IMG/VR virus record: IMGVR_UViG_2865859272_000007 | Coordinates: 15,399-79,398 of that record | Length of the DNA stretch: 64,000 nucleotides | DNA from: a virus | Taxonomy: Duplodnaviria; Caudoviricetes | Direction: 5' to 3' (one strand) | Shown: positions 1-64,000 of the stretch, one piece after another | How the letters are laid out: each line of letters opens with the position of its first letter | How positions within the stretch are numbered: the first letter of the stretch is position 1 | Position numbers and translations under genes: made by a program | The notes under the pieces: model-generated | The model's input: only the letters and a program-made list of their open reading frames with translations | Told to the model about the DNA's origin: nothing | Database searches by the model: none

Positions 1-67
1 TCGAAATCCTCAAAATCCAAGTCACTGCTGCTGCCATGCCCCCGCTTTTCGGACGGAGGTGAATTCG

Positions 68-1276
68 ATGACAAGACTCCTTGAGATGAGTGACGAGGAA
101 CTCGCCGCCCGTTTGCGGGCCGCGCGCACCCTCTCACAGGATGACGTGTACGGTAAACGCTGCTGCAATAATCTGCCGATCCCCGCCCAGGCCAGGTACG
201 AATCTGCCGCGCATCATCACGGCGTCGACGCCGCATCGGAGCACTGATGCACCGCGGCGACGCCGTGTGGGGCGGCCTCTTCGCTGCTGGTATCGGCTAC
301 GAGCTGTGGGCGATCCGCAAGGCCCGCCTGGACTACACGCTGTCGCGAACTACCCGCCGTGCGATGTTCCTGCACACCCGTGGCGGGCGGCTCGTGTTCA
401 CGGCCGGGTGGATGTGGTTCGCGGGGTGGTTTCTTCGTCACGTCATGGAGTTCGGAGAGGAAGGATTGTGATGGAGGAGGAACGCAAATGCCCGCCGTTT
501 CGGCATTACTGGTATTCCGAAGCGGCGCGGGCACCGCGGGTGATCGCGATGGACTGGTGCTGCGTTTGCGGCCATCCGCGCCCGGTAGAGGACATTCCCG
601 GGAACCGAAGGGCGGTGAAGCGGTGACCACCCCCAAGACGCATGTGCACGTCTGGTTCCAGCTCTACGTGTGCTACGACCCGAAGGCGCGGCTCGGCTCC
701 CCCCTGGTCGAAGTACGGGCTTGCGGATGCAAGAAGCAGCATGCCCGACCCTGGCGGCCCGTCCCCGAACCATCGTGAGCCAGCCCGACGAACCAGCCCG
801 GCCCGAACCCACCGTCGAACCCCAGCCACCAGCCGATGTCGGAACCGAATGGCGCTACTGCTCTTCCTGCGCCCGCCTCGAACCCGCAGACGAAGCGGGT
901 GTCCTGCTGCCGCACCTGGCCTCCAAGTCGACGTCGTCGACGCTGATGTGCCAGGGCGGCGGCGAGAAGGGGCCGCTACTGCCGCCCAAGCCTGACATGG
1001 CCGCGGTGCACAAGTGCCCGTACATGAACGGCTGCAACATCTGCAAGCCCAAGGACGACGATGACGACTACGACGACTGAAACCGCGAGCAAGGGCGTGG
1101 ACTCCGCCCTTCCGCCGGGGCACTGGGTGTGCCCCGGATGCTCCCACGACGGCACGATCGCGCTGTGCGGTGCCTGGCTGCTGGGCATTCCGGCGCCGCC
1201 GTCGGCGCCCCGCTGCGAGAGGTGCGACGACGCCCTCGCCGACCACATGGCTAGCCATCGAGGAGGTCACCGATGA
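68..1276 (+). CDS. Six small overlapping hypothetical proteins (68-247, 247-471 membrane-like, 471-626, 623-778, 775-1080, 1097-1276), several Cys-rich
   Basis: GGAGG-type RBS at 55; chained stop/start overlaps (TGATG, GTGA); CxxC motifs. Confidence 0.7.
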
Positions 1277-1623
1277 CCGACGACACCGTACGACAGATCC
1301 TGCGTGACGCGGCCGACTACATCGCCGAGCACGGGCACTGCAAGGGCCGGCTCGAATCCTGGTCGCCCGATGCCGATCTGCCGGCGGTGTGTGCGCTGGG
1401 GGCGCTGCGCCGCACCGGCCTGAGGCATGGGATCGCTGCGTACGGCGCCGCCGTGGGGCAGCTGGCCGACCACCTGCGCTCGCGGGACGACGACCCGCGC
1501 ATTCCCTACGCCTGGAAGCGCTGGGTGGACAGCGCCCAGCTCATACCCATTTACAACGACCACGAGGCTACGACGGCTGAGGACGTGATCCTCGCTATGA
1601 AGCGGGCCGCGGAGGACCGGTGA
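1273..1623 (+). CDS. DUF6197-like phage protein, paralog 1
   Basis: LRDAADYI..HG..KG, CALGAL, YND...TAEDVILAMKRAA; RBS GGAGG upstream. Confidence 0.75.
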   Translation: MTDDTVRQILRDAADYIAEHGHCKGRLESWSPDADLPAVCALGALRRTGLRHGIAAYGAAVGQLADHLRSRDDDPRIPYAWKRWVDSAQLIPIYNDHEATTAEDVILAMKRAAEDR

Positions 1624-1651
1624 CAGGCCCTGGAGGAAGGAGGCGATCCGA

Positions 1652-2530
1652 ATGCGGAAGGAGGGGTGGGCGCGTCGGCGTAAGGAACTCGACCTGATGC
1701 GCGCCAGGGGTATCGATCAGTACGTGCCCAACGACCAGCTCGTGGAACACCTGCGGTTCCTGGAGCGGTGGTGGCCTCGTACCGTGATCGCGGAGCGTAT
1801 CGGGATGAGCCCCACGTTCGTACACGACCACCTGGAGGGGCGTTGTGTGCGGGTGCACCGGGACCATCTGGCGAAGGTGCTGGCGGTCACCGTCCCCGAG
1901 GACGAGCGGGTTACTGACGAGGACCGGTTCCTCGGTGCTCAGCGCATGGCCCGCGGCCTGATCGCGAAGGGGTTCACGTCGCGGGTCATAGCCGAGCATG
2001 CCGGGATGTCCGAGGAGTCGATGCGTTCGCTGACGTCGGGCACGAACCGGAACTGGCAGGGCATGAAGCCGTGGACGTACGAGCGTTTTCTGCGTGCGGC
2101 GGAGAAGCTGGACGCGGCCAGCCCGGGGGACTACGGCGTCTGCACAACGGCACAAAAGACCAACAAGACGCGGTCGGTGCAGAAGCATTGGGCGCCGCTC
2201 GGCTGCTGGGAACTGGCCGAGATCCACAAGCCCGATGCCATCCCAGAGTGGACGGGGGCATGCGGCACCGAGCAGGGCTACCAGATCCACTACCGGGAGA
2301 AACACGAGTTTCCCGACCCCGAACTGGGCACGGTCAGGGCCTGCGGGCCATGCCGCGAAGCCCACCGGGAGTACCGGCGCCGAAACCCGCAGGCGCCCCC
2401 GTGGGAACCGCACGCCGCCGCCGTACGCGAACTCATCGCCGACGGCCTGGGCGACACGGACATCGCCGCCGAGCTCGGCATCAACCCGCGAACCGTCGAA
2501 CGCATCCGCAAACCGAGGAGGAAACAATGA
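1652..2530 (+). CDS. Multi-HTH DNA-binding protein with Cys/His motif
   Basis: HTH-like segments (SRVIAEHAGMSEESMRSL; DTDIAAELGINPRTVERIR); CGT..GY..H...CGPC. Confidence 0.7.
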   Translation: MRKEGWARRRKELDLMRARGIDQYVPNDQLVEHLRFLERWWPRTVIAERIGMSPTFVHDHLEGRCVRVHRDHLAKVLAVTVPEDERVTDEDRFLGAQRMARGLIAKGFTSRVIAEHAGMSEESMRSLTSGTNRNWQGMKPWTYERFLRAAEKLDAASPGDYGVCTTAQKTNKTRSVQKHWAPLGCWELAEIHKPDAIPEWTGACGTEQGYQIHYREKHEFPDPELGTVRACGPCREAHREYRRRNPQAPPWEPHAAAVRELIADGLGDTDIAAELGINPRTVERIRKPRRKQ

Positions 2531-4392
2531 CTAAACCCGAAATCAACCAGGAACTCTTCCAGAAGATCCGCGACCAGTTTGTGCTACATCCCGAAACACA
2601 CGCCCAACGGGACTGGGAAAGCTATGCCACCTGCGGCACTCAACGGTGCGTCGCAGGCTGGGCGCTCCACTTCCACAAGCCGCACCAGGACATTGACACG
2701 ACCCGCAAGGAAGTGCTCTACACCCACGACAAGTACCATTTCAACCTCAACGGCGGCTACGAGGAGAGCGCCCGGATAATCCTCGGCCTCACCCCGGACG
2801 AGGCCACCCGCCTCTTCTACGAGATGGATGACAGCGCGGCCCGACGCATGGTCGAACTGTACGCGCTGAAGGGCCGCAACCGGGATCTTGCATGAGTGAC
2901 ACCGAGCGCGACGCCCGCATCCTCGCCGGCCAACACATCCACAGCCGCTACCCAGAAGGCGACGAACACTGCCACGGCGGCACCTCCGCCCACCTGTGCT
3001 CACAGTGGGAGCGGCAGCTCGAAGAATGGCGAGAAGGACTATGAGCATCACCGCTATCAAGCCGGAACTGGTGCCCGCTCCCTGCGACTGTTACGGGCAC
3101 CCCGAACCTCTCAGAACCACCTTTGCTCCACCCTGGCTATCAACCTGCGGCTACGCCCACTGGAAGTACGGAACGACATACCACGATGGCGTCAAGATCT
3201 CTGCGGAGGCCGCGAACAACAACAAGATGAACACCCGCTGGTTCATCGACGACATCGAAGTCACCCATGCGGAAGCGCATGACGCCCTATTCCCCAACGG
3301 GCACCGGACAGCAGGCAACTGTGACGTCGGATCCTGCGCCAAGGCAGCAAAACCATGATCTTCCTTAGAGCCGCCCTCACCGCCACGCAGCTCGCCGTCG
3401 CCGGCCTCGTCATCGCCACCGCCCCACCACCCGGACCCGGCGACGACCACGCCCCCGACCCACGGCCCGCCGCCGAAACCCTCCGCGACAGCATCGCCGA
3501 CACCGACACGGGCGGCGTCGAGGTCACTGTCGACGGCGCCGCCGTCGTCGTCCACACCGGGGCCGGGCAACGCTTCGACGCCGTGTGGATCACCCAAGAC
3601 ACCGACGGAAGTTGGACCATCGTAGAGAGGGCTCCGGAATGAGCAACCAGGAAGAAATCAGGAATATCCTGCGGGAAGCGGCCCGCATCATCGAGCGTGA
3701 CGGCTGGCACCAGGGCGACTTTTTCCGGGACGATCCGAAGACGGGGCCGGTGTGTGCGCTTGGCGCTCTTCGGCGGGCCATCGCCAGCAGCGCCTCAGGC
3801 GAAGCCGTCAGTGGCAAACTGTACTGCGAGGCCGCCGGCCTGGTCGAGAAGGCCGCCAGCGAGGTCATTCCTCGTGTCGTCCTTCCGGCGTGGAATGACG
3901 CTCCTGAGCGGACCGCCGAGGACGTTATTCTCGCGTTGAAGCGGGCCGCCGATGGGTGACCACACGCCCCTGGACGGGTTCATGGCCGAGGCGGACCGGT
4001 GGCGGTCGGAGCACCCGTGGCGGTGCCGTTGGGGGCGGGTCTGGCGGCGTGCCGGCGATGTGTGGCGTGCCGTGCGCTTGGAGCCGGTGTGGGCGTGGCA
4101 GCGGGCCCGGCGCGGCTACTCCGAACGCGACCTGTGGTCGCTGGACACCTACATTGCCGGCGTCGTCGGGGCCGGCGTCCAGCATCTCAAGGAGGTCAAG
4201 CACAGCCATCCTGTTGAGGTCACCGAGCAGGAGTGGGACGACATCCTCGACCGCATTGCGGGGCCGCTACTCGCGTACGCGGAAGGCAAGTTCGATCCCG
4301 GGCTCAGCTTTGAGGACGAGCTGGTGCAGTACGAGGCTGCGCGTGAGGCGATGCGGTTGTTCGCTGAGCACCTGGGCTCGATGTGGGACTGA
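2527..4392 (+). CDS. Run of small hypothetical proteins: 2527-2895, 2892-3044, 3041-3358, 3355-3642 (N-terminal hydrophobic), 3639-3959, 3952-4392
   Basis: ATGA-coupled ORFs with GC-type codon usage. Confidence 0.7.
3639..3959 (+). CDS. DUF6197-like phage protein, paralog 2
   Basis: LREAARIIERDGWHQG, CALGAL, WND...RTAEDVILALKRAA. Confidence 0.75.
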   Translation: MSNQEEIRNILREAARIIERDGWHQGDFFRDDPKTGPVCALGALRRAIASSASGEAVSGKLYCEAAGLVEKAASEVIPRVVLPAWNDAPERTAEDVILALKRAADG

Positions 4393-4397
4393 CCCTC

Positions 4398-5219
4398 TCA
4401 GCGAGACAGCGGCTCGAAGGACACGGTCGGGGCGATGAGCCGACCGCGTCCGTCGGCCACGGCACGCCCGTAGTCGATCAACGTGTTGTTGACCTCGGCC
4501 TCGACGTGGTCCTCGGGCGACTGGCAGCCAGGGCAGCGGTACCCGGCCAGCCTGCCGTTCGCCATGACGGCGTTCCATTCCTGAAAGTCGCTGCCGTCCT
4601 TCCAGCATGCCCGGCCGCACGTGTCACAGTATCCGACCGGCCCAATCCTGCGCCCCACACCAACCGCCCAGTGTCCGTATCCCGGTAGCCCCCGTACAGC
4701 GTAGCGGCTACTGGCGCTGCCGGTTCTGGGCTTTGATCTGGCCGAGTAGTTGCGGCGCCAGCTCCCACGGGAACTCGTCGTGCGGCGGCATGGCGAGGAT
4801 CTGCCACAGCCACACCGCCCAGTCTCGGGGCATGGTCAGCGTGAACCGCTGGTGGTGGCTGATGGCGGCCCCGTCGTACATGGCCCGCGCCCAGGCAGCG
4901 ACCGCCAGGCGGCCAGCGTCGTGCGCCTCCGGCCACGGGTGGCACATCGACCAGTCCTCCATGCGTTCGGCAACGCACAGCCAGTCCAGGGCCTCGAAGG
5001 TGACCTGGTACGACGCCTTCCGCAGTTCGATCCTCACCGGGCGGCCTCGATGCCGAGAGCAGCCAGCAGCCTGGAGGCTTCGGCCCTGATCTCGTCCGCG
5101 GTGTCCCAGAAGGTGTCGAAATACTCGACGACCTTCTTGTCCATGAGCGTCGGGTCGTCCTCGTGCCCGTCCTCGTCGCGGTGGGCGTCGCGGACCTCGG
5201 ACCACTCCGCGTTCAGCAC
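4398..5219 (-). CDS. Three small leftward genes (4398-4658 with two CxxC, 4708-5037, 5034 to about 5219 acidic)
   Basis: Protein-like minus-strand ORFs with GTGA coupling at 5034-5037; the 5219 start is uncertain. Confidence 0.55.
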
Positions 5220-5319
5220 CTCCCACGCCCTGATCGCATCAAGCAGCGGTGAGGGATCAAATGTCAGCCATGCGTCTGATCGTACACAGGCCGGCCCCAA
5301 CCGAAAGAGAAACGAGTAC

Positions 5320-5478
5320 ATGACCATATTCGCTTGGGTGCTCATTGCGCTCATCGGGATACCCGGGGTTATTGCCCTGCTGTACGCGGCCTTTGTGGAG
5401 CCAGCCGTTGCCTTCGCCCTCGGCGTCGTATCCCTGGCCCTCGTATTCGGCTGGGCGCTTTCGGTGGTGGTGCAATGA
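5320..5478 (+). CDS. Small two-TM membrane protein
   Basis: MTIFAWVLIALIGIPGVIALLYAAF; RBS GAAAGAG. Confidence 0.7.
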   Translation: MTIFAWVLIALIGIPGVIALLYAAFVEPAVAFALGVVSLALVFGWALSVVVQ

Positions 5479-5521
5479 CCCCGTCAACCGCGAAAGTCGC
5501 CTCAGAGGGGAAGGTGCTGCT

Positions 5522-6648
5522 GTGAACACCGTCAACTTCACCGACGAGGAACTCCTCGCCCTCGCCGAATTCTTCAAGCCCGAAGGCGGCAGCATGGATG
5601 ACGCCATCTTCGACCGCATCGGCCGACGGCTGCTCGTCGTCGCTGCCAAGGCCGACCTCATCGACCCGGAGGTGGCGTGATGGGCGCCCCTGAGATGTAT
5701 CCCGAGGTGTACGCCGAGCACCTGACCGGCGACCCCGTATACGACAAGGCATTCATCGCCCTGGCCGATTGCCCCAGCTTCGCCCAGGTTGAGGCGGCAC
5801 TGAAAACCTACGCTCGCGGACTGGCCGAGAAAATCCGGGAGGAGTCCCGCTTCTATGTATTGGAGTCCCCTACCGGGCACCGCTTTGACCCATACATGAG
5901 GGCGGCAGGCGTCATGGCCGCAGCCGCCGACCTCATCGACCCGGAGGTGACGTAATGAGCGCACGAGACAAGCTGGCGACCGTCGTAGCCGCATCGGTTA
6001 ACGATGTGCAGGACGAGTCGGTGTTCTACAGCGCCCGGCAAGCTGGCGCCGACATCATGAAGGCGGTAGACGTCTACGCCCACGAGCTGGCGGAGATGAT
6101 CCGGGACAACTGCAACTGCCCTTCTAAGGGCTACTGCGATTGTGACGGCGCCGCCGACCTCATCGACCCGGAGGCGTCGTGAGATGGAAGTTCTGCCTTC
6201 ACAAGGGCGCGGCCTGGTGCTGGATGTGCCACGCGTTCCACTGCGACCCGTTCGTTGACATCACCACCCTCAGCGACCCGAAGCGCGTCTACTTCTGCCA
6301 GTTGTGCAGCGGGTTCAAGTACGAGGACTACGACGAGGAGGAGTTCGAATGACCGCCCGCGACCGCTTCTTCACCGCCTACAACGACCCCGGTGAATGCT
6401 ATTGCGGCGGAACGTACTGCCTATCGCTTGAGCATCTCGTCGACACCCTTCTCCGCGAACACGCCCACGAGCTGGCGGAGAGGCTCCGGGAGGAGTTGGG
6501 CAACTGTACATCCTCCTACTCCTGGGATAGCCACAGTCGAAGGTGTCGCGAATACCACTACCGCGAAGGCGACGACGCGCCGCGAGTCCCCTGCGATGAC
6601 TACACATCCGAGGACGCCGCCGACCTCATCGACCCGGAGGTGTCATGA
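5522..6648 (+). CDS. ADLIDPE(V/A)-terminated proteins (5522-5680, 5680-5955, 5955-6182, 6349-6648) with an interposed Cys-rich ORF (6179-6352)
   Basis: Shared C-terminus; three share an AHELAE/ARGLAE helix; coupled starts. Confidence 0.8.
5651..6648 (+). repeat. Dispersed ~30-bp repeat GCCGACCTCATCGACCCGGAGG(T/C)G at 5651, 5926, 6153, 6619; degenerate copy at 12687
   Basis: Direct sequence comparison; encodes ADLIDPE and contains the SD of the next gene. Confidence 0.9.
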
Positions 6649-8062
6649 CCGACAACCCCATCAAGACCTACACCTACGTATTCGACATCGAAGAAGCGCG
6701 GCGTTCGCTGTTCAGGCGGCCGAGATATGACCTCAAGGTGTTCCTGAACGTTGGGGATCCGTATCCGTACGAACATGTTGGCCAGCAATACGGCTTCAGG
6801 ACCTACGACCAGGCTTACGAGGCGGGCAGGCGTGCAGCTCAAGAGGACTACGAGCGCCGACTCTTCGAGTACTGGAAAGACGGGCAGCACGGTCTGGTAC
6901 CCAAGATCCCGCCATCGCGTAAGCGGGTCACCTACCACCCGGAGGGCACCGATGACTGACACCCTCATCGACGCCCGAGGCGTCCCCATCACCCCCGGCG
7001 ACACCGCCATCTACGGCTTCACCGTGGGCCGCAGTGTCGCGATGGCCGAGGCCGTCGTCCTCGGGGAGCTGGTCGGCCCCGACCTGCCTCCCGGCGTCAC
7101 TGCTGCCATCGTACTGGAGGAGAAGGTGTCGCTGACGCCGTCGGGGCGGGTCCGCCTCCGCGTCGTCCGCAGGTCGTACGGCGGCGGCGAGAAGCCCGTC
7201 GTGGACGTCGCCCCTGACCGGCTGGTGGTTTTGAAGCGCGAGTCCGTCATTGTCGGCGACGTCGTTTGCTCCGGCTTCCCCTACCTCCCGCCGTTGCCGA
7301 CGCAGGACGAGGAGGCGAGGGCGAAGATCGAGAGGGCGATCGAGTCCTACAAGCGCGGCCTCCGGGCGACGGAGGTGCCGCCCTTCTGGGCCGGGGAGGA
7401 TGGCGACCTCCTCGGTTACCACGTCTGGTGCGCAGAACGCCTGGCCGACTGCCACGAGGAGTTGGAGAAACTCGATGAGTGAGAGGTCCGACCGCGACAA
7501 GGTGTACGACGCCCTCAGCGAGCTGTACGTCTCGCATCAGCGCGGAGCTGCCCCGTTCTGGGCCAAGTCGCCACACAACTGCACCAGTTGCGAGGCACGC
7601 ATGGCGAAGGTCATGGCCGTCGTGGACGAGTACGCCGAGGAGGTCGCCTATCAGGCGGTCCGGGAGTACAGGGGGTTCGCCTGATGGGATACGGACCCTC
7701 GAAGAGGCCGATCAGGATTGCCGGGCGAGTGGACTGGTGGTGGGCCTGGCGGGCGTGCACCTGGCGCGGGCGCGCCCGGCTTGTCGCCACCGATCTGGCC
7801 TGGTACGCGTGGAGGACTGACCGTGATGAGTGAGAGCGCTGAGCTGCCGAGGTTCGTCCGGCGTCACCTGCCGGGCGAGATCGTGGACGAGATCTTCGCT
7901 TACGAGGCGAAGATCGACGGCGAATGGGGCTGCTGCTGCTCCCGCGGCCAGATCGAGCGCGGGGGGTGTCCGAACACCGACGTGGACCAGATCCAGATCC
8001 TCCGCCTCCTCGCCCGGCAGTGGCGGTGGGGCCCCGGCTTCCAGAGCAGGTGGGATTTCTGA
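6645..8062 (+). CDS. Hypothetical proteins 6645-6959, 6952-7482, 7475-7684, 7684-7833, 7826-8062
   Basis: Overlapping coupled ORFs with RBSs. Confidence 0.7.
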
Positions 8063-8448
8063 TGGAGCTGGAGGAGCGCTTCTGGTCGAAGGTCGACTGG
8101 GATATCCACGATGAAGATCGTTGCTGGGCATGGGAGGCCACAAAGATCTGGAACGGATACGGGCGCTTCAAGGTGACCCGCACCTGTCTGGGTCTAGCGC
8201 ACCGTATCGCCTATGAGTTGGAGGTAGGCGAGATTCCAGAGGGTATGGTCATTGACCACCAATGCGGCGTCCGGCATTGCGTAAACCCCTCCCACCTTCG
8301 CGCGGTTACCCCAAGGCAGAACACCCTAATGGGCAACGGGCCGACCGCCGTCAACGCCCGTAAGGTCAACTGCCGCTGCGGTGGTCCCTATCGACAGATC
8401 AAGCTGCAACGCATATGTGAGAGGTGTGATTATGGCAGGGCGTCCTGA
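8062..8448 (+). CDS. HNH endonuclease (homing type)
   Basis: ERFWSKVD, CWAWE, YGRF, AHRIAY, IDHQCGVRHCVNPSHL. Confidence 0.9.
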   Translation: MELEERFWSKVDWDIHDEDRCWAWEATKIWNGYGRFKVTRTCLGLAHRIAYELEVGEIPEGMVIDHQCGVRHCVNPSHLRAVTPRQNTLMGNGPTAVNARKVNCRCGGPYRQIKLQRICERCDYGRAS

Positions 8449-8959
8449 CCGTGATGAATGGCATCTCCGTGGTGCGCAGTGGCTTTCCGAACAAGGTGAC
8501 TGCACCCGCCGCAAGGTCGGCGCCCTCATCGTCGGCCCCGACAAGCGGTTCCTCGGCATGGGCTACAACGGCGGCCGACCCGGCGGCCCGAGCTGCCTCG
8601 AAGGGGATTGTCCAAGAGGACGGCACTACGAGCGGCCCCCGAAGCACCCCTGGCGACGGAACTGCCAATGCGTGGACTGCGATCCCGACCGCTGCGCCTG
8701 CGGCAACGCCTGGCCCTGCCAGCAGGCCGCCCAGCCGGGTGAGGGCTACGACGGCGTCGGCCTGGCGTCCTGGAAGTGCATCGCCACCCACGCCGAAGCC
8801 AACGCCGTCGCCGACGCCATGCAGCGCGGCGCCGGGCGCCTCGCCGGAGCCGTCATGTACATCTCCTGCGAACCCTGCGATGGCTGCGTGCGGCACATCC
8901 GCAACACGACCGACATCAAGGCCATCGTCTGGCCGAACGGAAAGATAGGACTGCCATGA
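8432..8959 (+). CDS. dCMP deaminase
   Basis: CTRRKVGALIV, GYNG, HAEANA and PCDGC zinc/catalytic motifs; Cys-rich insertion. Confidence 0.92.
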   Translation: MAGRPDRDEWHLRGAQWLSEQGDCTRRKVGALIVGPDKRFLGMGYNGGRPGGPSCLEGDCPRGRHYERPPKHPWRRNCQCVDCDPDRCACGNAWPCQQAAQPGEGYDGVGLASWKCIATHAEANAVADAMQRGAGRLAGAVMYISCEPCDGCVRHIRNTTDIKAIVWPNGKIGLP

Positions 8960-10584
8960 ACTACAGGCGCCTCGCCCTCCTGGTCGGCACCCCCGCCGGC
9001 GTCGCGGCCTGGTACGGACTGTGGGTGGTGCTGTTCTCGACGGTCATCTCCCCAATGGCAGACACGAACGCCTGGGGCTCGGCAGTCCTGGTGGCGCTCT
9101 TGTTCACCGGCATGGCCGTTTTCGTCGGAGCCGCCATATGGACAACTGGACTCCTCGAAGAAGTCTGGGACTGGCTTCACGAATGCGGCTGCAAGAAACA
9201 GTACGCCTACGGAGAAGGCCGGTACGCGGTCACCCGCCCCTGCAAACGCCACCGACACCGTGCCGCTGAGGACCGAATCCGCGAACTCGAAAAGGAACTG
9301 GGCCTGTGACCATCATCAACCTCGGCGACCTCGTCCACCGCATCTGCCAGCGCATCGACGCAGACCCCTCCACCGTCTTCCGCCTCAACATCACCCCAAC
9401 CGAACTCACCGTCCACACCCACGTCCGCAACGACAACGGCAACTACATGTGGGACACCATCACCGACGCACCCGCCGAAACCATCACAAGATTCCCGATC
9501 AGCACCCAGCTCTCCCACGCCGAAACCAACGCGCTGATCGAAGAACGACTCAAGGAACTCCGATCATGACCGACCTCTACCCCGGCAGCCTCACCGGATA
9601 CCGCCACTTCCACGCCGCCCCCGACAGCGAAACCATCACCTCGGTTTCATTCCGCAACCACCACTGGCACGCCGGCGACAACACCGCCACCTGCCACCGC
9701 CACCACGACCCGAACCTCTCCACCCCAGACAGCATCGAACAGCAAGCCGCCGCCACCGAAACCGAACTCGCCCACATCTACGACCTGCTACTCAACCGGG
9801 CAGCGCTCGCCAACTCCCCCCTCGCCTACGACCAGTGGCTGTTCCGGCAAGCCGAGCACGGCAGGTTCGAGACGGAAAACCGGCTGGGCCAGCTCTACCG
9901 CGCCCTGGAATCCGTTTCACCGCACCACCGCCTCGCCGGCTGCCGGTGCGGCTTCTACGCCAGCTACGACCCCGCCACCGACTTCTACAACTACCGCGGC
10001 GGCTCCATCACACGCCAGCTCCACGGCGTCGTCGAAGCCTGGGGCACCATCATCCTCGGCACCAAGGGGTTCCGTGCCAGCACCATGCGCATCAAGGCCC
10101 TCGCTCCCGCCTCCGGCTGGGACGACACCCCGGACAAGATCCGGCTCCTTGCCGGCCGCGTCAGCAAGGTTCTGCCGTCCGTGCACTGGTACGACACCAC
10201 CAACGACATGATCGCAGACTGGCCGGAGCCCGACCGCAGCGGCCTCCCCGTCACCATCGACCGCACAGAAACGGGCCTCGGCCAGAATCATTACGGCGGC
10301 GAAGAGTGGGCGCCGTGAGAACCATCATCATCGCCAACACGGGATGGCGACGTCGCCCGCGGCCCGAAGCGCGCAGCGAACACGGTGACCGATACCTGTT
10401 CCTGGAACTCCGCACCCAACAGGACGCCCTGAAAGTCCGCGGCCTGAGCGTGTACGACATCGTCTGGGTGGAACCGGCACCACCCGAAGTCGTCGACGCC
10501 GTCATGCCCTGCCTGGCGTTCGGAACCAGGGCCCCGAGACGCACCTTCGCACGCCCCCCTGACACGAACCGCCCAGCACCCTAA
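8956..10584 (+). CDS. Hypothetical proteins 8956-9309 (two TM), 9306-9569, 9566-10318 (CRCGFYA motif), 10315-10584
   Basis: Coupled ORFs; strongly C-ending codons. Confidence 0.7.
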
Positions 10585-10595
10585 AAGGACCCGCC

Positions 10596-10829
10596 ATGTA
10601 CGAATACATCAACCCCGACAACGACAACATCACCATCGGCGTCGACGTCATCACGAACGGCACCTACACCGTCGTCAACGCCAATACCGCCGACCGCGTC
10701 GGCCTGGGCGTCGCCAAGCGGCACCCCGACGACCAGCACGACACGGACACCGGCGCCTACCTCGCCATCGCCCGCGCCCTCATCGACCTCGGCCAAACCA
10801 TCGAAGCCGACATCCGGGCGGCACTGTGA
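10596..10829 (+). CDS. DUF1876-like (dsRBD-fold) protein
   Basis: GLGVAKRHPDD..D..TG.YLA.ARAL.DL motif. Confidence 0.7.
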   Translation: MYEYINPDNDNITIGVDVITNGTYTVVNANTADRVGLGVAKRHPDDQHDTDTGAYLAIARALIDLGQTIEADIRAAL

Positions 10830-11026
10830 CAACCCGACCCTGCTACTGCCAGGAAAACGACGGCTACCTCGCCGTCCCCGACACCGGCGCCTACCTGATC
10901 ATCGACGGCGCCGTACGCCAAGTCACCTCCAGGTGGGGGGAACTGGGCCCGACCACCGACGGGCGCATCCGGTGGGGACTGGTCACCCAAGACGAGCACG
11001 ACGCCCAGGGAGGCGAATTCAGGTGA
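10826..11026 (+). CDS. Hypothetical protein
   Basis: GTGA-coupled ORF. Confidence 0.6.
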   Translation: MTTRPCYCQENDGYLAVPDTGAYLIIDGAVRQVTSRWGELGPTTDGRIRWGLVTQDEHDAQGGEFR

Positions 11027-11454
11027 ATGCCCGCAGGAAGAAGTACATCGCCGGATCCCTCGCTGCTGCCGCCCTCCTCGGCGGAGGACTGGCCGCCTGC
11101 TCCACCGACGCCAGCATGGTATCCGAGAACCTGTCCAAGGCCGCCGACAACTTCGAAGTCAACCGGCGCATCGTCATGTTCAACGGCATCACCGACCAGT
11201 ACCTGCTGACCATCGAAGGCCCCTGCTCGATCACCGACGAAGGCCACCAGCTCGAAGTCGTCTGCAAGACCGGATCCGGCGCCTACAAGAAGCACTTCCT
11301 CGGCCTGTCCGACAACGTGTCCTACTTCGTGGAACAAGGCGAGCCGGTCACCGCGAGCGCCAACCACTACCGAGTCACCTTCAAGCCCCAGCAGATCATC
11401 CCCGATGTCGACTTCCGCGGCAGCACGGAAGACCTGCCGAAGAACCAGCCGTAA
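11023..11454 (+). CDS. Conserved phage lipoprotein
   Basis: Lipobox LAAC after a hydrophobic stretch; SENLSKAADNFEVNRRIV.FNGITD.YLL.IEG.CSI is a recurrent phage family. Confidence 0.8.
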   Translation: MNARRKKYIAGSLAAAALLGGGLAACSTDASMVSENLSKAADNFEVNRRIVMFNGITDQYLLTIEGPCSITDEGHQLEVVCKTGSGAYKKHFLGLSDNVSYFVEQGEPVTASANHYRVTFKPQQIIPDVDFRGSTEDLPKNQP

Positions 11455-11464
11455 GGACCCCACA

Positions 11465-11701
11465 ATGAAGATCAAGTACAAGAAAGACGGCACCGTCAAG
11501 ATCACAATGTCGAAGGAAGAAGCCATCAACATAGGCGGCCTGCCGCGTCCGCAGGACGAAACCATGCGTGCGCTGTGGCTAAACCTTCCCACATCCACGC
11601 CCGGGAGCATGCAGGTGCGTTTCGAAACCGAAATGACCATCGAACTCGAACGCCAGCGCATCCCTGAAAGCTTCATCTACCGGCAGATACACAACCCGTG
11701 A
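11465..11701 (+). CDS. Hypothetical protein
   Basis: RBS AAGGA and protein-like ORF. Confidence 0.6.
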   Translation: MKIKYKKDGTVKITMSKEEAINIGGLPRPQDETMRALWLNLPTSTPGSMQVRFETEMTIELERQRIPESFIYRQIHNP

Positions 11702-11732
11702 ACCGCGACTGCAACACAGAAAGAGAACCGCT

Positions 11733-12110
11733 ATGACACCCGAAGAACACCTCATAAAAGCCGCCGACGACCTCGCCCAACACGGCCACGCCAAATACGC
11801 CTTCTTCACCAACCAGGCCGCGGAGTCCTGGACCACAGCCCGCGCCTGCGCCCTCGGCGCCCTCGCCCGAACCGACACCGAAACCCACATCGCCCAGCAG
11901 AGCTGGGGCGTCCTGGTCAAGGACGTGCAGAACTGCCCGGCCGCCCACAAGCTCGCCCATCACCTCCGGGCCAAACACCCCGCACTCTTCGCCGAACCCC
12001 CTGCCGACGACTACGACACCATCACACAGTACAACGACCACCCCGACACCACCGGCGAAGACGTCATCCTCGCCATGAAACAGGCGGCACACGACACGGA
12101 ACCGACATGA
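11733..12110 (+). CDS. DUF6197-like phage protein, paralog 3
   Basis: LIKAADDL..HG, CALGAL, YND...TGEDVILAMKQAA. Confidence 0.75.
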   Translation: MTPEEHLIKAADDLAQHGHAKYAFFTNQAAESWTTARACALGALARTDTETHIAQQSWGVLVKDVQNCPAAHKLAHHLRAKHPALFAEPPADDYDTITQYNDHPDTTGEDVILAMKQAAHDTEPT

Positions 12111-12486
12111 CCACCCACACCCACACATGGCGCCGGCTGACCGTCCTCCTGGAGGACGGCGGCCCGGCCCTCACCTACAAACGCTGCACCGGCTGCGGAA
12201 AGCTGCTGCTATGAACCCGCATCCCCCTACCCGCGGAAACACCATGACCGACGACCTGAACGACCGCCTCTGCAAAGGCATCCACCTGTCCTGGCTCGTC
12301 GGCCACCACCACGGCACCTACAACGTCCACGACGGCCCCGCCGACCAATGCACCCGATGCTGCCCCTGCCCCAACCACGGCGGCCCCCACATGCACCCCT
12401 CACAGTGGCAACACCGCTGCCCAGAATGCCGCCAAGCAACCGGCCACAAAATGGACTGCACCACCGGACGGAAACAAACACCATGA
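12107..12486 (+). CDS. Two small Cys/His-rich proteins (12107-12214; 12244-12486)
   Basis: Coupled ORFs with CxxC motifs. Confidence 0.55.
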
Positions 12487-12716
12487 CCGCCCGCGACAAC
12501 TTCCTCACCGCCTACAACGACAGCGCCGCCTGCTACTGCGGCGACGACACCTGCCCCAGCATCGGAACCCTCATCGACACCCTCCTCCACGACCACGCCC
12601 ACGAGCTCGCGGAGAAGCAGCGGAACCAGTGTCGATGCTTTCGCTCCTGCGGCTGCTGCTCTTGCCGTATTACCCCCGGAGAGGCTGCCGACCTAATAGA
12701 CCCGGAGGTGGCGTGA
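12483..12716 (+). CDS. ADLIDPEV-family protein, paralog of 6349-6648
   Basis: MTARDNFLTAYND versus MTARDRFFTAYND; HAHELAE; AADLIDPEVA. Confidence 0.85.
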   Translation: MTARDNFLTAYNDSAACYCGDDTCPSIGTLIDTLLHDHAHELAEKQRNQCRCFRSCGCCSCRITPGEAADLIDPEVA

Positions 12717-12841
12717 TGAGCGCATGGCGACCCTGATTCGCTCGTTCGCCGTCATGTGCACCCACAAAGGAAGCCATGCATGGACGCGGTCCGCCAGTTC
12801 GAGAATGAGAACAGACCGTACAACTGAACACAGGAGAACGG

Positions 12842-14941
12842 ATGCCCGACACGCTCACCGCCGCCCTCTGCTGGTACGCCGCCGGAGCATCCGTCGTCCG
12901 CACCGCAACCGACGGCACCAAGCGGCCGGCCGGCGAGTGGAAGCAGTACCAGCACACCCGAGCCACCCCCGCCCAGATCCACGCCTGGTTCGCCGGCGGG
13001 CACCCCGGCCTCGGCATCATCTGCGGAGCGGTATCCGGCGGCATCGAACTCCTGGAATTCGAAGGCCGCGCCGTCGACGACGGGCTCGTCCAGGAATTCC
13101 AGGAGATCGCGGAGAACTCCGGGCTCGGCGGCATCTGGCACCGCCTCATGCAAGGGTACGTCGAAGAGACCCCGTCGGGCGGGCTGCACCTGCTGTACCG
13201 CGTCACCGAAGGCCAGGTCCACGGCAACACCAAGCTCGCCCGCCGGCCCGCCACCCAAGCAGAGCTGGCGGACAATCCCGCCGACAAGATCAAGGTGCTG
13301 GTCGAGACCCGCGGCGAAGGCGGCTTCGTGATCACCGCCCCCTCCCACGGCCCCGTCCACCCCACCGGCAAGCCGTGGATCGCCTGCGTCGGCAGCCCCG
13401 CCACCCTCCCCGAGCTCACCGCCGACGAACGCGACGCGCTGTGGACCGTCGCCCGCACCCTCGACCGGATCCCCGCGCCCCCCAGCCCGGCCGCCATGCC
13501 AGCCGCACGGACACCGGGCAGCGGGCAGCGGGACGACGGGCCCTCCCCCGGCGACGACTACGAGCAGCGCACCGACTGGGCGGAGATCCTGGCCGGCTGG
13601 ACCCTCGTCTACCAGCAGGGCGGCACCCGCTACTGGCGGCGCCCCGGCAAGACGACCGGCATCTCCGCCACCACCGGCCGCAACGACGACCGCGACCGGC
13701 TGTACGTCTTCACCACCAGCACCGCATTCCAGCCCGAAACGCCGTACACGAAGTTCGCCGCCTACTGCCTGCTGCACCACGGCGGCGACTACCGGCAGGC
13801 CGCCGGGGCGCTCGCAGGGCAGGGGTACGGGGCGCGCCGGGACACGCCGGCGGTGCAGCAGGGCGAGACGGTTCCACCGCCGGCGGAGGTGGGGGGCGGC
13901 GAGGGGGCCGAACCCCTCCGACGGCTGCATGTCGCCCCTATGTCGTCGGTCATGCCGAAGCGGGTGCGCTGGCTCTGGCGTGACCGGATTCCGCTCGGGG
14001 AACTGTCGCTCATAGTAGGACGAGGCGGCATTGGGAAATCCACACTACTCGCAGAATTCGGTGCGTGGATAACGCGCGGCACCATGAAAGGCGAATATCT
14101 CGGCGAACCGAGAGATGTCCTTTATGTCGTCAACGAAGATTCGCTGGAATACACAGTCGTCCCCCGACTTATAGCGGCAGGGGCGGACCTGTCACGCATT
14201 CACCGGGTACGGGTGCAAATAGGTGACGACTGGAGCCGCCTTATGCTCCCGCGCGACTGCGAACTCGTCAAGACAGAAGTGCAACAGCGCGACGCAGCCG
14301 CCATATTCTTCGACCCGCTCTCCTCGAATCTCACCGCTAAGAAAAACGACCAGGACGAAATGCGTTCTGCGCTGGAACGCGTACGCCTCATGGCCGAAGA
14401 GGCGGGCATCGCCGCCGTGGGTCTGGCCCACACCCGCAAGGCTCTGTCCACGAATCTCCTCGACGCCATCATGGGCTCCGTCGAGCTGGGAAACGTGACC
14501 CGCTCCGTCATGGGCGCCATGCGCGACCAGGACGACGAGGAGATCGTCGTGCTCTCCCAGGAGAAGAACAACCTGGGACGCATGGATCTGGAGCCGTATC
14601 GCTACCGCATCGTCGGCCACGCGCTCGACAACCCAGACGACCCGTTGCAGCCGATCACCACGTCACGCATCGAGTGGGACGGCAAGGGCGGCCCTACGGT
14701 GTCCGACATGCTCGCCGAGGGGATCCAGACAGTCAGCCGCAGCGACGTGAACGAGGCGGCCCAGTGGCTCAAGCAGTACCTGATGATGAACCCGGGGACG
14801 CAGCGCCAGCGGGTCGAGATCGAAGCGATGAAGGTCGGGTACAAGCCGTACACGCTGAAGCGGGCCGCGAAGAAGATCCACGTGGTTTCCGAGCTGTCCG
14901 GCTTCCCGTGCGTAGCTCACTGGAGCCTCCCGGCTCCGTAG
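12842..14941 (+). CDS. Bifunctional DNA primase/polymerase fused to RepA-like AAA helicase
   Basis: Prim-Pol motifs (GLGIICG, ETPSGGLHLLY, RGEGGFVITAPS); Walker A GRGGIGKST; FFDP Walker B. Confidence 0.92.
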   Translation: MPDTLTAALCWYAAGASVVRTATDGTKRPAGEWKQYQHTRATPAQIHAWFAGGHPGLGIICGAVSGGIELLEFEGRAVDDGLVQEFQEIAENSGLGGIWHRLMQGYVEETPSGGLHLLYRVTEGQVHGNTKLARRPATQAELADNPADKIKVLVETRGEGGFVITAPSHGPVHPTGKPWIACVGSPATLPELTADERDALWTVARTLDRIPAPPSPAAMPAARTPGSGQRDDGPSPGDDYEQRTDWAEILAGWTLVYQQGGTRYWRRPGKTTGISATTGRNDDRDRLYVFTTSTAFQPETPYTKFAAYCLLHHGGDYRQAAGALAGQGYGARRDTPAVQQGETVPPPAEVGGGEGAEPLRRLHVAPMSSVMPKRVRWLWRDRIPLGELSLIVGRGGIGKSTLLAEFGAWITRGTMKGEYLGEPRDVLYVVNEDSLEYTVVPRLIAAGADLSRIHRVRVQIGDDWSRLMLPRDCELVKTEVQQRDAAAIFFDPLSSNLTAKKNDQDEMRSALERVRLMAEEAGIAAVGLAHTRKALSTNLLDAIMGSVELGNVTRSVMGAMRDQDDEEIVVLSQEKNNLGRMDLEPYRYRIVGHALDNPDDPLQPITTSRIEWDGKGGPTVSDMLAEGIQTVSRSDVNEAAQWLKQYLMMNPGTQRQRVEIEAMKVGYKPYTLKRAAKKIHVVSELSGFPCVAHWSLPAP

Positions 14942-14980
14942 AGTGCATAGCTGGCGCAATTCCCCGCCAGTGAGGGGCGT

Positions 14981-15092
14981 GCTCTGACTTGCTCCAGCTT
15001 GCGCCAACCTGCTCCAACTGTAGCGTCACGGAGAGTGAGCAGTTAGGGCCGGTTGGAGCAAGTTAGAACAAGTTAGTACATATATTCTCTCT
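14981..15092. promoter_or_regulatory. Putative replication origin: 4+4 inverted 10-bp iterons and an AT-rich tract
   Basis: GCTCTGACTT/GCTCCAGCTT/GCGCCAACCT/GCTCCAACTG at 14981-15020; AGTTAGGGCC/GGTTGGAGCA/AGTTAGAACA/AGTTAGTACA at 15041-15080; TATATTCTCTCT follows; directly after the replicase. Confidence 0.6.
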
Positions 15093-15164
15093 CAGAGACA
15101 CCGCGCCAACCACAGCGCCCCCGGCACGCAACGTAACCACAACTGAATACGGAGATCCCGGCCC

Positions 15165-17108
15165 ATGACCCAAGGCCCTGTCGACACCGAGATCAAACTC
15201 GCCCGATGCCCCCGATGCGGCGGATACGTCTTCGCGTGCACCAGCTCCGGACTGAAAACCGCAGCGGACCCGGCGCCCGTCACCCGCGACGGCTACGTCA
15301 CCGCCCTGGCCGCAGGACGCCGCCTCTTCGACCTCGTCACACAGGCTGGACGCCCCCACAAGCTCCTCACGCGCCCCCGAACAGCCCCAGCGCCCACCTT
15401 CGACCCCACAGGCGCCCAGACGCCCGTACACAGGCCCCTCGGGGGCGCCCTGCACGAACAGCGTCCCGTCCTGGCCGAGCACGGATGCGGCGCCCACGGC
15501 ATGGACGCCACCCGGGTGGAGGAGATACCCGTGGGCCCTCCCCAAGCCCCTGTGACGCCTGGCGCGCACAGGGGTGGACCCCACCAGCCACCTGCCCACG
15601 CCTCCACGCCGACCTGGCCGCACCCGGCGGCATCATCGACCACCTCCCCGCCTCCTGCGGCACCTGCGAGCCGCCGCCGTTCTAGGGCGGTGGTCGACCT
15701 GGAGCTGCCCGCCGATCCGCTGCCGGTGTGCGGCGCCTGCCAGGCGGTGATCGGGCCGGGCGAGGCATTCACCGGCGTCCATCACGAAATATGGCAATGG
15801 GCTTTTCATGAGGAATGCAATGACAACTGAAGAAAGTACCCCCCTGGCTGTTCAGGTAACCAGCGAAGAGAACGGTGTATGTCTGGCACTGCTCACAGCT
15901 GCCGATATGGAACTCGTTCTGTCGGTGACCATAGCGCCCGAGCACGCTTACAGCATCGCCCAAAAACTGACGATGGCGGCTATTCGTGTCGAGGAGAGGG
16001 GAAAGCGTTGATTTGTGATGAGTGTCGTCACGAGGCGGACTCTGATTCCAGTACCCTGCCGTCGAATGCGTGCCCGGTGTGCCGATACGAATTCGGTGTG
16101 ACGAAAACGGGGCGGGTGATCCAGCACGTAGATCCGCGAGACCCCGAGTATCGGAAATGCGCCGGTTCCGGCAAGGCGCCGCGTGGAAGGGGCCACGCCG
16201 CTTGCAAGGGGCACTGCCCCTGCCAGCACAAGCCGCGCCAATCGTGGAGAGGAGAGGGTCCTGGTGTCGATGCGTGAAATCGAGCGTAACGTCGCCGCCC
16301 TCAAAGACGGCTACGACGAGCGCATCGAATACAGAATCCGGGTCAACGGCGACTTTGAAGAGCGCGCCAATACCGTGCGCATGGCGGGGTTGCTGGAGCA
16401 GCTCCGGAAGGTCGCCATAGAGGGCGGCAGGTCGCCGGCGGGCCGTGCCGCGCGCCGGCCCCCGAACAAGCCGGGCAGCCAGCCGCCGGGACGCACAGAC
16501 GGGCTCACCCTCCTGGACGAGATCACCGGGGAGGTCTACTACTGGGTCGACCGCGTCCTCATGGAGTCCGGCCGTGACCGCACCCTCGGCCTCAGTCCCA
16601 TGCCCGCCCTGCTGGACGCCCTCGTCGCCGAAACCCGGCTCCTGGAAGACACACACCCCGCCCTGGTCGCCGACATCGCCGACGCCACCCGCACGTGGGT
16701 GCGGCGGGCGCGGCGCCTCCTCGGCCACGACGAGTCGTACGTGATGTTGGAGGAGAGGGTGTGTGGGGAGTGTGGTGGCGCTTTGGCGGTGGCCCGGGAT
16801 GCTTCGACGGCGGTGCGGTGCGTCGGTAGCCCGGACGGCGGCGGTTGCGGTGCGCGGTATGAGCGGGATACGTGGCTGGGGCTTCTTGTTGGGGGTGGGG
16901 AGGCCGCGTGAAGTTGCTGACGACTGATGCGGCGGTTGCCGGCCTGACGCCGCCGGGGGCATCTCGGGCGGTTATGGCCTATTGGAGGCGGGCTATCTAC
17001 AACGCGGCCGGACGTGGAGAGATCAGGAATTATGGGGGGTCTGGAAAGGGTGAGGCTCTCTGGGCGCCTGAGGAGATACTGGCCCTGCGGGAAAAACTTT
17101 CCCGTTAG
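15165..17108 (+). CDS. Post-replicase genes 15165-15830, 15808-16011, 16008-16277, 16270-16911 (C-terminal CxxC/C..C) and 16908-17108 (possible HTH); candidate late-regulator pair
   Basis: Coupled ORFs with RBSs; zinc-ribbon motifs; position at the end of the early operon. Confidence 0.6.
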
Positions 17109-17142
17109 GGCTTGACAAGCCCTGGTATGGATGTCCGATAAT
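17107..17142 (+). promoter_or_regulatory. Sigma70-like promoter with a palindromic operator over the -35 box
   Basis: AGGGCTTG-A-CAAGCCCT palindrome containing TTGACA (17112-17117); GATAAT at 17137-17142 (19-nt spacer, suboptimal). Confidence 0.5.
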
Positions 17143-17225
17143 GTGGATCGTGCGGCACCCCCTACCCTGAAACAGGGTGCGAAAGGTCCGTCGCCAACAG
17201 AAGACCCCCCTCGCACGCACGAACA

Positions 17226-17267
17226 AGGCCCCCGGTCCTCATCGAGGTGAGGAAGCGGGGGCTTTTT
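17226..17267 (+). terminator. Intrinsic terminator
   Basis: GCCCCCG...CGGGGGC stem with inner TCCTCA/TGAGGA stem, followed by TTTTT. Confidence 0.75.
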
Positions 17268-17453
17268 GTGTTTGGTGTGGGGGGAGATGCCGCGTGGAGC
17301 GCAGGACTGCGACCGGGATGGGCCGCCGGTGCGAGTAGGCCCCCGTCCGCTGCGCTCCACGCAGGGTTACCCCGGCTTGAAGCGTGTCATTCCCACGGGG
17401 CGGGGAGACATTTGGGCCCGCCGTCCACGAGAATCTGATCCCGTGGAGCAAAG

Positions 17454-17760
17454 GTGCGTGATCATGACCGCCGCCAGCGCCGGACGCTCCACCAGGCGGT
17501 GGAAACGACTCTGCGTCGAACTACGCGCCACCTTGCCCCCGCTCTGCGGCATCTGCGGACAGATCATCGACCTCGACCTACCGCCGAGACACCCCCAGTC
17601 GTGGACGCTCGACCACATCATCCCCCGCTCCGTGCGGCCAGACCTCGCGGAGGACCCGGACAATCTTCGGCCAGCGCACTACGGGTGCAACAGCGCCCGG
17701 GGCGCCGCCGGGCATGAAAAAAGGCCGGGACACCTTCGGGTGTCCCGGCGATGGGGATGA
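17454..17760 (+). CDS. Packaging-associated HNH endonuclease
   Basis: CGICGQ.ID, WTLDHIIP, PDNLRPAHYGCNSARG. Confidence 0.9.
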
Positions 17761-17761
17761 A

Positions 17762-18739
17762 TCACAGCCTTCCCTGGCGGTGCAGCGCCATGCGGCCCTC
17801 CAGCGTCCGCCTGAACGCCTCCTGCCGCGCCTGCCGCCTGTCCCTGCGGGCCGGTTCTGCTGCATCGGCTCCGTTGCGGGCACGGTGCGCCTCGCGCACC
17901 AGGGTGGCGGCCTCCTCCTCGGACAGGTACAGGAACTGCGTCTCCCTGGCTTTGCCGGCGCGGCACACCATGCCCCGGCCCGGCTCCTCCGGGGACGGCT
18001 GCGGCGGCCACACGTCGGTGAGCATCTTCCATGCCCGGTCGCTGTAGCGGATCAGGATGCGGGTCGAGAAGTTCTCCCGGATGTCGCCGCCTCCGAGGGC
18101 CGCTGCGGTCGCGTACTGCGCCACGGCCACGACATGCATCTTGGCGGCCCGGCCCATGAACATGATGTCCCCGAGCGCGTCGATGGCGTCGTACTTGTCG
18201 CGTGGCAGCTTTCGGCCGAGGGCCTGAAGCTGGCCCATCGTCGCGTTCATCTCTTCGAACACGACGATGATCCGCTCCCCTACCGGGGCTTCTTCGACGG
18301 GCCCGGGGAAGCTGTCGACGATCTCGTTGCGGCGGTGCACCTCCATGCCGAGCGCCACCAGGGCGTCCCCGATTTCAGGCAGGGTGGAGGCGTAGTCGGC
18401 GCCGGGCAGGTTCTTGGCCCATCGGTGGCTGTGCCGCTTCACGTCGAGGAAGGCGACCTTGTTGCCGGCGGCGAGGGCCTGGGCGGCGATGCTGCGGAGG
18501 ATGACGGACTTGCCGCCTCCGCTGGCGGCGGAGATCAGTACGTGTGGGCTGTCGCTGTCCAGGTCGATGGCGACGGGTTCGCCTTCTCCGTCGATGCCGA
18601 GGAGGGGCGCGGATTCCAGGGCGTCGGCGATGAGCGGGCGGGCCTGGTGGTAGCCGAACAGTTCGGGGAAGCTGTTGGGGGCGGCGGGTGTGGCGAGGCC
18701 GGTGTAGGTGCTGGTGGTGGGTAGGTTGAGCATCGTCAT
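17762..18739 (-). CDS. FtsK/SpoIIIE-type ATPase without a membrane domain
   Basis: PHVLISAASGGGKS Walker A, IIVVFEEM Walker B, GRAAKMHVV, RENFSTRI. Confidence 0.85.
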   Translation of the reverse strand: MTMLNLPTTSTYTGLATPAAPNSFPELFGYHQARPLIADALESAPLLGIDGEGEPVAIDLDSDSPHVLISAASGGGKSVILRSIAAQALAAGNKVAFLDVKRHSHRWAKNLPGADYASTLPEIGDALVALGMEVHRRNEIVDSFPGPVEEAPVGERIIVVFEEMNATMGQLQALGRKLPRDKYDAIDALGDIMFMGRAAKMHVVAVAQYATAAALGGGDIRENFSTRILIRYSDRAWKMLTDVWPPQPSPEEPGRGMVCRAGKARETQFLYLSEEEAATLVREAHRARNGADAAEPARRDRRQARQEAFRRTLEGRMALHRQGRL

Positions 18740-19941
18740 TCCTCGGTGGGGTAGATCATGACCCCGTGATCGCTGGCGCGGCGCTTGCAGCGGGGGTCGT
18801 TGAAGACGGACAGGTCTTTCACGCACCTCGCCAGGTGGGCGGAGCATGAGGCTGATTGGGCTTCTCGGTAGCGGGCGTTGACCAGCCACCGGGCGCGGTT
18901 CTTGCAGTTGTGCGCGAAGCATGTGGGCGTGGTCAGCTCCAGTTGTCCCACCATGAGCGGATCTCTTCGGGGGACTCGTCGTACATGTCGGCCACCATCT
19001 CTTCGAACGTGGCGGTAGGCTTGACCAGCCGTGTGGCGACCATGCGGCGCATCAGCAGCAGCAAGTCCTGGTCCCGCTCAGGTGGGTCGCCCTCCTGGTG
19101 AAGCGCGTACAGCAGGTCGTCCTCCACCTCCGACATGAGCAGCTGGATTTCGCCGGGCGTGAACGTCTTCTTCATGATGATTCCCCTGTCTCGTCGATGA
19201 TTCGGGTGCCTTCGTCCTTGACGTACGTTTCGTACGCCTCGCGGACGGCTTCTTCGTACGTGTCGGTGAGAAACGTGGATGCCCACGCCATGCCGTCCTC
19301 GTTGTCTTGGGCGTCCACGATGGAATCGATCGCCTCTTGGTCGTCTATGTCGACTTCCAGGGCATCTTCGAGCACGAGGTTGCCCCCGTGGTCCCAGCGT
19401 CCGAGCAGCAGAAAGGACATGGCCGTAGCTCCTTTCAGAATAGGATGACCGTCGCGGTGACTTCACCGCGACGGTCGGATGAGGACGGCGTAGTGTTTAT
19501 GGCCGGGCGTGTTGTCGCCGCATTTCCATCCGCATTCTGTGCCAGGCATGAGCTTCTTTCCTTTTCTGAAGGGTGTTTGCGGGCATGGGGACGCCCGGCG
19601 AGGGAAGCGAGTCGAATGTGAGGGCGGGAGGCCATCACGGGTCGCGTGTCCCTGCCGGGCGTCAGTGCCCCGGTGCCGCTGTGACGCGGCTACGGCTCAA
19701 CCGGGCCGGGGCTGTGGCTTCAGCCGGGGTATCGGGTACCGATGGTGCGGAGGACCGCTTCCCAGTCATCGCCATCGGGCCAGTGGCCGACTACTACGGA
19801 CCCGTCTGAATACAGGTCCACGCCGACCAGTTGCATCCCGGGGTCGTCGTAGCGCTCGACCGCAAGGGTGGCGATGTCGTCTTCGGGGACCTCGATCACC
19901 GCCAGGGTCTGGTTAGCGTCCGTCTTGATCAAGAACTTCAT
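18736..19941 (-). CDS. Small leftward genes 18736-18954 (Cys-rich), 18933-19175, 19172-19420 (very acidic), 19463-19549 (28 aa), 19720-19941
   Basis: Coupled ORFs with GAAAGGAG/GAAAAGGAAAG RBSs. Confidence 0.7.
19447..19476. repeat. Perfect 14-bp inverted repeat
   Basis: GACCGTCGCGGTGA-CT-TCACCGCGACGGTC. Confidence 0.9.
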
Positions 19942-20695
19942 GACTCTTGTCCGTTCATCTAGTCGACGTCACTCATGCTGCTCACGCCCGTTCATCGGTC
20001 GGGTCCCAGTGCCGGCGAGATCTTCCACGCGGACAACCCACGTGACAGCCTGGACGGTTGAGGGGAGTTCTTCGAGCCGCATGGCGGCTTCCCGGTAGCA
20101 GTGCGCGATGAGTGCGTAGCGGCTCTTCGCCGAGAGGCCGCGTTCACGGTTGCCGTAGGTTTCGCCTACGGCAATGTCGTGCGCGTGCCGGTCAACGCAC
20201 ACGGCCTCGGCATCCTCGGGGTCCAGGATGCAGCGGTAGAAGTTGCCGGTTTTGGCGTCCATCGGCAGAACTTCGGCGGGGTCGGTTCCGGCGAGGATTT
20301 TGGCGGCTTTGGCGAGCGCGTCGTGGACGTGCCCGTTGGGTTCGCCGTTCTCGAAGGTGGCGGCGGCGAGACGCTGGTTTTCGGGCCATGACTTGTTGGC
20401 GGACAGGGCGGCGATCACTCCGGCACCGGCCATCACGTTGCCTTCGCTGATCATGTCTGCGAGCTGGTGTGCGGTGCGGTACCAGGCGCGGCCCCGGGCG
20501 AGTTGGTCCGGGGTGGCCTTGCGCCATTCGTTGATGATGTTCTGGACGAACTGTTCCCGCTCTTCGGCGGTGAGCGTCTTCATATTGATCACGATACTCA
20601 CCTCCGGGGGTGAAAGTCGGGCGGGTTGGTTGTTTGAGTGCCCGGTCACGCTGCGACGCGTGTACGGCTTGACCGCCGGGCCGGGATGTCTCACG
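19661..20695 (-). repeat. Two copies of a ~55-nt structured intergenic element (about 19661-19718 and 20636-20690)
   Basis: Aligned copies share AGCCGTA and GTCRCAGC and show compensatory stem changes. Confidence 0.75.
19969..20592 (-). CDS. DUF7178-like phage protein (possibly HhH/glycosylase-like fold)
   Basis: GRAWY, VIAALS...W..N, KTGNFY, VCVDRHA, VQAVTW motifs; family name from memory. Confidence 0.65.
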   Translation of the reverse strand: MINMKTLTAEEREQFVQNIINEWRKATPDQLARGRAWYRTAHQLADMISEGNVMAGAGVIAALSANKSWPENQRLAAATFENGEPNGHVHDALAKAAKILAGTDPAEVLPMDAKTGNFYRCILDPEDAEAVCVDRHAHDIAVGETYGNRERGLSAKSRYALIAHCYREAAMRLEELPSTVQAVTWVVRVEDLAGTGTRPMNGREQHE

Positions 20696-22052
20696 GGTAG
20701 TTGTCGTAATGAGGATCGTCGGGTCCGTCGTGCTCTGCGTGAGCGGAGAGGATCTCGTCCGCAATCGCACCCTTCCCGAAGGCGCGGAAGAGTTCAGCGA
20801 GAGCATCGGCCTCGGCGCATTGCATGGTGCAGTCGTAGTCGTTGGGCAGAAACTGCGCGAGTTCCGCCCACGTGTCAACAAAGTTACGGGCGGCGGCGAC
20901 GCGTGCGGCTGTTTCCTCCGCGTCGCGCCCCATGCCCTGGTCGTGGCAGTGCGCGCAGTACCCGTCTCCGGTGTAGTCGTCGCGTTCCTCGGGGGGTACG
21001 AAATCGTCGCTGCACCCCTTGCAGCGAAGCCAGCCATCAAACACGGCGGGTCACTCCCAGTCTCGTGCGTCAAGGATTATTTCTTCGGCGGTCACGATGA
21101 AGGCCCGGTCCGTGCCGACGAACCGGGCCTCGTAGATGCCGTCAACTACCTCGCTCCCCAAATCCACGGGTTCCCCGTTGTAGAGGAGTTCCGGCGGCGG
21201 GAACTCTGGCTCAGCCAACAGAAGATCGTCCTGGCAGTACGGGCAGTTCTCGTAATCCGGATGATCCTCGTGGTAGGCATCGTGCCAGCGATCAATCATG
21301 CATGTCATGTGCAGGGTGCTCCATCTCGTCATAAGCGGTTTCATCGTCCGCGTCCATCTCGGCTTCACAGGCAGGGCACCCGTAGAGCGTTCCGGGCCAG
21401 TGCGGATAGTCGACGTGTTCCGAATCGGTCATCACAGCCACTCGCTTTCACCGGTAGCGATGTTGAACACCGCCATTTCGCTCCGGGCGGTCGCCAGCGC
21501 ATACGCGCTGCGTTCCGCCGGAACGTGGTCAACGACGTCCAGGTATGCGCGCCCGTTCTCAACCCACACTCCGAAGTAGCGCGCATTCGGGTGGGTACTC
21601 ACGAAACCGGCCACGTCATCCGGGGTGATCCGGGAAACAGCCTTGACGAGCGTCCAGGACTGCCCACCGACCCAATATCCAGTTTCAGGGAGGGGTTGGC
21701 GGTAGCTGTCCACAGTGGCCCCGTCGCTACCGGTCCGAATGGCTCGGTACAGGGCGGCTGTGGTGGCAGGGGCATCGGTGAGGGTGTTAGTGGCCATGAC
21801 GGATCGGGTCTTTCCGAGTGGGATGGATTGACGTGTTCAGCGGTCGAAAACGACGCGTGCGCCGTAGTCGTATGAGGTGAAGCTGCGACCCTCGCCGTTG
21901 CCTCGCGTAGGCGCGTCCCAACGGCACACTTCCTGCCCGCTGCCGTCCTCATGGAGGCACGCGGGAATGGGCGCCGGAGAGAAGTCGTGCACGCTGGCAA
22001 CACCGAACAGCGCAACGGCGCTTGCTGCTGCGGCGACAAGGATTCTGCGCAT
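20691..22052 (-). CDS. Small leftward genes 20691-21044, 21051-21299, 21292-21432, 21432-21797, 21837-22052 (signal-peptide-like)
   Basis: Coupled TGATG/ATGATTGA junctions; acidic, His/Cys-rich products; GGAAAG RBSs. Confidence 0.7.
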
Positions 22053-22264
22053 GACGGACCACGCTTTCCGGGTGGGATGACTCTGTGAGGGTGGGAATGT
22101 GTTGCAGAGTCCGCTACGTAGCTCCGTTGGCCGGAGTCTGCGGATTGGTTACCGCCGGGTTATCCGAGTAGTCCCGAACGCGCTAGGCGCCTTGCTCAAG
22201 CGCCGTTATATGGCTTCCCTGCAACCCCCGGTGCTCCACACCTAGGGGACGCTCACACCATCAG

Positions 22265-22329
22265 TCCCCACGGTCCGAATCGAACGGACACCCCGTTTCC
22301 GAGAAACCGGGCGGGATCCTTTCGTGGGG
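22265..22329 (-). ncRNA. tRNA-like element lacking one arm
   Basis: 7-bp stem CCCCACG/CGTGGGG plus A discriminator; perfect T-arm GTCCG-TTCGATT-CGGAC; single middle hairpin. Confidence 0.65.
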
Positions 22330-22560
22330 GCGCTTTACACAAGGTGCGCGTCCTTTTCCCCTTCACCGGCCAGCTTTCCTAGTTCATGGAACGTCTGGGG
22401 CGACTGCCAGGGTCGCCGCTTGCCTCACCGGGTGGGGAAACTCTATAGAGGTGTCAAGCTAGGTGGGGTCCCTATAAGCGACGCGCCCGGTATGTCGGGG
22501 TCCTTCTACAGGGATTCTCATGTGGTAGGTACTCTGCCCCTCTGGGGTTTTCCCTTATGC

Positions 22561-22820
22561 TTCTATTGTACCCACCACACCCCTTATCACAACCCTTTCC
22601 CGAAGAAATCCACTGAACATTCCTAGATTCTTCTACTCATTAGTAAGAACTCAATCACAACAACATCAACTCTCATTCATTCAACTTCAATGATCACATT
22701 CACTACTGAATGATCAATTCATTCCCAACACCTCATCCATCCCAACATCACTAACCATCCTCACCACCATTACCCCTCCATACCCCACCCTCATCCATCC
22801 CTTGCCCACCCACCCCTATC
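22561..22820. other. Nearly G-free, AT-enriched non-coding tract
   Basis: About 11 G in 260 nt by hand count; none in 22711-22800. Confidence 0.85.
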
Positions 22821-23349
22821 CCATAGGATGCAAGCCCTACGATGCACCGCATCGCCACTAAGAGCATTCAGCACAGCAACAGCTTTCCGCTTTCGAATCA
22901 ACTTTCACATTGAACACTTTCAACTCTTCGAAAGTCGCAAAGCTGATCAAGTCAACCGACGCTATGCATCCCACCTTCACATGAGCGCATCAACCCCCTC
23001 GCTTGGCCACCACTCAGGTAGTCCCTGCTGTACCCCAGTGGCCGTACCCCGCACTGCGGTACGCCCGGCATACACGGTGATAAGGCGTGCTACACGGTCC
23101 CCCATATCGGAGATATCCGCTCCGACGTAGCCCGACCCCCACGAACAAGGGACCAATCCGCACAACCGAGTTCGGATCGCCTCGCATCCGCCCCCACCAC
23201 AAGTCAGGTAGCCACGACTCAGGTTGCCTTATCGCTGCGTGCGGATAGGCGCGTTCGCAGGTAGACCGGTTAGTTCCTTGCCCCCTAGGCCGGTGAGCGC
23301 ATATCCATGCACCCGGTCGCTTCACAGGTATGCACGCGATATGCAGGCG

Positions 23350-23430
23350 AGCCCCCCGGGGGGTGGGGGTCCCGCCTTATTCACGCGCGCGCGGCTGACC
23401 CCGCCGTCGGCCGTTTTCTCTCTCTAGTGG
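23350..23430. other. Candidate cos/packaging-initiation region
   Basis: CCCCCCGGGGGG palindrome, GGGGGGTGGGGG, (CG)n and TTTTCTCTCTCT upstream of the terminase genes; HNH packaging gene present. Confidence 0.4.
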
Positions 23431-23584
23431 AGATTTCCGTTTGCTACCAGCAAGTAGCAATGGCTTGACCTGCGGCTTTGCCGTGCGCTCGGGCAGCCGG
23501 GGCAAGGGTGTCCTATGTGCCCATTAGGGGCGCCCAAAGTCGGCGTTCCGCCAGCCGGCTCGGGGTGGCGGCCGTTCGGTCGTC

Positions 23585-23947
23585 ATGCATAAAGCTCTGC
23601 ATACCTTTCCAGATTCGAGTGGGCAGGTATGTGCAGTTCTGGAAACTCATGCGTTCGGGGTGCTGCTCATGAATTCTCGAACCGTCGAGGCGCATAAGCG
23701 TGTGAAGGTCAGGAAGAGGCAGAAGGCGTCTGGAAGACTCAGGATTCTCGTTCAGAATTCTCGAACCGGCGAGCGGCATGAACTCCAGGTGCCTCTGGCG
23801 TCTTCGAATAGCTGGCGCATCTCGGATTACGGACTTGAAAGCATCCTGGCCGCCGGCGCACGTTACTGGTCGCACGGGTGGGATATCGGGGAGATGCAAA
23901 TCGTGTCGGTCGAGCGCGTCATAGAGGGCGCTGTTCCCGACGAGTAA
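23585..23947 (+). CDS. Hypothetical protein (start may be 23669)
   Basis: ORF just upstream of the tRNA and terminase. Confidence 0.5.
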   Translation: MHKALHTFPDSSGQVCAVLETHAFGVLLMNSRTVEAHKRVKVRKRQKASGRLRILVQNSRTGERHELQVPLASSNSWRISDYGLESILAAGARYWSHGWDIGEMQIVSVERVIEGAVPDE

Positions 23948-23950
23948 GGC

Positions 23951-24024
23951 CGCGGGGTAGTTCAGCTCGGTAGAACGCCAGGGTCATGACCTGGATGCCG
24001 CCGGTTCAAATCCGGCCCCCGCTA
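23951..24024 (+). tRNA. tRNA-Met (CAT), initiator-like acceptor stem, CCA not encoded
   Basis: Full cloverleaf: CGCGGGG/CCCCGCT, D stem GTTC/GAAC, anticodon stem CCAGG/CCTGG with loop GTCATGA, T-arm GCCGG-TTCAAAT-CCGGC. Confidence 0.9.
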
Positions 24025-24048
24025 GACCTCAAGGAGGGGAGTGCGCCG

Positions 24049-24426
24049 ATGGCCGAATCGAATTTCCGTGAGGCCGTTCAGTCCGGTGATCGGCGCACAG
24101 AGCTCGAAGCGATCCGGGACTTCCTGGTCAACGAGCTGGAGGGCAACCGCTGCAAGACGTGCCTGGCTTCGAAGCTCCGGACGGGTGACACCGCGGCCCT
24201 GGTGCTGCGGCTGATGAAGGTGCTCGAAGAGCTGGCAGGTCTCCCGGCAGGTGATGCGGAGGTGTCGATCCTCGATGAGCTCCGAGCCCGCCGCGATAGG
24301 CAAGCAGACGCCCCGGATTCTCCACGTCCCCTCGGTTCCAAGAACGCGCAGCGCCGGCAAGGAGGCCGTCGAGCTGGCGGCCAGCGCCGGCCTGATTCTG
24401 GATCCGTGGCAGGCGCTGGTTCTTGA
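24049..24426 (+). CDS. terS: Terminase small subunit
   Basis: Position; ELEAIRD and LDELRARR motifs typical of actinophage TerS; RBS AAGGAGG. Confidence 0.75.
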   Translation: MAESNFREAVQSGDRRTELEAIRDFLVNELEGNRCKTCLASKLRTGDTAALVLRLMKVLEELAGLPAGDAEVSILDELRARRDRQADAPDSPRPLGSKNAQRRQGGRRAGGQRRPDSGSVAGAGS

Positions 24427-25780
24427 GCACGCCCTCGCGTTCCGCCCGGACGGCAGATGGGTCGCCAGGGAGGTCGGCGTCTGCGTAAGCCGACAGAACG
24501 GCAAGGGGTCGATCATCGAGGCCCTGGAGCTGTGGGGTCTCTTCGTCAACGAAGAGACGATCATGCACACGGCTCACGTGTTCAAGACCGCTGCCGAGGG
24601 CTTTCGCCGCGTCGAGGGCTTGATCCTCGGCACTCCCGAGCTCAAGGCGGAAGTCACCCGCATCGTGCGCGGCCACGGTGAGGAGTGCATCGAGCTGCGG
24701 TCCGGAGCGCGACTCCTCTTCGGTACCAGGAACGCCGGCAGCGCCCGCGGTCTCACCCTGGACCGGATCATCTGCGACGAGGCCATGTACCTCACCGAGG
24801 ACCAGACCGCTGCGCTGGCGCCGACGGTCATGGCGGTCCCCAATCCGCAGATCTGGTACCTCGGCAGCGCCGGCACCAAGGTGTCCACGCAGTTTGGCCG
24901 CGTTCGCCGCCGGGCCCTGAAGGGCGACGACCCGAGTCTGGTCTATGCGGAGTGGTCGATCGACGGCTGCGACGACTTCTGCCTACCCGATTGCGAGGAA
25001 CATGATCCGCACGACGCCGTGGAGTCGTATGCCAAGGCCAACCCCGGACTGGGTGTGCGTATATCGGTGGAGCAGGTTGAGTCGCTGCGGCGCTCGATGG
25101 GCCCGACGGTATTCGCGCGGGAGATTCTGAGCGTCGGCGATTGGCCGACCGACGCCGATGACGAGTGGCGCATCATCGGTCGCGAGCACTGGATGGCGCG
25201 GACGGACGAGAACTCCGTTCTAGAAGACCCCTTCGTCCTTGGCGTAGACACCGCCCCCGACGGCTCGTACTCGTGCATCGTCGCGGCTGGCCGGAACGAA
25301 GAGGGCCAGCCGCATGTCGAGATCACCGGCGCTTCTTTGACGGATCCCCAGGCCGTGGACCACAGGCCCGATATTCGTTGGGTCGTCCCACGTGTCTTGG
25401 CGATCTGGAAGGCGAACAAGCCGAAGGCCGTGGTCATCGACAAGGCCGGTCAGGCGGGGGCGTTTATCGAGCCCCTGGAGGCCGCTGGCGTCAAGGTGAT
25501 TTCTCCGTTGACGCGCGAGTACGCGCAGGCATGCGGCGAGTTCTATTCGGCTGTCGTCCCGCGAGCGGGTAAGGAGCCGGACCTCGCGCACCTGGATCAG
25601 CCGCCCCTGACGAACGCGGTCGCTGGCGCCGAGAAGCGGGATCTCCACGACTCCTGGGCGTGGTCGAAGCGCAACTCCGCCACTGACATCACCCCCCTGG
25701 TCGCCGCGACGCTCGCGCTCTGGGGCGTCAAGAAATGCGGCTTGAAGAAGCGGGCACGAGCGAAGGCCATCTGGAGGTGA
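24275..25780 (+). CDS. terL: Terminase large subunit
   Basis: LDPWQ, RQNGKG Walker A, IICDEA Walker B, nuclease VLGVD; RBS GGAGGTG at 24258. Confidence 0.95.
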   Translation: MSSEPAAIGKQTPRILHVPSVPRTRSAGKEAVELAASAGLILDPWQALVLEHALAFRPDGRWVAREVGVCVSRQNGKGSIIEALELWGLFVNEETIMHTAHVFKTAAEGFRRVEGLILGTPELKAEVTRIVRGHGEECIELRSGARLLFGTRNAGSARGLTLDRIICDEAMYLTEDQTAALAPTVMAVPNPQIWYLGSAGTKVSTQFGRVRRRALKGDDPSLVYAEWSIDGCDDFCLPDCEEHDPHDAVESYAKANPGLGVRISVEQVESLRRSMGPTVFAREILSVGDWPTDADDEWRIIGREHWMARTDENSVLEDPFVLGVDTAPDGSYSCIVAAGRNEEGQPHVEITGASLTDPQAVDHRPDIRWVVPRVLAIWKANKPKAVVIDKAGQAGAFIEPLEAAGVKVISPLTREYAQACGEFYSAVVPRAGKEPDLAHLDQPPLTNAVAGAEKRDLHDSWAWSKRNSATDITPLVAATLALWGVKKCGLKKRARAKAIWR

Positions 25781-25923
25781 GCGCCGTGGGAAAGATCGCG
25801 CGAGCTCTGCTCACCGGCCTCGCAGCCGTTCTGTACGCCGTCGGCTACGCCTCCCGGAAGGTGCGCAACGCACCCGCCTGGATCGCTGCCGCGTTCCGTC
25901 TCGGTTGGGAGGACGCGGCATGA
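25777..25923 (+). CDS. Small hydrophobic protein
   Basis: GTGA-coupled ORF between terL and portal. Confidence 0.6.
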   Translation: MSAVGKIARALLTGLAAVLYAVGYASRKVRNAPAWIAAAFRLGWEDAA

Positions 25924-27503
25924 GTCTTCTCGACAGGGTCAAGGGCATACAGTCTCAGGGGCGGAAGGCGTGGTCCGAGCCCCCGTTCTGGTCGCTGGAT
26001 CGGCTGCACTTCGTTGACGCCAATTTTGGCAACAAGGAAGTCATTGAGAACGACTTCGTCGGCTACATTCAGGGTGCTTTCAAGCGGAACGGCGCGGTCT
26101 TCGCCTGCATGTCTGCCCGGCAGATGGTGTTCGCTGAGGCCCGCTTCCTGTGGAGGCGGTTCAGCAACGGCCGGCCGGGCGATCTGTTCTTCTCGCAGGA
26201 GCTCACGCTGCTGGAGAACCCCTGGCCGGGCGGCACGACCAGCGACCTGCTGGCCAGGATGCTCCAGGACGCGGATCTCGCCGGCAACGCCTTCCTCACT
26301 ACGGTCGACGACCGCGGTCGGTACGGCCTGGCCTCCGAGGGCGGCCCCGGCCGGCGCATCGTGCGGATGCGCCCGGACTACGTCGAGCTCATCCTCGGCT
26401 CCCGCAGTGGTGATCTTCGAGCGCTCGACACGAAGGTCATCCTCTACCGCTACAAGCCGCCGGGCCAGGACAGCACGGCCGTGGATCTGCTGCCTGAAGA
26501 GGTAGCCCACTTCTCCCCGATACCCGACCCCGAAGTCCGCTTCCGCGGCATGAGCTGGCTCACGCCAGTGATTCGTGAGATCCAGGCGGACTCTGCTGCG
26601 ACGACGCACAAGAAGAACTTCTTCGAGAACGCCGCGGTGCCGAACCTGGCGGTCAAGTTCGATCGGGAGACCGAAGAGGACGAGGCCGAGGAGTTCATAG
26701 AGACCTTCAATCAGGAGCACCGGGGCGCGCTCAACGCGTACAAGACCCTGTTCCTGATGGGCGGTGCCGATGTTACGCCGCTGACGGCGGACTTTCGGCA
26801 GTTGGAGTTCAGCCGCACGGTGGGTAAGGGCGAGTCGCGGATCGCTGCCGCGGCCGGCGTGCCGCCATCGTGGGTCGGGTTCTCGGAGGGCATGCAGGGT
26901 TCGGCTCTCAACGCGGGCAACTTCGCTGCGGCCAGGCGACGCTACGCGGATGCCACGATCCGGCCGCTGTGGGAGATGGTGGCGCCGGTTCTTCAGCGGC
27001 TGCTCAAGGCGCCGGCTGGCGCGTCGTTGTGGTACGACGACCGGGACATCTCCTTCCTGCGCGAGGACAGCAAGGACCGCGCAGAGATCTTCCGTACTGA
27101 CGTGGCCTCGATCGCGTCCGGGATTATGGCGGGTTTTCAGACCGATGCGATGGTCAAGGCGGCGCGTGATCACGACGTGTCGGAGCTGCTGGGTCAGCAC
27201 ACCGGTCTGGTGTCCGTGCAGATGCAGTCGACGGGCGTCCCGGACGAAGAGGTGGACAAGGCTCGCGTTGCCGCGGAGCTCATGGCGGCCCAGGCCGATG
27301 TCATCGTCACGCTCGCCTGGCCGAAGGGGCCGTTCACCGAGGAGTCGGCTATCGCCGCCGTTCAGGCCGGCGATCTGAGTCTTCTCGTGGTGTCCGACAG
27401 GCCGCATCCGTCTGCGGCTCCGCCTGGTCCGCCGCCGTCCGACGACGGCGACGAGGTCGAGGCCGAGGACGACGAAGAAGAGCAAGAAGATCAACGTGAG
27501 TGA
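25920..27503 (+). CDS. Portal protein (HK97-like)
   Basis: GNAF, EVAHF..PDP...FRGMS, NFFEN.A.P, IAAAAGVPP motifs; position. Confidence 0.93.
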   Translation: MSLLDRVKGIQSQGRKAWSEPPFWSLDRLHFVDANFGNKEVIENDFVGYIQGAFKRNGAVFACMSARQMVFAEARFLWRRFSNGRPGDLFFSQELTLLENPWPGGTTSDLLARMLQDADLAGNAFLTTVDDRGRYGLASEGGPGRRIVRMRPDYVELILGSRSGDLRALDTKVILYRYKPPGQDSTAVDLLPEEVAHFSPIPDPEVRFRGMSWLTPVIREIQADSAATTHKKNFFENAAVPNLAVKFDRETEEDEAEEFIETFNQEHRGALNAYKTLFLMGGADVTPLTADFRQLEFSRTVGKGESRIAAAAGVPPSWVGFSEGMQGSALNAGNFAAARRRYADATIRPLWEMVAPVLQRLLKAPAGASLWYDDRDISFLREDSKDRAEIFRTDVASIASGIMAGFQTDAMVKAARDHDVSELLGQHTGLVSVQMQSTGVPDEEVDKARVAAELMAAQADVIVTLAWPKGPFTEESAIAAVQAGDLSLLVVSDRPHPSAAPPGPPPSDDGDEVEAEDDEEEQEDQRE

Positions 27504-27550
27504 CCCGCGCTCCAGCCTGACACCAACGACGAGCCGGGAGGCGGTCAGTC

Positions 27551-28696
27551 ATGCACAAGAAGGCGCTCCGGCGCGTTGAGATCAAGAATGCCGACAGGGG
27601 TGAGATCGCGGCCGTGTTCTCGACGTTCGACGTCGTCGACCACGACGGGGACGTGACACGGCGGTCGGCATTCCAGGATGGGGCTCCGGTCCTCATCTCG
27701 GCGTTCAATCACGCCAGTTGGGAAGGCGCGCTCCCGGTCGGCAAGGGCGTGATCCGAGTCACCGAGAAGGAAGCCGTCCTGGATGGTCAGTTCTTCATGA
27801 ACACCACCCACGGGCGGGACACCTTCGAGACGGTCAAGGAGGCCGGGGAGCTTCAGGAGTTCTCCTACGGCTTCACGATCACGGATTCGGAGCCTGGCGA
27901 GGTCGAGGGCAAGAGCGTCCGCGTCATCAAGGGCGTCAAGGTGACCGAGGTGTCGCCGGTCCTCATGGGCGCTGGTATCGGGACCCGCACTCTGGCCCTG
28001 AAGGGCCACAAGCAGGACGGAAGCCTGATGGACGACGACGAGAAGAGCGCCGTGATCCCCGCCATCAGGCGCGCGATCCCGGCACACGAGACCGAGACCG
28101 TAACCCGCTCCTGGAACTCGGCGGCCACGACGAAGGCCCTGCCGGAGCAGGCCCGCCCGTCGGAGCTGCGGACGGTGTACGCCTGGGTCGACCCGGACGG
28201 GGACCCGGAGATGAAGTCCAGCTACCAGTTTCCGCACCACCACGGCGTGGGCGGGCCGGCCAACCTGCGCGCGTGCCTCCAGGGCATCGCGACGCTCAAC
28301 GGCGCCAGCGGCGACCTCGGCATTCCCGAGGAAGACCGCGAAGCCGTGTACAAGCATCTGTCGGCGCATCTGCTCGACGCCGACAGGGAACCGCCCAAGC
28401 TGCGTACAGCTGAGGGCGCCAAGGGCAGGAAGAGGTTCAACGACGAGGCCATCGAGGTGATGGCCGGCGTCGCACACCTCATTGATCGCGCAACGGAAGT
28501 CGTGGCTCTCCGGGCGCAGAAGGGCCGGGGCATGTCTCCCGCCACCGCCGACCTCTTGTCGTGGCTTGAGGGCGATCTGGTGCGGCTGAAGTCCCTGCTG
28601 GAAACCCCCGTGGACGAGGACAAGCCGGATGAGCCGAGCGATGACGATATCGCTTCGACGGTCCTGGCGGCCCTCGCGCGGGTGAACGGACTGTAG
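27551..28696 (+). CDS. HK97-type prohead protease with C-terminal extension
   Basis: FSTFDVVDHDGD, NH, EFSYGF, EVSPV.GA motifs. Confidence 0.9.
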   Translation: MHKKALRRVEIKNADRGEIAAVFSTFDVVDHDGDVTRRSAFQDGAPVLISAFNHASWEGALPVGKGVIRVTEKEAVLDGQFFMNTTHGRDTFETVKEAGELQEFSYGFTITDSEPGEVEGKSVRVIKGVKVTEVSPVLMGAGIGTRTLALKGHKQDGSLMDDDEKSAVIPAIRRAIPAHETETVTRSWNSAATTKALPEQARPSELRTVYAWVDPDGDPEMKSSYQFPHHHGVGGPANLRACLQGIATLNGASGDLGIPEEDREAVYKHLSAHLLDADREPPKLRTAEGAKGRKRFNDEAIEVMAGVAHLIDRATEVVALRAQKGRGMSPATADLLSWLEGDLVRLKSLLETPVDEDKPDEPSDDDIASTVLAALARVNGL

Positions 28697-28742
28697 GCGA
28701 ATCGTTCCGCCTTCTCACAACTGAATATGGAGTGCCACGACG

Positions 28743-29999
28743 ATGTACAACGACGATCGGGTTGCCGAGTTTCCTGCGCTGAAGGACGCGCAGTCCAAGC
28801 TCGACGCCAAGCGGAAGTCGCTGGCCGACGTCCTCTCCGAGGCCGGCCCCGAATACGATATGTCGAAGGTCAAGTCTCTGGCCGGCGACACCCACGCCAA
28901 GGTCGCCGAGATCGGCAAGATGAACGCCGAGATCGACGAGTGCAAGAAGAAGGTCGACGAGCTGCTGGTCGTCGCGCGCGCCGCTGCGGCAGCGAAGAAG
29001 GACGAGGTCGGCTCCGAGTCCGGAGACGGCGCCCGCGAGGAGGGCAGCCGCGAGCGCAAGGACGGTAGCCCGTTCAACCTGGGCGACACCTTCACGAAGT
29101 CGAAGGCGTTCAAGGAGTACCACCGTGGCACCAGCCCGGTCGCCAGCCTGGACGTCACCCTCAAGACGCTCTTCCAGACGACCGCCGGTTGGGACTCGGA
29201 AGACCTGCGCACCGGCCGTGTCGAGCTGACGCCGACCCGACCCGCCCCGCATGTCGTCCAGTTCCTCCCCCAGACCACGACCTCGATGTCGAACGTCGTG
29301 TACATGGAGGAGACGACCTTCACGAATGCCGCGGCGGAGATCGCTGAGGGTGGCACGTACCCCGAGGCGGCACTCGCCCTCACCGAGCGGCAGGAGCCGG
29401 TCCGCAAGGTCGCCGTCTTCCTCCCGGTCACGGACGAGCAGTTCGAGGACGAGCCGCGTGCCCGCGACTACGTCAACAACCGCCTGCCCTTCATGATCCG
29501 CCAGCGCCTGGACTCCCAGGTCCTGGTCGGCAACGGCACCGCCCCGAACCTCCGGGGCACCGAGAACGTCACCGGTATCCAGACGCAGGCCCTCGGCGCG
29601 GACTCGATCCCGGACGCCATCTACAAGGCGGCCCGGAAGATCCGCGACGACGGCTTCGCGGAGCCGAGCGTGGTGTTCATCCGGCCGTCGAAGTGGGAGT
29701 CGGTGCGGCTCCTGAAGACCGCGGACGGCGTCTACATCTGGGGTCACCCGTCGATGCCGGGCCCGTTCACGATCTGGGGCATCCCGGTCGTGGAGACGAC
29801 CGCGGTCACGGAGACCAAGGCAGTTCTCGGCGACTACGCCAACTTCTCCGAGCTGGCGATGCGCCGCGGCATGGACGTCCAGGTGTCCAACTCGCACAGC
29901 ACCTTCTTCGCTGAGGGCAAGCTCGCGATCCGTGCCGACATCCGGGCGGCCATGATCCATTACCGCCCGAAGGCTTTTGCCGAGGTGACCGGGCTCTAG
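28743..29999 (+). CDS. Major capsid protein (HK97 fold)
   Basis: N-terminal coiled-coil delta domain; AAEIAEGGTYPE, QVLVGNG, TIWGIPVV, VLGDY. Confidence 0.95.
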   Translation: MYNDDRVAEFPALKDAQSKLDAKRKSLADVLSEAGPEYDMSKVKSLAGDTHAKVAEIGKMNAEIDECKKKVDELLVVARAAAAAKKDEVGSESGDGAREEGSRERKDGSPFNLGDTFTKSKAFKEYHRGTSPVASLDVTLKTLFQTTAGWDSEDLRTGRVELTPTRPAPHVVQFLPQTTTSMSNVVYMEETTFTNAAAEIAEGGTYPEAALALTERQEPVRKVAVFLPVTDEQFEDEPRARDYVNNRLPFMIRQRLDSQVLVGNGTAPNLRGTENVTGIQTQALGADSIPDAIYKAARKIRDDGFAEPSVVFIRPSKWESVRLLKTADGVYIWGHPSMPGPFTIWGIPVVETTAVTETKAVLGDYANFSELAMRRGMDVQVSNSHSTFFAEGKLAIRADIRAAMIHYRPKAFAEVTGL

Positions 30000-30120
30000 A
30001 TCATCTTCCAGCTGGGGGTTCGCCAAGCGAGGCGACGTAAGGGCGACAGGTCGTCCCTGTACCGCCCCCTCCCTCTCGGGCCAAGTACGCGGCTCGTGAA
30101 GCCTTTTGAGAGGACACTCC

Positions 30121-32240
30121 ATGTCTTTCAACCAGTTCGTTAACGGGCGTCAGCCCGGCTCGCGGTCGCGGGTGATGAGCTACAGCGTCGGGTCGCCCGC
30201 GCTGGGCACAACGACCGCGGTTCATGCTGCGGTCACCGATGACGGCACCGAGCAGACGATCACCACTGCCATCACCAATCCCGACGTTCCTCGCGTCGTT
30301 ACCGCCACTGCTGGAGGCACAGCTGGTGACATCGGTGCGATTCAGGTCACCGTCAACGGCACGGACATCCACGGCAACACGATCTCCGAGGTGCTGCCGG
30401 CGTTCACCGTCGACACCGCGGGGACGGTCACCGGCACCAAGGCGTTCAAGACCGTGACCAGCATCGTGATCCCGGCGCACGACGGCACCGGGGCGACGAC
30501 CGCGGTCGGCGTCGGTGCCGCGCTCGGCCTTCCGGTGAAGCTGGACCGCGACACGGTCGTGGCGGCCTTCCTGGATGGGGTCCGCGAGTCGACCAGGCCG
30601 ACGGTGACGTTCTCGTCTTCGGCGGTCGAGTCGAACAAGGTGACGCTGTCCAGCGCCCTGGACGGCAACGCGGTGATCGTCGACTACTACACGTAAGCAG
30701 GGGTGACGAGATGAGTGACACCATGAAGATCGACGCCCGCTGGTACCTCACCGAGGACCAGTCCCGCGTCGTGCCTGAGGCGCACCCGGAGGCCCGCTGG
30801 CTGCACTGGATCCCCGGCGATGTGGTGTCGCTCGAAGAGGCGGAGCGCCTCGGCGCGGTCAAGGCCGAAGCCGAGGCGCCCGCCGCTCCGCCGCGACGTA
30901 AGCCCGGCCGGCCTCCGGCAACCAAGGCGCGAGTCCCGGCGGAGAACAAGGGTCGCAGCGGTTTCCGCAGCGCGAACGTCGAAGGGTGAGTGACCGATGG
31001 CCAACAACATCAGGCAGGCCGTCGGCCGCTCGCACACGGTGCTTGCGTCGGCCGCGCGCACAGCGACTCCCGACACGGAGGAGCTGGAGGTCCCGGCCGG
31101 CGCGAAGTTCGGCGTCTTCGTCCTGGACGCCACCGCGGCGGCGGATACGCCGTCGGTCACGATGAAGATCGAGGGCGTGGACCGCACATCGGGCAAGGTG
31201 TGGCTGCTCCTGGAGGACGCTGCCGTGACTGGTGTGGCGACGAGCACGCTGAAGATCGGCCCTGGGCTTACCGCGGCGGCCAACGAGGTCGCCAATGACT
31301 TCCTTCCCCCGGTAATCCGGATCACCTGCACGCACGCTGATGCGGACAGCATCACCTACTCGGTAGGAGCGCACTTCTCATGAGTGCGGCAGGTGCTGGC
31401 GTTGGCGCTTTCAACGCGATGGTGAAGACCGGCGTGCCGATCCTGCGCCCTGAGCAGCGGTGGGAGTGCCCGAACTGCGAGCTGAAGCAGGTGACGCACG
31501 AGGCGAAGCCGCATACGCGGTTTCATCCGTGCCGCGGCTTGAAGGGTCTTGCGGCTCCCATGGTCCCGGCCGGCACGAAGTGCAAGGTCGAGGCTGTGGA
31601 GCGCGAGGACTACGTCGGCAAGGAGCTCGTCACGGTTGATGGCGAGAGCCGGCCGATTATGCGGGTTGAGACGACCCGGGACGATGGAAATGACGTGGCG
31701 GTGTTCGCACCCTGTGCAACCGCTGGAGGAGGTGCGAACTAAATGGCCTGGACTGACAGTCGGATGTTCCTTGAGTTCATCCGCATCAACTCTCTGAAGG
31801 ATCCCGACGCAACGGCGCCGACGGGCTACGGAAACCTTCAGGCAGACAACCTGAAGGCGGCACTCTTCAACAATTCTGTAACCCCGGATAGGGATGCGGC
31901 GGTTGGAGATACGGGCTATAACACCGGTACCTGGCTGGTGGCGAACGAAGTCGATGATGGTACGAACTGGGACGCGGGCGGTGAGCCGGTGACCGGCGGA
32001 GCCATTACCGATCAGGGGTCTGGTGTGGTGCAGTTCGACGCTACCGATACGCCGCAAGGCGGCGCTTCGACCACGCTGTCGGATGTGCATGGCTGCCTGG
32101 TGTACGACGACGACATCACTGGCGGCACAGTAGCTGATCAGGGTATTTCGTACCATTATTTTGGCGGGGCACAATCCGTTACCTCAGGGACATTCACAGT
32201 TGTCTGGCATAGTAACGGATTGTTCCGGATCACCGTGTAA
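30121..32240 (+). CDS. Five accessory head/neck proteins: 30121-30696, 30711-30989, 30997-31383, 31380-31742, 31743-32240
   Basis: Thr/Ala/Val-rich beta-type sequences with RBSs, between capsid and head-tail adaptor. Confidence 0.75.
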
Positions 32241-32316
32241 TCGTCGACCCTGCCCGTCTCCGTGCCGCCGCCGAGTACCTGGAGGGCGGCTAGGCCGGTA
32301 GCGCGGAGGGGTGGGC

Positions 32317-35097
32317 ATGGCGATCACGTTCTCGGATGCGGGTAGTGGGGCCAGCGCCACCGCTGGAAGCAGTTTCGGTATCAGCCCGTCGTTCGCGAGC
32401 GGGGACCTGCTGGTCGTCCACATCGTCCTGGGCGACTCCGGCCGTACGATATCGGCGCCCTCGGGGTGGACGGCCCAGTACAACACCGGCGGCCCCGAGG
32501 CCGGCCAGCAGCACGCCATCTTCACGAAGATCATGACCGGGGGTGAAAGTACCCCGCTCACGTTCTCGTGGACTGGCGGTAACTCGACGCATGCGCGTAC
32601 CGCGATGAAGGTCGTGTCCAGCGTCAGCGATATCACGCTGCACAACTTCACCGTCAGCTCAACCGCGACGGACAACGCCAGCCCCTACACAACGTCTTCC
32701 ATCACTTTCGCTGGCGGCTACGCCATCTACGGTGCGGCGGGCGAAGGATCGGCTTCTTCCTCGTCCTGGTCTCAGTCGCACGGTGACACAGAGGTCGCCG
32801 ACGTCACTTCCGGTACCGGAACTGGCGAGGCGGCAGCCGTTTACCGTTCGGCGAGTACGCATTCTGGCTCGGTCAGTAAGACGATCTCGTCGTCGCCGAA
32901 TGACCGGTTCGCTGCTACGTGGTGGATCGCTGAGGTGCGCGAGTCTGCTGCGACGGAGGCTGCTGCGGGGCATTCGGCAGCCACGGGTACGGCGAACGCC
33001 CCCAGGCCGGCTGTCGGTACGGCCGCGGGTGCTTCGTCGGCGGTCGCCGTGGCGAACAGCGCGACGACGGCGTTGGCCGCGAGCCCGCCGGCCGGACACG
33101 CGCCTGCCAACGCGAGCGCGTTCCCTGCTGTGGGTGCGCTTGGCGCTTCGTGTGGCGCGGCCACGGTTTCGGTTGCTGTAAACGACGCGTCGGTGTCGGT
33201 GAGCGATTCCGGGCCTGCTGGCGTTGCGGCGGTGGCGGCGGTTGCCGCCGGTCCTGGTGTCGCGGTTGCGGCGTCGGCTGGTCATGCTGCTGTTGCCGGT
33301 TCTGCGCTTGGCGCTCTGGTGGACGCGGACGACACGATCGGCGAGGCGCCGGCCGTGCAGGCGGCCGTTGTCGCTGGCGACGGGGTTTTGTCGCTTGGGG
33401 CGTTGCCGGGTGTCGCTTCGGTGGGTGCCGCGGCCGGCGATGGCTCGGTAGCGGTCGGTTCAGGGGTTGGGGCTGCGGCGGCTGCCGCTGCGGTGGCCGA
33501 TGGCGTGGCGGGGCTCGGGGCAGCGCCTGGGCCGGCTGCGGGCGCGGTGGCGGTCAATGATGCTGCGGTTGCCGTGGAGTCCAGTGCTTCCGCTGGGGCG
33601 GTTGCGGGTACTGCGGCAGCCAACGATGCTTCGGTGTCGTTGGGGGTCGCGGCGGGGGCGGCATCCGCGGTTGCTTCGGTCGTCGATGCTGCGGTTGATG
33701 CGGACGACACGTTGGGCGAGGCCGGCGCGGTGGCGGTGTCGGCGTCGGCTTCCGAGGCTGTCGTGGCGGTGGCGCCGCAGGCTGGTCATGCTGCCGTGTC
33801 CGGGTCGGTGTCCGATGCTGTGGTTGATGCGGATGACACGCTGGGCGAGGCCGGTATCGCTGCGGTGTCGGCGGTTGTGGGTGACGTCCGGGCGGCGGTA
33901 GCTGCTGGGGCTGATGCTGCCGCGGGTTCGGTTACGGCGAACGATGCGACCCCGTCGTTGGCCTCGTTGCCCTCGGCCGGCCATGTTTCCGCGGCGGTCG
34001 CTGTGAACGACGGCCTGGCGGCGGTTTCTGTCGCCGCTGGGGGCGCGGCGGCGCAGGGCGTTGCGAACGATGCGACGGTGTCGTCCGAGTCGGCTACGAG
34101 CGCCCCTGCGGGTCTTGGGGCGGGTTCGGTTACGGCGAACGATGCTGCGGTGGCGGTTGCTGCTTCAGCCGGTTTGGCTGCGGTGCCGGTTGCGGCGAAC
34201 GACGCGACAGCCGATCTTGCCGCGTCGCCACCTGCTGGGCACGCTTCGGTGGCGGTGTCGGCTGAGGGGTCTGTCTCTGGGGCTGGATCCTTGGCCGGCG
34301 GGGTGCCGGTTTCTGCTTCTGCTGGTGATGCGGCGGTGTCTGCTGCTGCGGGTGCAGGTCTGGCCGCGGGTGCGGGTGCCGCGGGCGATGCCGTGGCTGG
34401 TGTGGCGACGGTGTCCGGGGGAGTCGGGGTCGCTGCTGGTGCCGGGGATCCGTCGACTGCCTTGACGGCTTCTGCGGGGGTTGGGTCGGTTTCCGTTGTC
34501 GCGAATGATGCGACGGCGTCGACGGTTGCGGAGACTGATGCTCCCGCGGGTCTTGCCGCGGCAGGGGCGTCGGCCGAGGGCCCGTCGACTGCGCTCACGG
34601 TTCCGGCGGGTCATGCCGCGGCTGTGTCGGCGGCGTTCGATGCTTCGGTGTCGGTCGGTACGGAGGCGCCGGCTGGGGCTGCCGTGGTGTCGTCGCTTGT
34701 CGAGGGCGCTGTTGTGGGCCAGGGCGCCGGGGCGGGGGAGGTTTCGGCTGCGGTCGGGGCCGCTTCCGTGGCGGCGTCGATGGCGGTGGCTGTTGGTTCT
34801 GTTTCGGTGTTGGCCGGGGCGAATGATGCGACGGTGCTCATCGGTGCGGTTCCGCCGGCGGGGCATGTGGTGTCGGTGGCCGCGGCGTTTGACGCCTTGG
34901 TTGAGGTCGGTGCGCGTCCTGGTGCTGGGTTGGTGTCTGTCGGTGCCGCTGGGGTTGTTGGCGAGTCGAGTACGGCGCGTCGTGTCAATGCTGGCGCGGT
35001 CTTGGTCCAGGCCGTGACGGCGCATGTGTCGACGCCTCGCCGAGGTTTGAAGATCAGCAAGCTCAGTCGCTCCCCGTACTGGAACCGGGAGACGTAG
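32317..35097 (+). CDS. Ala/Val/Gly-rich repetitive fibre-like virion protein (about 926 aa)
   Basis: N-terminal GDLLVVHI/APSGWT domain followed by many A.ANDA.V and DADDT.GEA repeats. Confidence 0.75.
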   Translation: MAITFSDAGSGASATAGSSFGISPSFASGDLLVVHIVLGDSGRTISAPSGWTAQYNTGGPEAGQQHAIFTKIMTGGESTPLTFSWTGGNSTHARTAMKVVSSVSDITLHNFTVSSTATDNASPYTTSSITFAGGYAIYGAAGEGSASSSSWSQSHGDTEVADVTSGTGTGEAAAVYRSASTHSGSVSKTISSSPNDRFAATWWIAEVRESAATEAAAGHSAATGTANAPRPAVGTAAGASSAVAVANSATTALAASPPAGHAPANASAFPAVGALGASCGAATVSVAVNDASVSVSDSGPAGVAAVAAVAAGPGVAVAASAGHAAVAGSALGALVDADDTIGEAPAVQAAVVAGDGVLSLGALPGVASVGAAAGDGSVAVGSGVGAAAAAAAVADGVAGLGAAPGPAAGAVAVNDAAVAVESSASAGAVAGTAAANDASVSLGVAAGAASAVASVVDAAVDADDTLGEAGAVAVSASASEAVVAVAPQAGHAAVSGSVSDAVVDADDTLGEAGIAAVSAVVGDVRAAVAAGADAAAGSVTANDATPSLASLPSAGHVSAAVAVNDGLAAVSVAAGGAAAQGVANDATVSSESATSAPAGLGAGSVTANDAAVAVAASAGLAAVPVAANDATADLAASPPAGHASVAVSAEGSVSGAGSLAGGVPVSASAGDAAVSAAAGAGLAAGAGAAGDAVAGVATVSGGVGVAAGAGDPSTALTASAGVGSVSVVANDATASTVAETDAPAGLAAAGASAEGPSTALTVPAGHAAAVSAAFDASVSVGTEAPAGAAVVSSLVEGAVVGQGAGAGEVSAAVGAASVAASMAVAVGSVSVLAGANDATVLIGAVPPAGHVVSVAAAFDALVEVGARPGAGLVSVGAAGVVGESSTARRVNAGAVLVQAVTAHVSTPRRGLKISKLSRSPYWNRET

Positions 35098-35115
35098 CGA
35101 AGGAGGTGCGTTCGT

Positions 35116-35721
35116 TTGGCCCTCGGTGATCCCTACGCGACCCGTGCCCAGCTCAAGAGCTACCTCAAGATCACCAATAGTGATCATGACGAGCAGCTCG
35201 ACGACGCTCTCAGCAGCTCGACGCGCGAGATCGAGAAGCATTGCGGCAGGCAGTTCAACGACGCCGTAACGACGTCGGCGCGGGTCTTCCGCCCACTGAA
35301 CAGCCGAACGGCGATCGTCGACGACTTCCACACGACCACCGGCCTCGTCATCAAGACCGACACCGATGACGACGGGGTCTATGAGACCACCTGGGCCTCT
35401 ACCGACTACGAGCTGGAGCCCTTGAACGGGATCCGGGACGGCGTACCCGGCTGGCCCTACTGGCGCATCAAGGCCGTGGAAAGCGAGCTCTTCCCCGACG
35501 GCCATCGCGCCACCCTCCAAGTGGAGGCCCGCTGGGGCTGGGCCGCGGTGCCGGCGCCTGTGAAGCAGTCCTGCCTCATCCTGGCCGCAGAAACGTTCAA
35601 GCTGGCCGGCGCCCCTCTCGGCGTGGCGGGTTTCGGGGAGTTCGGGGGCGTCCGGGTCCGGCACAACGCCATGGTGCAGCGGAAACTCCGACCGTTCTGC
35701 CGCGGCGCGAGGGTGGCGTAA
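35116..35721 (+). CDS. Head-tail adaptor
   Basis: YATRAQLK.YL, IEKHCGRQF, WGW.AVPAPVKQ.CL.LA. Confidence 0.85.
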   Translation: MALGDPYATRAQLKSYLKITNSDHDEQLDDALSSSTREIEKHCGRQFNDAVTTSARVFRPLNSRTAIVDDFHTTTGLVIKTDTDDDGVYETTWASTDYELEPLNGIRDGVPGWPYWRIKAVESELFPDGHRATLQVEARWGWAAVPAPVKQSCLILAAETFKLAGAPLGVAGFGEFGGVRVRHNAMVQRKLRPFCRGARVA

Positions 35722-36143
35722 TGGCGTCGCTCTCGCAGATCCGTAGTGGGATCAAGACCACGATCGAGGCCAATGTCAGCGCTCTCACGGTCTATCACAA
35801 GATGCCGGAGCAGGTGAACGGGGATTCGGTGCTCTGCGAACCCTCTGGGACTGATTTCGCCAAGTCTTTCGGTCGCGGCTTGGATGAGTACGAGTTCAAT
35901 CTCTTTGTGTTCGTGCCCATGGTCGAGTGGGACAGCGCTCAGGACCGCGTGGACGGATACATCACCGGTGCTGGAGCCAGCAGCATTCGGCAGGTCGTGT
36001 TCCAGAATCGGACTTTGGGGCTCACGTCCACGGATGCCCATATCTCGAAGATGATGGGCTACGGCGCTCAGTACAAGGTCGCCAATCTGCAATTCATCGG
36101 CGCGGCCCTGAAGCTCATCGTAGTGACGGACGGCAGCGCGTAA
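35721..36143 (+). CDS. Tail terminator-like protein
   Basis: Position; LSQIRSGIK..I; beta-rich. Confidence 0.65.
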   Translation: MASLSQIRSGIKTTIEANVSALTVYHKMPEQVNGDSVLCEPSGTDFAKSFGRGLDEYEFNLFVFVPMVEWDSAQDRVDGYITGAGASSIRQVVFQNRTLGLTSTDAHISKMMGYGAQYKVANLQFIGAALKLIVVTDGSA

Positions 36144-36158
36144 CCAAAGAACTCCCCC

Positions 36159-36185
36159 AGCCCTCGCTGACGCGGGGGCTTTTTT
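36159..36185 (+). terminator. Intrinsic terminator
   Basis: AGCCCTCGC-TGAC-GCGGGGGCT followed by TTTTT. Confidence 0.8.
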
Positions 36186-36218
36186 CATGCCCGAAAGCAG
36201 ACCAAGAAGGGGACGGTA

Positions 36219-36877
36219 ATGGCCGCTCTCACAACTAACAACATTGTGTATGCCGGGACCGCTCCTACTTTCGAGTCGGCTGCGCTCTCCGACACGGCGG
36301 AAGTCGGGAAGAACAAGTTCGCCGTATACAAGAACACCGACGCCTCCACGCGGACCGTCACCATCGATGTGCCCACGGGGAATACCCCGTACACCGAAAA
36401 GGACCCGGACGTCGAGTACACGCTTGCCGCGAATACGGGAGAGCTGTGGATTCCGCTGCATTCGGATTATGACGACGGAACCGGTCGCTGCACCATCACC
36501 GTCAGCGCTATTGCTGGCGTGACGGTCGCCATCGTTCATGCCGGGTGGGTTGAGTAATGGGGCGGCGTAAGCAGCCGCGTGTTGTCTCGCCTGAAGTCCA
36601 GGCCGCCCGCGAGGAACAGCGCCGCAAGAACCGCGAGGCCAACAAGGCCCCGAGTCGTACCCCTGAAGAACTGGCCGCCCTGGAAGAGCAACGGCGCAGG
36701 AACCGCCTTGCCAATAAGTCTCCCGCCTATCTGGCTGAGCTTGCCGAGAAGGCCAAGGAAGAGGCGGAGGCCGAAGCGCCGAAGCCGGTCGATCCAGAAC
36801 CCCCGAAGGCCGAATCCGCAAAGCCTGCATTCATATCGGCCAATGAAAGGGCCGCTTTTAGGAAGAAGGGGGCCTAA
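36219..36877 (+). CDS. Two small tail-region proteins (36219-36557; 36557-36877, charged helical with an internal repeat)
   Basis: Coupled ORFs; EEQRR.NR.ANK.P occurs twice in the second. Confidence 0.7.
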
Positions 36878-36880
36878 CCA

Positions 36881-37300
36881 ATGGCCGGAAAGCAGATTCT
36901 GACGAACTGCAAGATTGTTGTGGACGGTGTGGACTTCACCAACCACGCCTCCTCGGTGGAGATCACTGCGTCGAAGGACGAAGTGGACACCACGTCCTTC
37001 GACGGCGCTGGCCGGGAGCGTAAGGCCGGTCTCCAGGACAACTCGTTCACCATCAACTTCCAGCAGGACTTCGACGCCAACGAGGTCGACGCCACGCTGT
37101 TCCCGCTGTGGAACAACGCCACCGAGTTCACCGTCGCCGTCCGACCCGTCGACGCAGCGATATCCGCGACCAACCCCGAGTACAGCGGTACGTGCATCCT
37201 CCTGGAGTACACGCCGCTCGCCGGGTCTGTGGGCGACCTGTCGGAGACCGAGGTGACCTTCCCGGTTCAGCGAGGAACGTTCACCCGCGCTACGTCGTAA
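36881..37300 (+). CDS. Major tail (tube) protein
   Basis: GVDFTNHASSVEI, DTTSFDG, GLQD..FTI.F.QDF, NPEYSG.C pattern of actinophage tail tube proteins. Confidence 0.85.
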   Translation: MAGKQILTNCKIVVDGVDFTNHASSVEITASKDEVDTTSFDGAGRERKAGLQDNSFTINFQQDFDANEVDATLFPLWNNATEFTVAVRPVDAAISATNPEYSGTCILLEYTPLAGSVGDLSETEVTFPVQRGTFTRATS

Positions 37301-37818
37301 TGCCTGCGATCATCCGCCGCCGTGGCCGGGACATGACGTTCCTTGTCGTTCCCGGTCCGGAGGTCCAGCGCGTCAGTGCAGCGCTCGGTCAAGAGGACGT
37401 TGCGATTCCCCGCCAGTCCCGCCAGGTCGTACGGCGAGAAGCTCGCCGTTTGGCGCGGGTCGCTCAGAACAAGGTCCGGAGCCTGCCGATCGCCGGCTCT
37501 TCCGGAAGGCACACGGGCCTGCGCAGGCGTGTCGCCGCCGGAGTGCGTGTCGTCGACGTCCCCGAAGGCGCCCACGTGCAAACCACGATGGCTGAAAGAG
37601 ACGAGGCCATTATCCCGTGGGGTCTTGACAGTCCGAAGGGCTGGCGCCATCCGGTATTCGGGAATCGCGAAGTCTGGGTGCAGCAGCGACCTCATGTGCA
37701 TGGCTGGTTCAGGGGCACGTTCGAAGACGGCGAGCATCTGATCGAGCAGTCCCTTGAGGACGTGCTTGAGCGTTCCGCTCGTCGAATCGCTGCCGAGGGC
37801 CGCATAAGGCCCCTGTGA
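37300..37818 (+). CDS. HK97 gp10-like tail completion protein
   Basis: Position; GWRHPVFGNR..WVQQ motif. Confidence 0.65.
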   Translation: MPAIIRRRGRDMTFLVVPGPEVQRVSAALGQEDVAIPRQSRQVVRREARRLARVAQNKVRSLPIAGSSGRHTGLRRRVAAGVRVVDVPEGAHVQTTMAERDEAIIPWGLDSPKGWRHPVFGNREVWVQQRPHVHGWFRGTFEDGEHLIEQSLEDVLERSARRIAAEGRIRPL

Positions 37819-37913
37819 CTGGGGCGGCCGGAGGGTTTCGCGGGTTCCTCTCCGGCCGTCCCTCTTTTCAACCCGTGTGGACCCGTGACAACTCAATACA
37901 GGAGTACGAACCC

Positions 37914-38318
37914 ATGGCGCTTCTCAGCAAGGAAGAACTTCTCAAAAACGGGAAGACTCTTCCCACCAAGGTCATCGAGGTCCCCGAGTGGGGTGGCGAG
38001 GTGACGATCCGGTGCCTTACCGGAGCCGAGCGCGACAGGTACGAGGCTTCCCTCGCCCGCCTGGACCGGAAAACTGGTGCGATGGTCCCGAACCTCGTCA
38101 ATTCTCGGGCCCGGCTCGTGGCGATGAGCATCGTCGACGAGACCGGTAAGCGGATGTTCTCCGACGATGACATTCTGGAGCTGGGCGGTACCTCCTCGAT
38201 CGCTTTGACGCGTGTATGGGTGGCCGCATGCCAGCTGTCCGGTATCAGCGAAGCTGAGGTTGAGGCCGCCGCGGAGGATTTCGACGAAATCCAGAGCGAG
38301 GATTCCAGCGAAGGCTAG
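37914..38318 (+). CDS. Tail assembly chaperone (G)
   Basis: VPEWGGEV.IR.LTGAERD..E motif; upstream of the tape measure gene. Confidence 0.85.
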   Translation: MALLSKEELLKNGKTLPTKVIEVPEWGGEVTIRCLTGAERDRYEASLARLDRKTGAMVPNLVNSRARLVAMSIVDETGKRMFSDDDILELGGTSSIALTRVWVAACQLSGISEAEVEAAAEDFDEIQSEDSSEG

Positions 38319-38587
38319 CGCTCGCTCTGGGATACCCCAGCGTTGAAGACATGCTGGACGCGATGTCCTCGGCTGAATACACGCAGTGGCGCGGTTTCGA
38401 AAGAGCCTACGGTCCGATCGATCGGCGCTACAGCGACGAAGCTCTCGCCAATATTCATGAGCAGCTACAGGCCATCACCTACCTCATCGGTGCTCAGCTG
38501 ACCAGCCAGAAAAAGGGCGCCAAGAACCCGGTTCCCCAGCCCAAGCACTTCCCTCGACCCCATGAGGTCGGCAAGCACCACGACTGA
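38276..38587 (+). CDS. Tail assembly chaperone extension (T, -1 frame)
   Basis: -1 frame is open from about 38264 and reads RRLALALG..VEDML..MSSAEYTQW. Confidence 0.75.
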   Translation, partial: GFRRNPERGFQRRLALALGYPSVEDMLDAMSSAEYTQWRGFERAYGPIDRRYSDEALANIHEQLQAITYLIGAQLTSQKKGAKNPVPQPKHFPRPHEVGKHHD

Positions 38588-38604
38588 GGAAGGGGGCGGC
38601 TGGG

Positions 38605-41600
38605 GTGCCGGTTACGAATCTCGGCTTCAATATCGTCAGTGCCTACAATGGCCGCGGCGTCCGGCAGGCGCAGCGCGACATCCGGTCGCTCAACTCTCAG
38701 ATCATCCGCGTCTCCAACATCACTCAGGGCGTCTCCACGATCGGAATCGGCGCTCTCCGCGGAGTCGCGGTGGCCACCGCCCCGGCGCTGCTGACTCTTA
38801 CTCGCGCTGCGACGTCTTCGGTGGCCTCGATCACCGCGATGGGCGTAGCGGCGGGTTCGGTTGGTGGCATTTTCGCCGGCGCCATGACTGGCGCGATCAA
38901 GCGCACTATCGAGATGCGGGATTCTACCGGAGCCCTGCGCGGCGAGGTCGATAAGGCAAAGGCAGCCCTGGACAAGGAGAAGGCGGCACTCGCCGGCCTC
39001 AAGCCCGGTAGCCAGGCGTACAAGAACCAGCTTGATCGGATCAAGGAAGCGCAGGCTGCTGTCACCGAGGCGCAGAACGAGTACAACGCGTCCTTGAAGA
39101 GGATGACTCCCTCTCAGAACGCGTTTCTGAAGAGCCTTGACCTGACAACTACTGCTTGGAACAAGTTCATTGTTGCCACGCAGGACAAAACGTTGACGGT
39201 GGCCAGCCAGACCCTGACCGGTGTGGCTGGGGCGATCGGCAAGATGAAGCCGGTTGTGGACGCGATTTTCCCAGCGGTTCAGCGGGTGAGTCAGGCATTT
39301 CAGAAGTGGGCCACCGGCTCCGGTATGGACCGGTTCATTCAGGTGCTCCTCGATAGAGGGGTTCCCGCGCTGGACGCTCTTCTTCGTGCAGGCCGGTCGG
39401 TGATGACCGTGCTCGGCGCGGGTTTCCGCGCATTCGCTCCTCTTGGCGCGAGCATGGCGAACAGCATCATGCGTGGCGCTGCGGCCATGGCGGCCTGGGC
39501 TCAGGACGGCGGGTTCCTTCGCTTCATCGAGCGGGTGCGGCAGGACGCGCCTCAGGTCCGCGAGTTCCTGCGGGCCTTGAGGGACGGGCTCTCGCAGCTC
39601 CTCCAGGCGATCAGGGAGCTCGGACCGCTGGCGCTCGGGCTGTCGACGGCGCTCTTGCGGATCATCGCGTCCACGCCGATCCCCGTCCTTCAGGCGATCA
39701 TCCTGTCCTATACGGCATGGAAGACCGCCCTGCTGGGACTGATCGTCGTCAAGGGTCTGTTCATCGGCGTGATGGGCTTGGCGCGGGCCGCGGTCTTCGC
39801 CTACAGCCTCGCGCAGATCCTCCTGACCGGAAGCACAAGGCTGCTCGGCGCCTCGACAATGGCGCTGAGCGTGCAGCTCCTCGTCATGCAGGCCCGCATG
39901 CTGATCATCGCGGCAGCGACCAAGGTGTGGGCAGCAGCGCAGTGGCTCCTGAACATCGCCATGCGCGCGAATCCCATCATCTTGATCGTCTCCCTGATTG
40001 CCACACTGGTCGCGGGCATCATCTGGGTCGCCACCCAGACACGCTTCTTCCAGACCGTGTGGAGCGCGGTATGGAACACCGTGAAGGCCGTAGCGGACTT
40101 CATCTGGAGCGCCCTTCAGTTCGGATTCCGCGCGATGGTGACGTTCTTCGTCATCGTTTGGCAGACCGTCTCAGGCGCCCTGGTCGCTGCATGGAACGTG
40201 GTCTGGAACCTCATGCGGGTGGCCGCCCAGGTCGTCTGGACCGTCCTCCAGGCGGCGTGGAACGTCTTCATCAACACGCTCCTCACGATCTGGAACGCGG
40301 TTTCAACCGCTCTTGCGGCGGCCTGGAACGCGGTTTGGAACGGCATCCGAGTAGCTGCACAAGCGATCTGGACCGTCCTCCAGGCGGCCTGGAACATCTT
40401 CATCAACACGCTCCTCACGATCTGGAATGTGGTTTCCACGGCCCTTGTCACGGCCTGGAACTTCGTCTGGAACGTCATAAGTACGGCCGCACAGGGGATC
40501 TGGACCATCCTTCAGGCGGCGTGGAACGTCTTCATCAACACGCTGCTGACCATTTGGAACACGGTCTCCGCTGCCCTTCGAGCGGCATGGGACCTCGTCT
40601 GGACCGGGATCCAGACCGCAGCAGAGACGGTGTGGAACTTCCTCACCGCGGCGTGGGAAACCTTCACCAACACGCTGCAATCGATCTGGGACGGCTTCAA
40701 AGACGGGTTCATGTCCGCCATCGAAGCTGTCTGGAAAAGCATCCGGTCCACGGCCGAGTCGGTCTGGCGCAGCATCGGTGAGGTCATCGAGGGCGCCATC
40801 AACGGCATCATCGGGATCATCAACCGGATCATCGGTGCTTGGAACAGGATCACGGGCGCTGTCGGGCTCGATTCGCTCAACATTCCGACGATCCCCACCG
40901 TCAGCATCAACTTCGCGTACGGCGGAATCGTTGGGGAGGCCCCCGGGTTCGCCAAGGGCGGCACCGTCGCAATGCACCGCAGGGGCGGTGTCCTCCCTGG
41001 GTATTCGCCCGGTCGGGACACCGTTCCGGCCATGCTCAGCCGCGGCGAGGGCGTCCTCGTGCCGGAAGCGGTCCGCGGCCTGGGGCCGAACTTCGTCCAC
41101 TGGGCGAACCGGCACTTCTCCAGGGGCCGGGCCGGTAAGAACGTGGCCTACCCGGGCTACGCCGTCGGCGGGATCGCCGGCATCGAGGCGTGGCAGCGGG
41201 TCGGCGGCGACGTCGGCTGGGCCTTCCTTCAGGGCGGCGGTGTCGTCACGGGCGACGACGACACCCCGCGGCCGAACATCGGCCAGGGGGCGTTCTTCAG
41301 CAGCGACCCCAACCGCAGGGAGCGCAGCCCCAGCTTCGGTGGCGTTGCCGGTATCGGCAGTCCCGAAGCGCCGGAAGGGCCGATCAGCGGGTTCGTCACG
41401 AACGTGTTGGGATTCCTTGGGGAAGCGGCGATTCGTGCCGCGTTCAGCTTTGCGACCCGTCTGCTCGACGGCTTCAGCATGGCCGGCAACTTCGGGAAGA
41501 TCCTCGTCGCGGGCACCAAGAAGATCCTCAACGCCATGATCGACGATCTGATTCGGCGGGACTCCGAGGCCAAGGCCGAGTTCGAGTCGATGGCGGTCGC

Positions 41601-43815
41601 GGGGAATCCCGGCTCCGTCTCGGCGTGGTCTGGCCTCGCGGCCCAGGCCCTCGCTAGGGCCGGCCTCGCCCCTGGCCAGCTTCCCCGGTTCCTCGCCCTG
41701 ATGGCTGCGGAGTCCGGCGGTAACCCGAACGCGATCAACAACTGGGACATCAACGCCCGCAACGGCGTCCCGTCCCAGGGCTTGATGCAGGTGATTCCGC
41801 CGACGTTCGCCGCCTATCGGGACCCTTCCCTGTCTAATAACATCTTGGATCCCCTCGCCAACATGACCGCGGCTGCCCGCTACATCAGGTCGCGGTACGG
41901 CGGCCAGGTGCCCGGTTCTCCGTACGCCAACGGGACTCCGGGTGCGACCAGGGGGCCGCATCTCGTGGGTGAGAACGGTCCCGAGATGGTGAACTTCCGG
42001 GGCGGGGAGACGGTGATGTCCGCCGTCGATACCCGAAGGGCTCTTGGCAGCACGCGCGTCGGGGGAGGTGCGGCGGCTGGGGGTTCGGGCAGTATCGAGG
42101 ATCTCCTCGCGATGTTCCCGGAGATCCAGAAGCACGTCGAAGACCTTGTGCCGCAGTGGCACGAGGCGATGCGTGCACGCACGGCCGAGACCTGGGCCGC
42201 GATGTCGGCGCAGCAGATCACGTCCTGGGAGGGGATGAAGGCATCCGTCTTCTTCCCGTTCCGCGATGAGATGACCGTGCAGATGCCTCTCCACCTGGAG
42301 GCCATGCGTCTGGCCAACTTCACCAAGTGGACCCAGATGGGCGCCGACAGCCTGGCCCAGTGGGAGCTGATGCGCACCGGGGTGTTCGTGCCGGCCATGG
42401 ATCACATGACGGTGCAGATGCCGACGTGGGCTGCGCAGATGCAGGCGGCTGTCTCGGCGGCCTTCGCCGGCATGCTGGAGTCCGTCCAGGGCTCTTGGGC
42501 CGGCATGCAGGAGGCCACCCGCGGGCCGGTCAACTGGATCATCAGCAACAGCTACGGCAACGGCATCCGCCGGCTGTGGAACGAGGTCGCCGCGGTCATC
42601 TTCGACGGCGGTGGGCGCACGCTCCCGGCCGTGTCCACCCTCGCCACGGGTGGCCGGGTCGCCGGGCGCGGCACACGCACCTCTGACTCCAACCTCGCTC
42701 TTCTCTCCCGAGGGGAGCATGTGTGGAGCGCCAGGGAGGTTGCCGCGGCGGGTGGCCACCATGCAGTCGAGGCGCTTCGTGCCCGTGCTCGTGGCGGGCA
42801 TCTGCCGGGCCTCGCGCTCGGCGGCTGGCTCACGAACGCCGGCGCGGTCTCGGGCAGCAGTCCGGCCGGCGTCCCGGTCAGCACCCCGCTGGTCCGGGGC
42901 TGGCTCGGCGACGACGTCATTCCGGTCCTGGAGAACATCGACGCCGCGGCCCGGAACGCCTTGGGCGGCTCCGCCTTCCGGCGCCTGGCCGCTCTCGGAG
43001 ACGTCCTTCGACCGGTCGACTGGATGAAGCAGTACATCGAGCTCGACGACGAGCTGAACCGGGTGTTCATCGGCACGGGCCCTCCGTGGGTTCCGGGCGT
43101 CTCCGATGTCCGGACCAGCTGGGGCGGCGTGGCGGTGAACCAGCGTACGGCGCAGATGCTGAACATGGCTCTCGCGCTCGGCGCCAGTTTCAGCGCGACG
43201 CAGGGCTCGTGGAGCACCAGCGTTGCGGCGTCGGCCGGCACGCATGCCGGCGGCGGTGTCGTGGACCTGGTCCCGGCGAACAACACCAACGTCGCCGCGC
43301 TGCGGGCGGTCGGGTTCGCTGCATGGAACCGCGGTGCGGCGTGGGGCTCCCCCTCGTTCGCCCCGCACATCCATGCGGTCGCGATCGGCGACCCGACGGC
43401 ATCCCCTGCGGCCCAGGCCCAGGTGGCGTCGTTCTTCGCCGGCGGCAACGGCTTGGCCAACGGCGGCCCGGACAACTTCGCCGGCGGGCTCTCGTTCGCT
43501 GGTCTGGCCAGCGGCGAGAAGCCGACCGGCCAGTTGCTGGCGCTGATCGAGCAGATGCGCGGGCCTGGCACGCCGGTCGATCCGGCGGACATCGACCAGT
43601 TCCGTCCGATCTCGTTCGACAGCGGGGGCATGCTGGAGCCGGGCTACACCCTGGCCTACAACGGCACCGGCAAGCCGGAACCCGTTGGTGAAACGGGCAA
43701 GGAGGTGCACATCCACATCCACGGAAATGTGTACACGAAATCGGCTGCCGAGTTCGAGGACATGCTCGCTGGTGCGATGCAGAACCTCAAGCGTAAGAAC
43801 CGCTTGCCGCGATGA
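38605..43815 (+). CDS. Tape measure protein with SLT transglycosylase and M15-like peptidase domains
   Basis: 1736 aa; Trp-periodic repeats; ESGGNPNAIN..GLMQ at about 41700; SAGTH.GGG..D and HIH at about 43230-43380. Confidence 0.93.
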   Translation: MPVTNLGFNIVSAYNGRGVRQAQRDIRSLNSQIIRVSNITQGVSTIGIGALRGVAVATAPALLTLTRAATSSVASITAMGVAAGSVGGIFAGAMTGAIKRTIEMRDSTGALRGEVDKAKAALDKEKAALAGLKPGSQAYKNQLDRIKEAQAAVTEAQNEYNASLKRMTPSQNAFLKSLDLTTTAWNKFIVATQDKTLTVASQTLTGVAGAIGKMKPVVDAIFPAVQRVSQAFQKWATGSGMDRFIQVLLDRGVPALDALLRAGRSVMTVLGAGFRAFAPLGASMANSIMRGAAAMAAWAQDGGFLRFIERVRQDAPQVREFLRALRDGLSQLLQAIRELGPLALGLSTALLRIIASTPIPVLQAIILSYTAWKTALLGLIVVKGLFIGVMGLARAAVFAYSLAQILLTGSTRLLGASTMALSVQLLVMQARMLIIAAATKVWAAAQWLLNIAMRANPIILIVSLIATLVAGIIWVATQTRFFQTVWSAVWNTVKAVADFIWSALQFGFRAMVTFFVIVWQTVSGALVAAWNVVWNLMRVAAQVVWTVLQAAWNVFINTLLTIWNAVSTALAAAWNAVWNGIRVAAQAIWTVLQAAWNIFINTLLTIWNVVSTALVTAWNFVWNVISTAAQGIWTILQAAWNVFINTLLTIWNTVSAALRAAWDLVWTGIQTAAETVWNFLTAAWETFTNTLQSIWDGFKDGFMSAIEAVWKSIRSTAESVWRSIGEVIEGAINGIIGIINRIIGAWNRITGAVGLDSLNIPTIPTVSINFAYGGIVGEAPGFAKGGTVAMHRRGGVLPGYSPGRDTVPAMLSRGEGVLVPEAVRGLGPNFVHWANRHFSRGRAGKNVAYPGYAVGGIAGIEAWQRVGGDVGWAFLQGGGVVTGDDDTPRPNIGQGAFFSSDPNRRERSPSFGGVAGIGSPEAPEGPISGFVTNVLGFLGEAAIRAAFSFATRLLDGFSMAGNFGKILVAGTKKILNAMIDDLIRRDSEAKAEFESMAVAGNPGSVSAWSGLAAQALARAGLAPGQLPRFLALMAAESGGNPNAINNWDINARNGVPSQGLMQVIPPTFAAYRDPSLSNNILDPLANMTAAARYIRSRYGGQVPGSPYANGTPGATRGPHLVGENGPEMVNFRGGETVMSAVDTRRALGSTRVGGGAAAGGSGSIEDLLAMFPEIQKHVEDLVPQWHEAMRARTAETWAAMSAQQITSWEGMKASVFFPFRDEMTVQMPLHLEAMRLANFTKWTQMGADSLAQWELMRTGVFVPAMDHMTVQMPTWAAQMQAAVSAAFAGMLESVQGSWAGMQEATRGPVNWIISNSYGNGIRRLWNEVAAVIFDGGGRTLPAVSTLATGGRVAGRGTRTSDSNLALLSRGEHVWSAREVAAAGGHHAVEALRARARGGHLPGLALGGWLTNAGAVSGSSPAGVPVSTPLVRGWLGDDVIPVLENIDAAARNALGGSAFRRLAALGDVLRPVDWMKQYIELDDELNRVFIGTGPPWVPGVSDVRTSWGGVAVNQRTAQMLNMALALGASFSATQGSWSTSVAASAGTHAGGGVVDLVPANNTNVAALRAVGFAAWNRGAAWGSPSFAPHIHAVAIGDPTASPAAQAQVASFFAGGNGLANGGPDNFAGGLSFAGLASGEKPTGQLLALIEQMRGPGTPVDPADIDQFRPISFDSGGMLEPGYTLAYNGTGKPEPVGETGKEVHIHIHGNVYTKSAAEFEDMLAGAMQNLKRKNRLPR
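40234..40629 (+). repeat. Three 132-bp tandem repeats in the tape measure gene
   Basis: RTCTGGACC...TGGAAC..CTTCATCAACACGCT at 40234, 40366, 40498. Confidence 0.85.
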
Positions 43816-43833
43816 GGCGAAGGGAGCTTCCTG

Positions 43834-46800
43834 ATGAGCATCACCCAGGTAGGAAGCTCCACCAGCGGGGTTGAGCCGGCTAGTACATCGGTTAGCGCTG
43901 ACAGGCCGACCGGAGTACAGGAAGGTAACATCCTGATCGCGACCTTCCAGGCTAATGATCAGGATGCTACCTTCCCGTCCGGGTTTACAGAGTTTGTAGA
44001 CGAGCTGACCGGGGTTTTCAGGCTCCAGATGGCCTGGAAGAAGGCGACATCTTCGGAGCCGTCGAGTTACTCGGTTTCGGTGGGCGCTTCAGCGCCCCTG
44101 GTTTTGAGTATTCAGGCGTGGGCCGGGGCCGATGCGGTAAGCCCCACCTATGCGGCGAGCCGGGCCGTTGCCTCGGATGCCACAGACCAGTCTGAGCCGT
44201 TCAGTACTCCGACGATCACCAACAACAACGTCGGCCGTGGCCGGAAGCTGTACCTTCGGGCCTGCCGGTCGACGAGCTCTATCATCACGTACACCACGGC
44301 TGTGTCCGGTGTCACAGAGGTCGAAGACGTCGGTGTCTTCTCCGGCGGCACCGTTCGCTACTCCCACGGGCTGTACAAGGACAACAACGACCTGGACCAC
44401 GATGCCCGCGGCAGCCAGTCCGGGATCGGTATCACCGCGAGTGATACCGAAACCAACAACATCGTTGTCACCTACATCCTGACGTCGCAGATCAACGCCG
44501 GGCACGCCGCGGTCACAGCGACGGGCAACGCGCCCCGTGCAGGCGTCGGGGCAAAGGCCACCGCCGCTACGGCTACCGCCACGGCGAACGACGCCCTGGT
44601 CGTCACGGAGACCGTCGAGGCGCCCGCTGAGCCTGGGGCTGTCGCCGCTACCGCCAACGATGCGACCGCGGGGCTGGTCGAGTTCCCCCGGACCGCCTCC
44701 TACCAGATCTTCATCGACTGGGACAACGACGGAGGGCTCCAGCTCGGGGAGTTCGAGGCGACAACCGAAGGGTGGATCGGCTTCGGGAGCATCGCGCCGA
44801 CGCTGACGGTCTCCGACACCCGGGCGAAGTCCGGGAACAAGTCGCTGCGCATCGACTTCCGAACCTTCAACCCGTTCCAGTTCGGTGTGGCCGGCTCCGG
44901 CTTCGACCAGGGCGGCTTCGGCGGGGACCAGTTCGACCCCCCGGAACTGCCGATCAAGTTCGACCAGGCCGGGCAGGGCTTCGACGACGGGCGGTTCGCC
45001 GCGTTCAAGGACCAGACGGCCCCCGACCCGGCCGAGCCCGCCTTCCAGTCACCCGGCATCGAGCGGCCCTTCACCGGTTTGTTCGTGGGGCGCGTCTACG
45101 AACTGGTGGCGTGGGTGTTCGTGCCCACCGGCAGCCCCGCGGTCCGCGTGGGCGTTCGCGGCATCGGCACGTCCGCCGCCTCCTCAACGAATGACGCCTG
45201 GGAGCGGCTGTCGTTCAGCTTCGCCGCCACCTCCACGGACCACGTCCTGGAGCTGACGACCGACGAGGACAACCCCGCCTCCGCCCCTGTCTGGGCGGAC
45301 CTGTTCCAGGTTCTCGGCCCCGGAGAGGACGTATCGCACCGCGTGCTCGGTCTGCGGCAGGCGCTCGCCTTCTCGGCAGGCCGGGACACCGCGCGCTCCC
45401 TCGCGGCCATCAAGCCCGGGGAAACCCGCATGGTCTTGGACAACGAGTCGGGCGACTACTCTCCGGACAATCCCGGGTCGCTGCTGGCGAGCTTCCTTGG
45501 CCCCGGCCGGCCGGTACTGATCCGCGCGGAGCACGGGAACCGGATCTACAACCTGTTCCGCGGCTACCTGGACAGCTACGACCTGTCCCCGAACCCGGAC
45601 AGCCGCAGCGTCGAGCTCGGTGCCCTGGACCTCCTGGGTGTCCTCGCGGACGCCGAGATGTCCACCCAGCTCTACTCCTCGCTGCGCACGGGAGCCGCGG
45701 TCAATGCCCTCCTGGACGAGATCGGCTGGCCCTCGTCGCTACGCGACATCGACCCGGGAGCCACGACCATCCAGTGGTGGTGGGAAGAGGGCACGACCGG
45801 GCTGGAGGCCCTCGCGAAGATCGTGGACTCCGAAGGCCCGCCGGCTATCGCGTACGTGGACACGTCCGGGAACCTCGTGTTTCGGGACCGGCACCACAGG
45901 ATGACGCGGGCCGAGTCCACGGCCATCCAGGCGACGATCAGGGACGGCCACGAAGAGCCGATGTTCTCGCCGCCGCTGAACTACGACATCGGATGGCGCG
46001 ACCTGATCAACGACGTGGTCATCGACGTGACGGAACGCCGCCCGGATGTGGAGCAGCGGGTCTGGTCGACGCAGGACCGCTTCGTGATCGAGCCGGGAGG
46101 GACTCGGGAGTTCATCGTCAAGCCATCGGATCCCTTCCTCAACGCGCAGGTTCCGGTGGGGCAGGCGTTCAACGTGGACGGTTACGAGGTCGAGCCTGAT
46201 TTCGTGATCGAATCTGGTTCTGTCGGTGAGGTCACTCTGTCCCGTACATCGGGCCAGTCCACGAAGATCATCGTCAAGTCTGACTCGGGTGTACCGACGG
46301 TTATCCAGGGGATGGCTCTCCGGGCTTCTCCGGTGACGGTCCACCTGGAGCAGCAGGTGCGCAGGGCCGACACCGACTCTCAGGCGCAGCACGGCGTGAA
46401 GTCGCTCCAGGAGGAGGCGCCGTGGGTGACGGTGAACGACGCTGAGGCGATCTCCGAACTGATCATTGGGAACCGCTCACAGCGGCTTCCGGTCGTCCAG
46501 ATCAGGATCACCAACGGAAACGCCCAGCGGATGGCGCACATCCTTCAAAGGCGCCTGTCTGACCGCATCCACATTGTGGAGATGCTCCAGTCGTTCATGG
46601 ACCACGACTTCTTCATTGAGCAGATCTCTCACGAGATCGCCCAAGTCGGCTATGACCACAGCGTGGTTCTCGGTTGTGAGCGGGCCCGCGAGCAGGTGTT
46701 CAAGGCAACGGAGGATGAGACGGAGCCGCCGCCGGCCTTCATGTTCGATGTCGACGGCCAGGGGTTCGACGATGGCTATTTCGAGCCCGGCGACGGCTTC

Positions 46801-46866
46801 CAGCTCGCGGAGACCGTGTTCAAGCTGGGCTCCTCGCAGCTGGACGTAGACGGACTGGGCTACTAG
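43834..46866 (+). CDS. Large minor tail protein (Dit/hub-like with a CBM-like insert)
   Basis: Follows the tape measure gene; LDNESGDYSP, RPVLIRAE, LFRGYLD hub motifs; YELVAWVFVP CBM-like segment. Confidence 0.8.
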   Translation: MSITQVGSSTSGVEPASTSVSADRPTGVQEGNILIATFQANDQDATFPSGFTEFVDELTGVFRLQMAWKKATSSEPSSYSVSVGASAPLVLSIQAWAGADAVSPTYAASRAVASDATDQSEPFSTPTITNNNVGRGRKLYLRACRSTSSIITYTTAVSGVTEVEDVGVFSGGTVRYSHGLYKDNNDLDHDARGSQSGIGITASDTETNNIVVTYILTSQINAGHAAVTATGNAPRAGVGAKATAATATATANDALVVTETVEAPAEPGAVAATANDATAGLVEFPRTASYQIFIDWDNDGGLQLGEFEATTEGWIGFGSIAPTLTVSDTRAKSGNKSLRIDFRTFNPFQFGVAGSGFDQGGFGGDQFDPPELPIKFDQAGQGFDDGRFAAFKDQTAPDPAEPAFQSPGIERPFTGLFVGRVYELVAWVFVPTGSPAVRVGVRGIGTSAASSTNDAWERLSFSFAATSTDHVLELTTDEDNPASAPVWADLFQVLGPGEDVSHRVLGLRQALAFSAGRDTARSLAAIKPGETRMVLDNESGDYSPDNPGSLLASFLGPGRPVLIRAEHGNRIYNLFRGYLDSYDLSPNPDSRSVELGALDLLGVLADAEMSTQLYSSLRTGAAVNALLDEIGWPSSLRDIDPGATTIQWWWEEGTTGLEALAKIVDSEGPPAIAYVDTSGNLVFRDRHHRMTRAESTAIQATIRDGHEEPMFSPPLNYDIGWRDLINDVVIDVTERRPDVEQRVWSTQDRFVIEPGGTREFIVKPSDPFLNAQVPVGQAFNVDGYEVEPDFVIESGSVGEVTLSRTSGQSTKIIVKSDSGVPTVIQGMALRASPVTVHLEQQVRRADTDSQAQHGVKSLQEEAPWVTVNDAEAISELIIGNRSQRLPVVQIRITNGNAQRMAHILQRRLSDRIHIVEMLQSFMDHDFFIEQISHEIAQVGYDHSVVLGCERAREQVFKATEDETEPPPAFMFDVDGQGFDDGYFEPGDGFQLAETVFKLGSSQLDVDGLGY

Positions 46867-46882
46867 AGGGCCTCGGCCCAAG

Positions 46883-46930
46883 GATCCCGGCGCCCCTGCC
46901 TGATCAGAAGGCGGGGGCCGGGGTCTTTCC
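46883..46930 (+). terminator. Probable terminator
   Basis: Long GC hairpin GATCCCGG...CCGGGGTC followed by TTT. Confidence 0.6.
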
Positions 46931-46956
46931 ATGTCCTCAATCAGGGAGGAACCCGC

Positions 46957-47274
46957 ATGCATTTGATCACAGGCAGGGCTCGGGCACGTATGTACTGGGG
47001 CAACTGGATCGCCGATTGTCCCGGCAACTGCGGGTGCGCCCTGCGGCTCAAGCCGGCTCAGGCGTCGTTCCCTTGCCCGGAGTGCAAGCTCATCAGCGAG
47101 GTGGAGTGGCCGAGTAACGCCGACGAGATCTACCAGGTTCTGCTGAAGCGGCCGGCGCCGAGGAATCGGAACTGGTTCCCGGCCGGGCACGAGCTGGCCC
47201 TGCGTGCGGGCTGCCCGCACGGGCAGTCCGTAGCCGACCTGGAGGCGGAGACCGCAGAGCACATGGAGGGGTGA
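46957..47274 (+). CDS. Small Cys-rich tail-associated protein
   Basis: CPGNCGC, CPEC and CPHGQ motifs. Confidence 0.75.
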   Translation: MHLITGRARARMYWGNWIADCPGNCGCALRLKPAQASFPCPECKLISEVEWPSNADEIYQVLLKRPAPRNRNWFPAGHELALRAGCPHGQSVADLEAETAEHMEG

Positions 47275-47278
47275 CCCG

Positions 47279-47815
47279 ATGGCTTGGACGTCCCCCATGA
47301 CGGCGGTCGCAAACGACGTCTTCACTGCCGCCCAGTTCAATACGCACGTTCGCGACAATCTGCTGGAGACCGCGCCGGCGAAGGCGACGACCGACGGCGG
47401 GATGTTCTTCGCTACCGGGGCGAACGCCATCGCGGAGCGGGTGCCCACGACGGCGACGGTGGCGACGAGCGAGTCCACGACCAGCACCAGCTACACGGAC
47501 CTGTCGACGGCCGGCCCGGCGGTGACCGTGACCACCGGCACCAGGGCGCTTGTGTTTATCAGTGCGGACGCACAGAACGACGCGGCAGGCAGCGATGCCC
47601 TGTATTCGTACGCGGTGTCCGGTAGTACTACGGTCGCCGCCGCCGACTCCTTCGGATCGTTCCTTGAGTCGTCCGGGAGCAGGCGCCACCGCTGGACGGT
47701 GGCCAGCATGCAGACCGGTCTTACGGCAGGTTCCAATACGTTCACGATGAAGTACCGGGTGTCTGCGAACACCGGCACGTTCCAGAATCGGAACATCGTC
47801 GTCGTGCCCATGTGA
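47279..47815 (+). CDS. Short tail fibre/RBP-like paralog 1 of 7
   Basis: MAWT.PMTAV..FTAAQFNTHVRDNLLET N-terminus; C-terminal GSNTFTMKYRV. Confidence 0.85.
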   Translation: MAWTSPMTAVANDVFTAAQFNTHVRDNLLETAPAKATTDGGMFFATGANAIAERVPTTATVATSESTTSTSYTDLSTAGPAVTVTTGTRALVFISADAQNDAAGSDALYSYAVSGSTTVAAADSFGSFLESSGSRRHRWTVASMQTGLTAGSNTFTMKYRVSANTGTFQNRNIVVVPM

Positions 47816-47828
47816 GGGGTGAGTCCTC

Positions 47829-48365
47829 ATGGCATGGACCGCCCCCATGACGGCTGTGATCGGGCAACCCTGGACGGCGGCCCAATTCAACCAGCACGTC
47901 CGGGACAACCTGCTGGAGACGATGCCCGGCAAGGCCACCGCCGCAAACCGGTTGTATGTCACGAGTACGACGAAGGCCATCGCGGAGCGCGCACCCGATT
48001 CCGCGTTCCTGGCGACGGCGGCAACAACCACGTCGACGTCGTACGTCACCCTGGGAACCGGGCCGGCCGTGACGGTGACCACCGGCTCCACCGCGGTGGT
48101 GTGGTTCGGCTGCCAGCTCAAGAACAGCTTGACCAACGCGCAGGCGATGGCAGCTGTGGCGATCTCCGGTGCGACGACCCGGGACGCGGCGGACGCAGAC
48201 CGGCTTCTGATGTCGGGTGTGACCGCGGACAAGGACAACCGGTTCGGGGTGTGCCGGCGCTTCACCGGGCTCAGCCCCGGCAGCCAGACGTTCACCATGC
48301 AGTACCGGGTGTCCGCAGGCACAGGCACCTTCTCCCGGCGGGAAATCGTCGTTCTGCCTTTGTGA
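47829..48365 (+). CDS. Short tail fibre/RBP-like paralog 2 of 7
   Basis: Same N- and C-terminal motifs; own RBS. Confidence 0.85.
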   Translation: MAWTAPMTAVIGQPWTAAQFNQHVRDNLLETMPGKATAANRLYVTSTTKAIAERAPDSAFLATAATTTSTSYVTLGTGPAVTVTTGSTAVVWFGCQLKNSLTNAQAMAAVAISGATTRDAADADRLLMSGVTADKDNRFGVCRRFTGLSPGSQTFTMQYRVSAGTGTFSRREIVVLPL

Positions 48366-48373
48366 GGTGACAC

Positions 48374-48940
48374 GTGGCCTGGACGACCCCCATGACCGCC
48401 GTCGCTAACGCGACCATCACGGCGGCCGAGTGGAACACCCACGTTCGCGACAACCTGCTGGAGACCGAGCCTGCGAAGGCGGACGCTACGGATGTCTATC
48501 TGGTGTCGACAGGCGCGAACGTCCTGGCGAAGCGTGCGAGCGCCGGCGACCACATCGAGGCGCAGCAGGCCACGACCAGCACCAGCTACACGGACCTGTC
48601 GACGGCCGGCCCGGCGGTAACGGTGACCACTGGCACGAAGGCCATCGTGTGGATCTCTTGCGCCATGAACCAGACCGTTACGGACGCCCTCATGGCGGCC
48701 TCGTTCGCAGTCTCCGGCGCCACCGCGGTGTCCGCCAGCGACGACTGGGCGGTCATGACAAGCGGCGTCACCCGGAACCCGAACATGACGGGCAATCCTC
48801 GCGATAACCACAATCGGCGGGGTGTCGCCCGCATGGTGACGGGGCTCAACGCGGGATCCAACACCTTCACCATGAAGTACCGGGTCGGTTCTGGGACGGG
48901 CCACTTCCACAACCGGGAGATTGATGTTCTCCCTCTCTGA
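48374..48940 (+). CDS. Short tail fibre/RBP-like paralog 3 of 7
   Basis: GTG start with GAGGTG RBS; same motifs. Confidence 0.85.
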   Translation: MAWTTPMTAVANATITAAEWNTHVRDNLLETEPAKADATDVYLVSTGANVLAKRASAGDHIEAQQATTSTSYTDLSTAGPAVTVTTGTKAIVWISCAMNQTVTDALMAASFAVSGATAVSASDDWAVMTSGVTRNPNMTGNPRDNHNRRGVARMVTGLNAGSNTFTMKYRVGSGTGHFHNREIDVLPL

Positions 48941-48960
48941 TTTGAGGGAGGTTGAAGCTG

Positions 48961-49503
48961 TTGGCTTGGTCTGCTCCCATCACCGCGGTTTCCGGAGAGT
49001 TGCTGACTGCCGCTGAGTACAACGCGTCAGTACGGGACAATCTTGCCGAATGCGCTCCCAACATCGCAACGCAAGAGGGGTCCATATTTCAGGCATCTGC
49101 TCCGAATCGGATTGTTGAGAGGCAGGTTGTCTCGCACCGCGTACCCGAAGAGGATTCGATCCCGACACAGCAGACGAGCTACGTCGAGATCCGCAATGCT
49201 GGTCCGTTCGTGACGGCAGTCACCGGGGCGAGCGCGCTGGTTTTCGTGACCTGCGAGATGGCGGGGAACACGAATACGCAGTGCTCGGCGAGCTTCGAGG
49301 TCTCGGGGTCGACGAGGATCTCCGCCTCGGACAAGTGGCGGGTCGTTCATGACGCGATGGAGAAGGATCACTTCAGCCGCTATTCGGTAGCGCGACGAGT
49401 CGAGCTGAATCCCGGGTCGAATACGTTCCGCATGAAATATCGGACCGGTGGCCTTGGGCCTTTCCGGTTCAGGAATCGCGAGATCGTCGTCATACCGCTG
49501 TAG
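48961..49503 (+). CDS. Short tail fibre/RBP-like paralog 4 of 7
   Basis: TTG start (MAWSAPITAV) 9 nt after GGAGG; same motifs. Confidence 0.85.
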   Translation: MAWSAPITAVSGELLTAAEYNASVRDNLAECAPNIATQEGSIFQASAPNRIVERQVVSHRVPEEDSIPTQQTSYVEIRNAGPFVTAVTGASALVFVTCEMAGNTNTQCSASFEVSGSTRISASDKWRVVHDAMEKDHFSRYSVARRVELNPGSNTFRMKYRTGGLGPFRFRNREIVVIPL

Positions 49504-49511
49504 GAGGTCTC

Positions 49512-50045
49512 ATGGCTTGGACAGCGCCCATGACGGCGGTCGCAAATACCGCCTTCACCGCCGCCCAGTTCAATACGCACGTTCGCGACAACCTGTTGGA
49601 GACCGCTCCGGCGAAGGCCACGTCCGGGGGTGGTCGTTTCTTCGCCAGCAGCGACACGAACACCATCGTCGAGCGCAGGATCCATCAGGCCCAGGTGCTG
49701 ACGTCGCAGTCGACGTCCAGTACGTCGTACACGAACCTGTCCACGTCCGGCCCGACCGTAACGCTCACCACCGGCACCCATGCGCTGGTGATCGTGTCGG
49801 CGCAGTTCAGCAACAATACGTCGGACAACTCGTGCTTCATGAGTCATGAAGTGTCGGGGGCGACTTCGATTTCCCCGAATGACGACCGCTCTCTCAGGCT
49901 GCAAGGAACCCTTAACTACCAGGGGTCCCACGCGTTCCTTTGGACGACGCTCAATGCCGGGTCGAACACATTCCAGGCTAAGTATCGAGTATTCAGCGGC
50001 ACCGGTACCTGGCTGAACCGCCGCATTACGGTTATGGCGTTCTGA
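49512..50045 (+). CDS. Short tail fibre/RBP-like paralog 5 of 7
   Basis: RBS AGGAGG; same motifs. Confidence 0.85.
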   Translation: MAWTAPMTAVANTAFTAAQFNTHVRDNLLETAPAKATSGGGRFFASSDTNTIVERRIHQAQVLTSQSTSSTSYTNLSTSGPTVTLTTGTHALVIVSAQFSNNTSDNSCFMSHEVSGATSISPNDDRSLRLQGTLNYQGSHAFLWTTLNAGSNTFQAKYRVFSGTGTWLNRRITVMAF

Positions 50046-50581
50046 TGGCTTGGACTGCACCGAAGACATGGGTCGCCGAGCAGGTTCTCACCGCCGCCGA
50101 ACTCAACACACACCTCCGTGACAACCTGCTGGAGACAGCTCCCGCCAAGGCCACCACCGAGGGTTCTTACTTCGTGGTGAGCGACCTGAATCAGATCGCC
50201 GAGAGGAAGCCCGAGGTAGCTCGCGTCTCGGCCGGCGAGTCCACGAGTTCCACTTCCTACGTGGATCTGGCCACGACAGGGCCGGAGGTCACGGTGACGA
50301 CCGGGTCCAGCGCGATTGTGCTGATCTACTCGCAGTTGCGGAACACCGTCGAGGACTCGGGGTCGATGATGTCTTTCGCGATATCCGGGGCAACGTCCCG
50401 CAGTGCGCTGGACACCACCGCGATTCTGCACCGAGGCAACGCGAATCAATCGCAGCGCTTCTCCGCGTTCGACATGATCACCGACCTGACTCCCGGCTCC
50501 AATACCTTCACCGCGAAGTACAGAGTGACCGCCGATACCGGGACCTTTGGGGATCGGATGATCGCGGTTTTTGCGCTCTGA
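50045..50581 (+). CDS. Short tail fibre/RBP-like paralog 6 of 7
   Basis: TGATG coupling; same motifs. Confidence 0.85.
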   Translation: MAWTAPKTWVAEQVLTAAELNTHLRDNLLETAPAKATTEGSYFVVSDLNQIAERKPEVARVSAGESTSSTSYVDLATTGPEVTVTTGSSAIVLIYSQLRNTVEDSGSMMSFAISGATSRSALDTTAILHRGNANQSQRFSAFDMITDLTPGSNTFTAKYRVTADTGTFGDRMIAVFAL

Positions 50582-50593
50582 AAGGGGGAGGCG

Positions 50594-51145
50594 ATGGCGT
50601 GGACCGCGCCGACCACCTTTGTCGACGGTCAGGTGCTCACCGCCGCACAGCTCAATACGTATCTGCGTGACAACCTGATGGCCACGGAAACGGCTGTAGC
50701 CAGAACCCCGGGCAGCTTTCTGGTCGCGAGGGCGCTTTCGCAGATCGTTGAGCGCAAGCCGGTCATTTCGCGGGTGGCCGCGGCCGAAACGACCGAGAGC
50801 TTCCAGTTCACCGACCTGAACACACCGGGCCCGCAGGTGACCGTAGAGACAGGCCCGTCGGCGATCGTTTTCCTCTACTGCGGCTCCAATAGCGATACCC
50901 CCGGAATCGCGTCAACCATGGCGTACGAGATCGAGGGACGAAACAGAGTCACGACAGGCTCCGTTCCGACAGGCGCCGTCGAGTTCCGCACCTCCGGAGG
51001 GGCAGGCTTCACGCGGCACGGCGGAGCCGTATCGATGATGAATGACCTCACTCCCGGCGAGAACACCTTCACCGCCAAATACAAGACCAGCGGTTCGGGG
51101 ACCAGTACCTTCCGTGACCGCGTGATGATCGTGTTCCCGCTGTAA
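50594..51145 (+). CDS. Short tail fibre/RBP-like paralog 7 of 7
   Basis: RBS GGGAGG; same motifs. Confidence 0.85.
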   Translation: MAWTAPTTFVDGQVLTAAQLNTYLRDNLMATETAVARTPGSFLVARALSQIVERKPVISRVAAAETTESFQFTDLNTPGPQVTVETGPSAIVFLYCGSNSDTPGIASTMAYEIEGRNRVTTGSVPTGAVEFRTSGGAGFTRHGGAVSMMNDLTPGENTFTAKYKTSGSGTSTFRDRVMIVFPL

Positions 51146-51158
51146 CGGGAGGTTGGCC

Positions 51159-51353
51159 ATGAACAACGAGGTGGAAGTCGCCTCCCGACTGGCCCGTATC
51201 GAAGCCCGGCTGGACGAGCTGGTGCGACTGAATCAGAGTCGCGGCGAAGACCACGAACAGCGCATCAGGACGCTCGAAAGATGGCGCTACGCCATTCCAC
51301 CCACCGTCGTCGCGGCGGTCATCTCCGCCCTTGTGGCCATATTCGGAAAGTGA
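51159..51353 (+). CDS. Small coiled-coil plus single-TM lysis-region protein
   Basis: RLARIEARLD, DHEQRIRTLERW, C-terminal hydrophobic helix. Confidence 0.75.
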   Translation: MNNEVEVASRLARIEARLDELVRLNQSRGEDHEQRIRTLERWRYAIPPTVVAAVISALVAIFGK

Positions 51354-51359
51354 GAGCCG

Positions 51360-53321
51360 GTGAACCTCTTCACCCAAAAGCAGGTAGAAGATCTCTGTGT
51401 CCACGTCGGTTTCTCCCGCTCGGATGCCCGCATCGCTTCTGCTATCGCGATGGTCGAGGCTCCGGCCGAAGGCAGGCCCGGCTTCTGCGACGCCGACGCC
51501 GTCGGAGACCAGGAGCTGGCCAACTCCACGTGGGGCTACAGCTACGGCTTCTTCCAGATCCGCTCCCTGCGGGCCCACAAGGGCACCGGCCAGTACCGGG
51601 ACGAGGACCGCCTCCGCAATCCCGACTTCGCATGCCGGTCGGCGCTGCACATCTTCCAGAACGCAGGCGGGGGTACGTTCAACGACTGGACGACCTACCG
51701 GACCGGTCAGTACAAGGCATACCTCCAGGACGAGTTTCCGCCCGACCCCGGCACGTATGTCGTCGTCTCCGGCGACACCCTCACCAAGATCGGCCTCAAG
51801 GTCGGTGTCGAGTGGCAGGAGATCGCCCGCCTGAACAACCTGCACCACCCGTACACCATCAACATCGGCCAGGTGCTCCGGCTCCCCGACGGCGCGGGAC
51901 TGCCTCCTGAGCCGGTGCAGTACACCGTCGCCGCCGGCGACACCCTGTGGGCGATCGGGAAGCGCTTCGGCATCCCGTGGGAGCACATCGCCCGAGCCAA
52001 CGGCATCGTCGGGCCGTACGTCATCCACCCCGGAGACGTTCTCGACATTCCCGGAACCCAGGGCGACCCTGCCCCCGAGCCCGAGCCTGAGCCCGAGCCT
52101 GAGCCCGTCGAGATCAACCTGTCGAACCTGACCTTCAACGCCCGCAACGACGACGTCGCCCTGCTCCAGCAGGCCCTCACAGATGCCGGCCACGACCCCG
52201 GCCCCGTCGACGGCTGGTACTACAACATGACCCGGGCCGCGATCAGGGCCTTCGAGGAAGCGGAGGGCCTGATCGCCGATGGGCTTGCCGACCGCGCGGT
52301 GTGCGAACGACTGGGCTTCGCCGTCACCGGCGAGGACCCCCCTGTTCCTCCGCCGAGCTCGGGCGCGGTGTCGGCCGACAGCATCCGGGCCGCGGCCACC
52401 GGCGGCACCCGCATATCCGGCACCTACTCGCACAGCAGCATGGCCAACCCGGTGTCTGTGTACCGCAAGGGCGACGCCGTCTACTTCCACGCCGGCATGA
52501 CCATCGACTGCGACGGCCGGCCCGGCTCCATCTGCAACAGCACCACCGACCCGTGGTTCCAGCCGCAGACCGCTTGGCAGCAGTCCGACGGCCGGCACCT
52601 GGACGCCGCGGACCTGCCGTTCATCGTGATCCCGCTCGCGTCGTCGACCTGGGACTACCGGCAGCACGGTATCGGCGGCGGGGATTTGTGCGTCGTCGCT
52701 TACCGGGACCGCTTTTTGTATGCGGTCGTCGGCGACCTCGGACCCACGTACCGGATCGGCGAGGCGTCCAACGCCTGTGCCCGCGCCCTCGGCATCAACG
52801 GCGACCCGCGTGTCGGCGGCACCGGCAGCGGCGTGACGTACGTGGTGTTCCCCGGCGTGAAGGTCCGGCCCATCGAGTCGAAGGCCGAGGCGTCCCGCCT
52901 GGGCGCCCAGAAGCTGACCGAGTGGCTGGGGATCGGGACGTCGCCGGCGCCGTCCTTCGAGGGTGAGGTGCTGCGCCTCACGAATGTCGAGCGGCAGGCC
53001 GGCGGGCTCCGGCCGCTGTCCGCTGATACGCGACTGGACCGCGCCGCGGAGAAGCATTCCGCCCGCATGTCCGACGGCCTGGGCCTGGTCCACAGCGATC
53101 TGGCGGCAGCGCTTCGAGCGGAGGGCGTCAGCTTCCGGTCCGCGGCCGAGAACATCGCTGTCGGATACCGCACCCCGCAGGCCGTGGTCGCTGCGTGGAT
53201 GAACTCGCCTGGTCACCGCGACAACATCATGAGCCCCGGCCTCACGCACCTGGGCGTCGGCCACGTACAGGCGTCGGACGGCCAGCACTGGTGGACCCAG
53301 ATGTTCGCCTCCATGGCATGA
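51360..53321 (+). CDS. Multidomain hydrolase: SLT-like, 2 LysM, PG-binding, GH75 chitosanase-like, CAP domain
   Basis: AIAMVE..YGFFQI; GDTL LysM twice; IDCDG, LDA..LPFIV, GDLGP..GEAS (GH75); VLRLTN.ER, AENIA.G, WMNSPGHR.NI (CAP). Confidence 0.88.
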   Translation: MNLFTQKQVEDLCVHVGFSRSDARIASAIAMVEAPAEGRPGFCDADAVGDQELANSTWGYSYGFFQIRSLRAHKGTGQYRDEDRLRNPDFACRSALHIFQNAGGGTFNDWTTYRTGQYKAYLQDEFPPDPGTYVVVSGDTLTKIGLKVGVEWQEIARLNNLHHPYTINIGQVLRLPDGAGLPPEPVQYTVAAGDTLWAIGKRFGIPWEHIARANGIVGPYVIHPGDVLDIPGTQGDPAPEPEPEPEPEPVEINLSNLTFNARNDDVALLQQALTDAGHDPGPVDGWYYNMTRAAIRAFEEAEGLIADGLADRAVCERLGFAVTGEDPPVPPPSSGAVSADSIRAAATGGTRISGTYSHSSMANPVSVYRKGDAVYFHAGMTIDCDGRPGSICNSTTDPWFQPQTAWQQSDGRHLDAADLPFIVIPLASSTWDYRQHGIGGGDLCVVAYRDRFLYAVVGDLGPTYRIGEASNACARALGINGDPRVGGTGSGVTYVVFPGVKVRPIESKAEASRLGAQKLTEWLGIGTSPAPSFEGEVLRLTNVERQAGGLRPLSADTRLDRAAEKHSARMSDGLGLVHSDLAAALRAEGVSFRSAAENIAVGYRTPQAVVAAWMNSPGHRDNIMSPGLTHLGVGHVQASDGQHWWTQMFASMA

Positions 53322-53355
53322 CACGCGAAGACAACTGAATAGCTGGAGGCTCGAA

Positions 53356-54981
53356 TTGGCCACGCAAGCAGAACTGGACCGGGCCGCAGCATGGGCGCGC
53401 GCCCAGGTCGGTAAGCCGTATGTGCTCGGGTCGTTCGGGTCGTCGTTCGACTGCTCGACTTATATGTCCGGCATCGCAACGATGATCCGCGACGGTGTCG
53501 CGAAGCGGTGGTTCACCACCCACCCGTTCCACTCGGGTGCCCGTTTTCCGCTCGCCGGCTGGGAGCGCGACCTCCAGGCCCCGTTCATGATCGGCATCAC
53601 GGCCGATGGGATCGGCCACACCGGCGGCACCCTGCTGGGCGTCAACTACGAAGCAACCGCCGCCGATGGCCGCCGGGTTCGCATGGGCCCCACGGCCCGC
53701 GGGGCTTTCCACTCGATGTACGAGCTCCGCTACGGCTTCCGCCCCTCGCTTCTCGAAGGGGCGCCGCTGCCTCCGGGAGGGGGAGAGAACGTGACCACCT
53801 ACACGATCAAGCCCGGCGACACCCTCTACGGAATCGGCGAGCGGTTCGAGGTCGACTGGCGCGACATCGCCGAAGCCAACAACATCGACTCGCCCTACAT
53901 CATTCACCCCGGCCGCGACCTGGAGATACCGGGCGCCGACAACCGGCCTGTGGTCCGCCTCTCCAACCTGACCTTCAACGCCCGCAACGACGACGTCCGC
54001 GTCCGTCAGGAGGCGTTGAACGCCAAGGGGTACAACGCGGGCCCGGTCGACGGCTGGTACTACAACATGACCAAGGCGGCCGTGCAGCGGTTCCAGGAGG
54101 CCCAGGGCTGGACCGGTCCTGACGCTGACGGCATGGTCGGCCTGGAAACGGTTGCCCGCCTCGGGCTGCGCGTGGAGGGCGGCAGCGTCCCCACCCCGGC
54201 GCCGGCACCGCCGCCGGCCCCGTCGCCGAAGACGGTGAACCTGGCGAACCTCGCCTTCAACGCCCGCAACGACGACGTCAAGATCGTCCAGCAGGCGCTG
54301 AAGGACAAGGGCTACGACCCGGGTGTCGTCGACGGCTGGTACTACAACATGACCCGCGGTGCGGTGCGTGCGTTCCAGGAGGCCCAGGGCTGGGACGGCG
54401 ACGACGCTGACGGCATGGTCGGCCCCGAGACGGCCCGCCGGCTCGGCCTCAACCCCGTCGGCACCCCGCCGGTCGCCCCCGCTCCGACGCCCGTCCCATC
54501 GCCTTCGGGTTGGCGTGCGGCTTCGGAGCCGACGCACGACTACACGCGGGTGTCATGGGGCGGCAAGACGGTCAACCGCCGCACTGCGATCATGCTGGAC
54601 CGGGCCATCGCGATTCTCCGCGCGGAGGGTGGCCCCACCTTCAGTTACCTCACGCAGGGCTCTTACAACCGAGGCGTCTCGGCTTCTGCCGGCACGCATG
54701 ACGGCGGCGGTGTCGTAGATATCCCGTCGTCCAGCAGTGCGGTTGCTCTGGCGCTGCGCAAGGCAGGCTTCTTCGCCTGGGTGCGCACTCCGGCGCAGGG
54801 CTTCTCCTACCACATCCACGCGGTGGCGATCGGTGACCGGGAGCTGTCGTCCTCCGCTCGTGGCCAGGTCACGCAGGGCTTCCAGGACCGCAACGGCTTG
54901 GCCGGCCGCGGGCCTGACCCGGACCCGGATCCCTACCCGGACTGGACGAAGCGGTACGGCACACACGTGAGCCCGGACTGA
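53356..54981 (+). CDS. Multidomain endolysin: NlpC/P60-like, LysM, 2 PG-binding, M15-like peptidase
   Basis: GKPYV..FDCS..HTG; LysM; two copies of NARNDDV..DGWYYNMT; TQGSY..SAGTHDGGG.VD, HIH. Confidence 0.85.
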   Translation: MATQAELDRAAAWARAQVGKPYVLGSFGSSFDCSTYMSGIATMIRDGVAKRWFTTHPFHSGARFPLAGWERDLQAPFMIGITADGIGHTGGTLLGVNYEATAADGRRVRMGPTARGAFHSMYELRYGFRPSLLEGAPLPPGGGENVTTYTIKPGDTLYGIGERFEVDWRDIAEANNIDSPYIIHPGRDLEIPGADNRPVVRLSNLTFNARNDDVRVRQEALNAKGYNAGPVDGWYYNMTKAAVQRFQEAQGWTGPDADGMVGLETVARLGLRVEGGSVPTPAPAPPPAPSPKTVNLANLAFNARNDDVKIVQQALKDKGYDPGVVDGWYYNMTRGAVRAFQEAQGWDGDDADGMVGPETARRLGLNPVGTPPVAPAPTPVPSPSGWRAASEPTHDYTRVSWGGKTVNRRTAIMLDRAIAILRAEGGPTFSYLTQGSYNRGVSASAGTHDGGGVVDIPSSSSAVALALRKAGFFAWVRTPAQGFSYHIHAVAIGDRELSSSARGQVTQGFQDRNGLAGRGPDPDPDPYPDWTKRYGTHVSPD

Positions 54982-55718
54982 TGACCGCGATCCGGGATGT
55001 GCAGATCGCCCTCCTGGCGGCCGAGGCCGGCATCCCGGACGAGGAGCTGGCCACGGCCGTGGCGATCTGCCTGGGCGAATCCTCCGGTCAGCCTCGCGCC
55101 TACAACGGGCACGGAGGCGACCACAGTTTCGGGCTCTGGCAGATCAACATGCGGGGACGGATGGGCCCTGCTCGCCGCGCCCAGTACGGCATCTCGTCGA
55201 ACGAAGCCCTCTTCGATCCGGTGGTCAACGCCAAGGCCATGGCGCGCCTGTCCTCGGGCGGCCGGAACTGGAAGCCGTGGGGCGCCTACACCAAGGGCGG
55301 CTACCGCAACAAGGGCCGCCTAGAGCGGGCGGAGGAGGCCGTACACCGGCTGCGCTCCGGCGAGGCGGTCGAGCCACCGATCGAAGCGCCGGCATGGCAT
55401 CCGACGGTCAACGCCGCACACATCTACCCGGGAGGCCGCGGCCATTCGGTGTACGTCTTGCAGCGCGCCCTGGCCGCGATGTTCCCCGACTACCGAGTCC
55501 TGAGCTACCCCGACCGGCGGGGTGTGATGGACGAGGAGTCCGTGGCCTTCCTGAACCGGTGGATGGCCTCCGGGCCCGGCGGATCGTGGCCGGCGACCGG
55601 CTACGCGAACCTCGACACGCTCTCGCGGCTGGGCTACAAGGTGCCGCCGTCGCTGGAGTTCAAGGCGACCTGTGACCACGTTGACGCCGATGAGATGCAC
55701 TTCTACGGAGGCTCCTGA
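54981..55718 (+). CDS. SLT-like transglycosylase with a PG-binding-like C-terminus
   Basis: AICLGESSG, SFGLWQIN, LFDPVVNA, WKPWGAY. Confidence 0.85.
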   Translation: MTAIRDVQIALLAAEAGIPDEELATAVAICLGESSGQPRAYNGHGGDHSFGLWQINMRGRMGPARRAQYGISSNEALFDPVVNAKAMARLSSGGRNWKPWGAYTKGGYRNKGRLERAEEAVHRLRSGEAVEPPIEAPAWHPTVNAAHIYPGGRGHSVYVLQRALAAMFPDYRVLSYPDRRGVMDEESVAFLNRWMASGPGGSWPATGYANLDTLSRLGYKVPPSLEFKATCDHVDADEMHFYGGS

Positions 55719-55719
55719 A

Positions 55720-56997
55720 GTGGCAGTAACGGTTCTGCATCTGCACTGCGACCCGGCAGGCCGGGCGGTGCTTCACCTTCATTCGGACACCTACTTCAAA
55801 GCCCAGACGGTGGGCGTCGCCGTGCGTAGCAGCACCGGGCAGAACCTCGACTACCCGGGGAACGTGTCGAGCGTCAACGTCGGCCCCGACGGCTACATCT
55901 ACATATCGGACCCCCGCACCCCGTTGCCGAACGGCACGTATACGGTGTTCGGCTTCTACCGCCTGGGCGGCGTCTGGCACAACCTTCCCTCGCAGCAGCT
56001 CGTGGTGCCGCCACCGCCGCCCGCGGAGGGCACCTATGTGGTGCAGCGCGGCGACACGCTGTGGGGGATCGGCCAGCAGCTCGGCGTGCCGTGGGAGGAC
56101 ATCGCCGCCACGAACGGCATCGAGGAGCCGTACACGATCTACCCGGGTCAAGTCCTCGTCATCCCCGACAGCCAACCGGCACCCGACCCCGAGCCTGACC
56201 CGGATCCTCCACCGCCGGACCCCGAACCCGATCCTGAGCCGGGCGGGGACACGACTACGGTTCCGGGCAAGATGGTCGTCTTCTCCGGGGACAACTTCCT
56301 GGACGGCGGCAAGTGGAACATCGGCCGCAGCTCCGCCTACCCCGGCGGCGGACCCGGACAGACCAACTACGGCGACAACAAAGCTGATTACATCCATCCG
56401 ACCAACGCTCCCAGCCTCGTCCACGACGCGGACCTGGGCAGGCTGGTGTGGCGCTTCCGTGCGACCAGGAGGGGGCCGGACGCCTGGGATACGCCGCTGG
56501 CGACGACCGAGTACGTCCCGGGCGGCGGCGGGTTCGAGATCCGGCCCGGCGACACCATGACCGCCAAGCTGAAGCTTCCCGCTGAGCGGGGAGCGTGGCC
56601 CGCGTATTGGACGTGGGGCCGCGACAACCCTCCCGGGTATGGCGGGGTGCAGCCGGGGCACGGCGAAGTCGACATGTTCGAGTACCACCCGAACAATCCG
56701 GATCTGCTGGAGCTCAGCAACCGGGTCAGCGGCGGCGGCCACTACTACCGGAACAGTCAGGTGGTGCAGCCCGGACGCTGGATCGACATGCGCGTGGATT
56801 TCGGCACGGACGGCGTCGTCTGGCGCATCGACGGCCAGCACGTCTTCACCGCCAACGGGCTACCGAGCTACTGGCGAGCCTGGCCGATTGTGAACCTGTC
56901 GATTGTCTCGGCCGCGAACCCCTGGCATCCCGAACCGCTGTCGAGCGTCAACACGATCGACTTCTACGTAGCCGATTTCAAGGTGTGGCGCCCGTGA
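55720..56997 (+). CDS. LysM-containing GH16 glycoside hydrolase
   Basis: LysM YVVQRGDTLW; GAWPAYW and catalytic EVDMFE (ExDxxE). Confidence 0.85.
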   Translation: MAVTVLHLHCDPAGRAVLHLHSDTYFKAQTVGVAVRSSTGQNLDYPGNVSSVNVGPDGYIYISDPRTPLPNGTYTVFGFYRLGGVWHNLPSQQLVVPPPPPAEGTYVVQRGDTLWGIGQQLGVPWEDIAATNGIEEPYTIYPGQVLVIPDSQPAPDPEPDPDPPPPDPEPDPEPGGDTTTVPGKMVVFSGDNFLDGGKWNIGRSSAYPGGGPGQTNYGDNKADYIHPTNAPSLVHDADLGRLVWRFRATRRGPDAWDTPLATTEYVPGGGGFEIRPGDTMTAKLKLPAERGAWPAYWTWGRDNPPGYGGVQPGHGEVDMFEYHPNNPDLLELSNRVSGGGHYYRNSQVVQPGRWIDMRVDFGTDGVVWRIDGQHVFTANGLPSYWRAWPIVNLSIVSAANPWHPEPLSSVNTIDFYVADFKVWRP

Positions 56998-57012
56998 ACA
57001 GGAAGGCGAGTC

Positions 57013-57375
57013 ATGTCTGAAGGCAAGTTCCGGCGGGCCACGCACGTGGTCTCCTCGGGTGAGAACCTCGTAGAGATCGGCGCCATGTACGGGGTGTCGT
57101 GGCGCGACATGGCGGTGGACAACGAGCTCGACAACCGGGACCTGATCCACCCCGGGCAGGTGCTCAAGCTGCCCTACTGCGAGTACACGGTTGTCGAGGG
57201 CGACACCCTCACGGGCATTCACGAGGCGTATGTCGCGAAGCGTGCGGCGGGATGCCCGGGATGCCATGACGCTGGCCCGTACGGGGCTTCCCTGCGCGAC
57301 GTTGCGCGGTACAACCAGATCGACAACCCTGACCTGATTCACCCCGGGCAGGTTGTCAAGCTGCCCTTGCGGTGA
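57013..57375 (+). CDS. LysM-only protein (two LysM)
   Basis: HVVSSGENL..LIHPGQVLKLP; YTVVEGDTL..LIHPGQVVKLP. Confidence 0.85.
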   Translation: MSEGKFRRATHVVSSGENLVEIGAMYGVSWRDMAVDNELDNRDLIHPGQVLKLPYCEYTVVEGDTLTGIHEAYVAKRAAGCPGCHDAGPYGASLRDVARYNQIDNPDLIHPGQVVKLPLR

Positions 57376-57381
57376 TCGGGC

Positions 57382-57771
57382 ATGGGACGCGCGTCTTCCC
57401 CCGTGCCCGGCTACAAGGTCACCTACCCGTACGGGGTGCGTAACGCCCGCTACGCGGCTGGCTTCCACACTGGCCACGACTACGCCGCCCCTACCGGCAC
57501 CCCGGTGGTCGCCGTTCGCGATGGCGTCATCGCCTGGTCGAACAGCGGCGGAGGGGCGTACGGCCAGTGGATAGGGCTGCGTGCCGACAACGGCCGCGAT
57601 TACGTCTACTGCCACTTGTCCGCCCGGAGCGTCCGCACTGGCCAGAGGGTCAAGGCCGGCCAGAGGCTTGGCGCGGTGGGTGCCACTGGCAGGGTTACGG
57701 GCCCGCATCTGCATTTTGAAGATCGTCCGCGTGGCGGTGGCTACGGCAACGTCCGCAGGCCCTCTTGGTGA
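57382..57771 (+). CDS. M23 family peptidase (catalytic domain only)
   Basis: HTGHD, GTPVVAV.DG, YCHL, TGPHLHFE. Confidence 0.92.
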   Translation: MGRASSPVPGYKVTYPYGVRNARYAAGFHTGHDYAAPTGTPVVAVRDGVIAWSNSGGGAYGQWIGLRADNGRDYVYCHLSARSVRTGQRVKAGQRLGAVGATGRVTGPHLHFEDRPRGGGYGNVRRPSW

Positions 57772-57781
57772 AGGAGAAACG

Positions 57782-57997
57782 ATGAAGGATTCCACACGGA
57801 GGACCGTGCGTACGGTCTTCCAGAACGCTGTCGCTGTGGCGGCCGGTATGCCGCTCCTGCTGGACGCTGCCGGCATCGATGAGACGGTGCCCGGTGTTGC
57901 CGTCGTTCTCGGTGTGTCGGCCGCGGTGACGCGCCTGATGGCGCTGCCGCTCGTCGACTCCCTTCTCCCCGCGTTCCTCCGCAAGGGCGACGCCTGA
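57782..57997 (+). CDS. Holin
   Basis: RRTVRTVFQ followed by hydrophobic helices and VTRLMALP; last gene of the lysis module. Confidence 0.75.
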   Translation: MKDSTRRTVRTVFQNAVAVAAGMPLLLDAAGIDETVPGVAVVLGVSAAVTRLMALPLVDSLLPAFLRKGDA

Positions 57998-58046
57998 CCT
58001 GGAGGTGATCCCCGGTCTCGCGCCGGGTAGCGCCCGGCAAAACTGT

Positions 58047-58091
58047 GCCCCCACCCCCTCCGCTCCGGCGGTCGGGGTGGGGGCCTTTTTT
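58047..58091 (+). terminator. Intrinsic terminator of the late operon
   Basis: GCCCCCACCCC/GGGGTGGGGGC stem followed by TTTTTT. Confidence 0.85.
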
Positions 58092-58104
58092 GCGTTCGGG
58101 TCCG

Positions 58105-58524
58105 CTACCGGAGCCCTTCTGGGCAGGGATGCTCGGGCCTCCAGAAGTTCGGGCAGGCAATGAGGTGGATGGCGTAGAAGGTGGAGCCGCCGTTCCCCCA
58201 CCAGCCGCCGACGACGTCGCGTTCCATCTCCAGGGCTTCGCGGGCCGCGGCCAGCCGGGAGTCGAGCACACCGGGTTCCTTGATGTGCTTCTCGTCGAAG
58301 CGGTCGAGGTGCTGCCGAACAGTTGCCGAGTACCACTCCAGAGCCGGGCCCGTGTCCTTGAACGTGCCCTTGATCATCTTCCTTGGCTTGAGGAGCCAGT
58401 TAGCAGGCTCGATGGGAGCCACAGAGGTCGACCCGAATCCTGTGCCCAGCGGGCGTCTCTGCGAGTCGTTGCCGTACTCGGATCCGGAGCCGACCCACAC
58501 GTATCCGTGGTGGTGAACTGCCAT
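58105..58524 (-). CDS. Hypothetical Streptomyces-type protein
   Basis: RBS GAAGG; protein-like ORF with C-terminal CPN..P.HPCP. Confidence 0.7.
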   Translation of the reverse strand: MAVHHHGYVWVGSGSEYGNDSQRRPLGTGFGSTSVAPIEPANWLLKPRKMIKGTFKDTGPALEWYSATVRQHLDRFDEKHIKEPGVLDSRLAAAREALEMERDVVGGWWGNGGSTFYAIHLIACPNFWRPEHPCPEGLR

Positions 58525-58612
58525 GCACCCCAACCTTCTTCAACCGGCAGGGGCGGCCCCTCGTCGAGCGAAGAGCCGCCCCTGGTCTCACGTGTGAGCG
58601 GAGCCTACCGTG

Positions 58613-58732
58613 CTACTTGCGTCCGCAGCCGTCGCCGTCGCCGCAGCCGCCTGACGGGTTGCCGCCCTTCCCGTCGTCCTCGTCGCCGCCCATCAGGGTG
58701 GACGTCTTGCGCAGTGCTTCCTTGAGGTTCAT
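58613..58732 (-). CDS. 39-aa Gly/Asp/Cys-rich peptide
   Basis: Manual translation MNLKEALRKTSTLMGGDEDDGKGGNPSGGCGDGDGCGRK; RBS GAGAGAGG. Confidence 0.6.
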   Translation of the reverse strand: MNLKEALRKTSTLMGGDEDDGKGGNPSGGCGDGDGCGRK

Positions 58733-58812
58733 GGGCTTCTGCCTCTCTCAAAGGGTCCCGGCTGGGGACTTCCCCCGGACCGGTAGTGCACTTGCCAAGC
58801 CGGGATGTCCCG

Positions 58813-58890
58813 GCAGTCCCCTTGCCCGGACTCGAACCGGGGCTTCCGTGGTCGGTGCACCCTATGGGTGATGAGCTCGACCCCAGGGCG
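58813..58890 (-). ncRNA. Degenerate tRNA-like element (clear T-arm only)
   Basis: CCCGG-TTCGAGT-CCGGG followed by CAAGGGGACT; acceptor pairing only about 5 of 7. Confidence 0.35.
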
Positions 58891-58953
58891 GAGTCGGGTG
58901 CAACGGCCGTTTCGACGTTCTGCCTGACTGAACTACAAGGGGCAGCACACTGG

Positions 58954-59178
58954 TCAGACGGGGCGGACCTCTGACACCTCGCACCACACGCGTTCGAACT
59001 TGTCGTGGTCCTTGGTGTGGGCGGTATGGGTCATGCACGCCTCGTCACCGGCTTTGAGGTCGGCTGTTGCTGCCAGAAGCCACCGGCACTCAGGAGCCAG
59101 GCAGCGAGCGCTCATGGTTCGTTCGCTTTGCGGGTGTGTGCCGATGCCGTAGTCCACGAAACGGAAGACGCTCCTCAC
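58954..59178 (-). CDS. DUF7848-like small protein
   Basis: GTGA-coupled start MRSVFRFVDY; C..C and C..H...H motifs; family name from memory. Confidence 0.6.
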   Translation of the reverse strand: MRSVFRFVDYGIGTHPQSERTMSARCLAPECRWLLAATADLKAGDEACMTHTAHTKDHDKFERVWCEVSEVRPV

Positions 59179-59381
59179 GCTGCCGCTCCCCACCGACCGC
59201 CGTGCCGATGGTTGTCGAGCTCGTGGTTGCACATCGCCACGGCCCCGGCGTCGCCGGCGTCACGGGCGATTTCGCGACTGTTCCGGAGGGATTCGCAGAC
59301 GCCGCAACCGTCCACTCCAACGGGCTCCAAGTTTCGTTGTCTTGTCACGGACGCTCCGGCGGCGCCCTCGCTCGTCGTCAT
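59175..59381 (-). CDS. Small CxxC protein, probably leaderless
   Basis: GCGVC..L...R..A...GD...V..CN..L..H; TACGGT 7 nt upstream of the ATG. Confidence 0.7.
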   Translation of the reverse strand: MTTSEGAAGASVTRQRNLEPVGVDGCGVCESLRNSREIARDAGDAGAVAMCNHELDNHRHGGRWGAAA

Positions 59382-59405
59382 GACGAAGACCGTAGAAGAC
59401 CAACA

Positions 59406-59438
59406 GCCCCGACGTCATTGGTAGTTTGACGTCGGGGC
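59406..59438. promoter_or_regulatory. 12-bp inverted repeat (operator or terminator)
   Basis: GCCCCGACGTCA-N9-TGACGTCGGGGC between the XRE gene and the 59381 start. Confidence 0.65.
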
Positions 59439-59457
59439 CTGGTGGACTACTAGTTTC

Positions 59458-60660
59458 TCAGACGGGAACTCTCACCGCCTGGGCCAGTAGCCGCATCTCG
59501 GGTGTCAAGGTTCGACGGCGGTCCAGGAGTCGGGTGACGACGTCCCTGGCGTATCGCTGGTTCGGTAGCCACTGGGGGGCGGTCTGGTGGATCTCCATCA
59601 GCTTGCCCACGGCTTCGCCGTACTGCCGCATGGCGACATGAGCGTGCGCGACGTCGAGCTGATGCCGGTTCCTGTTGCTGCGCGAAGGCCGAACCCCGGT
59701 ATGAGAAACCACCTGCTTGGCCAGCTCCAGCACCTTGTCCGGCCGCTGCTGAATCGACGCGTTCTCCGCGCGCTTCATCAAAACAGTGGTCGGCCCATAC
59801 GTGCGCGTGATCTCGGACGCCGGCTTGCACTCGCGGCCGAGCAGCTCAGCCGCCACATGGGCGAAGCGCATGGCGTCCTCGGCCTCTCCGGGCCGGTTGT
59901 CGCGCACAGACGCGTTCGAGACACGCAGCAGCATCCATCCCCAAGCGCAGAGCTCGTCGGGCGTCGCGCGGGTAACACGCCGGGGTTCCATCTCGTCGGC
60001 CCAGTGGATCGCCAGATCGCGCGCCTGCCCCAGCTTCCCTTGACGCAGCAGTAGCCAGCACCGGTTGTTGATGCTGACCGAAATCTCCAGGCGGTCGATG
60101 GCGTCGTCCATAGCCCGGTCGATGGCGAGGTCTGCCACCTCGAACTGGCGTGTCTGGGTGAGCAGCCAGCCGGTGAGTTGCAGGACGCGGACGCGGACGG
60201 CCCGGCCTTCCGGCCCCAGGGCGTCCGCGTCCCTGACGATGCTCGGCATGATCCTGGACAGCGCGTCGAGGTCCAGTCTCTTGAAGAGGGGCTCGACGTC
60301 CTGGAGGGCGGCGGTCACTCCGTCCACGGTCGGCGGCTGCTCCAAGCCATCGGCCAACCTGGGCGGGTGCTCCAGGGCTTTGCGGACGGCATTCCACTGG
60401 TCCGCCGTGGGCTGGTGGGCGGTCTCGCGGTCTCCTTCGTCTCCGAGGAGCTTCGTGGTCGGGACACGGAGAACCCTGGCCAGGCTGTGGAGCGTCTCGG
60501 CCCGGGTCTCCCCGGCACGTTCCTGTTCAAGGAGCCGGATGGTGGCGATCGACACCGGCTTGCAGTCGTGTGTCTCCTTGGTCAGGCGTGCCAACTCTGC
60601 CTGTGTAAGCCCTCGCAGCTTGCGCATGTCGCGCAGCCGGCTACCAATCGTGGCGCTCAT
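59458..60660 (-). CDS. XRE-family HTH regulator with a large helical (TPR-like) C-terminal domain
   Basis: IGSRLRDMRKLRGLTQAELA, TIRLLEQ, LARVLRV; long Ala/Leu helical region; TACCCT 7 nt before the ATG suggests a leaderless mRNA. Confidence 0.88.
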   Translation of the reverse strand: MSATIGSRLRDMRKLRGLTQAELARLTKETHDCKPVSIATIRLLEQERAGETRAETLHSLARVLRVPTTKLLGDEGDRETAHQPTADQWNAVRKALEHPPRLADGLEQPPTVDGVTAALQDVEPLFKRLDLDALSRIMPSIVRDADALGPEGRAVRVRVLQLTGWLLTQTRQFEVADLAIDRAMDDAIDRLEISVSINNRCWLLLRQGKLGQARDLAIHWADEMEPRRVTRATPDELCAWGWMLLRVSNASVRDNRPGEAEDAMRFAHVAAELLGRECKPASEITRTYGPTTVLMKRAENASIQQRPDKVLELAKQVVSHTGVRPSRSNRNRHQLDVAHAHVAMRQYGEAVGKLMEIHQTAPQWLPNQRYARDVVTRLLDRRRTLTPEMRLLAQAVRVPV

Positions 60661-60771
60661 GCAAGCCAGGGTAGGCGGCGATGCGGTTGGCTCGGCACTG
60701 CCAGACCAGCCCTGATATTGTGCCGGGTGTCGCTCCGGTGACGGCCCGCAGTACACGGACCGGGGCGCAAA

Positions 60772-60810
60772 CGGAAGCCCCCTCTCACTTTCCCTGAGAG
60801 GGGGCTTCCG
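60772..60810. terminator. 16-bp perfect hairpin, probable terminator
   Basis: CGGAAGCCCCCTCTCA-CTTTCCC-TGAGAGGGGGCTTCCG. Confidence 0.8.
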
Positions 60811-60828
60811 CAGGCTCGTTTCCCTTGT

Positions 60829-61281
60829 TCACGGGGACTTAGTGCGGTCGAAGTCGGTGACGTTCAGCTTGACGTCCGCGGTGTCCAGGGTGGTGGGGAA
60901 GTCTCCCTTCGTGGTCTGGCCGGGGAGGACGTCGGTGACGAACTGGGTGGAGTTCGCCATGCGGGTTCCGTCCGGTGTCACGGCTTCCCAGTCCCATCGG
61001 TAGTTGGACTTCTCCGAGCTGTTGTTCGTGATCGTCCATGTGATCCAGATGTTCTTGATCCCGAAGTCGGACCGGTCGTCGATGGTGAAGCTGACAAGAT
61101 CCTTACGCTCCCGGGTCTCTTCCTCGGCTGCCGGGTCGGCTGGTGCTGTGGTTGCCGGCGGCGGCGTGGTCTCCTCGGCCGGCGGCGTGGTACTCCCTCC
61201 GCTGGTGGCGGTGCAGGCCGCCGTGGACAGGAGGGCGGCGATGGCGGTTCCGGTAGCGATGACGGTTCGTGGGTGCTTCAT
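60829..61281 (-). CDS. Lipoprotein (FxLYD-like beta domain)
   Basis: Signal peptide with lipobox TAAC; TITNNSSEKSNY, VLPGQT. Confidence 0.8.
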   Translation of the reverse strand: MKHPRTVIATGTAIAALLSTAACTATSGGSTTPPAEETTPPPATTAPADPAAEEETRERKDLVSFTIDDRSDFGIKNIWITWTITNNSSEKSNYRWDWEAVTPDGTRMANSTQFVTDVLPGQTTKGDFPTTLDTADVKLNVTDFDRTKSP

Positions 61282-61616
61282 GTGATCGCCTCCCTGTCGT
61301 TGGGGCTGCTGCCGAGGTTGATGGCGTCGGCCCCGGCTAGGTGTGCTGTGGACTTGTTCATTGCGCTGGCCTCTTCGAAGCCATCGCGGTAGCCGGCTTG
61401 GTATCCGATTGATTTTCCGATGGCCTGGCCGCGTCGGAAGGCGTCTTCGACGGGAACGGCGAAGGTGGCGAACATGAAGAGCACGTTCGACAGGACGGCC
61501 ATCCCCAAGACGATCCGCATGGCTACAGGTTGCTCCCGCAGCGGCCAAACGCTTACCCATAGGGCGACGGATATAGCGAGGTAGCTGACTCGGGAGCGCC
61601 ACATCCGAATGTTCAC
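61278..61616 (-). CDS. Two-TM membrane protein
   Basis: RBS AAGGAG with GTG start; two hydrophobic helices. Confidence 0.65.
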   Translation of the reverse strand: MNIRMWRSRVSYLAISVALWVSVWPLREQPVAMRIVLGMAVLSNVLFMFATFAVPVEDAFRRGQAIGKSIGYQAGYRDGFEEASAMNKSTAHLAGADAINLGSSPNDREAIT

Positions 61617-61671
61617 AGTGACACTCCTTGGACGTTGGTGCCTGGTTAGTGGTTCAAGCGTAACGCGCCTC

Positions 61672-62127
61672 CTACCAAGACCGGTTGCTATCTGTTTCGT
61701 TATCAGTTTCGTTGCTGCGGCCCATGATGCGCCGGAATAGACCGGGATGTGACAGCTCGACGGAGCCGACCAAGAACTCCAGGCTGTTCCAGGCGAGAGT
61801 CCGCATACGTTCGCGGTCTTCGACGGGGAGTTGGTCGATGTCTTGGACTGCCGAGGCGAAGCGCTCCACAAGTGGATCAATGGTCGGTGTTTCGGGGAGC
61901 TTGGCGTTCGCCTCCTCTTCGGTGAGAGCGCCGCATCGTATGGCGATCTCTAGTGGCTCAACGTCCAGGGCTTCAGCGAGGGCGTGCCAGAACTTGGGGT
62001 GTGCGGGCGACTTCCCGTTCCGCCAACGACTGATGTTGAAGTCTCCAATGCCAGAGGCTTCTGCGAGGTCTCGCGGCGTGTAACCCCGCGCCTTCATGCG
62101 CTTATCCAGCCACTCTGCGAAGTCCAT
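61672..62127 (-). CDS. Immunity repressor-like XRE HTH protein
   Basis: FAEWLDKRMKARGYTPRDLAEASGI...ISRWRNG..P; RBS AGAAAGG. Confidence 0.85.
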   Translation of the reverse strand: MDFAEWLDKRMKARGYTPRDLAEASGIGDFNISRWRNGKSPAHPKFWHALAEALDVEPLEIAIRCGALTEEEANAKLPETPTIDPLVERFASAVQDIDQLPVEDRERMRTLAWNSLEFLVGSVELSHPGLFRRIMGRSNETDNETDSNRSW

Positions 62128-62494
62128 GATCAACCTTTCTGGTTTGTAGCGGCTGTCCAGAGCTACCCCTGTGCGCTTGTCCAGGCTACGCCGGTTTTGC
62201 ACTGATAGCTCCCGTGTGGCAGGGGGTGCTTGCGTGCGCTGCGGGCTGCTGATCGGGCAGCTTGTCTGCCAGCAGGAAAGAATCTTGATGATTCGCTTGT
62301 GTTCATGCACACAGCGGCGTATACCTGAAGACAGGCAGGCAAAACCGACGAATCGGGCAAAGTGGCCCGGGGTTCGGGAGCCGGCCCCGGGAGCCCGAAA
62401 AGGGTCTCCCAGCAGTCTTCGAAAGCTTCGGGCGCCGCCACTGCACAGGCATGCGGTCATAGGTCTAGGCCACCTTGGCACGGTCTGCTTTACC

Positions 62495-62552
62495 GCCTCC
62501 GATAGGCGCACTCGGGCGCCAGACTTGGTCGGTTCGAATCCGGTCGGAGGCA
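62495..62552 (+). ncRNA. tRNA-like mini element lacking one arm
   Basis: GCCTCCG/CGGAGGC 7-bp stem plus A; GGCGC-ACTCGG-GCGCC hairpin; T-arm GTCGG-TTCGAAT-CCGGT with two G-U pairs. Confidence 0.6.
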
Positions 62553-62570
62553 CGTGGAGGTGAGACGCAC

Positions 62571-62978
62571 ATGGACGGCAATAGAGGCGCAGACGTCACG
62601 CTCGGCGGCAAGGTGTTCAAGGCCCTGGCGACGGCGGACTCTCTCACAAAGCAGGGCCGAATCCGCGAGGCTCGCATGATCATGTCCGAGGTGCGACGCA
62701 TGCAGCGCGCCGTGAAGTTCCCCCCTCGCACCGTGTCACACCTGAAGGGGCGGTGGCTGTACCGCCTCTGGGCGGCCGACGACACCCTTCTCTATGTCGG
62801 GATCACCGACCGCGGCAGAGAGCGTGAACGGGAACACGTCCGGACGAAGATCTGGTGGCCGGAGGTTCACCATATAACGGTGGAACCGATAGCCACCCGG
62901 GCTGAACTTCTGCATCTTGAGCGAGTGGCGATCAGCAGAGAACGCCCCCGCTACAACACCCAGCACAATCGGGACTGA
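62571..62978 (+). CDS. GIY-YIG nuclease family protein
   Basis: LYRLW..DD.LLYVGIT, R..EH...K.WW, E..AI..E.PRYN. Confidence 0.85.
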   Translation: MDGNRGADVTLGGKVFKALATADSLTKQGRIREARMIMSEVRRMQRAVKFPPRTVSHLKGRWLYRLWAADDTLLYVGITDRGREREREHVRTKIWWPEVHHITVEPIATRAELLHLERVAISRERPRYNTQHNRD

Positions 62979-62980
62979 GG

Positions 62981-64000
62981 TCATCGGATTGCCCGCACGG
63001 CCCCGGCTGCCGAGCGAGTCAGAAATCTCTGACCGCGTAGCCGAGTGTTGCGAGCTGCAACTTCGGCCTGAAGGCCGAGGTAGCGTTCCGTGGTTTCTTG
63101 GTTCTTGTGGCCGAGGAATACCATCGTTTCTCTCAGTGCGTGATCATGCGAGACCTCGTCGCGGAGGCGATCGAAGTAGATCCGTGCCACAGATCGGCGA
63201 ATCGCATGCCACGCCTCACCGGCTTCAAGGTGGATGCCGCAGGAAACCAGGAGGGCCTTGAGGCGTTCGGTCGCCCACATGTATGAACAGTGCTTCGTCG
63301 GGTCGGGTACGTAGTACACGTACCCGGTACCCGCGGCGTTCCTGCGCGACCAGCCTGGAAACAGGTAGATCCGTTCCGCCGTTGGGATGGCGCTGTCTTT
63401 TGTGTACCACGCCAGGTAGCGCCGAATCTCTTCTTCAAGGTCGAGGGTCAAGGGCAGGGCGTCGAAGCGGCCGGTCTTGAGGACCCACACGTATAGGTCA
63501 CCTGTTTGCAGGTCTATGTCACTAAGTTTGATCTTTCGTATGTCGGAAATCCGAAGGGCGGTCGATGCTGCAACAGCGATCATGCAGCGGAGTATTGGAT
63601 GCTCCGCCTTTTCGATCAAGAGCCCCAGTTCATCCTCCTGGAGGCGAGTAGGAGCTATCTCGTGCGGTGCGCCGCGCTCCCTAAAAGGTGACTTCGGGCA
63701 TCGCAGTTCCTGCCGGATCCATCCCTTGTGCTTGGCGTAGCGGAACAAGGCGTTGATCGCCGAGCGGTACGACGTGCCGGTCTTCGGGCCTCGGCCCACG
63801 AGGATCCCGCCATCCCCGTACAGGAAGTCGGCCAGATCGGATTCCCTGATCCCTGCAACCTGTCGTCCCTGGAATCGGCCGGCCAGGCGGTTGTTGACCA
63901 GGCGATACTGCTTGATCGTGCCGGCTGGCACGCCGTGCGCCTGCTGGGCCTGCGTGAACCTGACGACGGCTTCATGTAGGGACGGGTGATCGGTACCCAC
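62981..64000 (-). CDS. int: Tyrosine recombinase/integrase (5' end may extend beyond the window)
   Basis: Catalytic set: LRISDI (R), LKTG (K), HAIRR (HxxR), LGH...TERY (H, Y). Confidence 0.93.
   Translation of the reverse strand: MGTDHPSLHEAVVRFTQAQQAHGVPAGTIKQYRLVNNRLAGRFQGRQVAGIRESDLADFLYGDGGILVGRGPKTGTSYRSAINALFRYAKHKGWIRQELRCPKSPFRERGAPHEIAPTRLQEDELGLLIEKAEHPILRCMIAVAASTALRISDIRKIKLSDIDLQTGDLYVWVLKTGRFDALPLTLDLEEEIRRYLAWYTKDSAIPTAERIYLFPGWSRRNAAGTGYVYYVPDPTKHCSYMWATERLKALLVSCGIHLEAGEAWHAIRRSVARIYFDRLRDEVSHDHALRETMVFLGHKNQETTERYLGLQAEVAARNTRLRGQRFLTRSAAGAVRAIR

Follow-up and report, generated by a model that had tools for sequence, protein, structure and literature searches.

A 65-nt element, termed E1, heads a block of leftward genes in a prophage whose host is Streptomyces-like; it combines a tRNA acceptor stem and T arm with a single variable hairpin. 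On the comparative evidence presented here, E1 is neither a chance occurrence nor a lone decayed tRNA. We tentatively favor, with slightly less than even confidence, the reading that E1 is a conserved, transcribed tRNA-like minihelix in the operon leader that would work like a t-element.

The window, a stretch of 64,000 nucleotides corresponding to positions 54512-118511 of contig C189, is enclosed in an island of ~80 kb and ~65% G+C, and the flanks of the contig are ~75% G+C. The island starts at a host tRNA-Leu(caa) (contig position 39894), and its genes have relatives in Streptomyces phages and genomes. Since a terminase, a portal, and a tape-measure-sized gene are encoded on it, the island is a prophage of a Streptomyces-like host. 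Genes in the window run rightward to ~16.9 kb, leftward from 22052 down to 17762, and rightward again from 22828; this last run contains a tRNA-Met (23951-24024), the terminase, and the structural genes. E1 is located where the leftward block and the packaging genes are separated by 0.78 kb of gene-free DNA, and its strand and position bear out the proposal of an earlier note that it heads the leftward block on the operon strand. Coordinates of all features are collected in the table.

Several other observations were made in this part of the prophage. The phage tRNA-Met, just ahead of the terminase genes on the plus strand, has an initiator-like C1xU72 mismatch and scores 58.8 bits against the Rfam tRNA model. 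Between the leftward promoter and the rightward genes, at ~22600-22800, the minus strand is almost devoid of C (the plus strand of G) and the G+C content is lower; this stretch may be linked to the virion genome end or to unwinding. A box of the form ..ATCCCAC(C/T)CGGAAAG..TCCGTC-ATG is repeated on the minus strand at 22053-22093, 21798-21836, and 22428-22453. It directly precedes the first two start codons of the leftward block and has no Shine-Dalgarno motif, and kindred boxes (CATCCCCCA.GAGAGAACGG..ATG) are present in the related loci L054-L056. At the right end of the island is a tyrosine-integrase-like ORF (62981-64000, minus strand) with a C-terminal LGH..T..Y motif that was read by eye. 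The DUF932 gene, which follows the GIY-YIG-like gene in relatives, is here at the left end, beside tRNA-Leu(caa) (C189 39894-41222). Because the integrase-like ORF and the DUF932 gene occupy opposite ends of the island, the att site lies between them; a search for an att direct repeat of at least 16 nt found none for the prophage. E1 itself was considered as the att site and rejected, since the att junction is elsewhere, with tRNA-Leu(caa) at contig position 39894 and the integrase at the right end.

Table. Coordinates in the window of E1, the other tRNA-like elements, and associated features.
Feature	Position	Strand	Remarks
E1, 65-nt armless tRNA-like element, including discriminator A at 22265	22265..22329	-	From sequence, fold, strict scan, and orthologs
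E1 acceptor 5′ strand, CCCCACG	22323..22329	-	7/7 Watson-Crick pairs with 22266-22272
E1 center, 33 nt: AA linker and one long bulged hairpin with a 3-nt loop	22290..22322	-	
E1 T arm, GTCCG-TTCGATT-CGGAC	22273..22289	-	Stem 22285-22289, loop 22278-22284, stem 22273-22277
E1 acceptor 3′ strand, CGTGGGG	22266..22272	-	Discriminator A follows at 22265
GTCCCC box, able to pair with GGGGAC (22264-22269)	22245..22250	-	Not conserved in L054/L055
First gene of the leftward block	21837..22052	-	71-aa small protein, signal-peptide-like N-terminus
Predicted ~500-nt untranslated leader containing E1	22053..22558	-	No ORF of at least 40 aa on the minus strand
Promoter-like site for the leftward leader, TTGTGA-16-TACAAT	22565..22592	-	Consensus match only; block aligns with L054, L055, and L056 leaders
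E4, 125 nt plus discriminator	58817..58942	-	~85 nt before a small gene, ATG 58731
Near-invariant 57-nt block with CCACCTT, just upstream of E2	62429..62485	+	
E2: acceptor, D-arm-like hairpin, T arm, no anticodon arm	62495..62552	+	Ends 18 nt before ATG 62571

The 7-bp acceptor stem of E1 continues without a gap into a T stem of 5 bp, as it does in tRNA; the loop of the T arm fits TTCRANY and a discriminator follows the acceptor stem, while a D arm and an anticodon arm with a 7-nt loop are lacking. The stem starts with C1-G72, and no CCA is encoded. These features agree with the earlier description of a 65-nt element with a perfect acceptor-type stem and a TTCGATT T arm, now placed on the minus strand at 22329..22265. 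The single further hairpin without a 7-nt anticodon loop was likewise recovered upon folding, its loop being 3 nt. In the minimum-energy fold of E1 the 7-bp stem is retained and the T hairpin is shifted, with a z-score of -1.5 that is not significant alone. The additional hairpins that had been suggested down to ~22100 did not hold up: a fold of 348 nt has a z-score of -1.05, no better than shuffled sequences. ARAGORN made tRNA-Met 23951-24024 its sole call in the window, with E1 called as neither tRNA nor tmRNA, and Rfam, both at gathering thresholds and at E values up to 10 on a 131-nt stretch, returned no match for E1 to tRNA (RF00005), tmRNA, or YrlA. These searches, which the earlier note had proposed, thus call E1 neither an ordinary nor a decayed tRNA, and they gave no indication of the suggested kinship with YrlA or tmRNA. 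A host tRNA fragment was also considered and rejected, as the best host tRNA differs from the 3′ half of E1 at no fewer than 7 of 25 positions.

The frequency of such structures was determined with a strict scanner that demands a 7-bp acceptor stem, a 5-bp T stem, a TTCRANN loop, and an acceptor 3′ strand abutting the T stem. On both strands of the whole 7-Mb genome, the scan recovered 62 tRNA matches and only 14 non-tRNA places, two of which, E1 and E2 (62495-62551), are inside the prophage; a longer size limit yielded a third match in the window, at 58942..58818 on the minus strand. The background in the host genome is ~1 non-tRNA match per Mb of strand, compared with three matches in the 64-kb window and four in 99 kb of DUF7178-linked viral contigs, where three of the four are E1-type and lie on the operon strand. 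A complementary 7-mer was also found upstream of 3 of 30 random genomic T-arm-like sites used as a negative control, and a single acceptor stem in GC-rich DNA is therefore weak evidence. One unpublished genome (G154) is counted in this control, on which none of our claims depends; the genus-wide T-arm pattern search was swamped by coding-sequence matches and was used solely as a negative control.

Direct DNA homologs of the E1 leader were absent from 50,697 phage records and from 60 relatives and 400 genomes of the genus, and its use as an exact pattern gave no match in IMG/VR. With the terminase as anchor, only relatives of 45-51% identity were obtained, all without the element. The 71-aa first gene had no word-sharing homologs, and HMMER gave distant, non-syntenic domain relatives only. 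Relatives were instead found via the DUF7178 gene, located 1.4 kb downstream, at 79-84% identity. The close ones, from S. microflavus (L054), S. solincola (L055), and a Logan contig, share a layout of divergent genes, 1.5-2 kb of gene-free DNA, and then the operon. A MAFFT alignment of four leaders (window, L054, L055, and L056) has the predicted promoter in register in all four and the T arm aligned in the window, L054, and L055. The L055 element reads CCCCAGT..GCCCG-TTCGAGT-CGGGC-ACTGGGG-A, and that of L054, which spans 47 nt and has one acceptor mismatch, reads TCCCTTG..GCCCG-TTCGATT-CGGGC-CACGGGA-G. Scanning added G102, with the acceptor stem ATTTCTG/CAGAAAT, the IMG/VR contigs L124/L125 (CCCCTGG/CCAGGGG, 43 nt, ending ...ACCA), and L127 (GCCCCTG/CAGGGGC, 41 nt). 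Most orthologs thus came from a scanner that demands pairing, and only L054 and L055 are unbiased tests.

The six E1-type members all lie upstream of DUF7178 on the operon strand, and the elements are consistently on the coding strand, in leaders or between cistrons; the L124 element, for example, starts 7 nt past a stop codon and ends 38 nt before the next ATG. At every acceptor position at least two pair types occur among the six. T stems of GTCCG, GCCCG, and GGCCG are each accompanied by the matching partner, and T-stem pair 2 covaries (U-A, C-G, and G-C). The T loop is kept as TTCGATT, TTCGAGT, or TTCGAGA. The center is hypervariable, at 9-61 nt across the six members, and the minimal forms of 41-47 nt retain exactly the two helices. 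In E1 the distance to the ATG is 212 nt, and neither this distance nor the center is conserved. The 5′ strands were not in register in a full-length MAFFT alignment of E1-type elements, and pairs were therefore counted by a script anchored on the T loop. A covariance model (R2) built from three minimal forms (L124, L127, and L054) returned E1 as the top match outside the training set in 342 kb, at 23.3 bits and a rough E value of 0.028, followed by L055; the score of E1 is modest because the model penalizes its long center. By this match, and by its position relative to the DUF7178 operon on the operon strand, E1 belongs to the same type of minihelix. Relatives have kept the truncated form described in the earlier note, and its stems show compensatory changes.

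The element is absent from L056 and from 12 more distant DUF7178 loci, and is therefore dispensable. DUF7178 and a long noncoding region at the right end are also present in the Arquatrovirinae phages Andris and Alvy, and no tRNA-like element was found in that region. Another type of minihelix, GGCAGG./.CCTGCC with the T arm ACGGG-TTCAACT-CCCGT, is found in L054 (4664-4730) and L056 (~5087-5157), ~40 nt upstream of the gene that opens the leftward operon. At this position L055 has a 10-bp long-range stem, and the prophage in the window has neither.

In the reading that we favor, E1 would form an acceptor stem stacked on a T arm, with a hairpin that is free to vary in place of the D and anticodon arms. 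A transcript started at the predicted promoter would be cut by host RNase P at the 5′ edge of E1 and, after the discriminator A, by RNase Z or the nucleases that trim the 3′ ends of tRNAs. Such cuts would separate the upstream part of the leader from the operon mRNA, whose 5′ end would then lie ~212 nt before the ATG, and would free a tRNA-shaped RNA of ~65 nt, with a presumed effect on expression of the operon. In the host, RNase P is represented by its RNA component (277 bits) and RNase Z by a full-length gene of RNase Z-like sequence (283 bits). RNase P, RNase Z, and the CCA-adding enzyme all accept a coaxial acceptor/T-arm helix as their minimal substrate. E1 has the structural hallmarks of a t-element, namely a conserved T-arm motif, a position in a leader or spacer, and placement on the coding strand. 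We favor a processing signal acting in cis because the coaxial helix is retained, the elements lie on the coding strand, the host enzymes are present, and t-elements offer a precedent.

The prophage holds two other tRNA look-alikes. E2 sits between two divergent genes, one HTH_3 repressor-like and the other GIY-YIG-like. Homologs of the GIY-YIG-like gene from metagenomes (60-73% identical) keep the synteny, and each of these loci has a tRNA-like element 20-35 nt before the ATG. Among 10 distinct sequences of this family, 93% of the cells at stem positions are paired and 7 pairs are changed on both sides. All five pairing measures are far above a slid-partner control, the observed values are each matched by no more than 1 of 500 shuffles, and RNAalifold independently recovers the fold, in which many G-U pairs occur. 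Only the anticodon arm is missing from E2-type elements, which have retained both the T loop and a D-arm-like hairpin whose loop contains GG. A covariance model of the family (R1) gives E1 15.9 bits, compared with 16.7-28 for unrelated true tRNAs and 44-72 for members; judging from these scores, E1 shares the E2-type design but not the E2 sequence family. E4 reads CCCCTTG..(D-arm-like TA-GTTC..GAAC, ~70-nt insert)..CCCGG-TTCGAGT-CCGGG-CAAGGGG-A-CTG, with the insert of ~70 nt in the place of the anticodon arm. It has the ends CCCC..GGGG-A-CTG in common with E1 and was called by neither ARAGORN nor Rfam.

The leader that contains E2 (62429-62573, plus strand) has further features. Across loci L037-L052 its upstream block follows GGGCGCCGCCACTGCACAGGCA.GCGGTCA.AGG..TAGGCCACCTTGGCACGGTC with one covarying stem, and CCACCTT within the 57-nt block resembles an anti-Shine-Dalgarno sequence; the acceptor strands of E2 read CCTCC and GGAGG. 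No Rfam family matches this two-part leader, and the GIY-YIG-like gene is probably headed by a structured RNA of an undescribed kind. Directly downstream of the GIY-YIG-like gene, relatives have a slot occupied by true tRNAs (Asn, Gln, and an Arg cluster) or by armless derivatives of 52-71 nt (L046 3026-3077, L050 ~1730-1800, L040 3383-3456, L047 3072-3144, and L052 1591-1818 are the slot loci). The occurrence of true tRNAs and armless forms in one slot shows the origin of such elements and that they are interchangeable with tRNAs in place. Some slot elements are followed by a conserved motif, CACTGCAAACGCCYC-hairpin-CGGTAACCAnTCC-GRGGTAGACCAGAAAAGG, which has no Rfam match and shows covariation in its outer stem. 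A motif downstream of E1, CGGTAACCAATCC, matches a conserved motif of the E2-locus relatives, but this match is a 15-mer only (nhmmer E = 0.13) and serves as a lead rather than as evidence.

The main rival to a processing signal, which we regard as a minority possibility, is that E1 acts in trans: the released acceptor/T-arm RNA, devoid of an anticodon, would serve as a sponge or decoy that engages host factors acting at tRNA acceptor ends or the T arm, such as tRNA-targeting defense toxins, modification enzymes, or the CCA-adding enzyme, and placement in a leader would provide timely expression. The presence of three different tRNA look-alikes in one prophage is consistent with such a role, as are the encoded ...ACCA of one ortholog, the replacement of true tRNAs by armless forms at the same slot in relatives, and the tRNA elbow that the E2 family keeps in its D-loop-like GG hairpin and T loop. 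A variable center would also be expected if only the top half is read. However, most members lack CCA, and the elements are always linked in cis to a downstream gene on the same strand. A processing signal and a released mimic are not mutually exclusive, and the two cannot be told apart from sequence alone; the comparative data fit both of these readings better than a switch. It is a long shot, although one worth stating, that Streptomyces phages harbor widespread, undescribed anticodon-less tRNA mimics that are cut from leaders and serve as trans-acting decoys against defenses that attack the acceptor end or elbow of tRNA. The switch that the earlier note had suggested, in which GGGGAC would alternate between the tRNA-like fold and pairing with GTCCCC and so gate operon expression, seems improbable to us. 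The pairing does exist 13 nt downstream of E1, and a similar GGGGACT/AGTCCCC pair is present behind E4 at 58.8 kb; the base rate for each is ~4.8%, the fraction of GC-rich 6-mers in the window that have a complement within 60 nt. Its conservation did not stand, since the pairing is absent from orthologs L054 and L055, and the switch reading is weak for this reason. The 348-nt fold, moreover, keeps the acceptor stem while scoring no better than shuffles, and the ribosome-binding region is 190 nt further on, so that no direct link to translation is visible.

We also doubt that E1 is the functionless remnant of a phage tRNA gene in decay. In favor of decay, tRNA genes are found in phages of this group, relatives have tRNAs at places that armless forms occupy, and some relatives lack the element. 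Yet a neutral relic would lose its pairing, and here both the acceptor and the T stem have remained paired across many double changes, even as the center was exchanged as a whole; that the stems are compensated makes a neutral relic unlikely, and the minimal 41-47-nt forms have kept precisely the two helices. Least probable, and in our view very unlikely, is a chance inverted repeat or a site that functions at the DNA level, such as a protein-binding, att-like, or cos-linked repeat. The region does lie between the right-arm and packaging genes, where cos/pac sites and operators are expected, and an apparent acceptor strand accompanies 10% of T-arm-like sites. Against this, no host tRNA matches the 3′ half of E1, the elements are always oriented with the operon, the sequence of the T loop is specific to one strand, the G-U pairs of the E2 family are mismatches in the complement, and matches are enriched over background.

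Searches of the literature yielded no description of such armless tRNA look-alikes in phages, and RNase P and RNase Z have been documented to punctuate the messages of organelles but, as far as the literature was searched, not those of phages. Cleavage of such elements by the two enzymes would mean that temperate Streptomyces phages use the host tRNA-processing machinery to punctuate and mature their messages. The long, seemingly empty leaders at the heads of phage operons would then be explained, annotators would have a new feature to call, given that tRNA finders miss such elements, and compact, portable RNA-processing tags would become available for Streptomyces engineering. Released RNAs that act in trans would represent a new layer of phage-host conflict around tRNA.

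Several known systems resemble E1 in part. In tRNA-mRNA co-transcripts and in the mitochondrial tRNA punctuation model, mRNA ends are defined when the enzymes of tRNA processing cut out tRNAs that precede or separate cistrons. The prophage relatives with true tRNAs in the slots of armless forms are comparable to such tRNA-mRNA co-transcripts, but E1 cannot decode because it has no anticodon arm. Small tRNA-like modules are also cut from longer transcripts by RNase P and RNase Z in mascRNA/MALAT1 and MEN-beta. This family is vertebrate and nuclear and has no sequence kinship with the prophage elements; E2 matches the mascRNA family (RF01684) weakly, at 15.2 bits and far below the cut-off of 42.5, and E1 does not match it. 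The tRNA-like domain of tmRNA and the YrlA module share with E1 an acceptor stem and T arm without a decoding arm. Unlike tmRNA, E1 has no tag reading frame or pseudoknots and holds both acceptor strands within 65 nt, and unlike YrlA it has no match to the Rfam model at E values up to 10. The C4 antisense RNA of P1/P7 is, like E1, a phage leader RNA with a mimic of the acceptor/T-arm stack, through which it is matured by RNase P; C4 is an antisense repressor with defined targets. Plant mitochondrial t-elements in 5′ leaders direct cuts by RNase Z and RNase P that make mRNA ends (PMC1920247). They adopt non-canonical tRNA-like folds with a conserved T arm, occur in 5′ leaders or after genes, and can receive CCA-like additions once released (PMC1920247). 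A tRNA-like fold with a conserved T arm inside an mRNA leader is what they have in common with E1. The t-elements are organellar and experimentally mapped, whereas E1 belongs to a bacterial prophage and has ends predicted from sequence; and of the cloverleaf E1 keeps even less than t-elements do, with one variable hairpin.

Follow-up and report, generated by a model that had tools for sequence, protein, structure and literature searches.

Seven co-oriented, intact genes for short knob fibres were found between the baseplate hub gene and the holin and lysin genes of a complete Streptomyces prophage of the siphovirus type. The array lies in a window of 64,000 nucleotides (positions 15,399 to 79,398 of IMG/VR virus record IMGVR_UViG_2865859272_000007), and all coordinates below are those of this window. 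The seven genes probably (about 65%) encode a panel of homotrimeric, lectin-like minimal tail fibres with one common anchor type. From modelled structures and gene context we infer that a multivalent adsorption device is the best reading of the array. The genes of the array and its neighbours are as follows.

43834..46866, + strand, baseplate hub / Tal-like protein, 1010 aa (AF2 model, Foldseek, VIA)
46957..47274, + strand, conserved Cys-rich zinc-ribbon-like protein, 105 aa, directly upstream of the knob genes (weak Pfam matches)
47279..47815, + strand, knob fibre paralog 1, 178 aa; nearest relative is copy 3 of the related locus L092
47829..48365, + strand, knob fibre paralog 2, 178 aa; orthologue is L092 copy 4 (65% identical, dN/dS 0.20)
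48374..48940, + strand, knob fibre paralog 3, 188 aa, GTG start, longer variable loop; orthologue is L092 copy 5 (65% identical, dN/dS 0.15)
48961..49503, + strand, knob fibre paralog 4, ~180 aa from TTG 48961 (the ORF opens at 48952, 183 aa); orthologue is L092 copy 6 (56% identical)
49512..50045, + strand, knob fibre paralog 5, 177 aa; orthologue is L092 copy 7 (58%)
50045..50581, + strand, knob fibre paralog 6, 178 aa, start overlaps the stop of paralog 5; orthologue is L092 copy 10 (58%)
50594..51145, + strand, knob fibre paralog 7, 183 aa, the most divergent copy, without an L092 orthologue; nearest relatives in loci L042 and L048
51153..51353, + strand, holin-like small protein; matches phrog_5225 (E 8e-11) and phrog_689 holin (E 0.005)

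The knob fibre genes

An earlier note on this DNA had described seven tandem, co-oriented and intact paralogs of 177-188 aa, and all seven ORFs were recovered on the + strand at 47279-51145. The proteins can be aligned end to end with 32 invariant columns. Identity to copy 1 is about 40-57%, and pairwise identity among the seven is about 34-56%. No further copies were found in the genome outside the array. The GC3 of the seven genes (0.72-0.87) is similar to that of adjacent phage genes. Each gene had been credited with its own ribosome binding site or a coupled start, and this was confirmed: a GGAGG-like Shine-Dalgarno sequence lies 5-10 nt 5' of six of the seven genes, and at the junction of paralogs 5 and 6 the stop and start codons overlap (TGATG), implying translational coupling. 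The start assigned to paralog 4 had to be moved. Judged from the sequence, the second TTG (48961) is most likely used and not 48952, because it follows GGGAGG by 9 nt and yields the family-typical N-terminus 'AWS'. No promoter-like sites were found inside the array, nor any excess of terminator-like sites. The first ~120 nt of paralogs 1 and 5 are ~87% identical. Paralog 4 is the most divergent among copies 1-6; it is 34-41% identical to the L092 copies other than its orthologue.

Fold of the knob fibres

Each protein consists of a conserved N-terminal anchor of ~40 residues (MAWTAP..TAA.LN..RDNLLETAPAK), a short beta neck and a C-terminal jelly-roll knob of ~125 residues. The shared N-terminal motif and the C-terminal motifs GP.VTVTTG and G.NTF..KYR were found as the earlier note had given them, and the paralogs vary mainly at residues ~101-146. 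The core strands (GP.VTVTTG, NTF..KYR and the C-terminal strand) and the anchor are the best conserved parts across paralogs. Alignment entropy is 0.85 bit in the anchor vs 1.7-2.1 bit in the variable knob segments, and among paralogs 1-6 the mean identity is 64.7% for anchors and 43.6% for knobs. The N-terminus is this conserved anchor and is not signal peptide-like.

A beta-sandwich-like C-terminus had been suggested from the sequence, and the AF2 single-chain model of a knob fibre agrees with this: residues 42-177 are all-beta (pLDDT 95.9), behind a short helix at residues 17-28. The modelled knob is a compact 10-strand jelly-roll sandwich of ~120-130 residues, that is, a TNF/C1q-like jelly-roll fold. 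None of the seven paralogs matched Pfam C1q (PF00386), TNF (PF00229) or Chlam_vir/Pgp3 (PF05475) at E <= 1, and the Atlas neighbours of the family include C1q and Chlam_vir clusters at weak scores only (0.85-0.87).

Knob residues 55-178 superpose on the TNF-like lectin PLTL with Z 13.4 (rmsd 2.4 Å, 116 residues) and on BC2L-C-Nt with Z 13.1, the two lectin matches having rmsd values of 2.2-2.4 Å over 115-116 residues. The short-fibre CBD of cyanophage A-1(L) gave Z 10.2, and C1q, TNF and EDA gave Z 8.5-9.6. Pgp3 and the Sf6/HS1 needle knobs were further structural matches; Pam3 gp24 was absent among the matches listed. TNF-like lectins, the C1q/TNF family and Pgp3 are trimers, and TNF-like lectins of the BC2L-C-Nt type bind sugar at protomer interfaces. 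The best matches, Photorhabdus PLTL (PDB 9IB6/9IB7) and the Burkholderia BC2L-C N-terminal domain (PDB 2WQ4), are equal to the knob in size and jelly-roll topology. However, they are not virion parts, and at only 11-16% sequence identity to the knob their common fold is no proof of a common function. Trimerisation, docking partner and sugar binding of the knob fibres are all inferred from fold and context.

Family and copy number

All seven proteins match PHROG 7565 'minor tail protein' at profile positions ~745-882 of 882 (about 125), with E about 5e-10 to 4e-17. They do not have the full-length architecture of this family, a spike of about 800-880 aa, and their N-terminal anchor is unrelated to it. 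In a tblastn search 117 aa of the knob aligned at 37% identity with the C-terminal end of gp22 from Angel, the tail spike of a mycobacteriophage of cluster G. Substitutions in gp22, including G780R near the C-terminus, alter adsorption and host range (PMC10465359). In the cluster G phages BPs, Halo and Angel (PHROG 7565) the C-terminal ~120 residues of gp22 are homologous to the knob (~37% identity). Both form the distal part of a tail-tip protein, a putative one in the case of the knob fibres, that is encoded immediately ahead of the lysis region. In contrast to the seven 180 aa proteins with their 40-residue anchors, gp22 is ~800 aa long and occurs once per genome, and its N-terminal 670 residues have no counterpart in the knob fibres.

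The knob fibre family is matched by ~8,000 clusters (50% identity), nearly all of them viral or metagenomic and mostly from soil viromes. It has no Pfam model and no name in any source checked, and 50,697 sequenced phages yielded no full-length member. The knob also occurs in fusion proteins, where it follows collagen repeats, beta-helix or Gly-rich fibre modules, all of them trimeric fibre contexts, and single natural chains carry two or three different knobs (P0270-P0277, P0123). The same anchor type bears other C-terminal domains in prophages of other phyla. The array belongs to a recurring, so far undescribed family, with 1 to 10 copies in related uncultured phages, and is not unique.

Among 99 related loci, one copy was found in 45, two in 38, three in 7, four in 3, six in 5 and ten in 1. 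The expectation of one such gene per phage did not hold, with 2-10 copies in 54 of these loci and a median of 6 among the closest relatives of this prophage's array; seven is therefore normal for the sublineage. The copy-number survey that had been proposed shows multi-copy arrays to recur over a range of 1-10 copies; seven is not unique. The ten-copy array belongs to one Streptomyces prophage (L092), in which six of the seven paralogs have colinear orthologues with dN/dS values of 0.15-0.33, approximate values since dS between the orthologues is saturated. The paralogs are thus old and each is maintained, and it can be argued from the order kept across two Streptomyces prophages that each copy has its own job. 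In the multi-copy loci 152 of 156 copies were closest to a copy from another phage. No fixed pairing of paralog classes was seen in two-copy arrays. Array size is proposed to change through birth-and-death evolution of old paralogs, together with occasional gene conversion of short patches.

No reverse transcriptase (RVT_1) match was obtained in the whole genome, resolvase-type invertase genes were present only on contigs other than that of the array, and no meaningful inverted repeats were found at 46800-51400. As far as the sequence can tell, the diversity of the array involves no DGR, invertase or shufflon, in line with the earlier proposal of diversity without a DGR or invertase.

Neighbouring genes

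In the late operon of this prophage the tape measure gene is followed by the genes for the gp27-like hub with its CBM, the zinc-ribbon protein, the knobs and the holin, in this order. The hub gene lies directly 3' of the tape measure gene, no separate Dit gene was found between the two, and the related loci examined encode a hub homologue upstream of their knob genes. Pfam and PHROG searches with the 1010-aa hub gave no match. In the AF2 model (pLDDT 78; >90 at residues 400-950) an extra beta domain (1-100) and a disordered Ala-rich linker precede a gp27/Mu gp44-like fold at residues ~286-952, into which a CBM22/CBM4/CBM16-like module is inserted at ~292-499. Foldseek and VIA gave Z 15-17 against the Mu gp44, Milano and phiCD508 hubs, and Z 15.9 for the inserted module against CBM22. 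The hub may serve as the docking platform of the knob fibres, and the CBM inserted in it points to saccharide receptors and multiple weak lectin contacts. The number of GFDxGxF motifs in the hub, taken as a proxy for docking sites, did not correlate with knob copy number.

The Cys-rich protein has a homologue (39-64% identical) in 94 upstream ORFs of related loci, and its gene adjoins the knob genes on the upstream side in every locus examined for gene order. Its Pfam matches to zinc-ribbon and tail-chaperone families are weak, and its Atlas neighbours are unnamed or zinc-ribbon proteins. It is a candidate adaptor or assembly factor. At the holin-like gene, on the downstream side, the tail module ends and the lysis cassette begins, with the lysins next. 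The order array to holin is the same in L092, L106 and L146, and related loci keep hub, zinc-ribbon protein, 1-10 knob genes and holin in conserved synteny. The PHROG 7565 match and the gp22 homology support the assignment to the tail-fibre/RBP type made earlier, as does the position between hub and lysis genes.

Comparison with known systems

The simplified tail fibre gp24 of myocyanophage Pam3 (PMC9608196) and the short fibres of cyanophages A-1(L)/A4 (PDB 8KE9, 9K09) are short trimeric fibres made of one protein, with a small N-terminal docking element and a TNF-like domain. The fibres of the window, with the short helix and the TNF-like domain of their model, may follow this logic. A long helical bundle, a glycine-rich distal domain and dependence on a downstream chaperone characterise Pam3 gp24, and Pam3 is described with a single fibre protein (PMC9608196). 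In contrast, the knob fibres of the window have no glycine-rich domain at the tip and no chaperone gene downstream, and a zinc-ribbon gene lies upstream instead. Pam3 and A-1(L)/A4 are myoviruses or podoviruses, and the descriptions consulted note no tandem fibre array.

The branched TSP1-4 complex of Ackermannviridae (PMC11414711) and LtfA/LtfB of T5-like DT57C (PMC4728585) resemble the array in having adjacent RBP genes with a common N-terminal attachment region and divergent receptor-binding parts, and they provide multivalent host recognition without a DGR or invertase (PMC11414711, PMC4728585). Those RBPs are large (often enzymatic beta-helix spikes), two to four in number and mutually docked via dedicated domains, whereas here 7-10 minimal non-enzymatic knobs occur with a siphovirus hub. 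Neither a beta-helix nor a gp10-like domain was found in the paralogs by Pfam or in the AF2 model. They consist of anchor and jelly-roll knob only and are not beta-helix tailspikes with TSP-type XD/gp10-like interaction domains. The hub next to the array, with its inserted CBM, recalls the 'evolved' Dit/Tal proteins of Gram-positive siphophages (PMC7291167, PMC7533335). Those carry their binding modules inside Dit or Tal, whereas here diversity resides mostly in separate small genes and no separate Dit was found.

Proposed function and alternatives

Under the preferred reading each paralog would form a homotrimer, as in every close structural match, and the shared anchor would dock each fibre at the tail tip via the hub or the zinc-ribbon protein. 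The variable segments ~101-146 would form differently shaped, probably sugar-binding heads. A virion, or a virion population, would then bear a panel of lectin-like heads, which together with the hub CBM may give avid, redundant adsorption to variable Streptomyces cell-wall glycopolymers and so widen or stabilise host range.

A more far-reaching and rather unlikely extension is that the array generates adsorption diversity without a DGR. Expressed together from a single operon, the 7-10 anchor-compatible knobs would contend for the few symmetric sites of the hub or mix within trimers, as C1q A/B/C do, and bursts with stochastic sets of lectin heads would amount to host-range bet-hedging by gene number.

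It is unlikely that the copies are used alternatively, with few docking sites and each virion bearing just a single one, or a small random subset, of the seven trimers (a mixed burst, or bet-hedging), or with most copies made at a negligible level. A trimeric hub would offer 3 (or 6) symmetric positions, fewer than the 7-10 paralogs, the anchor type is common to all of them, and array length varies between relatives. However, each paralog is an orthologous lineage of its own under purifying selection, so none is a dead spare, and no regulatory elements were found within the array. The anchors also differ between paralogs by up to 55% and may not compete for one site.

Combinatorial heterotrimers are quite improbable. 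Their subunits would assemble like the products of the tandem C1q A/B/C genes, and binding sites at the interfaces would multiply specificities far beyond seven. Mixed packing is conceivable from the conservation of core strands and anchor, coupled translation and a single operon would make subunits side by side, and the interfacial sugar sites known from BC2L-C-Nt fit such a scheme. Single-copy phages are common, which makes obligate heterotrimers unlikely: the 45 single-copy and 38 two-copy loci of the 99 suggest that homotrimers suffice for the family. Copy numbers of 1, 2, 3, 4, 6, 7 and 10 follow no multiple-of-three rule, and paralog classes are not fixedly paired in two-copy arrays. The natural chains combining two or three different knobs (P0270-P0277, P0123) speak for mixing, but may just stack homotrimeric knobs along a fibre.

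It is very unlikely that the proteins have no part in receptor binding and share only the knob fold with fibres, whether as decoration or accessory proteins (on the tail shaft or the head, for instance) or as secreted lectins for wall debris. The TNF-like fold does occur in non-phage proteins (exosporium ExsFA/BclA, Pgp3) and the family is unnamed. But the genes stand after the hub and before lysis, the canonical RBP position, long minor tail proteins as well as collagen and beta-helix fibres end distally in this knob, and the N-terminus is the anchor and not signal peptide-like.

Receptor recognition by phages of Streptomyces and other actinomycetes is poorly understood. As a 40-residue plug with a 125-residue knob, the knob fibre is about the smallest self-contained candidate receptor-binding unit, and its family is very large, yet without a Pfam model, a name or a cultured representative among the phage records searched. 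The arrays offer a tractable model for how siphophages assemble multivalent lectin-type adsorption devices and for how copy number relates to host range. Nature already supplies hundreds of plug-compatible heads, in arrays of 1 to 10, and the family is also a natural toolbox with which actinophages could be retargeted in laboratory strains.

Prophage context and organization of the array

A complete temperate prophage of siphovirus type lies within the window. Its virion genes specify a large terminase, portal, protease, major capsid protein, head-tail connector, tail chaperone and a 1736-aa tape measure protein (TMP); a Prim-Pol/AAA replication protein and, at the right edge, an integrase are also encoded. 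The tail-tip genes are arranged as follows.

38605-43815: tape measure gene (1736 aa), directly 5' of the hub gene
43834-46866, + strand: baseplate hub/Tal-like protein ("hub", 1010 aa), between the tape measure and Cys-rich protein genes
46957-47274, + strand: Cys-rich, zinc-ribbon-like protein ("zinc-ribbon protein", 105 aa), directly upstream of the seven knob genes
47279-51145, + strand: knob fibre paralogs 1-7 (177-188 aa each), with a conserved N-terminus ("anchor") and a C-terminal TNF-like jelly-roll ("knob")
51153-51353: holin-like gene after the seven knob genes, followed by multidomain lysins

Internal domains of the TMP match endolysin PHROGs (phrog_971, E 5e-67), and three or more separate lysin genes are found downstream.

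The seven intact + strand reading frames described in the earlier note were all recovered. They align end to end with 32 invariant columns, pairwise identities are 34-56%, and GC3 is 0.72-0.87 across all seven. Each gene had been proposed to carry its own ribosome binding site or a coupled start, and this was borne out: a GGAGG-type site precedes six genes, and gene 6 starts on the stop of gene 5 (TGATG). The start of gene 4 is probably TTG 48961 and not 48952; the former is preceded by GGGAGG at a distance of 9 nt and gives the N-terminus typical of the family. No promoter-like sites were found in 43500-52000 and terminator-like sites there were not in excess, so the array most simply belongs to a single late transcript. 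No further knob-family copies were present elsewhere in the genome, which comprises 6.98 Mb in 240 contigs; the window corresponds to positions 54512-118511 of contig 189.

Homology and predicted fold of the knob

None of the seven paralogs matched Pfam, and a sequence profile of the knob family found no match in the PDB. All seven aligned with the final ~125 positions of PHROG 7565, a family annotated as "minor tail protein", with E values of 5e-10 to 4e-17. Against 50,697 phage records, neither the array region (megablast) nor paralog 1 (tblastn, E <= 1e-5) gave a match. With paralog 6 (tblastn, E <= 1) the C-terminal part alone was matched at ~37% identity. Of the 87 records hit, 85 were mycobacteriophages, and the match mostly fell at the extreme end of the gene 22 product, which is annotated as "minor tail protein". 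In Angel, a cluster G phage like BPs and Halo, the matched protein is gp22 (797 aa). gp22 is described as the tail spike of BPs, and its substitutions A306V, L462R, A604E and G780R alter adsorption, trehalose polyphleate dependence and host range (PMC10465359).

An AF2 model of paralog 1, based on a 146-sequence alignment, reached a pLDDT of 95.9. In this model the N-terminus is extended and contains a helix (residues 17-28); residues 42-67 form small beta hairpins, and a jelly-roll sandwich then continues up to residue 178. The top solved match to residues 55-178 was the trimeric TNF-like lectin PLTL (Z 13.4, rmsd 2.4 A, 116 residues), followed by a second such lectin, BC2L-C-Nt (Z 13.1), and the Chlamydia Pgp3 C-domain (Z 11.9). 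The short-fibre CBD of cyanophage A-1(L) was matched with Z 10.2, and further matches included BxpB/ExsFA, the birnavirus VP2 P domain, C1q and TNF-family members and the phi812 spike knob. The Sf6 and HS1 needle knobs were additional Foldseek matches. Predicted viral structures that also matched included proteins from the phages phiAsp2 (Actinoplanes), Galaxy (Arthrobacter) and BRock (Streptomyces). The knob also forms the C-terminal end of metagenomic chains with collagen repeats, pectate-lyase-like beta helices or Gly-rich domains, which are typical trimeric fibres.

Conservation was strongest in the anchor, GP.VTVTTG, NTF..KYR and the C-terminal strands. The suggestion that the paralogs diverge in the segments between the conserved parts agreed with the profile, where conservation is lowest at residues ~101-146. 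A ~170-residue insertion is tolerated in this region in P0212 and in the first copy of viral contig L042 (L042:4154-5230). Low conservation and the tolerated insertion fit an exposed binding surface.

The hub and the zinc-ribbon protein

The 1010-aa hub had no match in Pfam or PHROG, and its family had none in the PDB by sequence profile. In an AF2 model built from 58 sequences assembled from related loci, pLDDT was above 90 for residues 400-950. Structural comparison of the model assigned residues ~286-952 to the gp27/Mu gp44-type baseplate hub fold (Z 15-17), with a predicted CBM22/CBM4/CBM16-like carbohydrate-binding module (CBM) inserted at ~292-499 (Z 15.9). No separate Dit gene was found between the tape measure and hub genes in the window or in the related locus L008 (TMP 3027-5768, hub 5765-7369). 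The siphovirus tail-tip gene set is very reduced here. GFDxGxF motifs, which occur in the window's hub at 356, 382 and 977, were considered as a proxy for docking sites. Their number did not track knob copy number in 92 hubs (Spearman -0.29 with the strict definition of the motif and 0.03 with the loose definition), and the idea was therefore dropped.

The hub carries an N-terminal extension of ~285 residues that is absent or variable in relatives. Residues 112-254 of this extension are 31% identical (E 2e-4) to residues 115-251 of a 928-aa Ala/Val/Gly/Ser-rich ORF (32311-35097) between the capsid and connector genes, and "ANDA"-type repeats are common to both. The ORF had no match in Pfam or PHROG and its GC3 is not elevated (0.72/0.66/0.71). 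It is either a real repetitive virion protein with a module common to the hub, or a partly spurious frame.

The zinc-ribbon protein has the motif CxxxCxC...CxxC. In almost every related locus its gene lies immediately 5' of the single knob gene or knob array, at 39-64% identity. Neither Pfam nor the Atlas gave an informative family or fold relative. The protein may be an adaptor or assembly factor for the fibres.

Distribution of the family and of the anchor

More than 3,700 proteins of similar length were found in a word-index search, and an exhaustive profile search gave 7,993 clusters at 50% identity with E <= 1e-3, 697 of them at E <= 1e-30. Members are called "hypothetical protein" where the sources name them, and the Atlas clusters are mainly viral. 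The family was found in 276 IMG/VR loci, and full-length members occur in GTDB representatives of Streptomyces, Actinomadura, Micromonospora, Paractinoplanes and Nocardiopsis, as well as in some MAGs. When 401 genomes from the same genus as the window were surveyed, with the eight best candidates per genome scored, only this genome and one other carried the family. No description of the family or of such tandem arrays was found in the searchable literature. Members were also seen on short contigs binned as Saccharibacteria (L100, L107, L136), L100 having a four-copy array and a hub gene, and on a short contig (L102) in an Oleiharenicola MAG of a Verrucomicrobiota bin. These contigs may be mis-binned actinophage, or phages or fibre genes of actinomycete epibionts.

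Within the window the anchor is confined to the seven knob genes. A near-identical anchor of 40-50 residues (MAWTAPKTWV..TAA.LNTH.RDNLLETAPAK) starts proteins with unrelated C-terminal parts, one of them Gly_rich_2, in prophage-like loci of Dehalococcoidia, Acidobacteriota, Steroidobacteraceae and Chloroflexota MAGs (L135:2331-4608; L120, L124, L125, L140, L147 at 7001). L135 has three anchor-bearing genes in tandem. The anchor, for which there is no Pfam model, is a mobile, widely shared plug module.

Natural knob fusions were also observed. P0123 is a single 422-aa chain with three different knobs in series, and the P0270-P0277 set contains several ~256-aa proteins with two knobs. Such fusions could reveal whether different knobs pack together.

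Copy number and evolution of the array

Knob gene copies per locus (profile hits in the fetched loci; 99 loci with at least one full copy; counts are lower bounds wherever a contig ends)
1 copy: 45 loci
2 copies: 38 loci
3 copies: 7 loci
4 copies: 3 loci
6 copies: 5 loci
10 copies: 1 locus

The ten-copy array (L092) belongs to Streptomyces sp. NPDC002855. Six copies were counted in each of two further Streptomyces genomes, L106 and L146, and in the viral contigs L016, L042 and L048; L042 has an additional seventh copy, which bears the insertion. The seven copies had been regarded as exceptional, which does not hold within this lineage. The seven loci with a hub at least 44% identical to that of the window carry 2, 3, 6, 6, 6, 6 and 10 copies (median 6), compared with a median of 1 in the other 65 loci of the hub comparison, placing the window in a sublineage where large arrays are the rule. 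Related loci keep the same gene order throughout, running from the hub through the zinc-ribbon protein and the knob genes to the holin-like gene.

Sequence comparison indicates that the array did not arise by recent duplication. Phylogeny (FastTree) and identity matrices pair paralogs 1-6, in colinear order, with L092 copies 3, 4, 5, 6, 7 and 10 as orthologues. Orthologous pairs are 56-65% identical and all other combinations 34-56%; the pairing is weakest for paralog 1, and paralog 7 has no partner in L092. Among multi-copy loci, 152 of 156 copies were closest to a copy in another locus. The genes are under selection, with dN/dS (Nei-Gojobori) of 0.15-0.33 for the six orthologous pairs, values which are rough upper estimates because dS is saturated. 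Comparison of the window with L092 gave 53-62% identity for the neighbouring hub, zinc-ribbon and holin genes, and the knobs are therefore not unusually fast-evolving between orthologues.

One shared docking site per phage might homogenise the anchors within an array. Anchors tracked orthology like the knobs (79.5% identity between orthologues, 64.7% between paralogs), giving no signal of homogenisation, and concerted evolution of the anchors was rejected. Two patches of identical or nearly identical sequence suggest that local gene conversion occasionally takes place in the array. A run of 47 nt is identical in paralogs 1 and 3 (47477-47523 / 48572-48618), and paralogs 1 and 5 are ~87% identical over the first 120 nt (47279-47400 / 49512-49633, including a 32-nt exact run), at overall nucleotide identities of 61-63%. 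A fixed A+B pairing was also looked for in two-copy arrays and none was found. There was no reverse transcriptase in the genome, no resolvase-type recombinase on contig 189 and no meaningful inverted repeat in the array.

Proposed adsorption model

The best-supported reading of the array is a set of minimal homotrimeric fibres with different lectin-like heads. Facultative mixing of subunits, or stochastic occupancy of a few docking sites, is a rather improbable alternative. Obligate heterotrimers of the paralogs are unlikely, since relatives most often have just one copy and the number of copies is not tied to multiples of three. As homotrimers, the fibres would insert into the tail tip through a common type of anchor, with the hub or the zinc-ribbon protein as candidate docking partner, and all seven may be present in the virion. 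They would present differing, putatively sugar-binding heads, complemented by the CBM of the hub, and the result would be a multivalent, saccharide-directed adsorption device. Devices of this kind are known in principle from siphophages of Gram-positive hosts whose Dit/Tal proteins bear CBMs (PMC7291167, PMC7533335), and from multi-spike phages (PMC11414711). The analysis itself establishes the fold, homology, gene position, intactness, selection and comparative pattern; trimer formation, docking partner, sugar binding and the occurrence of all seven proteins in the virion are inferred.

Phages with multiple receptor-binding proteins and TNF-like fibre knobs are both already known. The fibre family, its arrays and the minimal module were found neither in the searchable literature nor in cultured phage genomes. 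What is new is the family itself, which is very large, has no name and consists of 180-aa fibres with anchor and knob; its grouping into tandem arrays, in which up to ten old paralogs follow an order common to the window and the ten-copy Streptomyces prophage; and a minimal tail-tip module in which the knobs are combined with the hub and the zinc-ribbon protein.

What the first reader, a model, noticed from the sequence alone, without database searches (positions are those of the whole stretch)
51159..57997. Lysis module expanded into a six-gene wall- and glycan-degrading arsenal
About 6.8 kb encode two SLT-type glycosidases, an NlpC/P60-like domain, an M15-like peptidase, an M23 peptidase, a GH75 chitosanase-like domain, a GH16 domain, a CAP domain, six LysM domains and three or four PG-binding domains, plus a holin. 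None shows an obvious signal peptide. A typical siphovirus needs one endolysin. Streptomyces hyphae carry extra glycans (the CslA beta-glucan and MatAB poly-N-acetylglucosamine are established examples) and live alongside fungi. The set may dissolve the mycelial matrix for progeny escape, or release antifungal enzymes on induction as a benefit to the lysogen population (inference).
Basis: partly seen in the sequence, partly recalled or inferred. Interest (0 to 1): 0.85.

Follow-up and report, generated by a model that had tools for sequence, protein, structure and literature searches.

The report
Six-gene lysis cassette in Streptomyces prophage
A Streptomyces prophage ends its late operon with six adjacent cell-wall-degrading genes plus a holin where related phages carry one or two, and two of the extra modules (a "chitosanase" GH75 and a glucanase-like GH16) suggest that enzymes now counted as soil-virus metabolic genes may really be lysis enzymes.

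Summary
Window 51159-57997 (+) carries a 64-aa tail-anchored membrane ORF, six hydrolase genes and a 71-aa two-TM holin-like gene, closed by a strong terminator.
- two SLT_3 domains with the catalytic Glu;
- an NlpC/P60-like Cys-His domain;
- a LAS/M15-like Zn peptidase;
- M23;
- GH75 with both catalytic residues of V-Csn;
- a GH16 fold with an intact ExDxxE motif;
- CAP, six LysM, and three PG_binding_1 plus a probable fourth.

None of the six has a hydrophobic N-terminus.

New here:
- Four kin phages with the same tandem-tail-gene module carry one lysin (three of them) or two (L014).
- The GH75 domain belongs to a well-supported clade of lysin fusions (GH75 with CHAP or M23 plus binding domains). 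This clade is separate from the genus's secreted chromosomal chitosanases. Such a fusion is the only lysin seen in the stretches read of three phage contigs.
- The LysM-GH16 fusion is unique among 120 homologues.
- Binding modules were duplicated in place.
- gpE and gpF may be one split gene.

Best reading (0.6): an expanded holin-dependent lysis cassette acting on the host wall. The matrix-dissolving and antifungal ideas remain untested. Verdict: new variant of a known kind, interest 0.6.

The parts
51159..51353 (+). 64-aa ORF with an N-terminal coiled region and a C-terminal TM segment (tail-anchored). Candidate lysis-associated membrane protein that opens the cassette.
   Evidence: PHROG 5225 (unknown function), E 7.9e-11. 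Hydrophobic segment at residues 44-64. A 66-aa ORF sits in the same place before the lysin in L037.
51360..53321 (+). gpA, 653 aa. Domains by residue: SLT_3 (13-112), LysM (132-177 and 188-231), PG_binding_1 (262-318), GH75 (about 340-525, catalytic D459 and E468), CAP/YkwD (538-649).
   Evidence: Pfam. Alignment to V-Csn keeps D148 and E157. D and E are invariant in 51 GH75 domains. Catalytic Glu33 of SLT_3 is conserved. In the GH75 tree gpA groups with the lysin fusions at 100/99 support.
53356..54981 (+). gpB, 541 aa. Domains by residue: NlpC/P60-like Cys-His domain (1-135), LysM (149-192), two PG_binding_1 (205-270 and 304-363), LAS/M15-like Zn peptidase (about 390-520).
   Evidence: Pfam. 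Invariant FDCST and IGHTGG motifs. Atlas NlpC/P60 clusters. Zn-ligand motifs. Fold matches to VanX, ShhN, LdcB and MepA. Kin lysins in L014 and L015 share these domains.
54981..55718 (+). gpC, 245 aa. SLT_3/SLT lytic-transglycosylase-like domain (12-112, with the GES catalytic Glu), then a probable divergent PG_binding_1-like C-terminal domain (about 130-225).
   Evidence: Pfam SLT_3 at 1e-19. Alignment. Atlas features score 0.90 and structure TM is about 0.5 to PG_binding_1 clusters (a lead only).
55720..56997 (+). gpD, 425 aa (alternative start 55672). N-terminal beta-sandwich domain (about 1-100), LysM, Pro/Asp-rich linker, GH16 domain (about 180-425) with E316-x-D318-x-x-E321.
   Evidence: GGAGG RBS before 55720. 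LysM. GH16 by profile, Foldseek and VIA. Invariant catalytic motif. AF2 mean pLDDT 85.
57013..57375 (+). gpE, 120 aa. Two LysM domains and no catalytic domain.
   Evidence: Pfam LysM at 5.4e-21. The two copies are 81% identical at DNA level.
57382..57771 (+). gpF, 129 aa. M23 metallopeptidase domain alone. It is in frame with gpE, separated by TGA plus 6 nt, so this may be a fission of a LysM-M23 lysin.
   Evidence: Pfam M23 at 2.4e-28. Junction sequence. Closest homologues (73-79% identical) are 230-290-aa proteins that are longer than the M23 domain alone. In the two compared (P0004, P0322) M23 lies at the C-terminus behind a binding region.
57782..57997 (+). 71-aa holin-like protein with two hydrophobic segments. 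Last gene of the operon.
   Evidence: PHROG 4316, E 5.6e-20 (function unknown). Hydrophobic segments at about 16-32 and 38-58. RBS GAAGGAG upstream.
58057..58092 (+). Intrinsic terminator that closes the late operon.
   Evidence: 12-pair stem (8 GC pairs) followed by a T run. No terminator-like site lies inside 51159-57997.
43108..43473 (+). Paralogue of the gpB LAS/M15-like peptidase domain, embedded in the tape measure protein (residues about 1502-1623). Presumed entry enzyme.
   Evidence: BLASTP gives 53% identity, E 2e-26. DNA match in the own genome.

Best explanation
This is an expanded, holin-dependent lysis cassette of a temperate siphovirus-like Streptomyces prophage.

Shown:
- Eight co-oriented, tightly packed genes follow the tail genes and end at one terminator.
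- The six enzymes carry seven predicted catalytic domains with intact active-site residues, plus CAP and 9-10 wall-binding modules.
- None has an export signal.
- A small two-TM protein closes the cassette.

Inferred mechanism:
- Late in the lytic cycle the enzymes accumulate in the cytoplasm.
- The holin opens the membrane.
- LysM and PG_binding modules dock the enzymes on the host sacculus.
- The wall is then cut at several bond types at once. The two SLT_3 domains, and probably GH75, cut glycan strands. The NlpC/P60-like, LAS/M15-like and M23 peptidases cut stem peptides and the LL-DAP-Gly bridges.
- The LysM-tethered GH16 domain removes a non-peptidoglycan wall or matrix glycan that is still unidentified.

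Origin: the cassette grew by accretion and in-place duplication of modules from a pool that related phages use in one- or two-gene cassettes.
For: - Gene order, spacing, RBSs, absence of hydrophobic N-termini, the holin-like ORF and the single terminator.
- Domain content and catalytic residues.
- Kin phages with the same tandem 180-aa tail array have fewer lysins. L015 has one (SLT_3, Cys peptidase, two PGB). L002 and L040 have one (GH75-LysM-M23). L014 has two, followed by an r1t-type holin.
- The GH75 of gpA lies in a 22-member lysin-fusion clade (support 100/99), apart from 24 secreted chromosomal GH75 proteins of the genus.
- In L037 and L003 the GH75-CHAP protein sits just before small ORFs at the end of the late genes.
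- PGB and LysM modules are duplicated within the cassette at 63-81% DNA identity.
- The Streptomyces stem peptide carries LL-DAP(Gly), which fits the presence of an M23 peptidase (paper 10.1101/319178).
Against: - No experiment exists. Holin function, timing and substrates are all inferred.
- GH75 and GH16 families have no member shown to cut peptidoglycan.
- The nearest characterised GH75 relative, V-Csn, is a chitosanase (PMC9485262).
- The closest phage homologues of the GH16 protein (P0048, P0049) lie outside lysis cassettes.
- LysM also binds chitin, so tethering does not prove a bacterial target.
- The gpB N-terminal domain occurs inside tape measure proteins of cultured Streptomyces phages, so an entry role for some members is possible.
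- Redundant modules may simply be neutral accretions.
Confidence: 0.6

Rival explanations
1. Public-good or auxiliary enzymes. On this reading GH75 (chitosanase), GH16 (beta-1,3-glucanase-like) and perhaps CAP are not needed for lysis. They are released at induction to attack fungal walls or to free nutrients for surviving kin hyphae, with LysM acting as a chitin anchor.
For: - V-Csn, a soil-virus GH75, is an active chitosanase.
- The GH16 domain's best sequence and fold relatives are laminarinases.
- Phage homologues of the GH16 protein sit among early-type or other genes, not in lysis cassettes.
- Soil viromes carry many GH16 genes with low holin adjacency, 3 of 10.
- LysM binds chitin (PDB hits to Ecp6 and CEBiP).
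Against: - There is no own promoter or terminator and no signal peptide, and the genes are coupled to late genes.
- gpA also carries PG_binding_1 and SLT_3.
- The GH75 clade is fused to CHAP or M23 and is the only lysin seen in the stretches read of three phage contigs.
- It is separate from the secreted chromosomal chitosanases.
Confidence: 0.15
2. Some of the six are virion-associated entry enzymes rather than exit enzymes. They would be carried on the tail tip to pierce thick hyphal or spore walls.
For: - The genes directly follow the tail genes.
- The gpB N-terminal domain is embedded in tape measure proteins of Streptomyces phages such as Zuko, SF1, Rowa and JackieB.
- This phage's own tape measure protein holds a paralogue of the gpB LAS domain.
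- LysM modules occur in baseplates.
Against: - No tail-attachment domain was detected.
- A membrane ORF separates them from the tail genes.
- Homologous proteins are the only candidate endolysins in the stretches read of the kin phage contigs.
- The tape measure protein already supplies an entry hydrolase.
Confidence: 0.1
3. Neutral accretion with decay. Recombination among mosaic actinophage lysis cassettes piled up redundant modules. Only one or two genes matter, and the rest are on their way to loss, with the gpE/gpF split as a first sign.
For: - gpE and gpF are in frame, separated by one TGA, and homologues are fused.
- Modules are shuffled among kin.
- The array was not found in 60 related genomes. 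The pattern scan of 185,579 species genomes for the gpB N-terminal domain returned one locus, and that has a single lysin.
Against: - All catalytic residues are intact.
- Third-position GC is 0.79-0.89 across the ORFs, as in the other genes called in the window.
- No frameshifts are present.
- The in-place duplications of binding modules have diverged yet remain open.
Confidence: 0.15

Closest known systems
Modular LysA-type endolysins of actinobacteriophages, including the 'split lysA' of Gordonia phages (PMC9671378), and the nine architectures described for 250 Streptomyces phage endolysins (PMC11705968)
   Same: Enzymes lack signal peptides and combine peptidase and glycosidase domains with LysM or PG-binding modules. 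They sit after the tail genes and next to small TM proteins. Distribution of lysin domains over adjacent genes is known.
   Different: - Six genes rather than one or two.
- Seven catalytic domains.
- The modules SLT_3, GH75, GH16 and CAP are not among the domain types listed for Streptomyces phages.
- tblastn of the GH75 and GH16 domains finds nothing in 50,697 GenBank phage records.
V-Csn, soil viral GH75 chitosanase (PDB 7TVL; PMC9485262)
   Same: GH75 family. Both catalytic residues (D148 and E157) are conserved, with phmmer E 2.5e-12 over about 100 residues. Both are virus-encoded.
   Different: V-Csn was aligned here only as a 224-227-residue PDB chain and is interpreted as an auxiliary metabolic gene. 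The paper never mentions peptidoglycan or lysis. Here the domain is fused to SLT_3, LysM, PG_binding_1 and CAP inside a lysis cassette, and it belongs to a clade fused to CHAP or M23.
Secreted GH75 chitosanases of Streptomyces chromosomes
   Same: About 49% median identity to gpA's domain, with the same catalytic residues.
   Different: Of the two whose full ORFs were read (L009, L011), both have signal peptides and no wall-binding modules. All 24 form a separate branch of the tree. The window's own genome has no other GH75.
GH16 laminarinases (for example 2VY0, 5WUT, 7WWC, 3DGT)
   Same: Beta-jelly-roll fold (Z 20-23) and the ExDxxE motif with the laminarinase-type extra residue.
   Different: Identity is only 12-23%. 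The score is below Pfam's GH16 cut-off. The protein has no signal peptide, a LysM inserted, and an unassigned N-terminal beta-sandwich. The substrate is unknown.
GH19 chitinase/endolysin ambiguity in soil viromes (bioRxiv 10.1101/2024.12.20.629349)
   Same: A 'chitin-type' CAZy family on phages that genomic context places in lysis cassettes.
   Different: That work treats GH16 as having no lysis role and lists GH46/GH75 among plausible auxiliary functions. The present locus and its GH75 clade extend the ambiguity to those families.

Membership tests
GH75 (Pfam PF07335, CAZy GH75) | Sequence match above the curated cut-off | tested here: met
   59.4 bits against a cut-off of 27. 62.6 bits in the genome scan.
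GH75 (Pfam PF07335, CAZy GH75) | Catalytic Asp/Glu pair (V-Csn D148 and E157) | tested here: met
   D459 and E468 of gpA align to them. Both are invariant in all 51 domains compared.
GH75 (Pfam PF07335, CAZy GH75) | Endo-chitosanase activity | not testable with these tools
   Needs enzyme assays. Context suggests a wall substrate instead.
GH16 | Beta-jelly-roll fold of GH16 catalytic domains | tested here: met
   Foldseek E 3e-11, probability 1.00. VIA Z 22.9, rmsd 2.5 over 215 residues to 7WWC.
GH16 | Catalytic ExDx(x)E motif | tested here: met
   E316, D318 and E321 are invariant in 60 homologues and align to the GEIDIME motif of laminarinases.
GH16 | Pfam PF00722 above the gathering score | tested here: not met
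   13.9 bits against 22. A family profile against PDB GH16 chains gives E 9e-12. This is therefore a divergent GH16-like subfamily.
NlpC/P60 (papain-like wall peptidases) | Conserved catalytic Cys and His in the family's motif positions | tested here: met
   Cys33 (FDCST) and His88 (IGHTGG) are invariant in 7 homologues.
NlpC/P60 (papain-like wall peptidases) | Profile match or fold match | tested here: inconclusive
   No Pfam hit even at E 10. The AF2 model of this part has pLDDT below 50. Atlas feature search gives NlpC/P60-named clusters at 0.95. I call it NlpC/P60-like, not a member.
LAS / peptidase M15 (VanX, VanY, MepA, Hedgehog-type Zn peptidases) | Zn ligands His-x6-Asp and His-x-His | tested here: met
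   H448, D455, H486 and H488 are at least 90% conserved in 67 sequences.
LAS / peptidase M15 (VanX, VanY, MepA, Hedgehog-type Zn peptidases) | Fold | tested here: met
   The model has pLDDT above 90 here. VIA gives Z 5.2-6.0 to ShhN, VanX, VanXYg, LdcB, MepA and VanYB over 93-116 residues. The Z values are modest but every match is from one superfamily. There is no Pfam hit.
Peptidase M23 | Profile above the cut-off, with HxxxD and HxH motifs | tested here: met
   98.6 bits against 28.7. The motifs HTGHD and HLH are read in the translation.
SLT-type lytic transglycosylase (SLT_3) | Profile above the cut-off and the catalytic Glu | tested here: met
   43.4 and 71.2 bits against 27. Glu is invariant in the alignment with the L015 lysin.
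Canonical holin-endolysin cassette | Cytoplasmic lysins next to a small multi-TM protein at the end of the late operon | tested here: met
   No hydrophobic N-termini. A 71-aa two-TM ORF. A terminator follows.
Canonical holin-endolysin cassette | Holin-triggered release and lysis | not testable with these tools
   Needs induction and expression experiments. PHROG 4316 has no assigned function.

The most novel reading that the evidence does not exclude
GH75 'viral chitosanases' include an undescribed class of actinophage endolysin catalytic domain. It would cleave the host's wall glycan, for example peptidoglycan strands carrying de-N-acetylated sugars such as the MurN reported in Streptomyces. 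The LysM-tethered GH16 enzyme would be a second new lysin type aimed at a Streptomyces wall or matrix glycan. If so, part of the carbohydrate 'auxiliary metabolic gene' signal in soil viromes is really lysis machinery.
Probability: 0.35. Interest if true: 0.75.

Novelty: new variant of a known kind. Interest (0 to 1): 0.6.

Why it matters
- It gives a concrete, testable case for how a phage lyses a multicellular, thick-walled, matrix-embedded host.
- It is the largest lysin array seen among this phage's kin.
- It bears on a live question in soil virology: are virus-encoded chitosanases and beta-glucanases metabolic helpers or lysis enzymes? The GH75 clade fused to CHAP or M23 and binding modules, found here in several phage contigs, is direct genomic evidence for the lysis reading.
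- It offers new enzyme modules for cell-wall biochemistry.

Tried and rejected
- DNA search of the region against GenBank phages gave only LysM or PGB-sized patches.
- tblastn of the GH75 and GH16 domains against those phages gave no match.
- IMG/VR scans gave nothing for gpD and one kin for gpB. For GH75 they gave two loci that were not informative. One ORF is a 169-aa stand-alone protein and the other lies at a contig end.
- A profile of gpB homologues against PDB sequences found only PG-binding domains.
- The Foldseek and VIA lists for full-length gpB were filled by LysM and PGB. The N-terminal domain could not be modelled, so its fold remains unconfirmed.
- The N-terminal beta-sandwich of gpD was not identified, because the GH16 domain filled the VIA list.
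- Cluster look-ups gave no names for the GH75 or GH16 homologues.
- DNA search of 60 related genomes found chromosomal GH75, GH16-like and M23 genes but no second copy of the array. One of those genomes, G057, is unpublished, and no claim here rests on it.
- A recoded reading of the gpE/gpF TGA was considered but not pursued, because an in-frame neighbour is expected by chance one time in three.
Full report
**Setting**

The window is contig C189:54512-118511 of a 6.98-Mb, 240-contig genome. Its relatives have 7-11-Mb genomes, and protein hits name Streptomyces.

The window holds a siphovirus-like prophage with these genes:
- PrimPol-helicase;
- tRNA-Met;
- portal and capsid;
- a 1736-aa tape measure protein;
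- a 1010-aa tail protein;
- seven tandem paralogous genes of about 180 aa;
- the region in question;
- an XRE-type regulator;
- a tyrosine integrase at about 63068-63646.

**Observation**

On the + strand, with high third-position GC, lie these genes:
- a 64-aa tail-anchored membrane ORF (51159-51353);
- gpA (51360-53321);
- gpB (53356-54981);
- gpC (54981-55718);
- gpD (55720-56997; an RBS favours this start over 55672);
- gpE (57013-57375);
- gpF (57382-57771);
- a 71-aa two-TM ORF (57782-57997).

Gaps between genes are 1-34 nt or overlaps. A 12-pair terminator follows at 58057. No terminator-like site lies inside the region, and the single weak promoter-like match over 46800-58400 is what shuffles give (mean 1.0).

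Pfam confirms two SLT_3, six LysM, three PG_binding_1, GH75, CAP and M23.

Three named domains fall below Pfam thresholds or are absent from Pfam, so I tested them separately.

- GH16 domain of gpD:
  - A profile of 60 homologues hits PDB laminarinases at E 9e-12.
  - The AF2 model has mean pLDDT 85.
  - It matches GH16 structures at Foldseek E 3e-11 and VIA Z 22.9 over 215 residues.
  - The E-x-D-x-x-E motif is invariant.
- C-terminal domain of gpB:
  - It is well modelled (pLDDT above 90).
  - It matches only LAS-type Zn peptidases (ShhN, VanX, VanXYg, LdcB, MepA) at Z 5.2-6.0.
  - It keeps the His-x6-Asp and His-x-His ligands.
- N-terminal domain of gpB:
  - It has invariant FDCST and IGHTGG motifs.
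  - NlpC/P60-named Atlas clusters score 0.95.
  - Its model failed, so I call it NlpC/P60-like only.

Other checks:
- Both SLT_3 domains keep the catalytic Glu.
- GH75 keeps both catalytic residues of V-Csn.
- The gpC C-terminus is probably a fourth PG-binding domain (a lead only).
- No enzyme has a hydrophobic N-terminal stretch.

**Comparison with kin**

The tandem 180-aa tail-gene array marks a phage lineage. Its members have smaller lysis cassettes built from the same modules.

| Locus | Source | Lysins |
|---|---|---|
| L015 | Streptomyces sp. NPDC002855 prophage | One: SLT_3, Cys peptidase, two PGB |
| L002, L040 | 73-75-kb contigs | One: GH75-LysM-M23, followed by small ORFs |
| L014 | IMG/VR, 51% GC | Two: Cys peptidase-LysM-PGB-SLT, and LysM-PGB-LAS peptidase; then an r1t-type holin |

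L015 was the only locus returned by the pattern scan of 185,579 species genomes for the gpB N-terminal domain.

Two other phage contigs put a GH75-CHAP protein at the end of the late genes. In L037 it is the only lysin seen. In L003 an Rpf-like-LysM-M23 protein lies two genes upstream.

So six genes here against one or two in relatives is a real expansion. Inside the cassette, PGB and LysM modules are 63-81% identical at DNA level, which indicates duplication in place.

gpE (two LysM) and gpF (M23 only) are in frame across a single TGA. In the two closest M23 relatives that I compared (P0004, P0322), M23 is at the C-terminus behind a binding region. The closest ones overall are 230-290-aa proteins. 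This pair may therefore be a split gene.

**The GH75 domain**

Homologues at 52-75% identity are mostly fusions with CHAP or M23 and with LysM or PG_binding. GH75 usually sits at the extreme N-terminus without a signal peptide.

In a maximum-likelihood tree, gpA and 21 such fusions form one group. Support is 100/99 on a branch of length 0.44. The 24 chromosomal GH75 proteins of the genus lie on a separate branch. The two whose full ORFs I read carry signal peptides. Catalytic residues are invariant in both groups.

This argues that the domain is a long-standing lysin module, not a recent capture of a host chitosanase. The V-Csn paper reads viral GH75 as an auxiliary chitosanase and never mentions peptidoglycan or lysis. 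A recent soil-virome survey still lists GH46/GH75 among plausible auxiliary functions.

What the lysin-type GH75 cuts is unknown. S. coelicolor peptidoglycan carries 5-8% MurN in vegetative hyphae (10.1101/319178), which makes a de-N-acetylated glycan a candidate. This is inference.

**The GH16 domain**

- Homologues at 41-58% identity are mostly Streptomyces and Kitasatospora chromosomal proteins of about 245 aa, named beta-glucanase.
- Only 7 of 120 have a hydrophobic N-terminus.
- A few secreted proteins share gpD's N-terminal beta-sandwich.
- The two closest phage homologues lie outside lysis cassettes.
- None of the 120 carries LysM, so the LysM-GH16 fusion in a lysis cassette is unique in this set.
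- Fold similarity is equally high to laminarinases, lichenases, O-glycanases and porphyranases, so the substrate cannot be assigned.

**Mechanism and rivals**

The best reading (0.6) is a holin-dependent cassette. Its enzymes are docked by LysM and PGB modules and cut the host wall at many bonds. GH75 is probably a glycan-strand or wall-glycan enzyme, and GH16 acts on an unidentified glycan.

The rivals are:
- auxiliary or public-good enzymes acting on fungal polymers (0.15);
- virion-associated entry enzymes (0.1), favoured by homologues embedded in tape measure proteins;
- neutral accretion with incipient decay (0.15).

**Novelty**

Split and modular endolysins are known (PMC9671378). The survey of 250 Streptomyces phage endolysins lists none of SLT_3, GH75, GH16 or CAP. 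GenBank phages lack these GH75 and GH16 domains. This is a new variant of a known kind, and it bears on the auxiliary-gene debate.

Noticed in passing
window 47279-51145 (+): Seven tandem paralogous ORFs of about 180 aa, 40-57% identical, with an invariant N-terminal motif. The last one matches a PHROG minor tail protein. Kin phages have 4-10 copies (L002, L014, L015, L040). This looks like a variable receptor-binding or tail-tip gene array.
   Followed up: partly
window 43108-43473 (+), inside the tape measure gene 38605-43815: The tape measure protein carries a LAS/M15-like peptidase domain that is 53% identical to the C-terminal domain of gpB. The same enzyme type appears once for entry and once for exit.
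   Followed up: partly
GenBank phages Zuko, KimJongPhill, SF1, Rowa, JackieB and others (hits H17-H31): The NlpC/P60-like domain of gpB is 44-49% identical to a segment inside the tape measure proteins of cultured Streptomyces phages. RefSeq copies of some records label that gene 'endolysin'.
   Followed up: no
P0062-P0167, for example L007:6001-6774: A widespread Streptomyces and Kitasatospora family of GH16-like 'beta-glucanases' of about 245 aa with an intact ExDxxE motif. Only 7 of 120 have a hydrophobic N-terminus. Their location and substrate are unclear.
   Followed up: partly
window 52971-53306 (+), C-terminus of gpA: A CAP/YkwD-type domain is fused to a lysin. Among the GH75 homologues found, only this protein has it. 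The nearest relatives are host CAP-TerD and sigma70-CAP proteins. Its role is unknown.
   Followed up: no
window 63068-63646 (-): A tyrosine integrase (PF00589, 52 bits) lies near the right end of the window and marks the prophage end. An XRE-type 432-aa regulator at 59458-60756 (-) lies between the lysis cassette and the integrase.
   Followed up: no
L002:8834-9991 and L040:7831-8991: In the 73-75-kb kin phages a 385-aa protein with a VldE-family Pfam hit sits between the tandem tail array and the GH75-LysM-M23 lysin. Its function is unknown.
   Followed up: no

What the first reader, a model, noticed from the sequence alone, without database searches (positions are those of the whole stretch)
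51360..53321. SLT-LysM-LysM-PGBD-GH75-CAP fusion protein
The GH75 family is known mainly for fungal and actinobacterial chitosanases. Here the GH75 motifs (IDCDG; GD..P..GEAS with the candidate catalytic Asp and Glu) are fused to a phage transglycosylase and to a CAP/SCP domain (AENIA, WMNSPGH). I know of no described phage lysin with this architecture. GH75 could cut de-N-acetylated, lysozyme-resistant peptidoglycan or PNAG.
Basis: partly seen in the sequence, partly recalled or inferred. Interest (0 to 1): 0.75.

Follow-up and report, generated by a model that had tools for sequence, protein, structure and literature searches.

The report
Streptomyces prophage lysin with GH75 and CAP
A Streptomyces prophage encodes a six-domain cell-wall-degrading enzyme whose "chitosanase" (GH75) part belongs to a previously undescribed group of GH75 domains built into phage lysins, which suggests that viral GH75 genes published as metabolic helper genes really attack the host envelope.

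Summary
AlphaFold models of the GH75 and CAP parts (pLDDT 94 and 95) best match the viral chitosanase V-Csn (7TVL) and bacterial SCP domains. All four V-Csn active-site acids are kept (D383, D385, D459, E468).

The gene opens a six-gene wall-hydrolase block. This block follows the tail genes of an ~80-kb prophage in a Streptomyces genome and is bracketed by small membrane proteins.

The exact architecture is a singleton. No other GH75-CAP fusion was found in the 5.8-billion-cluster protein search, in the best 150 hits of an exhaustive HMMER search, or in 400 genomes of the genus.

GH75 in a lysin is not unique, however. The query sits in a well-supported clade of 32 GH75 domains, all fused to CHAP, M23, SLT, Rpf-like, LysM or PGBD modules. 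Two relatives examined lie at the same position in phage-like contigs.

V-Csn's own gene lies among portal, head and tail-fibre genes.

Verdict: a new variant of a modular endolysin. The substrate (probably de-N-acetylated glycan) and the CAP role are inferred only.

The parts
51360..53321 (+). Whole gene: 653-aa multidomain lysin (SLT_3 - LysM - LysM - PGBD - GH75 - CAP). It has no N-terminal hydrophobic signal sequence.
   Evidence: ORF; domains; start site; residue check.
51396..51695 (+). SLT_3 lysozyme-like / lytic transglycosylase domain (aa 13-112). E33 is a candidate catalytic Glu, but the alignment is ambiguous by 2 residues.
   Evidence: Pfam PF18896, 43.4 bits. 23% identity to the SLT_3 domain of the neighbouring gene 54981-55718. 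No solved relative by sequence.
51753..52052 (+). Two LysM peptidoglycan-binding modules (aa 132-177 and 188-231).
   Evidence: Pfam PF01476, 103.5 bits, 2 stretches. PHROG endolysin families match. 37-43% identity to LysM-PGBD parts of Streptomyces phage endolysins.
52065..52133 (+). Pro/Glu-rich (PE)n linker, aa 236-258.
   Evidence: Read directly from the translation.
52143..52313 (+). PG_binding_1 domain (aa 262-318).
   Evidence: Pfam PF01471, 49 bits.
52380..52937 (+). GH75 double-psi beta-barrel glycanase domain (aa 341-526; Pfam core aa 380-513). The four active-site acids are D383 (52506-52508), D385 (52512-52514), D459 (52734-52736) and E468 (52761-52763).
   Evidence: Pfam 59.4 bits. 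phmmer E 2e-12 to V-Csn 7TVL. Model pLDDT 94.3. Foldseek prob 1.0, TM 0.60 to V-Csn. The four acids are invariant in 54 aligned GH75 domains.
52971..53306 (+). CAP/SCP/PR-1 domain (aa 538-649). Family-invariant residues H578, E597 and H619 are kept. It lacks the Cys pair of most secreted host paralogs.
   Evidence: Pfam 75.7 bits over the full profile. 4IFA E 1e-7. Alignment A4. Model pLDDT 95.3. TM 0.83 to 4IFA and BB0689.
51153..51353 (+). Upstream 66-aa protein with a coiled-coil N-terminus and one C-terminal transmembrane segment. Holin/membrane candidate.
   Evidence: Hydropathy scan. phrog_5225, function unknown.
53356..57771 (+). Five further wall-hydrolase or wall-binding genes of the same block: 53356-54981 (LysM + 2x PGBD with unassigned end domains), 54981-55718 (SLT_3), 55672-56997 (LysM plus an unassigned C-terminal domain), 57013-57375 (LysM only), 57382-57771 (M23 peptidase).
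   Evidence: Pfam; PHROGs.
57779..57997 (+). 72-aa protein with two hydrophobic segments that closes the block. Holin candidate.
   Evidence: Hydropathy scan. phrog_4316, E 4e-20; the same family follows the GH75-CHAP lysin in L003.

Best explanation
The gene encodes a modular phage lysin, most likely an endolysin, of an integrated ~80-kb siphovirus-type Streptomyces prophage.

Proposed mechanism:
1. The protein is made without a signal peptide and reaches the wall when the flanking small membrane proteins (holin candidates) permeabilise the membrane.
2. Two LysM modules and one PGBD hold it on peptidoglycan.
3. Two different glycan-cutting modules then act on the sugar backbone.
 - The N-terminal SLT_3 domain works as a lysozyme-like or lytic transglycosylase enzyme on ordinary MurNAc-GlcNAc bonds.
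 - The GH75 domain is an inverting endo-beta-1,4-glycanase. In V-Csn, D36 and D148 bind the free amine of the sugar in the -2 subsite, E157 is the proposed proton donor and D36 the proposed catalytic base. These correspond to D385, D459 and E468 here.
 - GH75 would therefore cut where the glycan carries a de-N-acetylated sugar (MurN in Streptomyces peptidoglycan, or another GlcN-containing wall glycan). Lysozyme-type enzymes handle such sites poorly.
4. The C-terminal CAP domain was recruited from Streptomyces cellular CAP proteins. Its role is unknown; a Zn/His-Glu-dependent accessory hydrolase or a ligand-binding module is the best guess.

What is shown: the domain identities, folds, conserved residues, prophage context, and the existence of a lysin-dedicated GH75 clade.

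What is inferred: holin dependence, activity of each module, the substrate of GH75, and any role of CAP.

Sub-probabilities:
- Envelope-degrading phage enzyme rather than a metabolic gene: ~0.85.
- Endolysin rather than a virion-borne entry enzyme: ~0.65.
- GH75 substrate is de-N-acetylated peptidoglycan: ~0.35.
For: Domains and folds.

Active-site acids invariant: mapped onto V-Csn residues described in PMC9485262.

Prophage context:
- TerL, portal, MCP and TMP.
- A 65% GC island of ~80 kb in a 73% GC genome.
- 16S is 95-97% identical to named Streptomyces.

Lysis-block context:
- Five more wall-hydrolase or wall-binding genes follow.
- Flanking TM proteins.
- phrog_4316 is conserved next to a GH75 lysin in L003.

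Lysin-dedicated GH75 clade:
- All 32 rows of the query's clade (SH-like support 99) are fused to CHAP, M23, SLT, Rpf-like, LysM or PGBD modules.
- Independent fusions to GH25 and Amidase_2 occur elsewhere in the tree.
- Relatives sit at the same place (after tail genes and ~180-aa paralog arrays) in phage-like contigs of 73 and 52 kb.

Other support:
- The host genome has no other GH75.
- Lysin-clade GH75s have lost the N-terminal Cys pair of secreted chromosomal GH75s, which fits folding in the cytoplasm.
- A substrate is plausible: S. coelicolor PG has 5-8% MurN in vegetative mycelium (bioRxiv 10.1101/319178).
- There is a precedent for a wall hydrolase specialised on deacetylated PG: DslA (PMC7511926).
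Against: - No activity data exist for any lysin-fused GH75.
- The holin candidates belong to PHROGs of unknown function.
- The SLT_3 catalytic Glu cannot be placed unambiguously.
- MurN is a minor component (5-8%), and it carries a lactyl-peptide that a chitosanase cleft may not accept.
- The gene directly follows minor tail genes, so a virion-associated role is not excluded.
- V-Csn's Domain-2 insertion, with its proposed +1 subsite residues D50 and N54, is absent. Subsite architecture therefore differs from the only solved GH75.
- The six-domain protein is known from a single genome, so purifying selection on the whole fusion cannot be shown.
Confidence: 0.7

Rival explanations
1. Virion-associated (tail) lysin or depolymerase. 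The protein is carried on the tail and opens the wall or a surface glycan during infection, not at lysis.
For: - The gene immediately follows the minor tail genes and the array of seven ~180-aa paralogs.
- V-Csn's own gene lies between head and tail-fibre genes in its contig.
- Streptomyces phage IceWarrior carries a GH46 chitosanase-family protein between its major tail and tape measure genes.
Against: - No domain resembling a tail-attachment or structural module was found in the protein.
- LysM and PGBD wall-binding modules are typical of endolysins of Gram-positive hosts. The matching Streptomyces phage proteins are annotated as endolysins and sit at the same genome position.
- The tape measure protein already carries lysin-like segments.
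- The block ends with a two-TM holin-like gene.
Confidence: 0.18
2. Auxiliary metabolic gene. The GH75 domain is a chitosanase that helps the host or lysogen feed on fungal or insect chitosan, as proposed for V-Csn.
For: - GH75 enzymes, including V-Csn, are true endo-chitosanases (PMC9485262).
- The domain is 51-64% identical to secreted chromosomal GH75s of many Streptomyces.
- This host has no chromosomal GH75 of its own.
Against: - The protein has no signal peptide.
- The GH75 domain is embedded between peptidoglycan-binding modules and a lytic transglycosylase, in the lysis block.
- All 32 nearest relatives are fused to peptidoglycan hydrolases rather than to the CBM, ricin or fn3 modules seen on polysaccharide-degrading GH75s.
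- The secretion-type Cys pair has been lost.
Confidence: 0.05
3. The GH75 module targets a non-peptidoglycan wall or surface glycan of Streptomyces, such as a partly deacetylated GlcNAc polymer or the tip-associated beta-1,4-glycan. The LysM and PGBD modules only provide anchoring. It would then be a secondary-polymer depolymerase within the lysis block.
For: - Related proteins combine GH75 with other polysaccharidase families (GH10 in P0070, GH114 in P0153).
- The same block has a LysM protein with a weak GH16-like C-terminus (E 0.13).
- GH75 specificity for GlcN-GlcN bonds is established (PMC9485262).
Against: - No GlcN-rich beta-1,4 polymer is documented in the Streptomyces wall in the papers I read.
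- The most consistent partners across the clade are peptidoglycan peptidases (CHAP, M23), which points to a peptidoglycan context.
Confidence: 0.25
4. Chance or decaying fusion. One or more modules (especially CAP or SLT_3) are inactive passengers in a cryptic prophage, and the architecture has no functional meaning.
For: - The six-domain architecture occurs in a single genome.
- The SLT_3 catalytic Glu is uncertain.
- CAP function is unknown in bacteria.
Against: - The ORF is intact, with no stops or frameshifts over 1962 nt in a 65% GC prophage.
- All family-invariant residues of GH75 and CAP are retained.
- Both modelled domains fold with pLDDT of 94 or more.
- The prophage keeps complete packaging, head, tail and lysis modules.
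Confidence: 0.1

Closest known systems
V-Csn, soil viral GH75 endo-chitosanase (PDB 7TVL-7TVP; Wu et al. 2022, PMC9485262)
   Same: - Same family and fold: phmmer E 2e-12, Foldseek prob 1.0, TM 0.60.
- Identical D-D-D-E active-site set.
- Encoded by a phage.
   Different: - V-Csn is a stand-alone 230-aa protein with a ~33-residue Domain-2 insertion (D50, N54) that is absent here.
- Identity is only ~22-31%.
- It was interpreted as an AMG for chitin turnover, with no mention of peptidoglycan or lysis.
- Here the domain is one module of a lysin.
Lysin-fused GH75 clade in Streptomyces-type (pro)phages (P0002-P0026, P0068-P0072; unnamed in any source)
   Same: - GH75 domain 54-75% identical and in the same clade (SH-like support 99).
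- Fused to peptidoglycan hydrolase and binding modules.
- Same genomic position after tail genes (L001, L003).
   Different: - Partners are CHAP+PGBD, M23+LysM, Rpf-like, SLT or GH10.
- None has CAP, and none has the order SLT_3-LysM-LysM-PGBD-GH75-CAP.
Secreted chromosomal GH75 chitosanases of Streptomyces
   Same: 51-64% identity over the catalytic domain, with the same compact bacterial form that lacks the V-Csn insertion.
   Different: - They are ~240-330 aa with signal peptides and an extra N-terminal Cys pair.
- They stand alone or carry CBM/ricin modules.
- They are not in prophage lysis blocks.
Modular endolysins (Lysin A type) of actinobacteriophages, e.g. Streptomyces phages Nanodon, Lika, Zemlya
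   Same: - Multi-module design: catalytic domains plus LysM/PGBD wall-binding domains.
- The gene sits downstream of the tail genes.
- 37-43% identity over the LysM-PGBD part.
   Different: Known catalytic modules are peptidases, amidases, GH19/GH25 and transglycosylases (my own knowledge of Payne & Hatfull 2012). No GH75 or CAP is present in 50,697 phage records by tblastn.
Bacillus phage Slash/Stills/Staley 'secreted LysM/SCP-PR1 domain protein' (phrog_16914 'sporulation protein')
   Same: A CAP domain 40-42% identical, combined with LysM, encoded by a phage.
   Different: Small proteins with no catalytic glycanase module, located outside the lysis block, annotated as secreted/sporulation proteins.
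DslA of Bdellovibrio (PMC7511926) and IceWarrior gp21 (GH46, MK433259)
   Same: These are functional analogies. DslA is a wall hydrolase specialised for de-N-acetylated peptidoglycan. IceWarrior gp21 is a chitosanase-family glycanase carried by a Streptomyces phage.
   Different: They have unrelated folds (lysozyme superfamily rather than DPBB). DslA is not phage-borne. gp21 lies in the tail module and shows no similarity to GH75.

Membership tests
GH75 (Pfam PF07335, CAZy GH75) | Profile HMM match above the curated threshold | tested here: met
   59.4 bits against GA 27, aa 380-513.
GH75 (Pfam PF07335, CAZy GH75) | Four conserved acidic residues of the active-site cleft (V-Csn D34, D36, D148, E157) | tested here: met
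   D383, D385, D459 and E468 are invariant in 54 aligned domains that include V-Csn.
GH75 (Pfam PF07335, CAZy GH75) | Double-psi beta-barrel fold like the solved GH75 | tested here: met
   Model pLDDT 94.3. The top five PDB matches are V-Csn entries, prob 1.0, TM 0.60. Next come kiwellin, SPI and expansins.
GH75 (Pfam PF07335, CAZy GH75) | Inverting endo-hydrolysis of beta-1,4 GlcN linkages (chitosanase activity) | not testable with these tools
   Needs an enzyme assay.
Phage endolysin (modular, Gram-positive type) | At least one peptidoglycan-cleaving catalytic domain | tested here: met
   SLT_3 at 43.4 bits. The position of the catalytic Glu is ambiguous.
Phage endolysin (modular, Gram-positive type) | Cell-wall-binding modules | tested here: met
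   2x LysM and PG_binding_1.
Phage endolysin (modular, Gram-positive type) | Encoded in a lysis cassette next to a holin | tested here: inconclusive
   The block is flanked by a 1-TM 66-aa protein and a 2-TM 72-aa protein. Their PHROGs (5225, 4316) have no assigned function.
Phage endolysin (modular, Gram-positive type) | Lyses host cells from within at the end of infection | not testable with these tools
   Needs prophage induction, gene deletion or expression experiments.
CAP / SCP / PR-1 superfamily (PF00188) | Profile match and alpha-beta-alpha sandwich fold | tested here: met
   75.7 bits covering profile positions 1-117 of 117. TM 0.83 to 4IFA and 4D53.
CAP / SCP / PR-1 superfamily (PF00188) | Conserved His/Glu cavity residues | tested here: met
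   H578, E597 and H619 fall in invariant columns of 31 Streptomyces-type CAP domains. The second Glu of the eukaryotic tetrad was not mapped.
SLT_3 / lytic transglycosylase (PF18896) | Catalytic Glu at the end of the first helix | tested here: inconclusive
   E33 (MVEAP) lies 2 residues from the column of the Glu in 'GES' of the neighbouring SLT_3 protein in BLASTP. No solved homolog by sequence.
Auxiliary metabolic gene (AMG) | Not part of the replication, structure or lysis machinery; acts on host metabolism | tested here: not met
   The domain is fused to peptidoglycan-binding and lytic modules inside the wall-hydrolase block of the prophage.

The most novel reading that the evidence does not exclude
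Phage GH75 domains are an unrecognised class of host-envelope glycanases. They would be specialised for de-N-acetylated sugars in the bacterial wall (MurN/GlcN-containing peptidoglycan or a GlcN polymer). The 142 viral 'chitosanase AMGs', including the crystallised V-Csn, would then be lysis or entry enzymes rather than carbon-cycling genes. The CAP domain would be a further, so far unknown, wall-active module.
Probability: 0.35. Interest if true: 0.8.

Novelty: new variant of a known kind. Interest (0 to 1): 0.6.

Why it matters
1. It would add a new catalytic module, GH75 with a DPBB fold, to the endolysin repertoire. This module might cut lysozyme-resistant, de-N-acetylated glycan, which is useful for enzybiotic design and for understanding how phages lyse actinomycetes.

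2. It gives a concrete, testable reason to re-read a prominent soil-virus "AMG" (V-Csn, Nat Commun 2022) and the viral GH75 catalogue as envelope-degrading genes. This bears on estimates of viral contributions to soil carbon cycling.

3. CAP domains in bacteria have no established function. A CAP fused to a lysin offers a defined system (wall binding or cleavage assays) in which to look for one.

Tried and rejected
- tblastn of the GH75 segment against 50,697 phage records found nothing at E<=0.01. Cultured phages therefore gave no comparators.

- The IMG/VR scan with the GH75 alignment used very narrow patterns and returned one locus (L004). This proved to be a stand-alone host-type GH75 next to Dak2 and transposase genes at a contig end, so it is uninformative.

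- A combined GH75+CAP alignment (A2) mis-placed the CAP rows over the GH75 half and was discarded. The domains were modelled separately, so nothing can be said about GH75-CAP contacts.

- The "chitosanase" annotated in Streptomyces phage IceWarrior was checked as possible prior art. It is GH46, not GH75.

- The best CAP relative (L108) was checked as a possible second lysin. It is a cellular TerD-CAP-CAP protein.

- Literature searches for GH75+endolysin, chitosanase+endolysin+phage and "CAP domain"+endolysin found no description of either module in a lysin. A search for "glycoside hydrolase family 75"+"crystal structure" found nothing.

Those contexts remain unknown.

- The PNAG idea was considered and set aside because GH75 is a beta-1,4 family. 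This was not tested.

- One call failed on a wrong frame.
Full report
**Observation**

The window holds an uninterrupted 653-codon frame from GTG 51360 to the stop at 53319-53321.
- SLT_3, aa 13-112
- LysM, aa ~132-177
- LysM, aa 188-231
- PG_binding_1, aa 262-318
- Glyco_hydro_75, aa 380-513
- CAP, aa 538-649

A (PE)n linker separates LysM2 from PGBD.

The GTG start lies 6 nt behind the upstream stop and follows a purine-rich stretch. The alternative ATG (51450) used by one gene call (623 aa, P0001) has no such site and would remove the first helix of SLT_3.

**Context**

The window is part of a 143-kb contig of a 6.98-Mb genome with 73.2% GC. A ~80-kb stretch of about 65% GC (contig positions ~40-120 kb) is flanked by DNA of 74-76% GC, which indicates an integrated prophage.

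PHROGs identify the large terminase, portal, major head protein and a 1736-aa tape measure protein upstream. These are followed by minor tail genes and seven ~180-aa paralogs (phrog_7565).

The host 16S (contig C236) is 95-97% identical to named Streptomyces species. The genome's genus holds more than 400 species genomes.

The gene under study opens a block of six wall-active genes:
- 51360-53321: this protein.
- 53356-54981: LysM plus 2x PGBD, with unassigned terminal domains.
- 54981-55718: SLT_3.
- 55672-56997: LysM plus an unassigned C-terminal domain.
- 57013-57375: LysM only.
- 57382-57771: M23 peptidase.

The block is bracketed by two small membrane proteins. One is a 66-aa protein with a single C-terminal TM segment (51153-51353, phrog_5225). 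The other is a 72-aa protein with two hydrophobic segments (57779-57997, phrog_4316).

**The GH75 module**

- Its sequence matches the five PDB entries of the viral chitosanase V-Csn (E 2e-12).
- An AlphaFold model built on 54 aligned GH75 domains has pLDDT 94.3.
- The model's best structural matches are again V-Csn (prob 1.0, TM 0.60), followed by other double-psi beta-barrel proteins.

Wu et al. (PMC9485262) define four acidic residues, D34, D36, D148 and E157. They show that D36 and D148 bind the free amine of the sugar in subsite -2, and they propose E157 as proton donor and D36 as base. The equivalents here are D383, D385, D459 and E468. They are invariant in all 54 aligned domains.

V-Csn's ~33-residue Domain-2 insertion, which carries the proposed +1 subsite residues, is absent here and in all Streptomyces-type GH75s.

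**How unusual is it?**

The GH75 segment has no tblastn match in 50,697 phage records. The whole protein matches phage endolysins only over LysM-PGBD.

The word-indexed search of 5.8 billion clusters found the full architecture only in the window's own protein. It also found ~25 clusters whose GH75 domain is 54-75% identical and fused to CHAP+PGBD (~700 aa) or M23+LysM (~476 aa).

An exhaustive HMMER search of 1.84 billion representatives gave 1,497 GH75 hits. I ran Pfam on 30 of the listed hits, nearly all of at least 400 aa (one of 355 aa), and they fall into two classes:
- Partners that act on or bind peptidoglycan: CHAP, M23, SLT, Rpf-like Transglycosylas, GH25, Amidase_2, LysM, PGBD. One 910-aa protein reads GH10-PGBD-GH75-LysM-SLT.
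- Polysaccharide-binding partners: CBM35/6/5_12, ricin, fn3.

In a FastTree phylogeny of 161 GH75 domains, the query lies in a set of 32 rows with SH-like support 99, all of them lysin-fused. Fusions to GH25 and Amidase_2 arose separately elsewhere in the tree. One caveat applies: many of these rows came from a search seeded with the full-length query, so near relatives are over-sampled.

Two relatives could be placed in context:
- A GH75-LysM-M23 protein follows eight ~180-aa paralogs and an endolysin-like gene on a 73-kb contig.
- A GH75-CHAP protein follows a tape measure gene, other large genes of unassigned function and an Rpf-LysM-M23 gene on a 52-kb contig. It is followed, two genes downstream, by the same phrog_4316 membrane protein.

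More than 586 species genomes, nearly all Streptomyces, carry chromosomal GH75s that are 51-64% identical. This host has none apart from the prophage copy.

Compared with those secreted enzymes, the lysin-clade domains have lost an N-terminal Cys pair.

**The CAP module**

- It matches bacterial SCP-domain structures by sequence (4IFA, E 1e-7) and by fold (TM 0.83 to 4IFA and BB0689; model pLDDT 95.3).
- It keeps the invariant H578, E597 and H619.
- Its closest relatives (44-52% identity) are cellular Streptomyces proteins, the best being a TerD-CAP-CAP protein.
- The host has three paralogs at 33-40% identity.

No protein of 359-1143 aa in the large database combines a related CAP with lysin modules. 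In 400 genomes of the genus, no match spans the GH75-CAP junction. One of those genomes, G130, is unpublished, and no claim depends on it.

CAP plus LysM does occur in Bacillus phages of the Slash group.

**Interpretation**

The protein is best read as a modular phage lysin whose GH75 part is a wall glycanase, not a nutritional chitosanase. Four observations support this:
- The protein has no signal peptide.
- It has three wall-binding modules.
- It lies in the wall-hydrolase block.
- Its GH75 domain belongs to a clade found only in lysin fusions.

A substrate with free amino sugars is plausible. The amine-binding residues are conserved, and S. coelicolor peptidoglycan carries MurN in 5-8% of vegetative muropeptides and more in spores (bioRxiv 10.1101/319178). 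DslA of Bdellovibrio shows that hydrolases dedicated to deacetylated peptidoglycan exist (PMC7511926).

This remains inference. MurN is minor and bears the peptide stem, so another GlcN-containing glycan cannot be excluded. A virion-associated role also stays open. The role of CAP is unknown.

**Relation to the literature**

Wu et al. catalogued 142 viral GH75 genes and interpreted them as AMGs for chitin turnover. Their text contains no mention of peptidoglycan, lysin or lysis. Later papers repeat the AMG reading or treat GH75 as unresolved.

I located V-Csn's contig at 100% identity over a 76-residue stretch (L100). Its gene lies on the same strand between the portal and major head genes and three genes with tail-fibre or minor-tail hits, with abutting starts.

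A cultured Streptomyces phage, IceWarrior, carries a GH46 chitosanase-family protein between its major tail and tape measure genes. GH46 is unrelated to GH75.

Together with the lysin clade, these observations suggest that chitosanase-type enzymes in phages serve envelope degradation. I found no paper that describes GH75 or CAP as a lysin module.

**Verdict**

- Novelty: a new variant of a known kind, namely a modular endolysin with two undescribed modules.
- Interest is 0.6. The single protein is a curiosity, but the lysin-dedicated GH75 clade and the re-reading of a published AMG are testable and of wider consequence.

**Limits**

- No activity data.
- The tree was built with FastTree only.
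- The holin assignments are unproven.

Noticed in passing
L100:7674-8366 (IMGVR_UViG_3300010043_000020): The published viral 'AMG' chitosanase V-Csn (100% match to 76 residues of PDB 7TVL) is encoded inside the structural operon. It lies downstream of the portal (E 8e-9) and major head (E 2e-33) genes and directly upstream of three genes with tail-fibre or minor-tail PHROG hits, with abutting or overlapping starts. That placement suggests a virion or envelope enzyme rather than an AMG.
   Followed up: partly
L137:4964-6760 (Streptomyces phage IceWarrior MK433259, gp21): A 598-aa protein annotated 'chitosanase' sits between the major tail and tape measure genes. It is GH46 (E 1e-50), unrelated to GH75. 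So a second chitosanase family is carried by a Streptomyces phage in a tail module.
   Followed up: partly
window:55672-56997:+: This 441-aa protein of the same block has LysM (aa 122-165) and a ~250-aa C-terminal domain containing an EVDMFE motif. It gives only a sub-threshold GH16 hit (E 0.13, 12 bits). It may be another non-muramidase glycanase in the lysis block.
   Followed up: partly
window:53356-54981:+: This 541-aa protein has LysM and two PGBD modules in the middle, and Pfam-unassigned N- and C-terminal domains. By eye the N-terminus has an NlpC/P60-like 'DCS' motif and the C-terminus an M15-like H..D / H motif. These were not tested.
   Followed up: no
window:47279-51145:+ and L001:4360-8830: An array of seven (window) or eight (L001) tandem ~180-aa paralogs matches the C-terminus of a minor tail protein family (phrog_7565). 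In both phages the array lies immediately upstream of the lysin block, so it is a conserved feature of this phage group.
   Followed up: partly
window:38605-43815:+: The 1736-aa tape measure protein carries segments that match endolysin and M23-type PHROGs (phrog_971; region ~aa 1000-1130). The virion probably has its own wall-cutting activity.
   Followed up: no
P0070 (910 aa): This protein has the architecture GH10 - PGBD x2 - GH75 - LysM x2 - SLT.
   Followed up: no
L108:1492-3279:- (a Streptomyces genome of the same genus): A TerD-CAP-CAP protein (595 aa) holds the closest relative of the prophage CAP domain (50-52% identity). This Cys-less CAP subgroup is linked to a TerD stress domain and has no known function.
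   Followed up: no
window:57013-57771:+: A stand-alone LysM protein (120 aa) and a stand-alone M23 peptidase (129 aa) sit side by side. They look like a lysin split into a binding gene and a catalytic gene.
   Followed up: no
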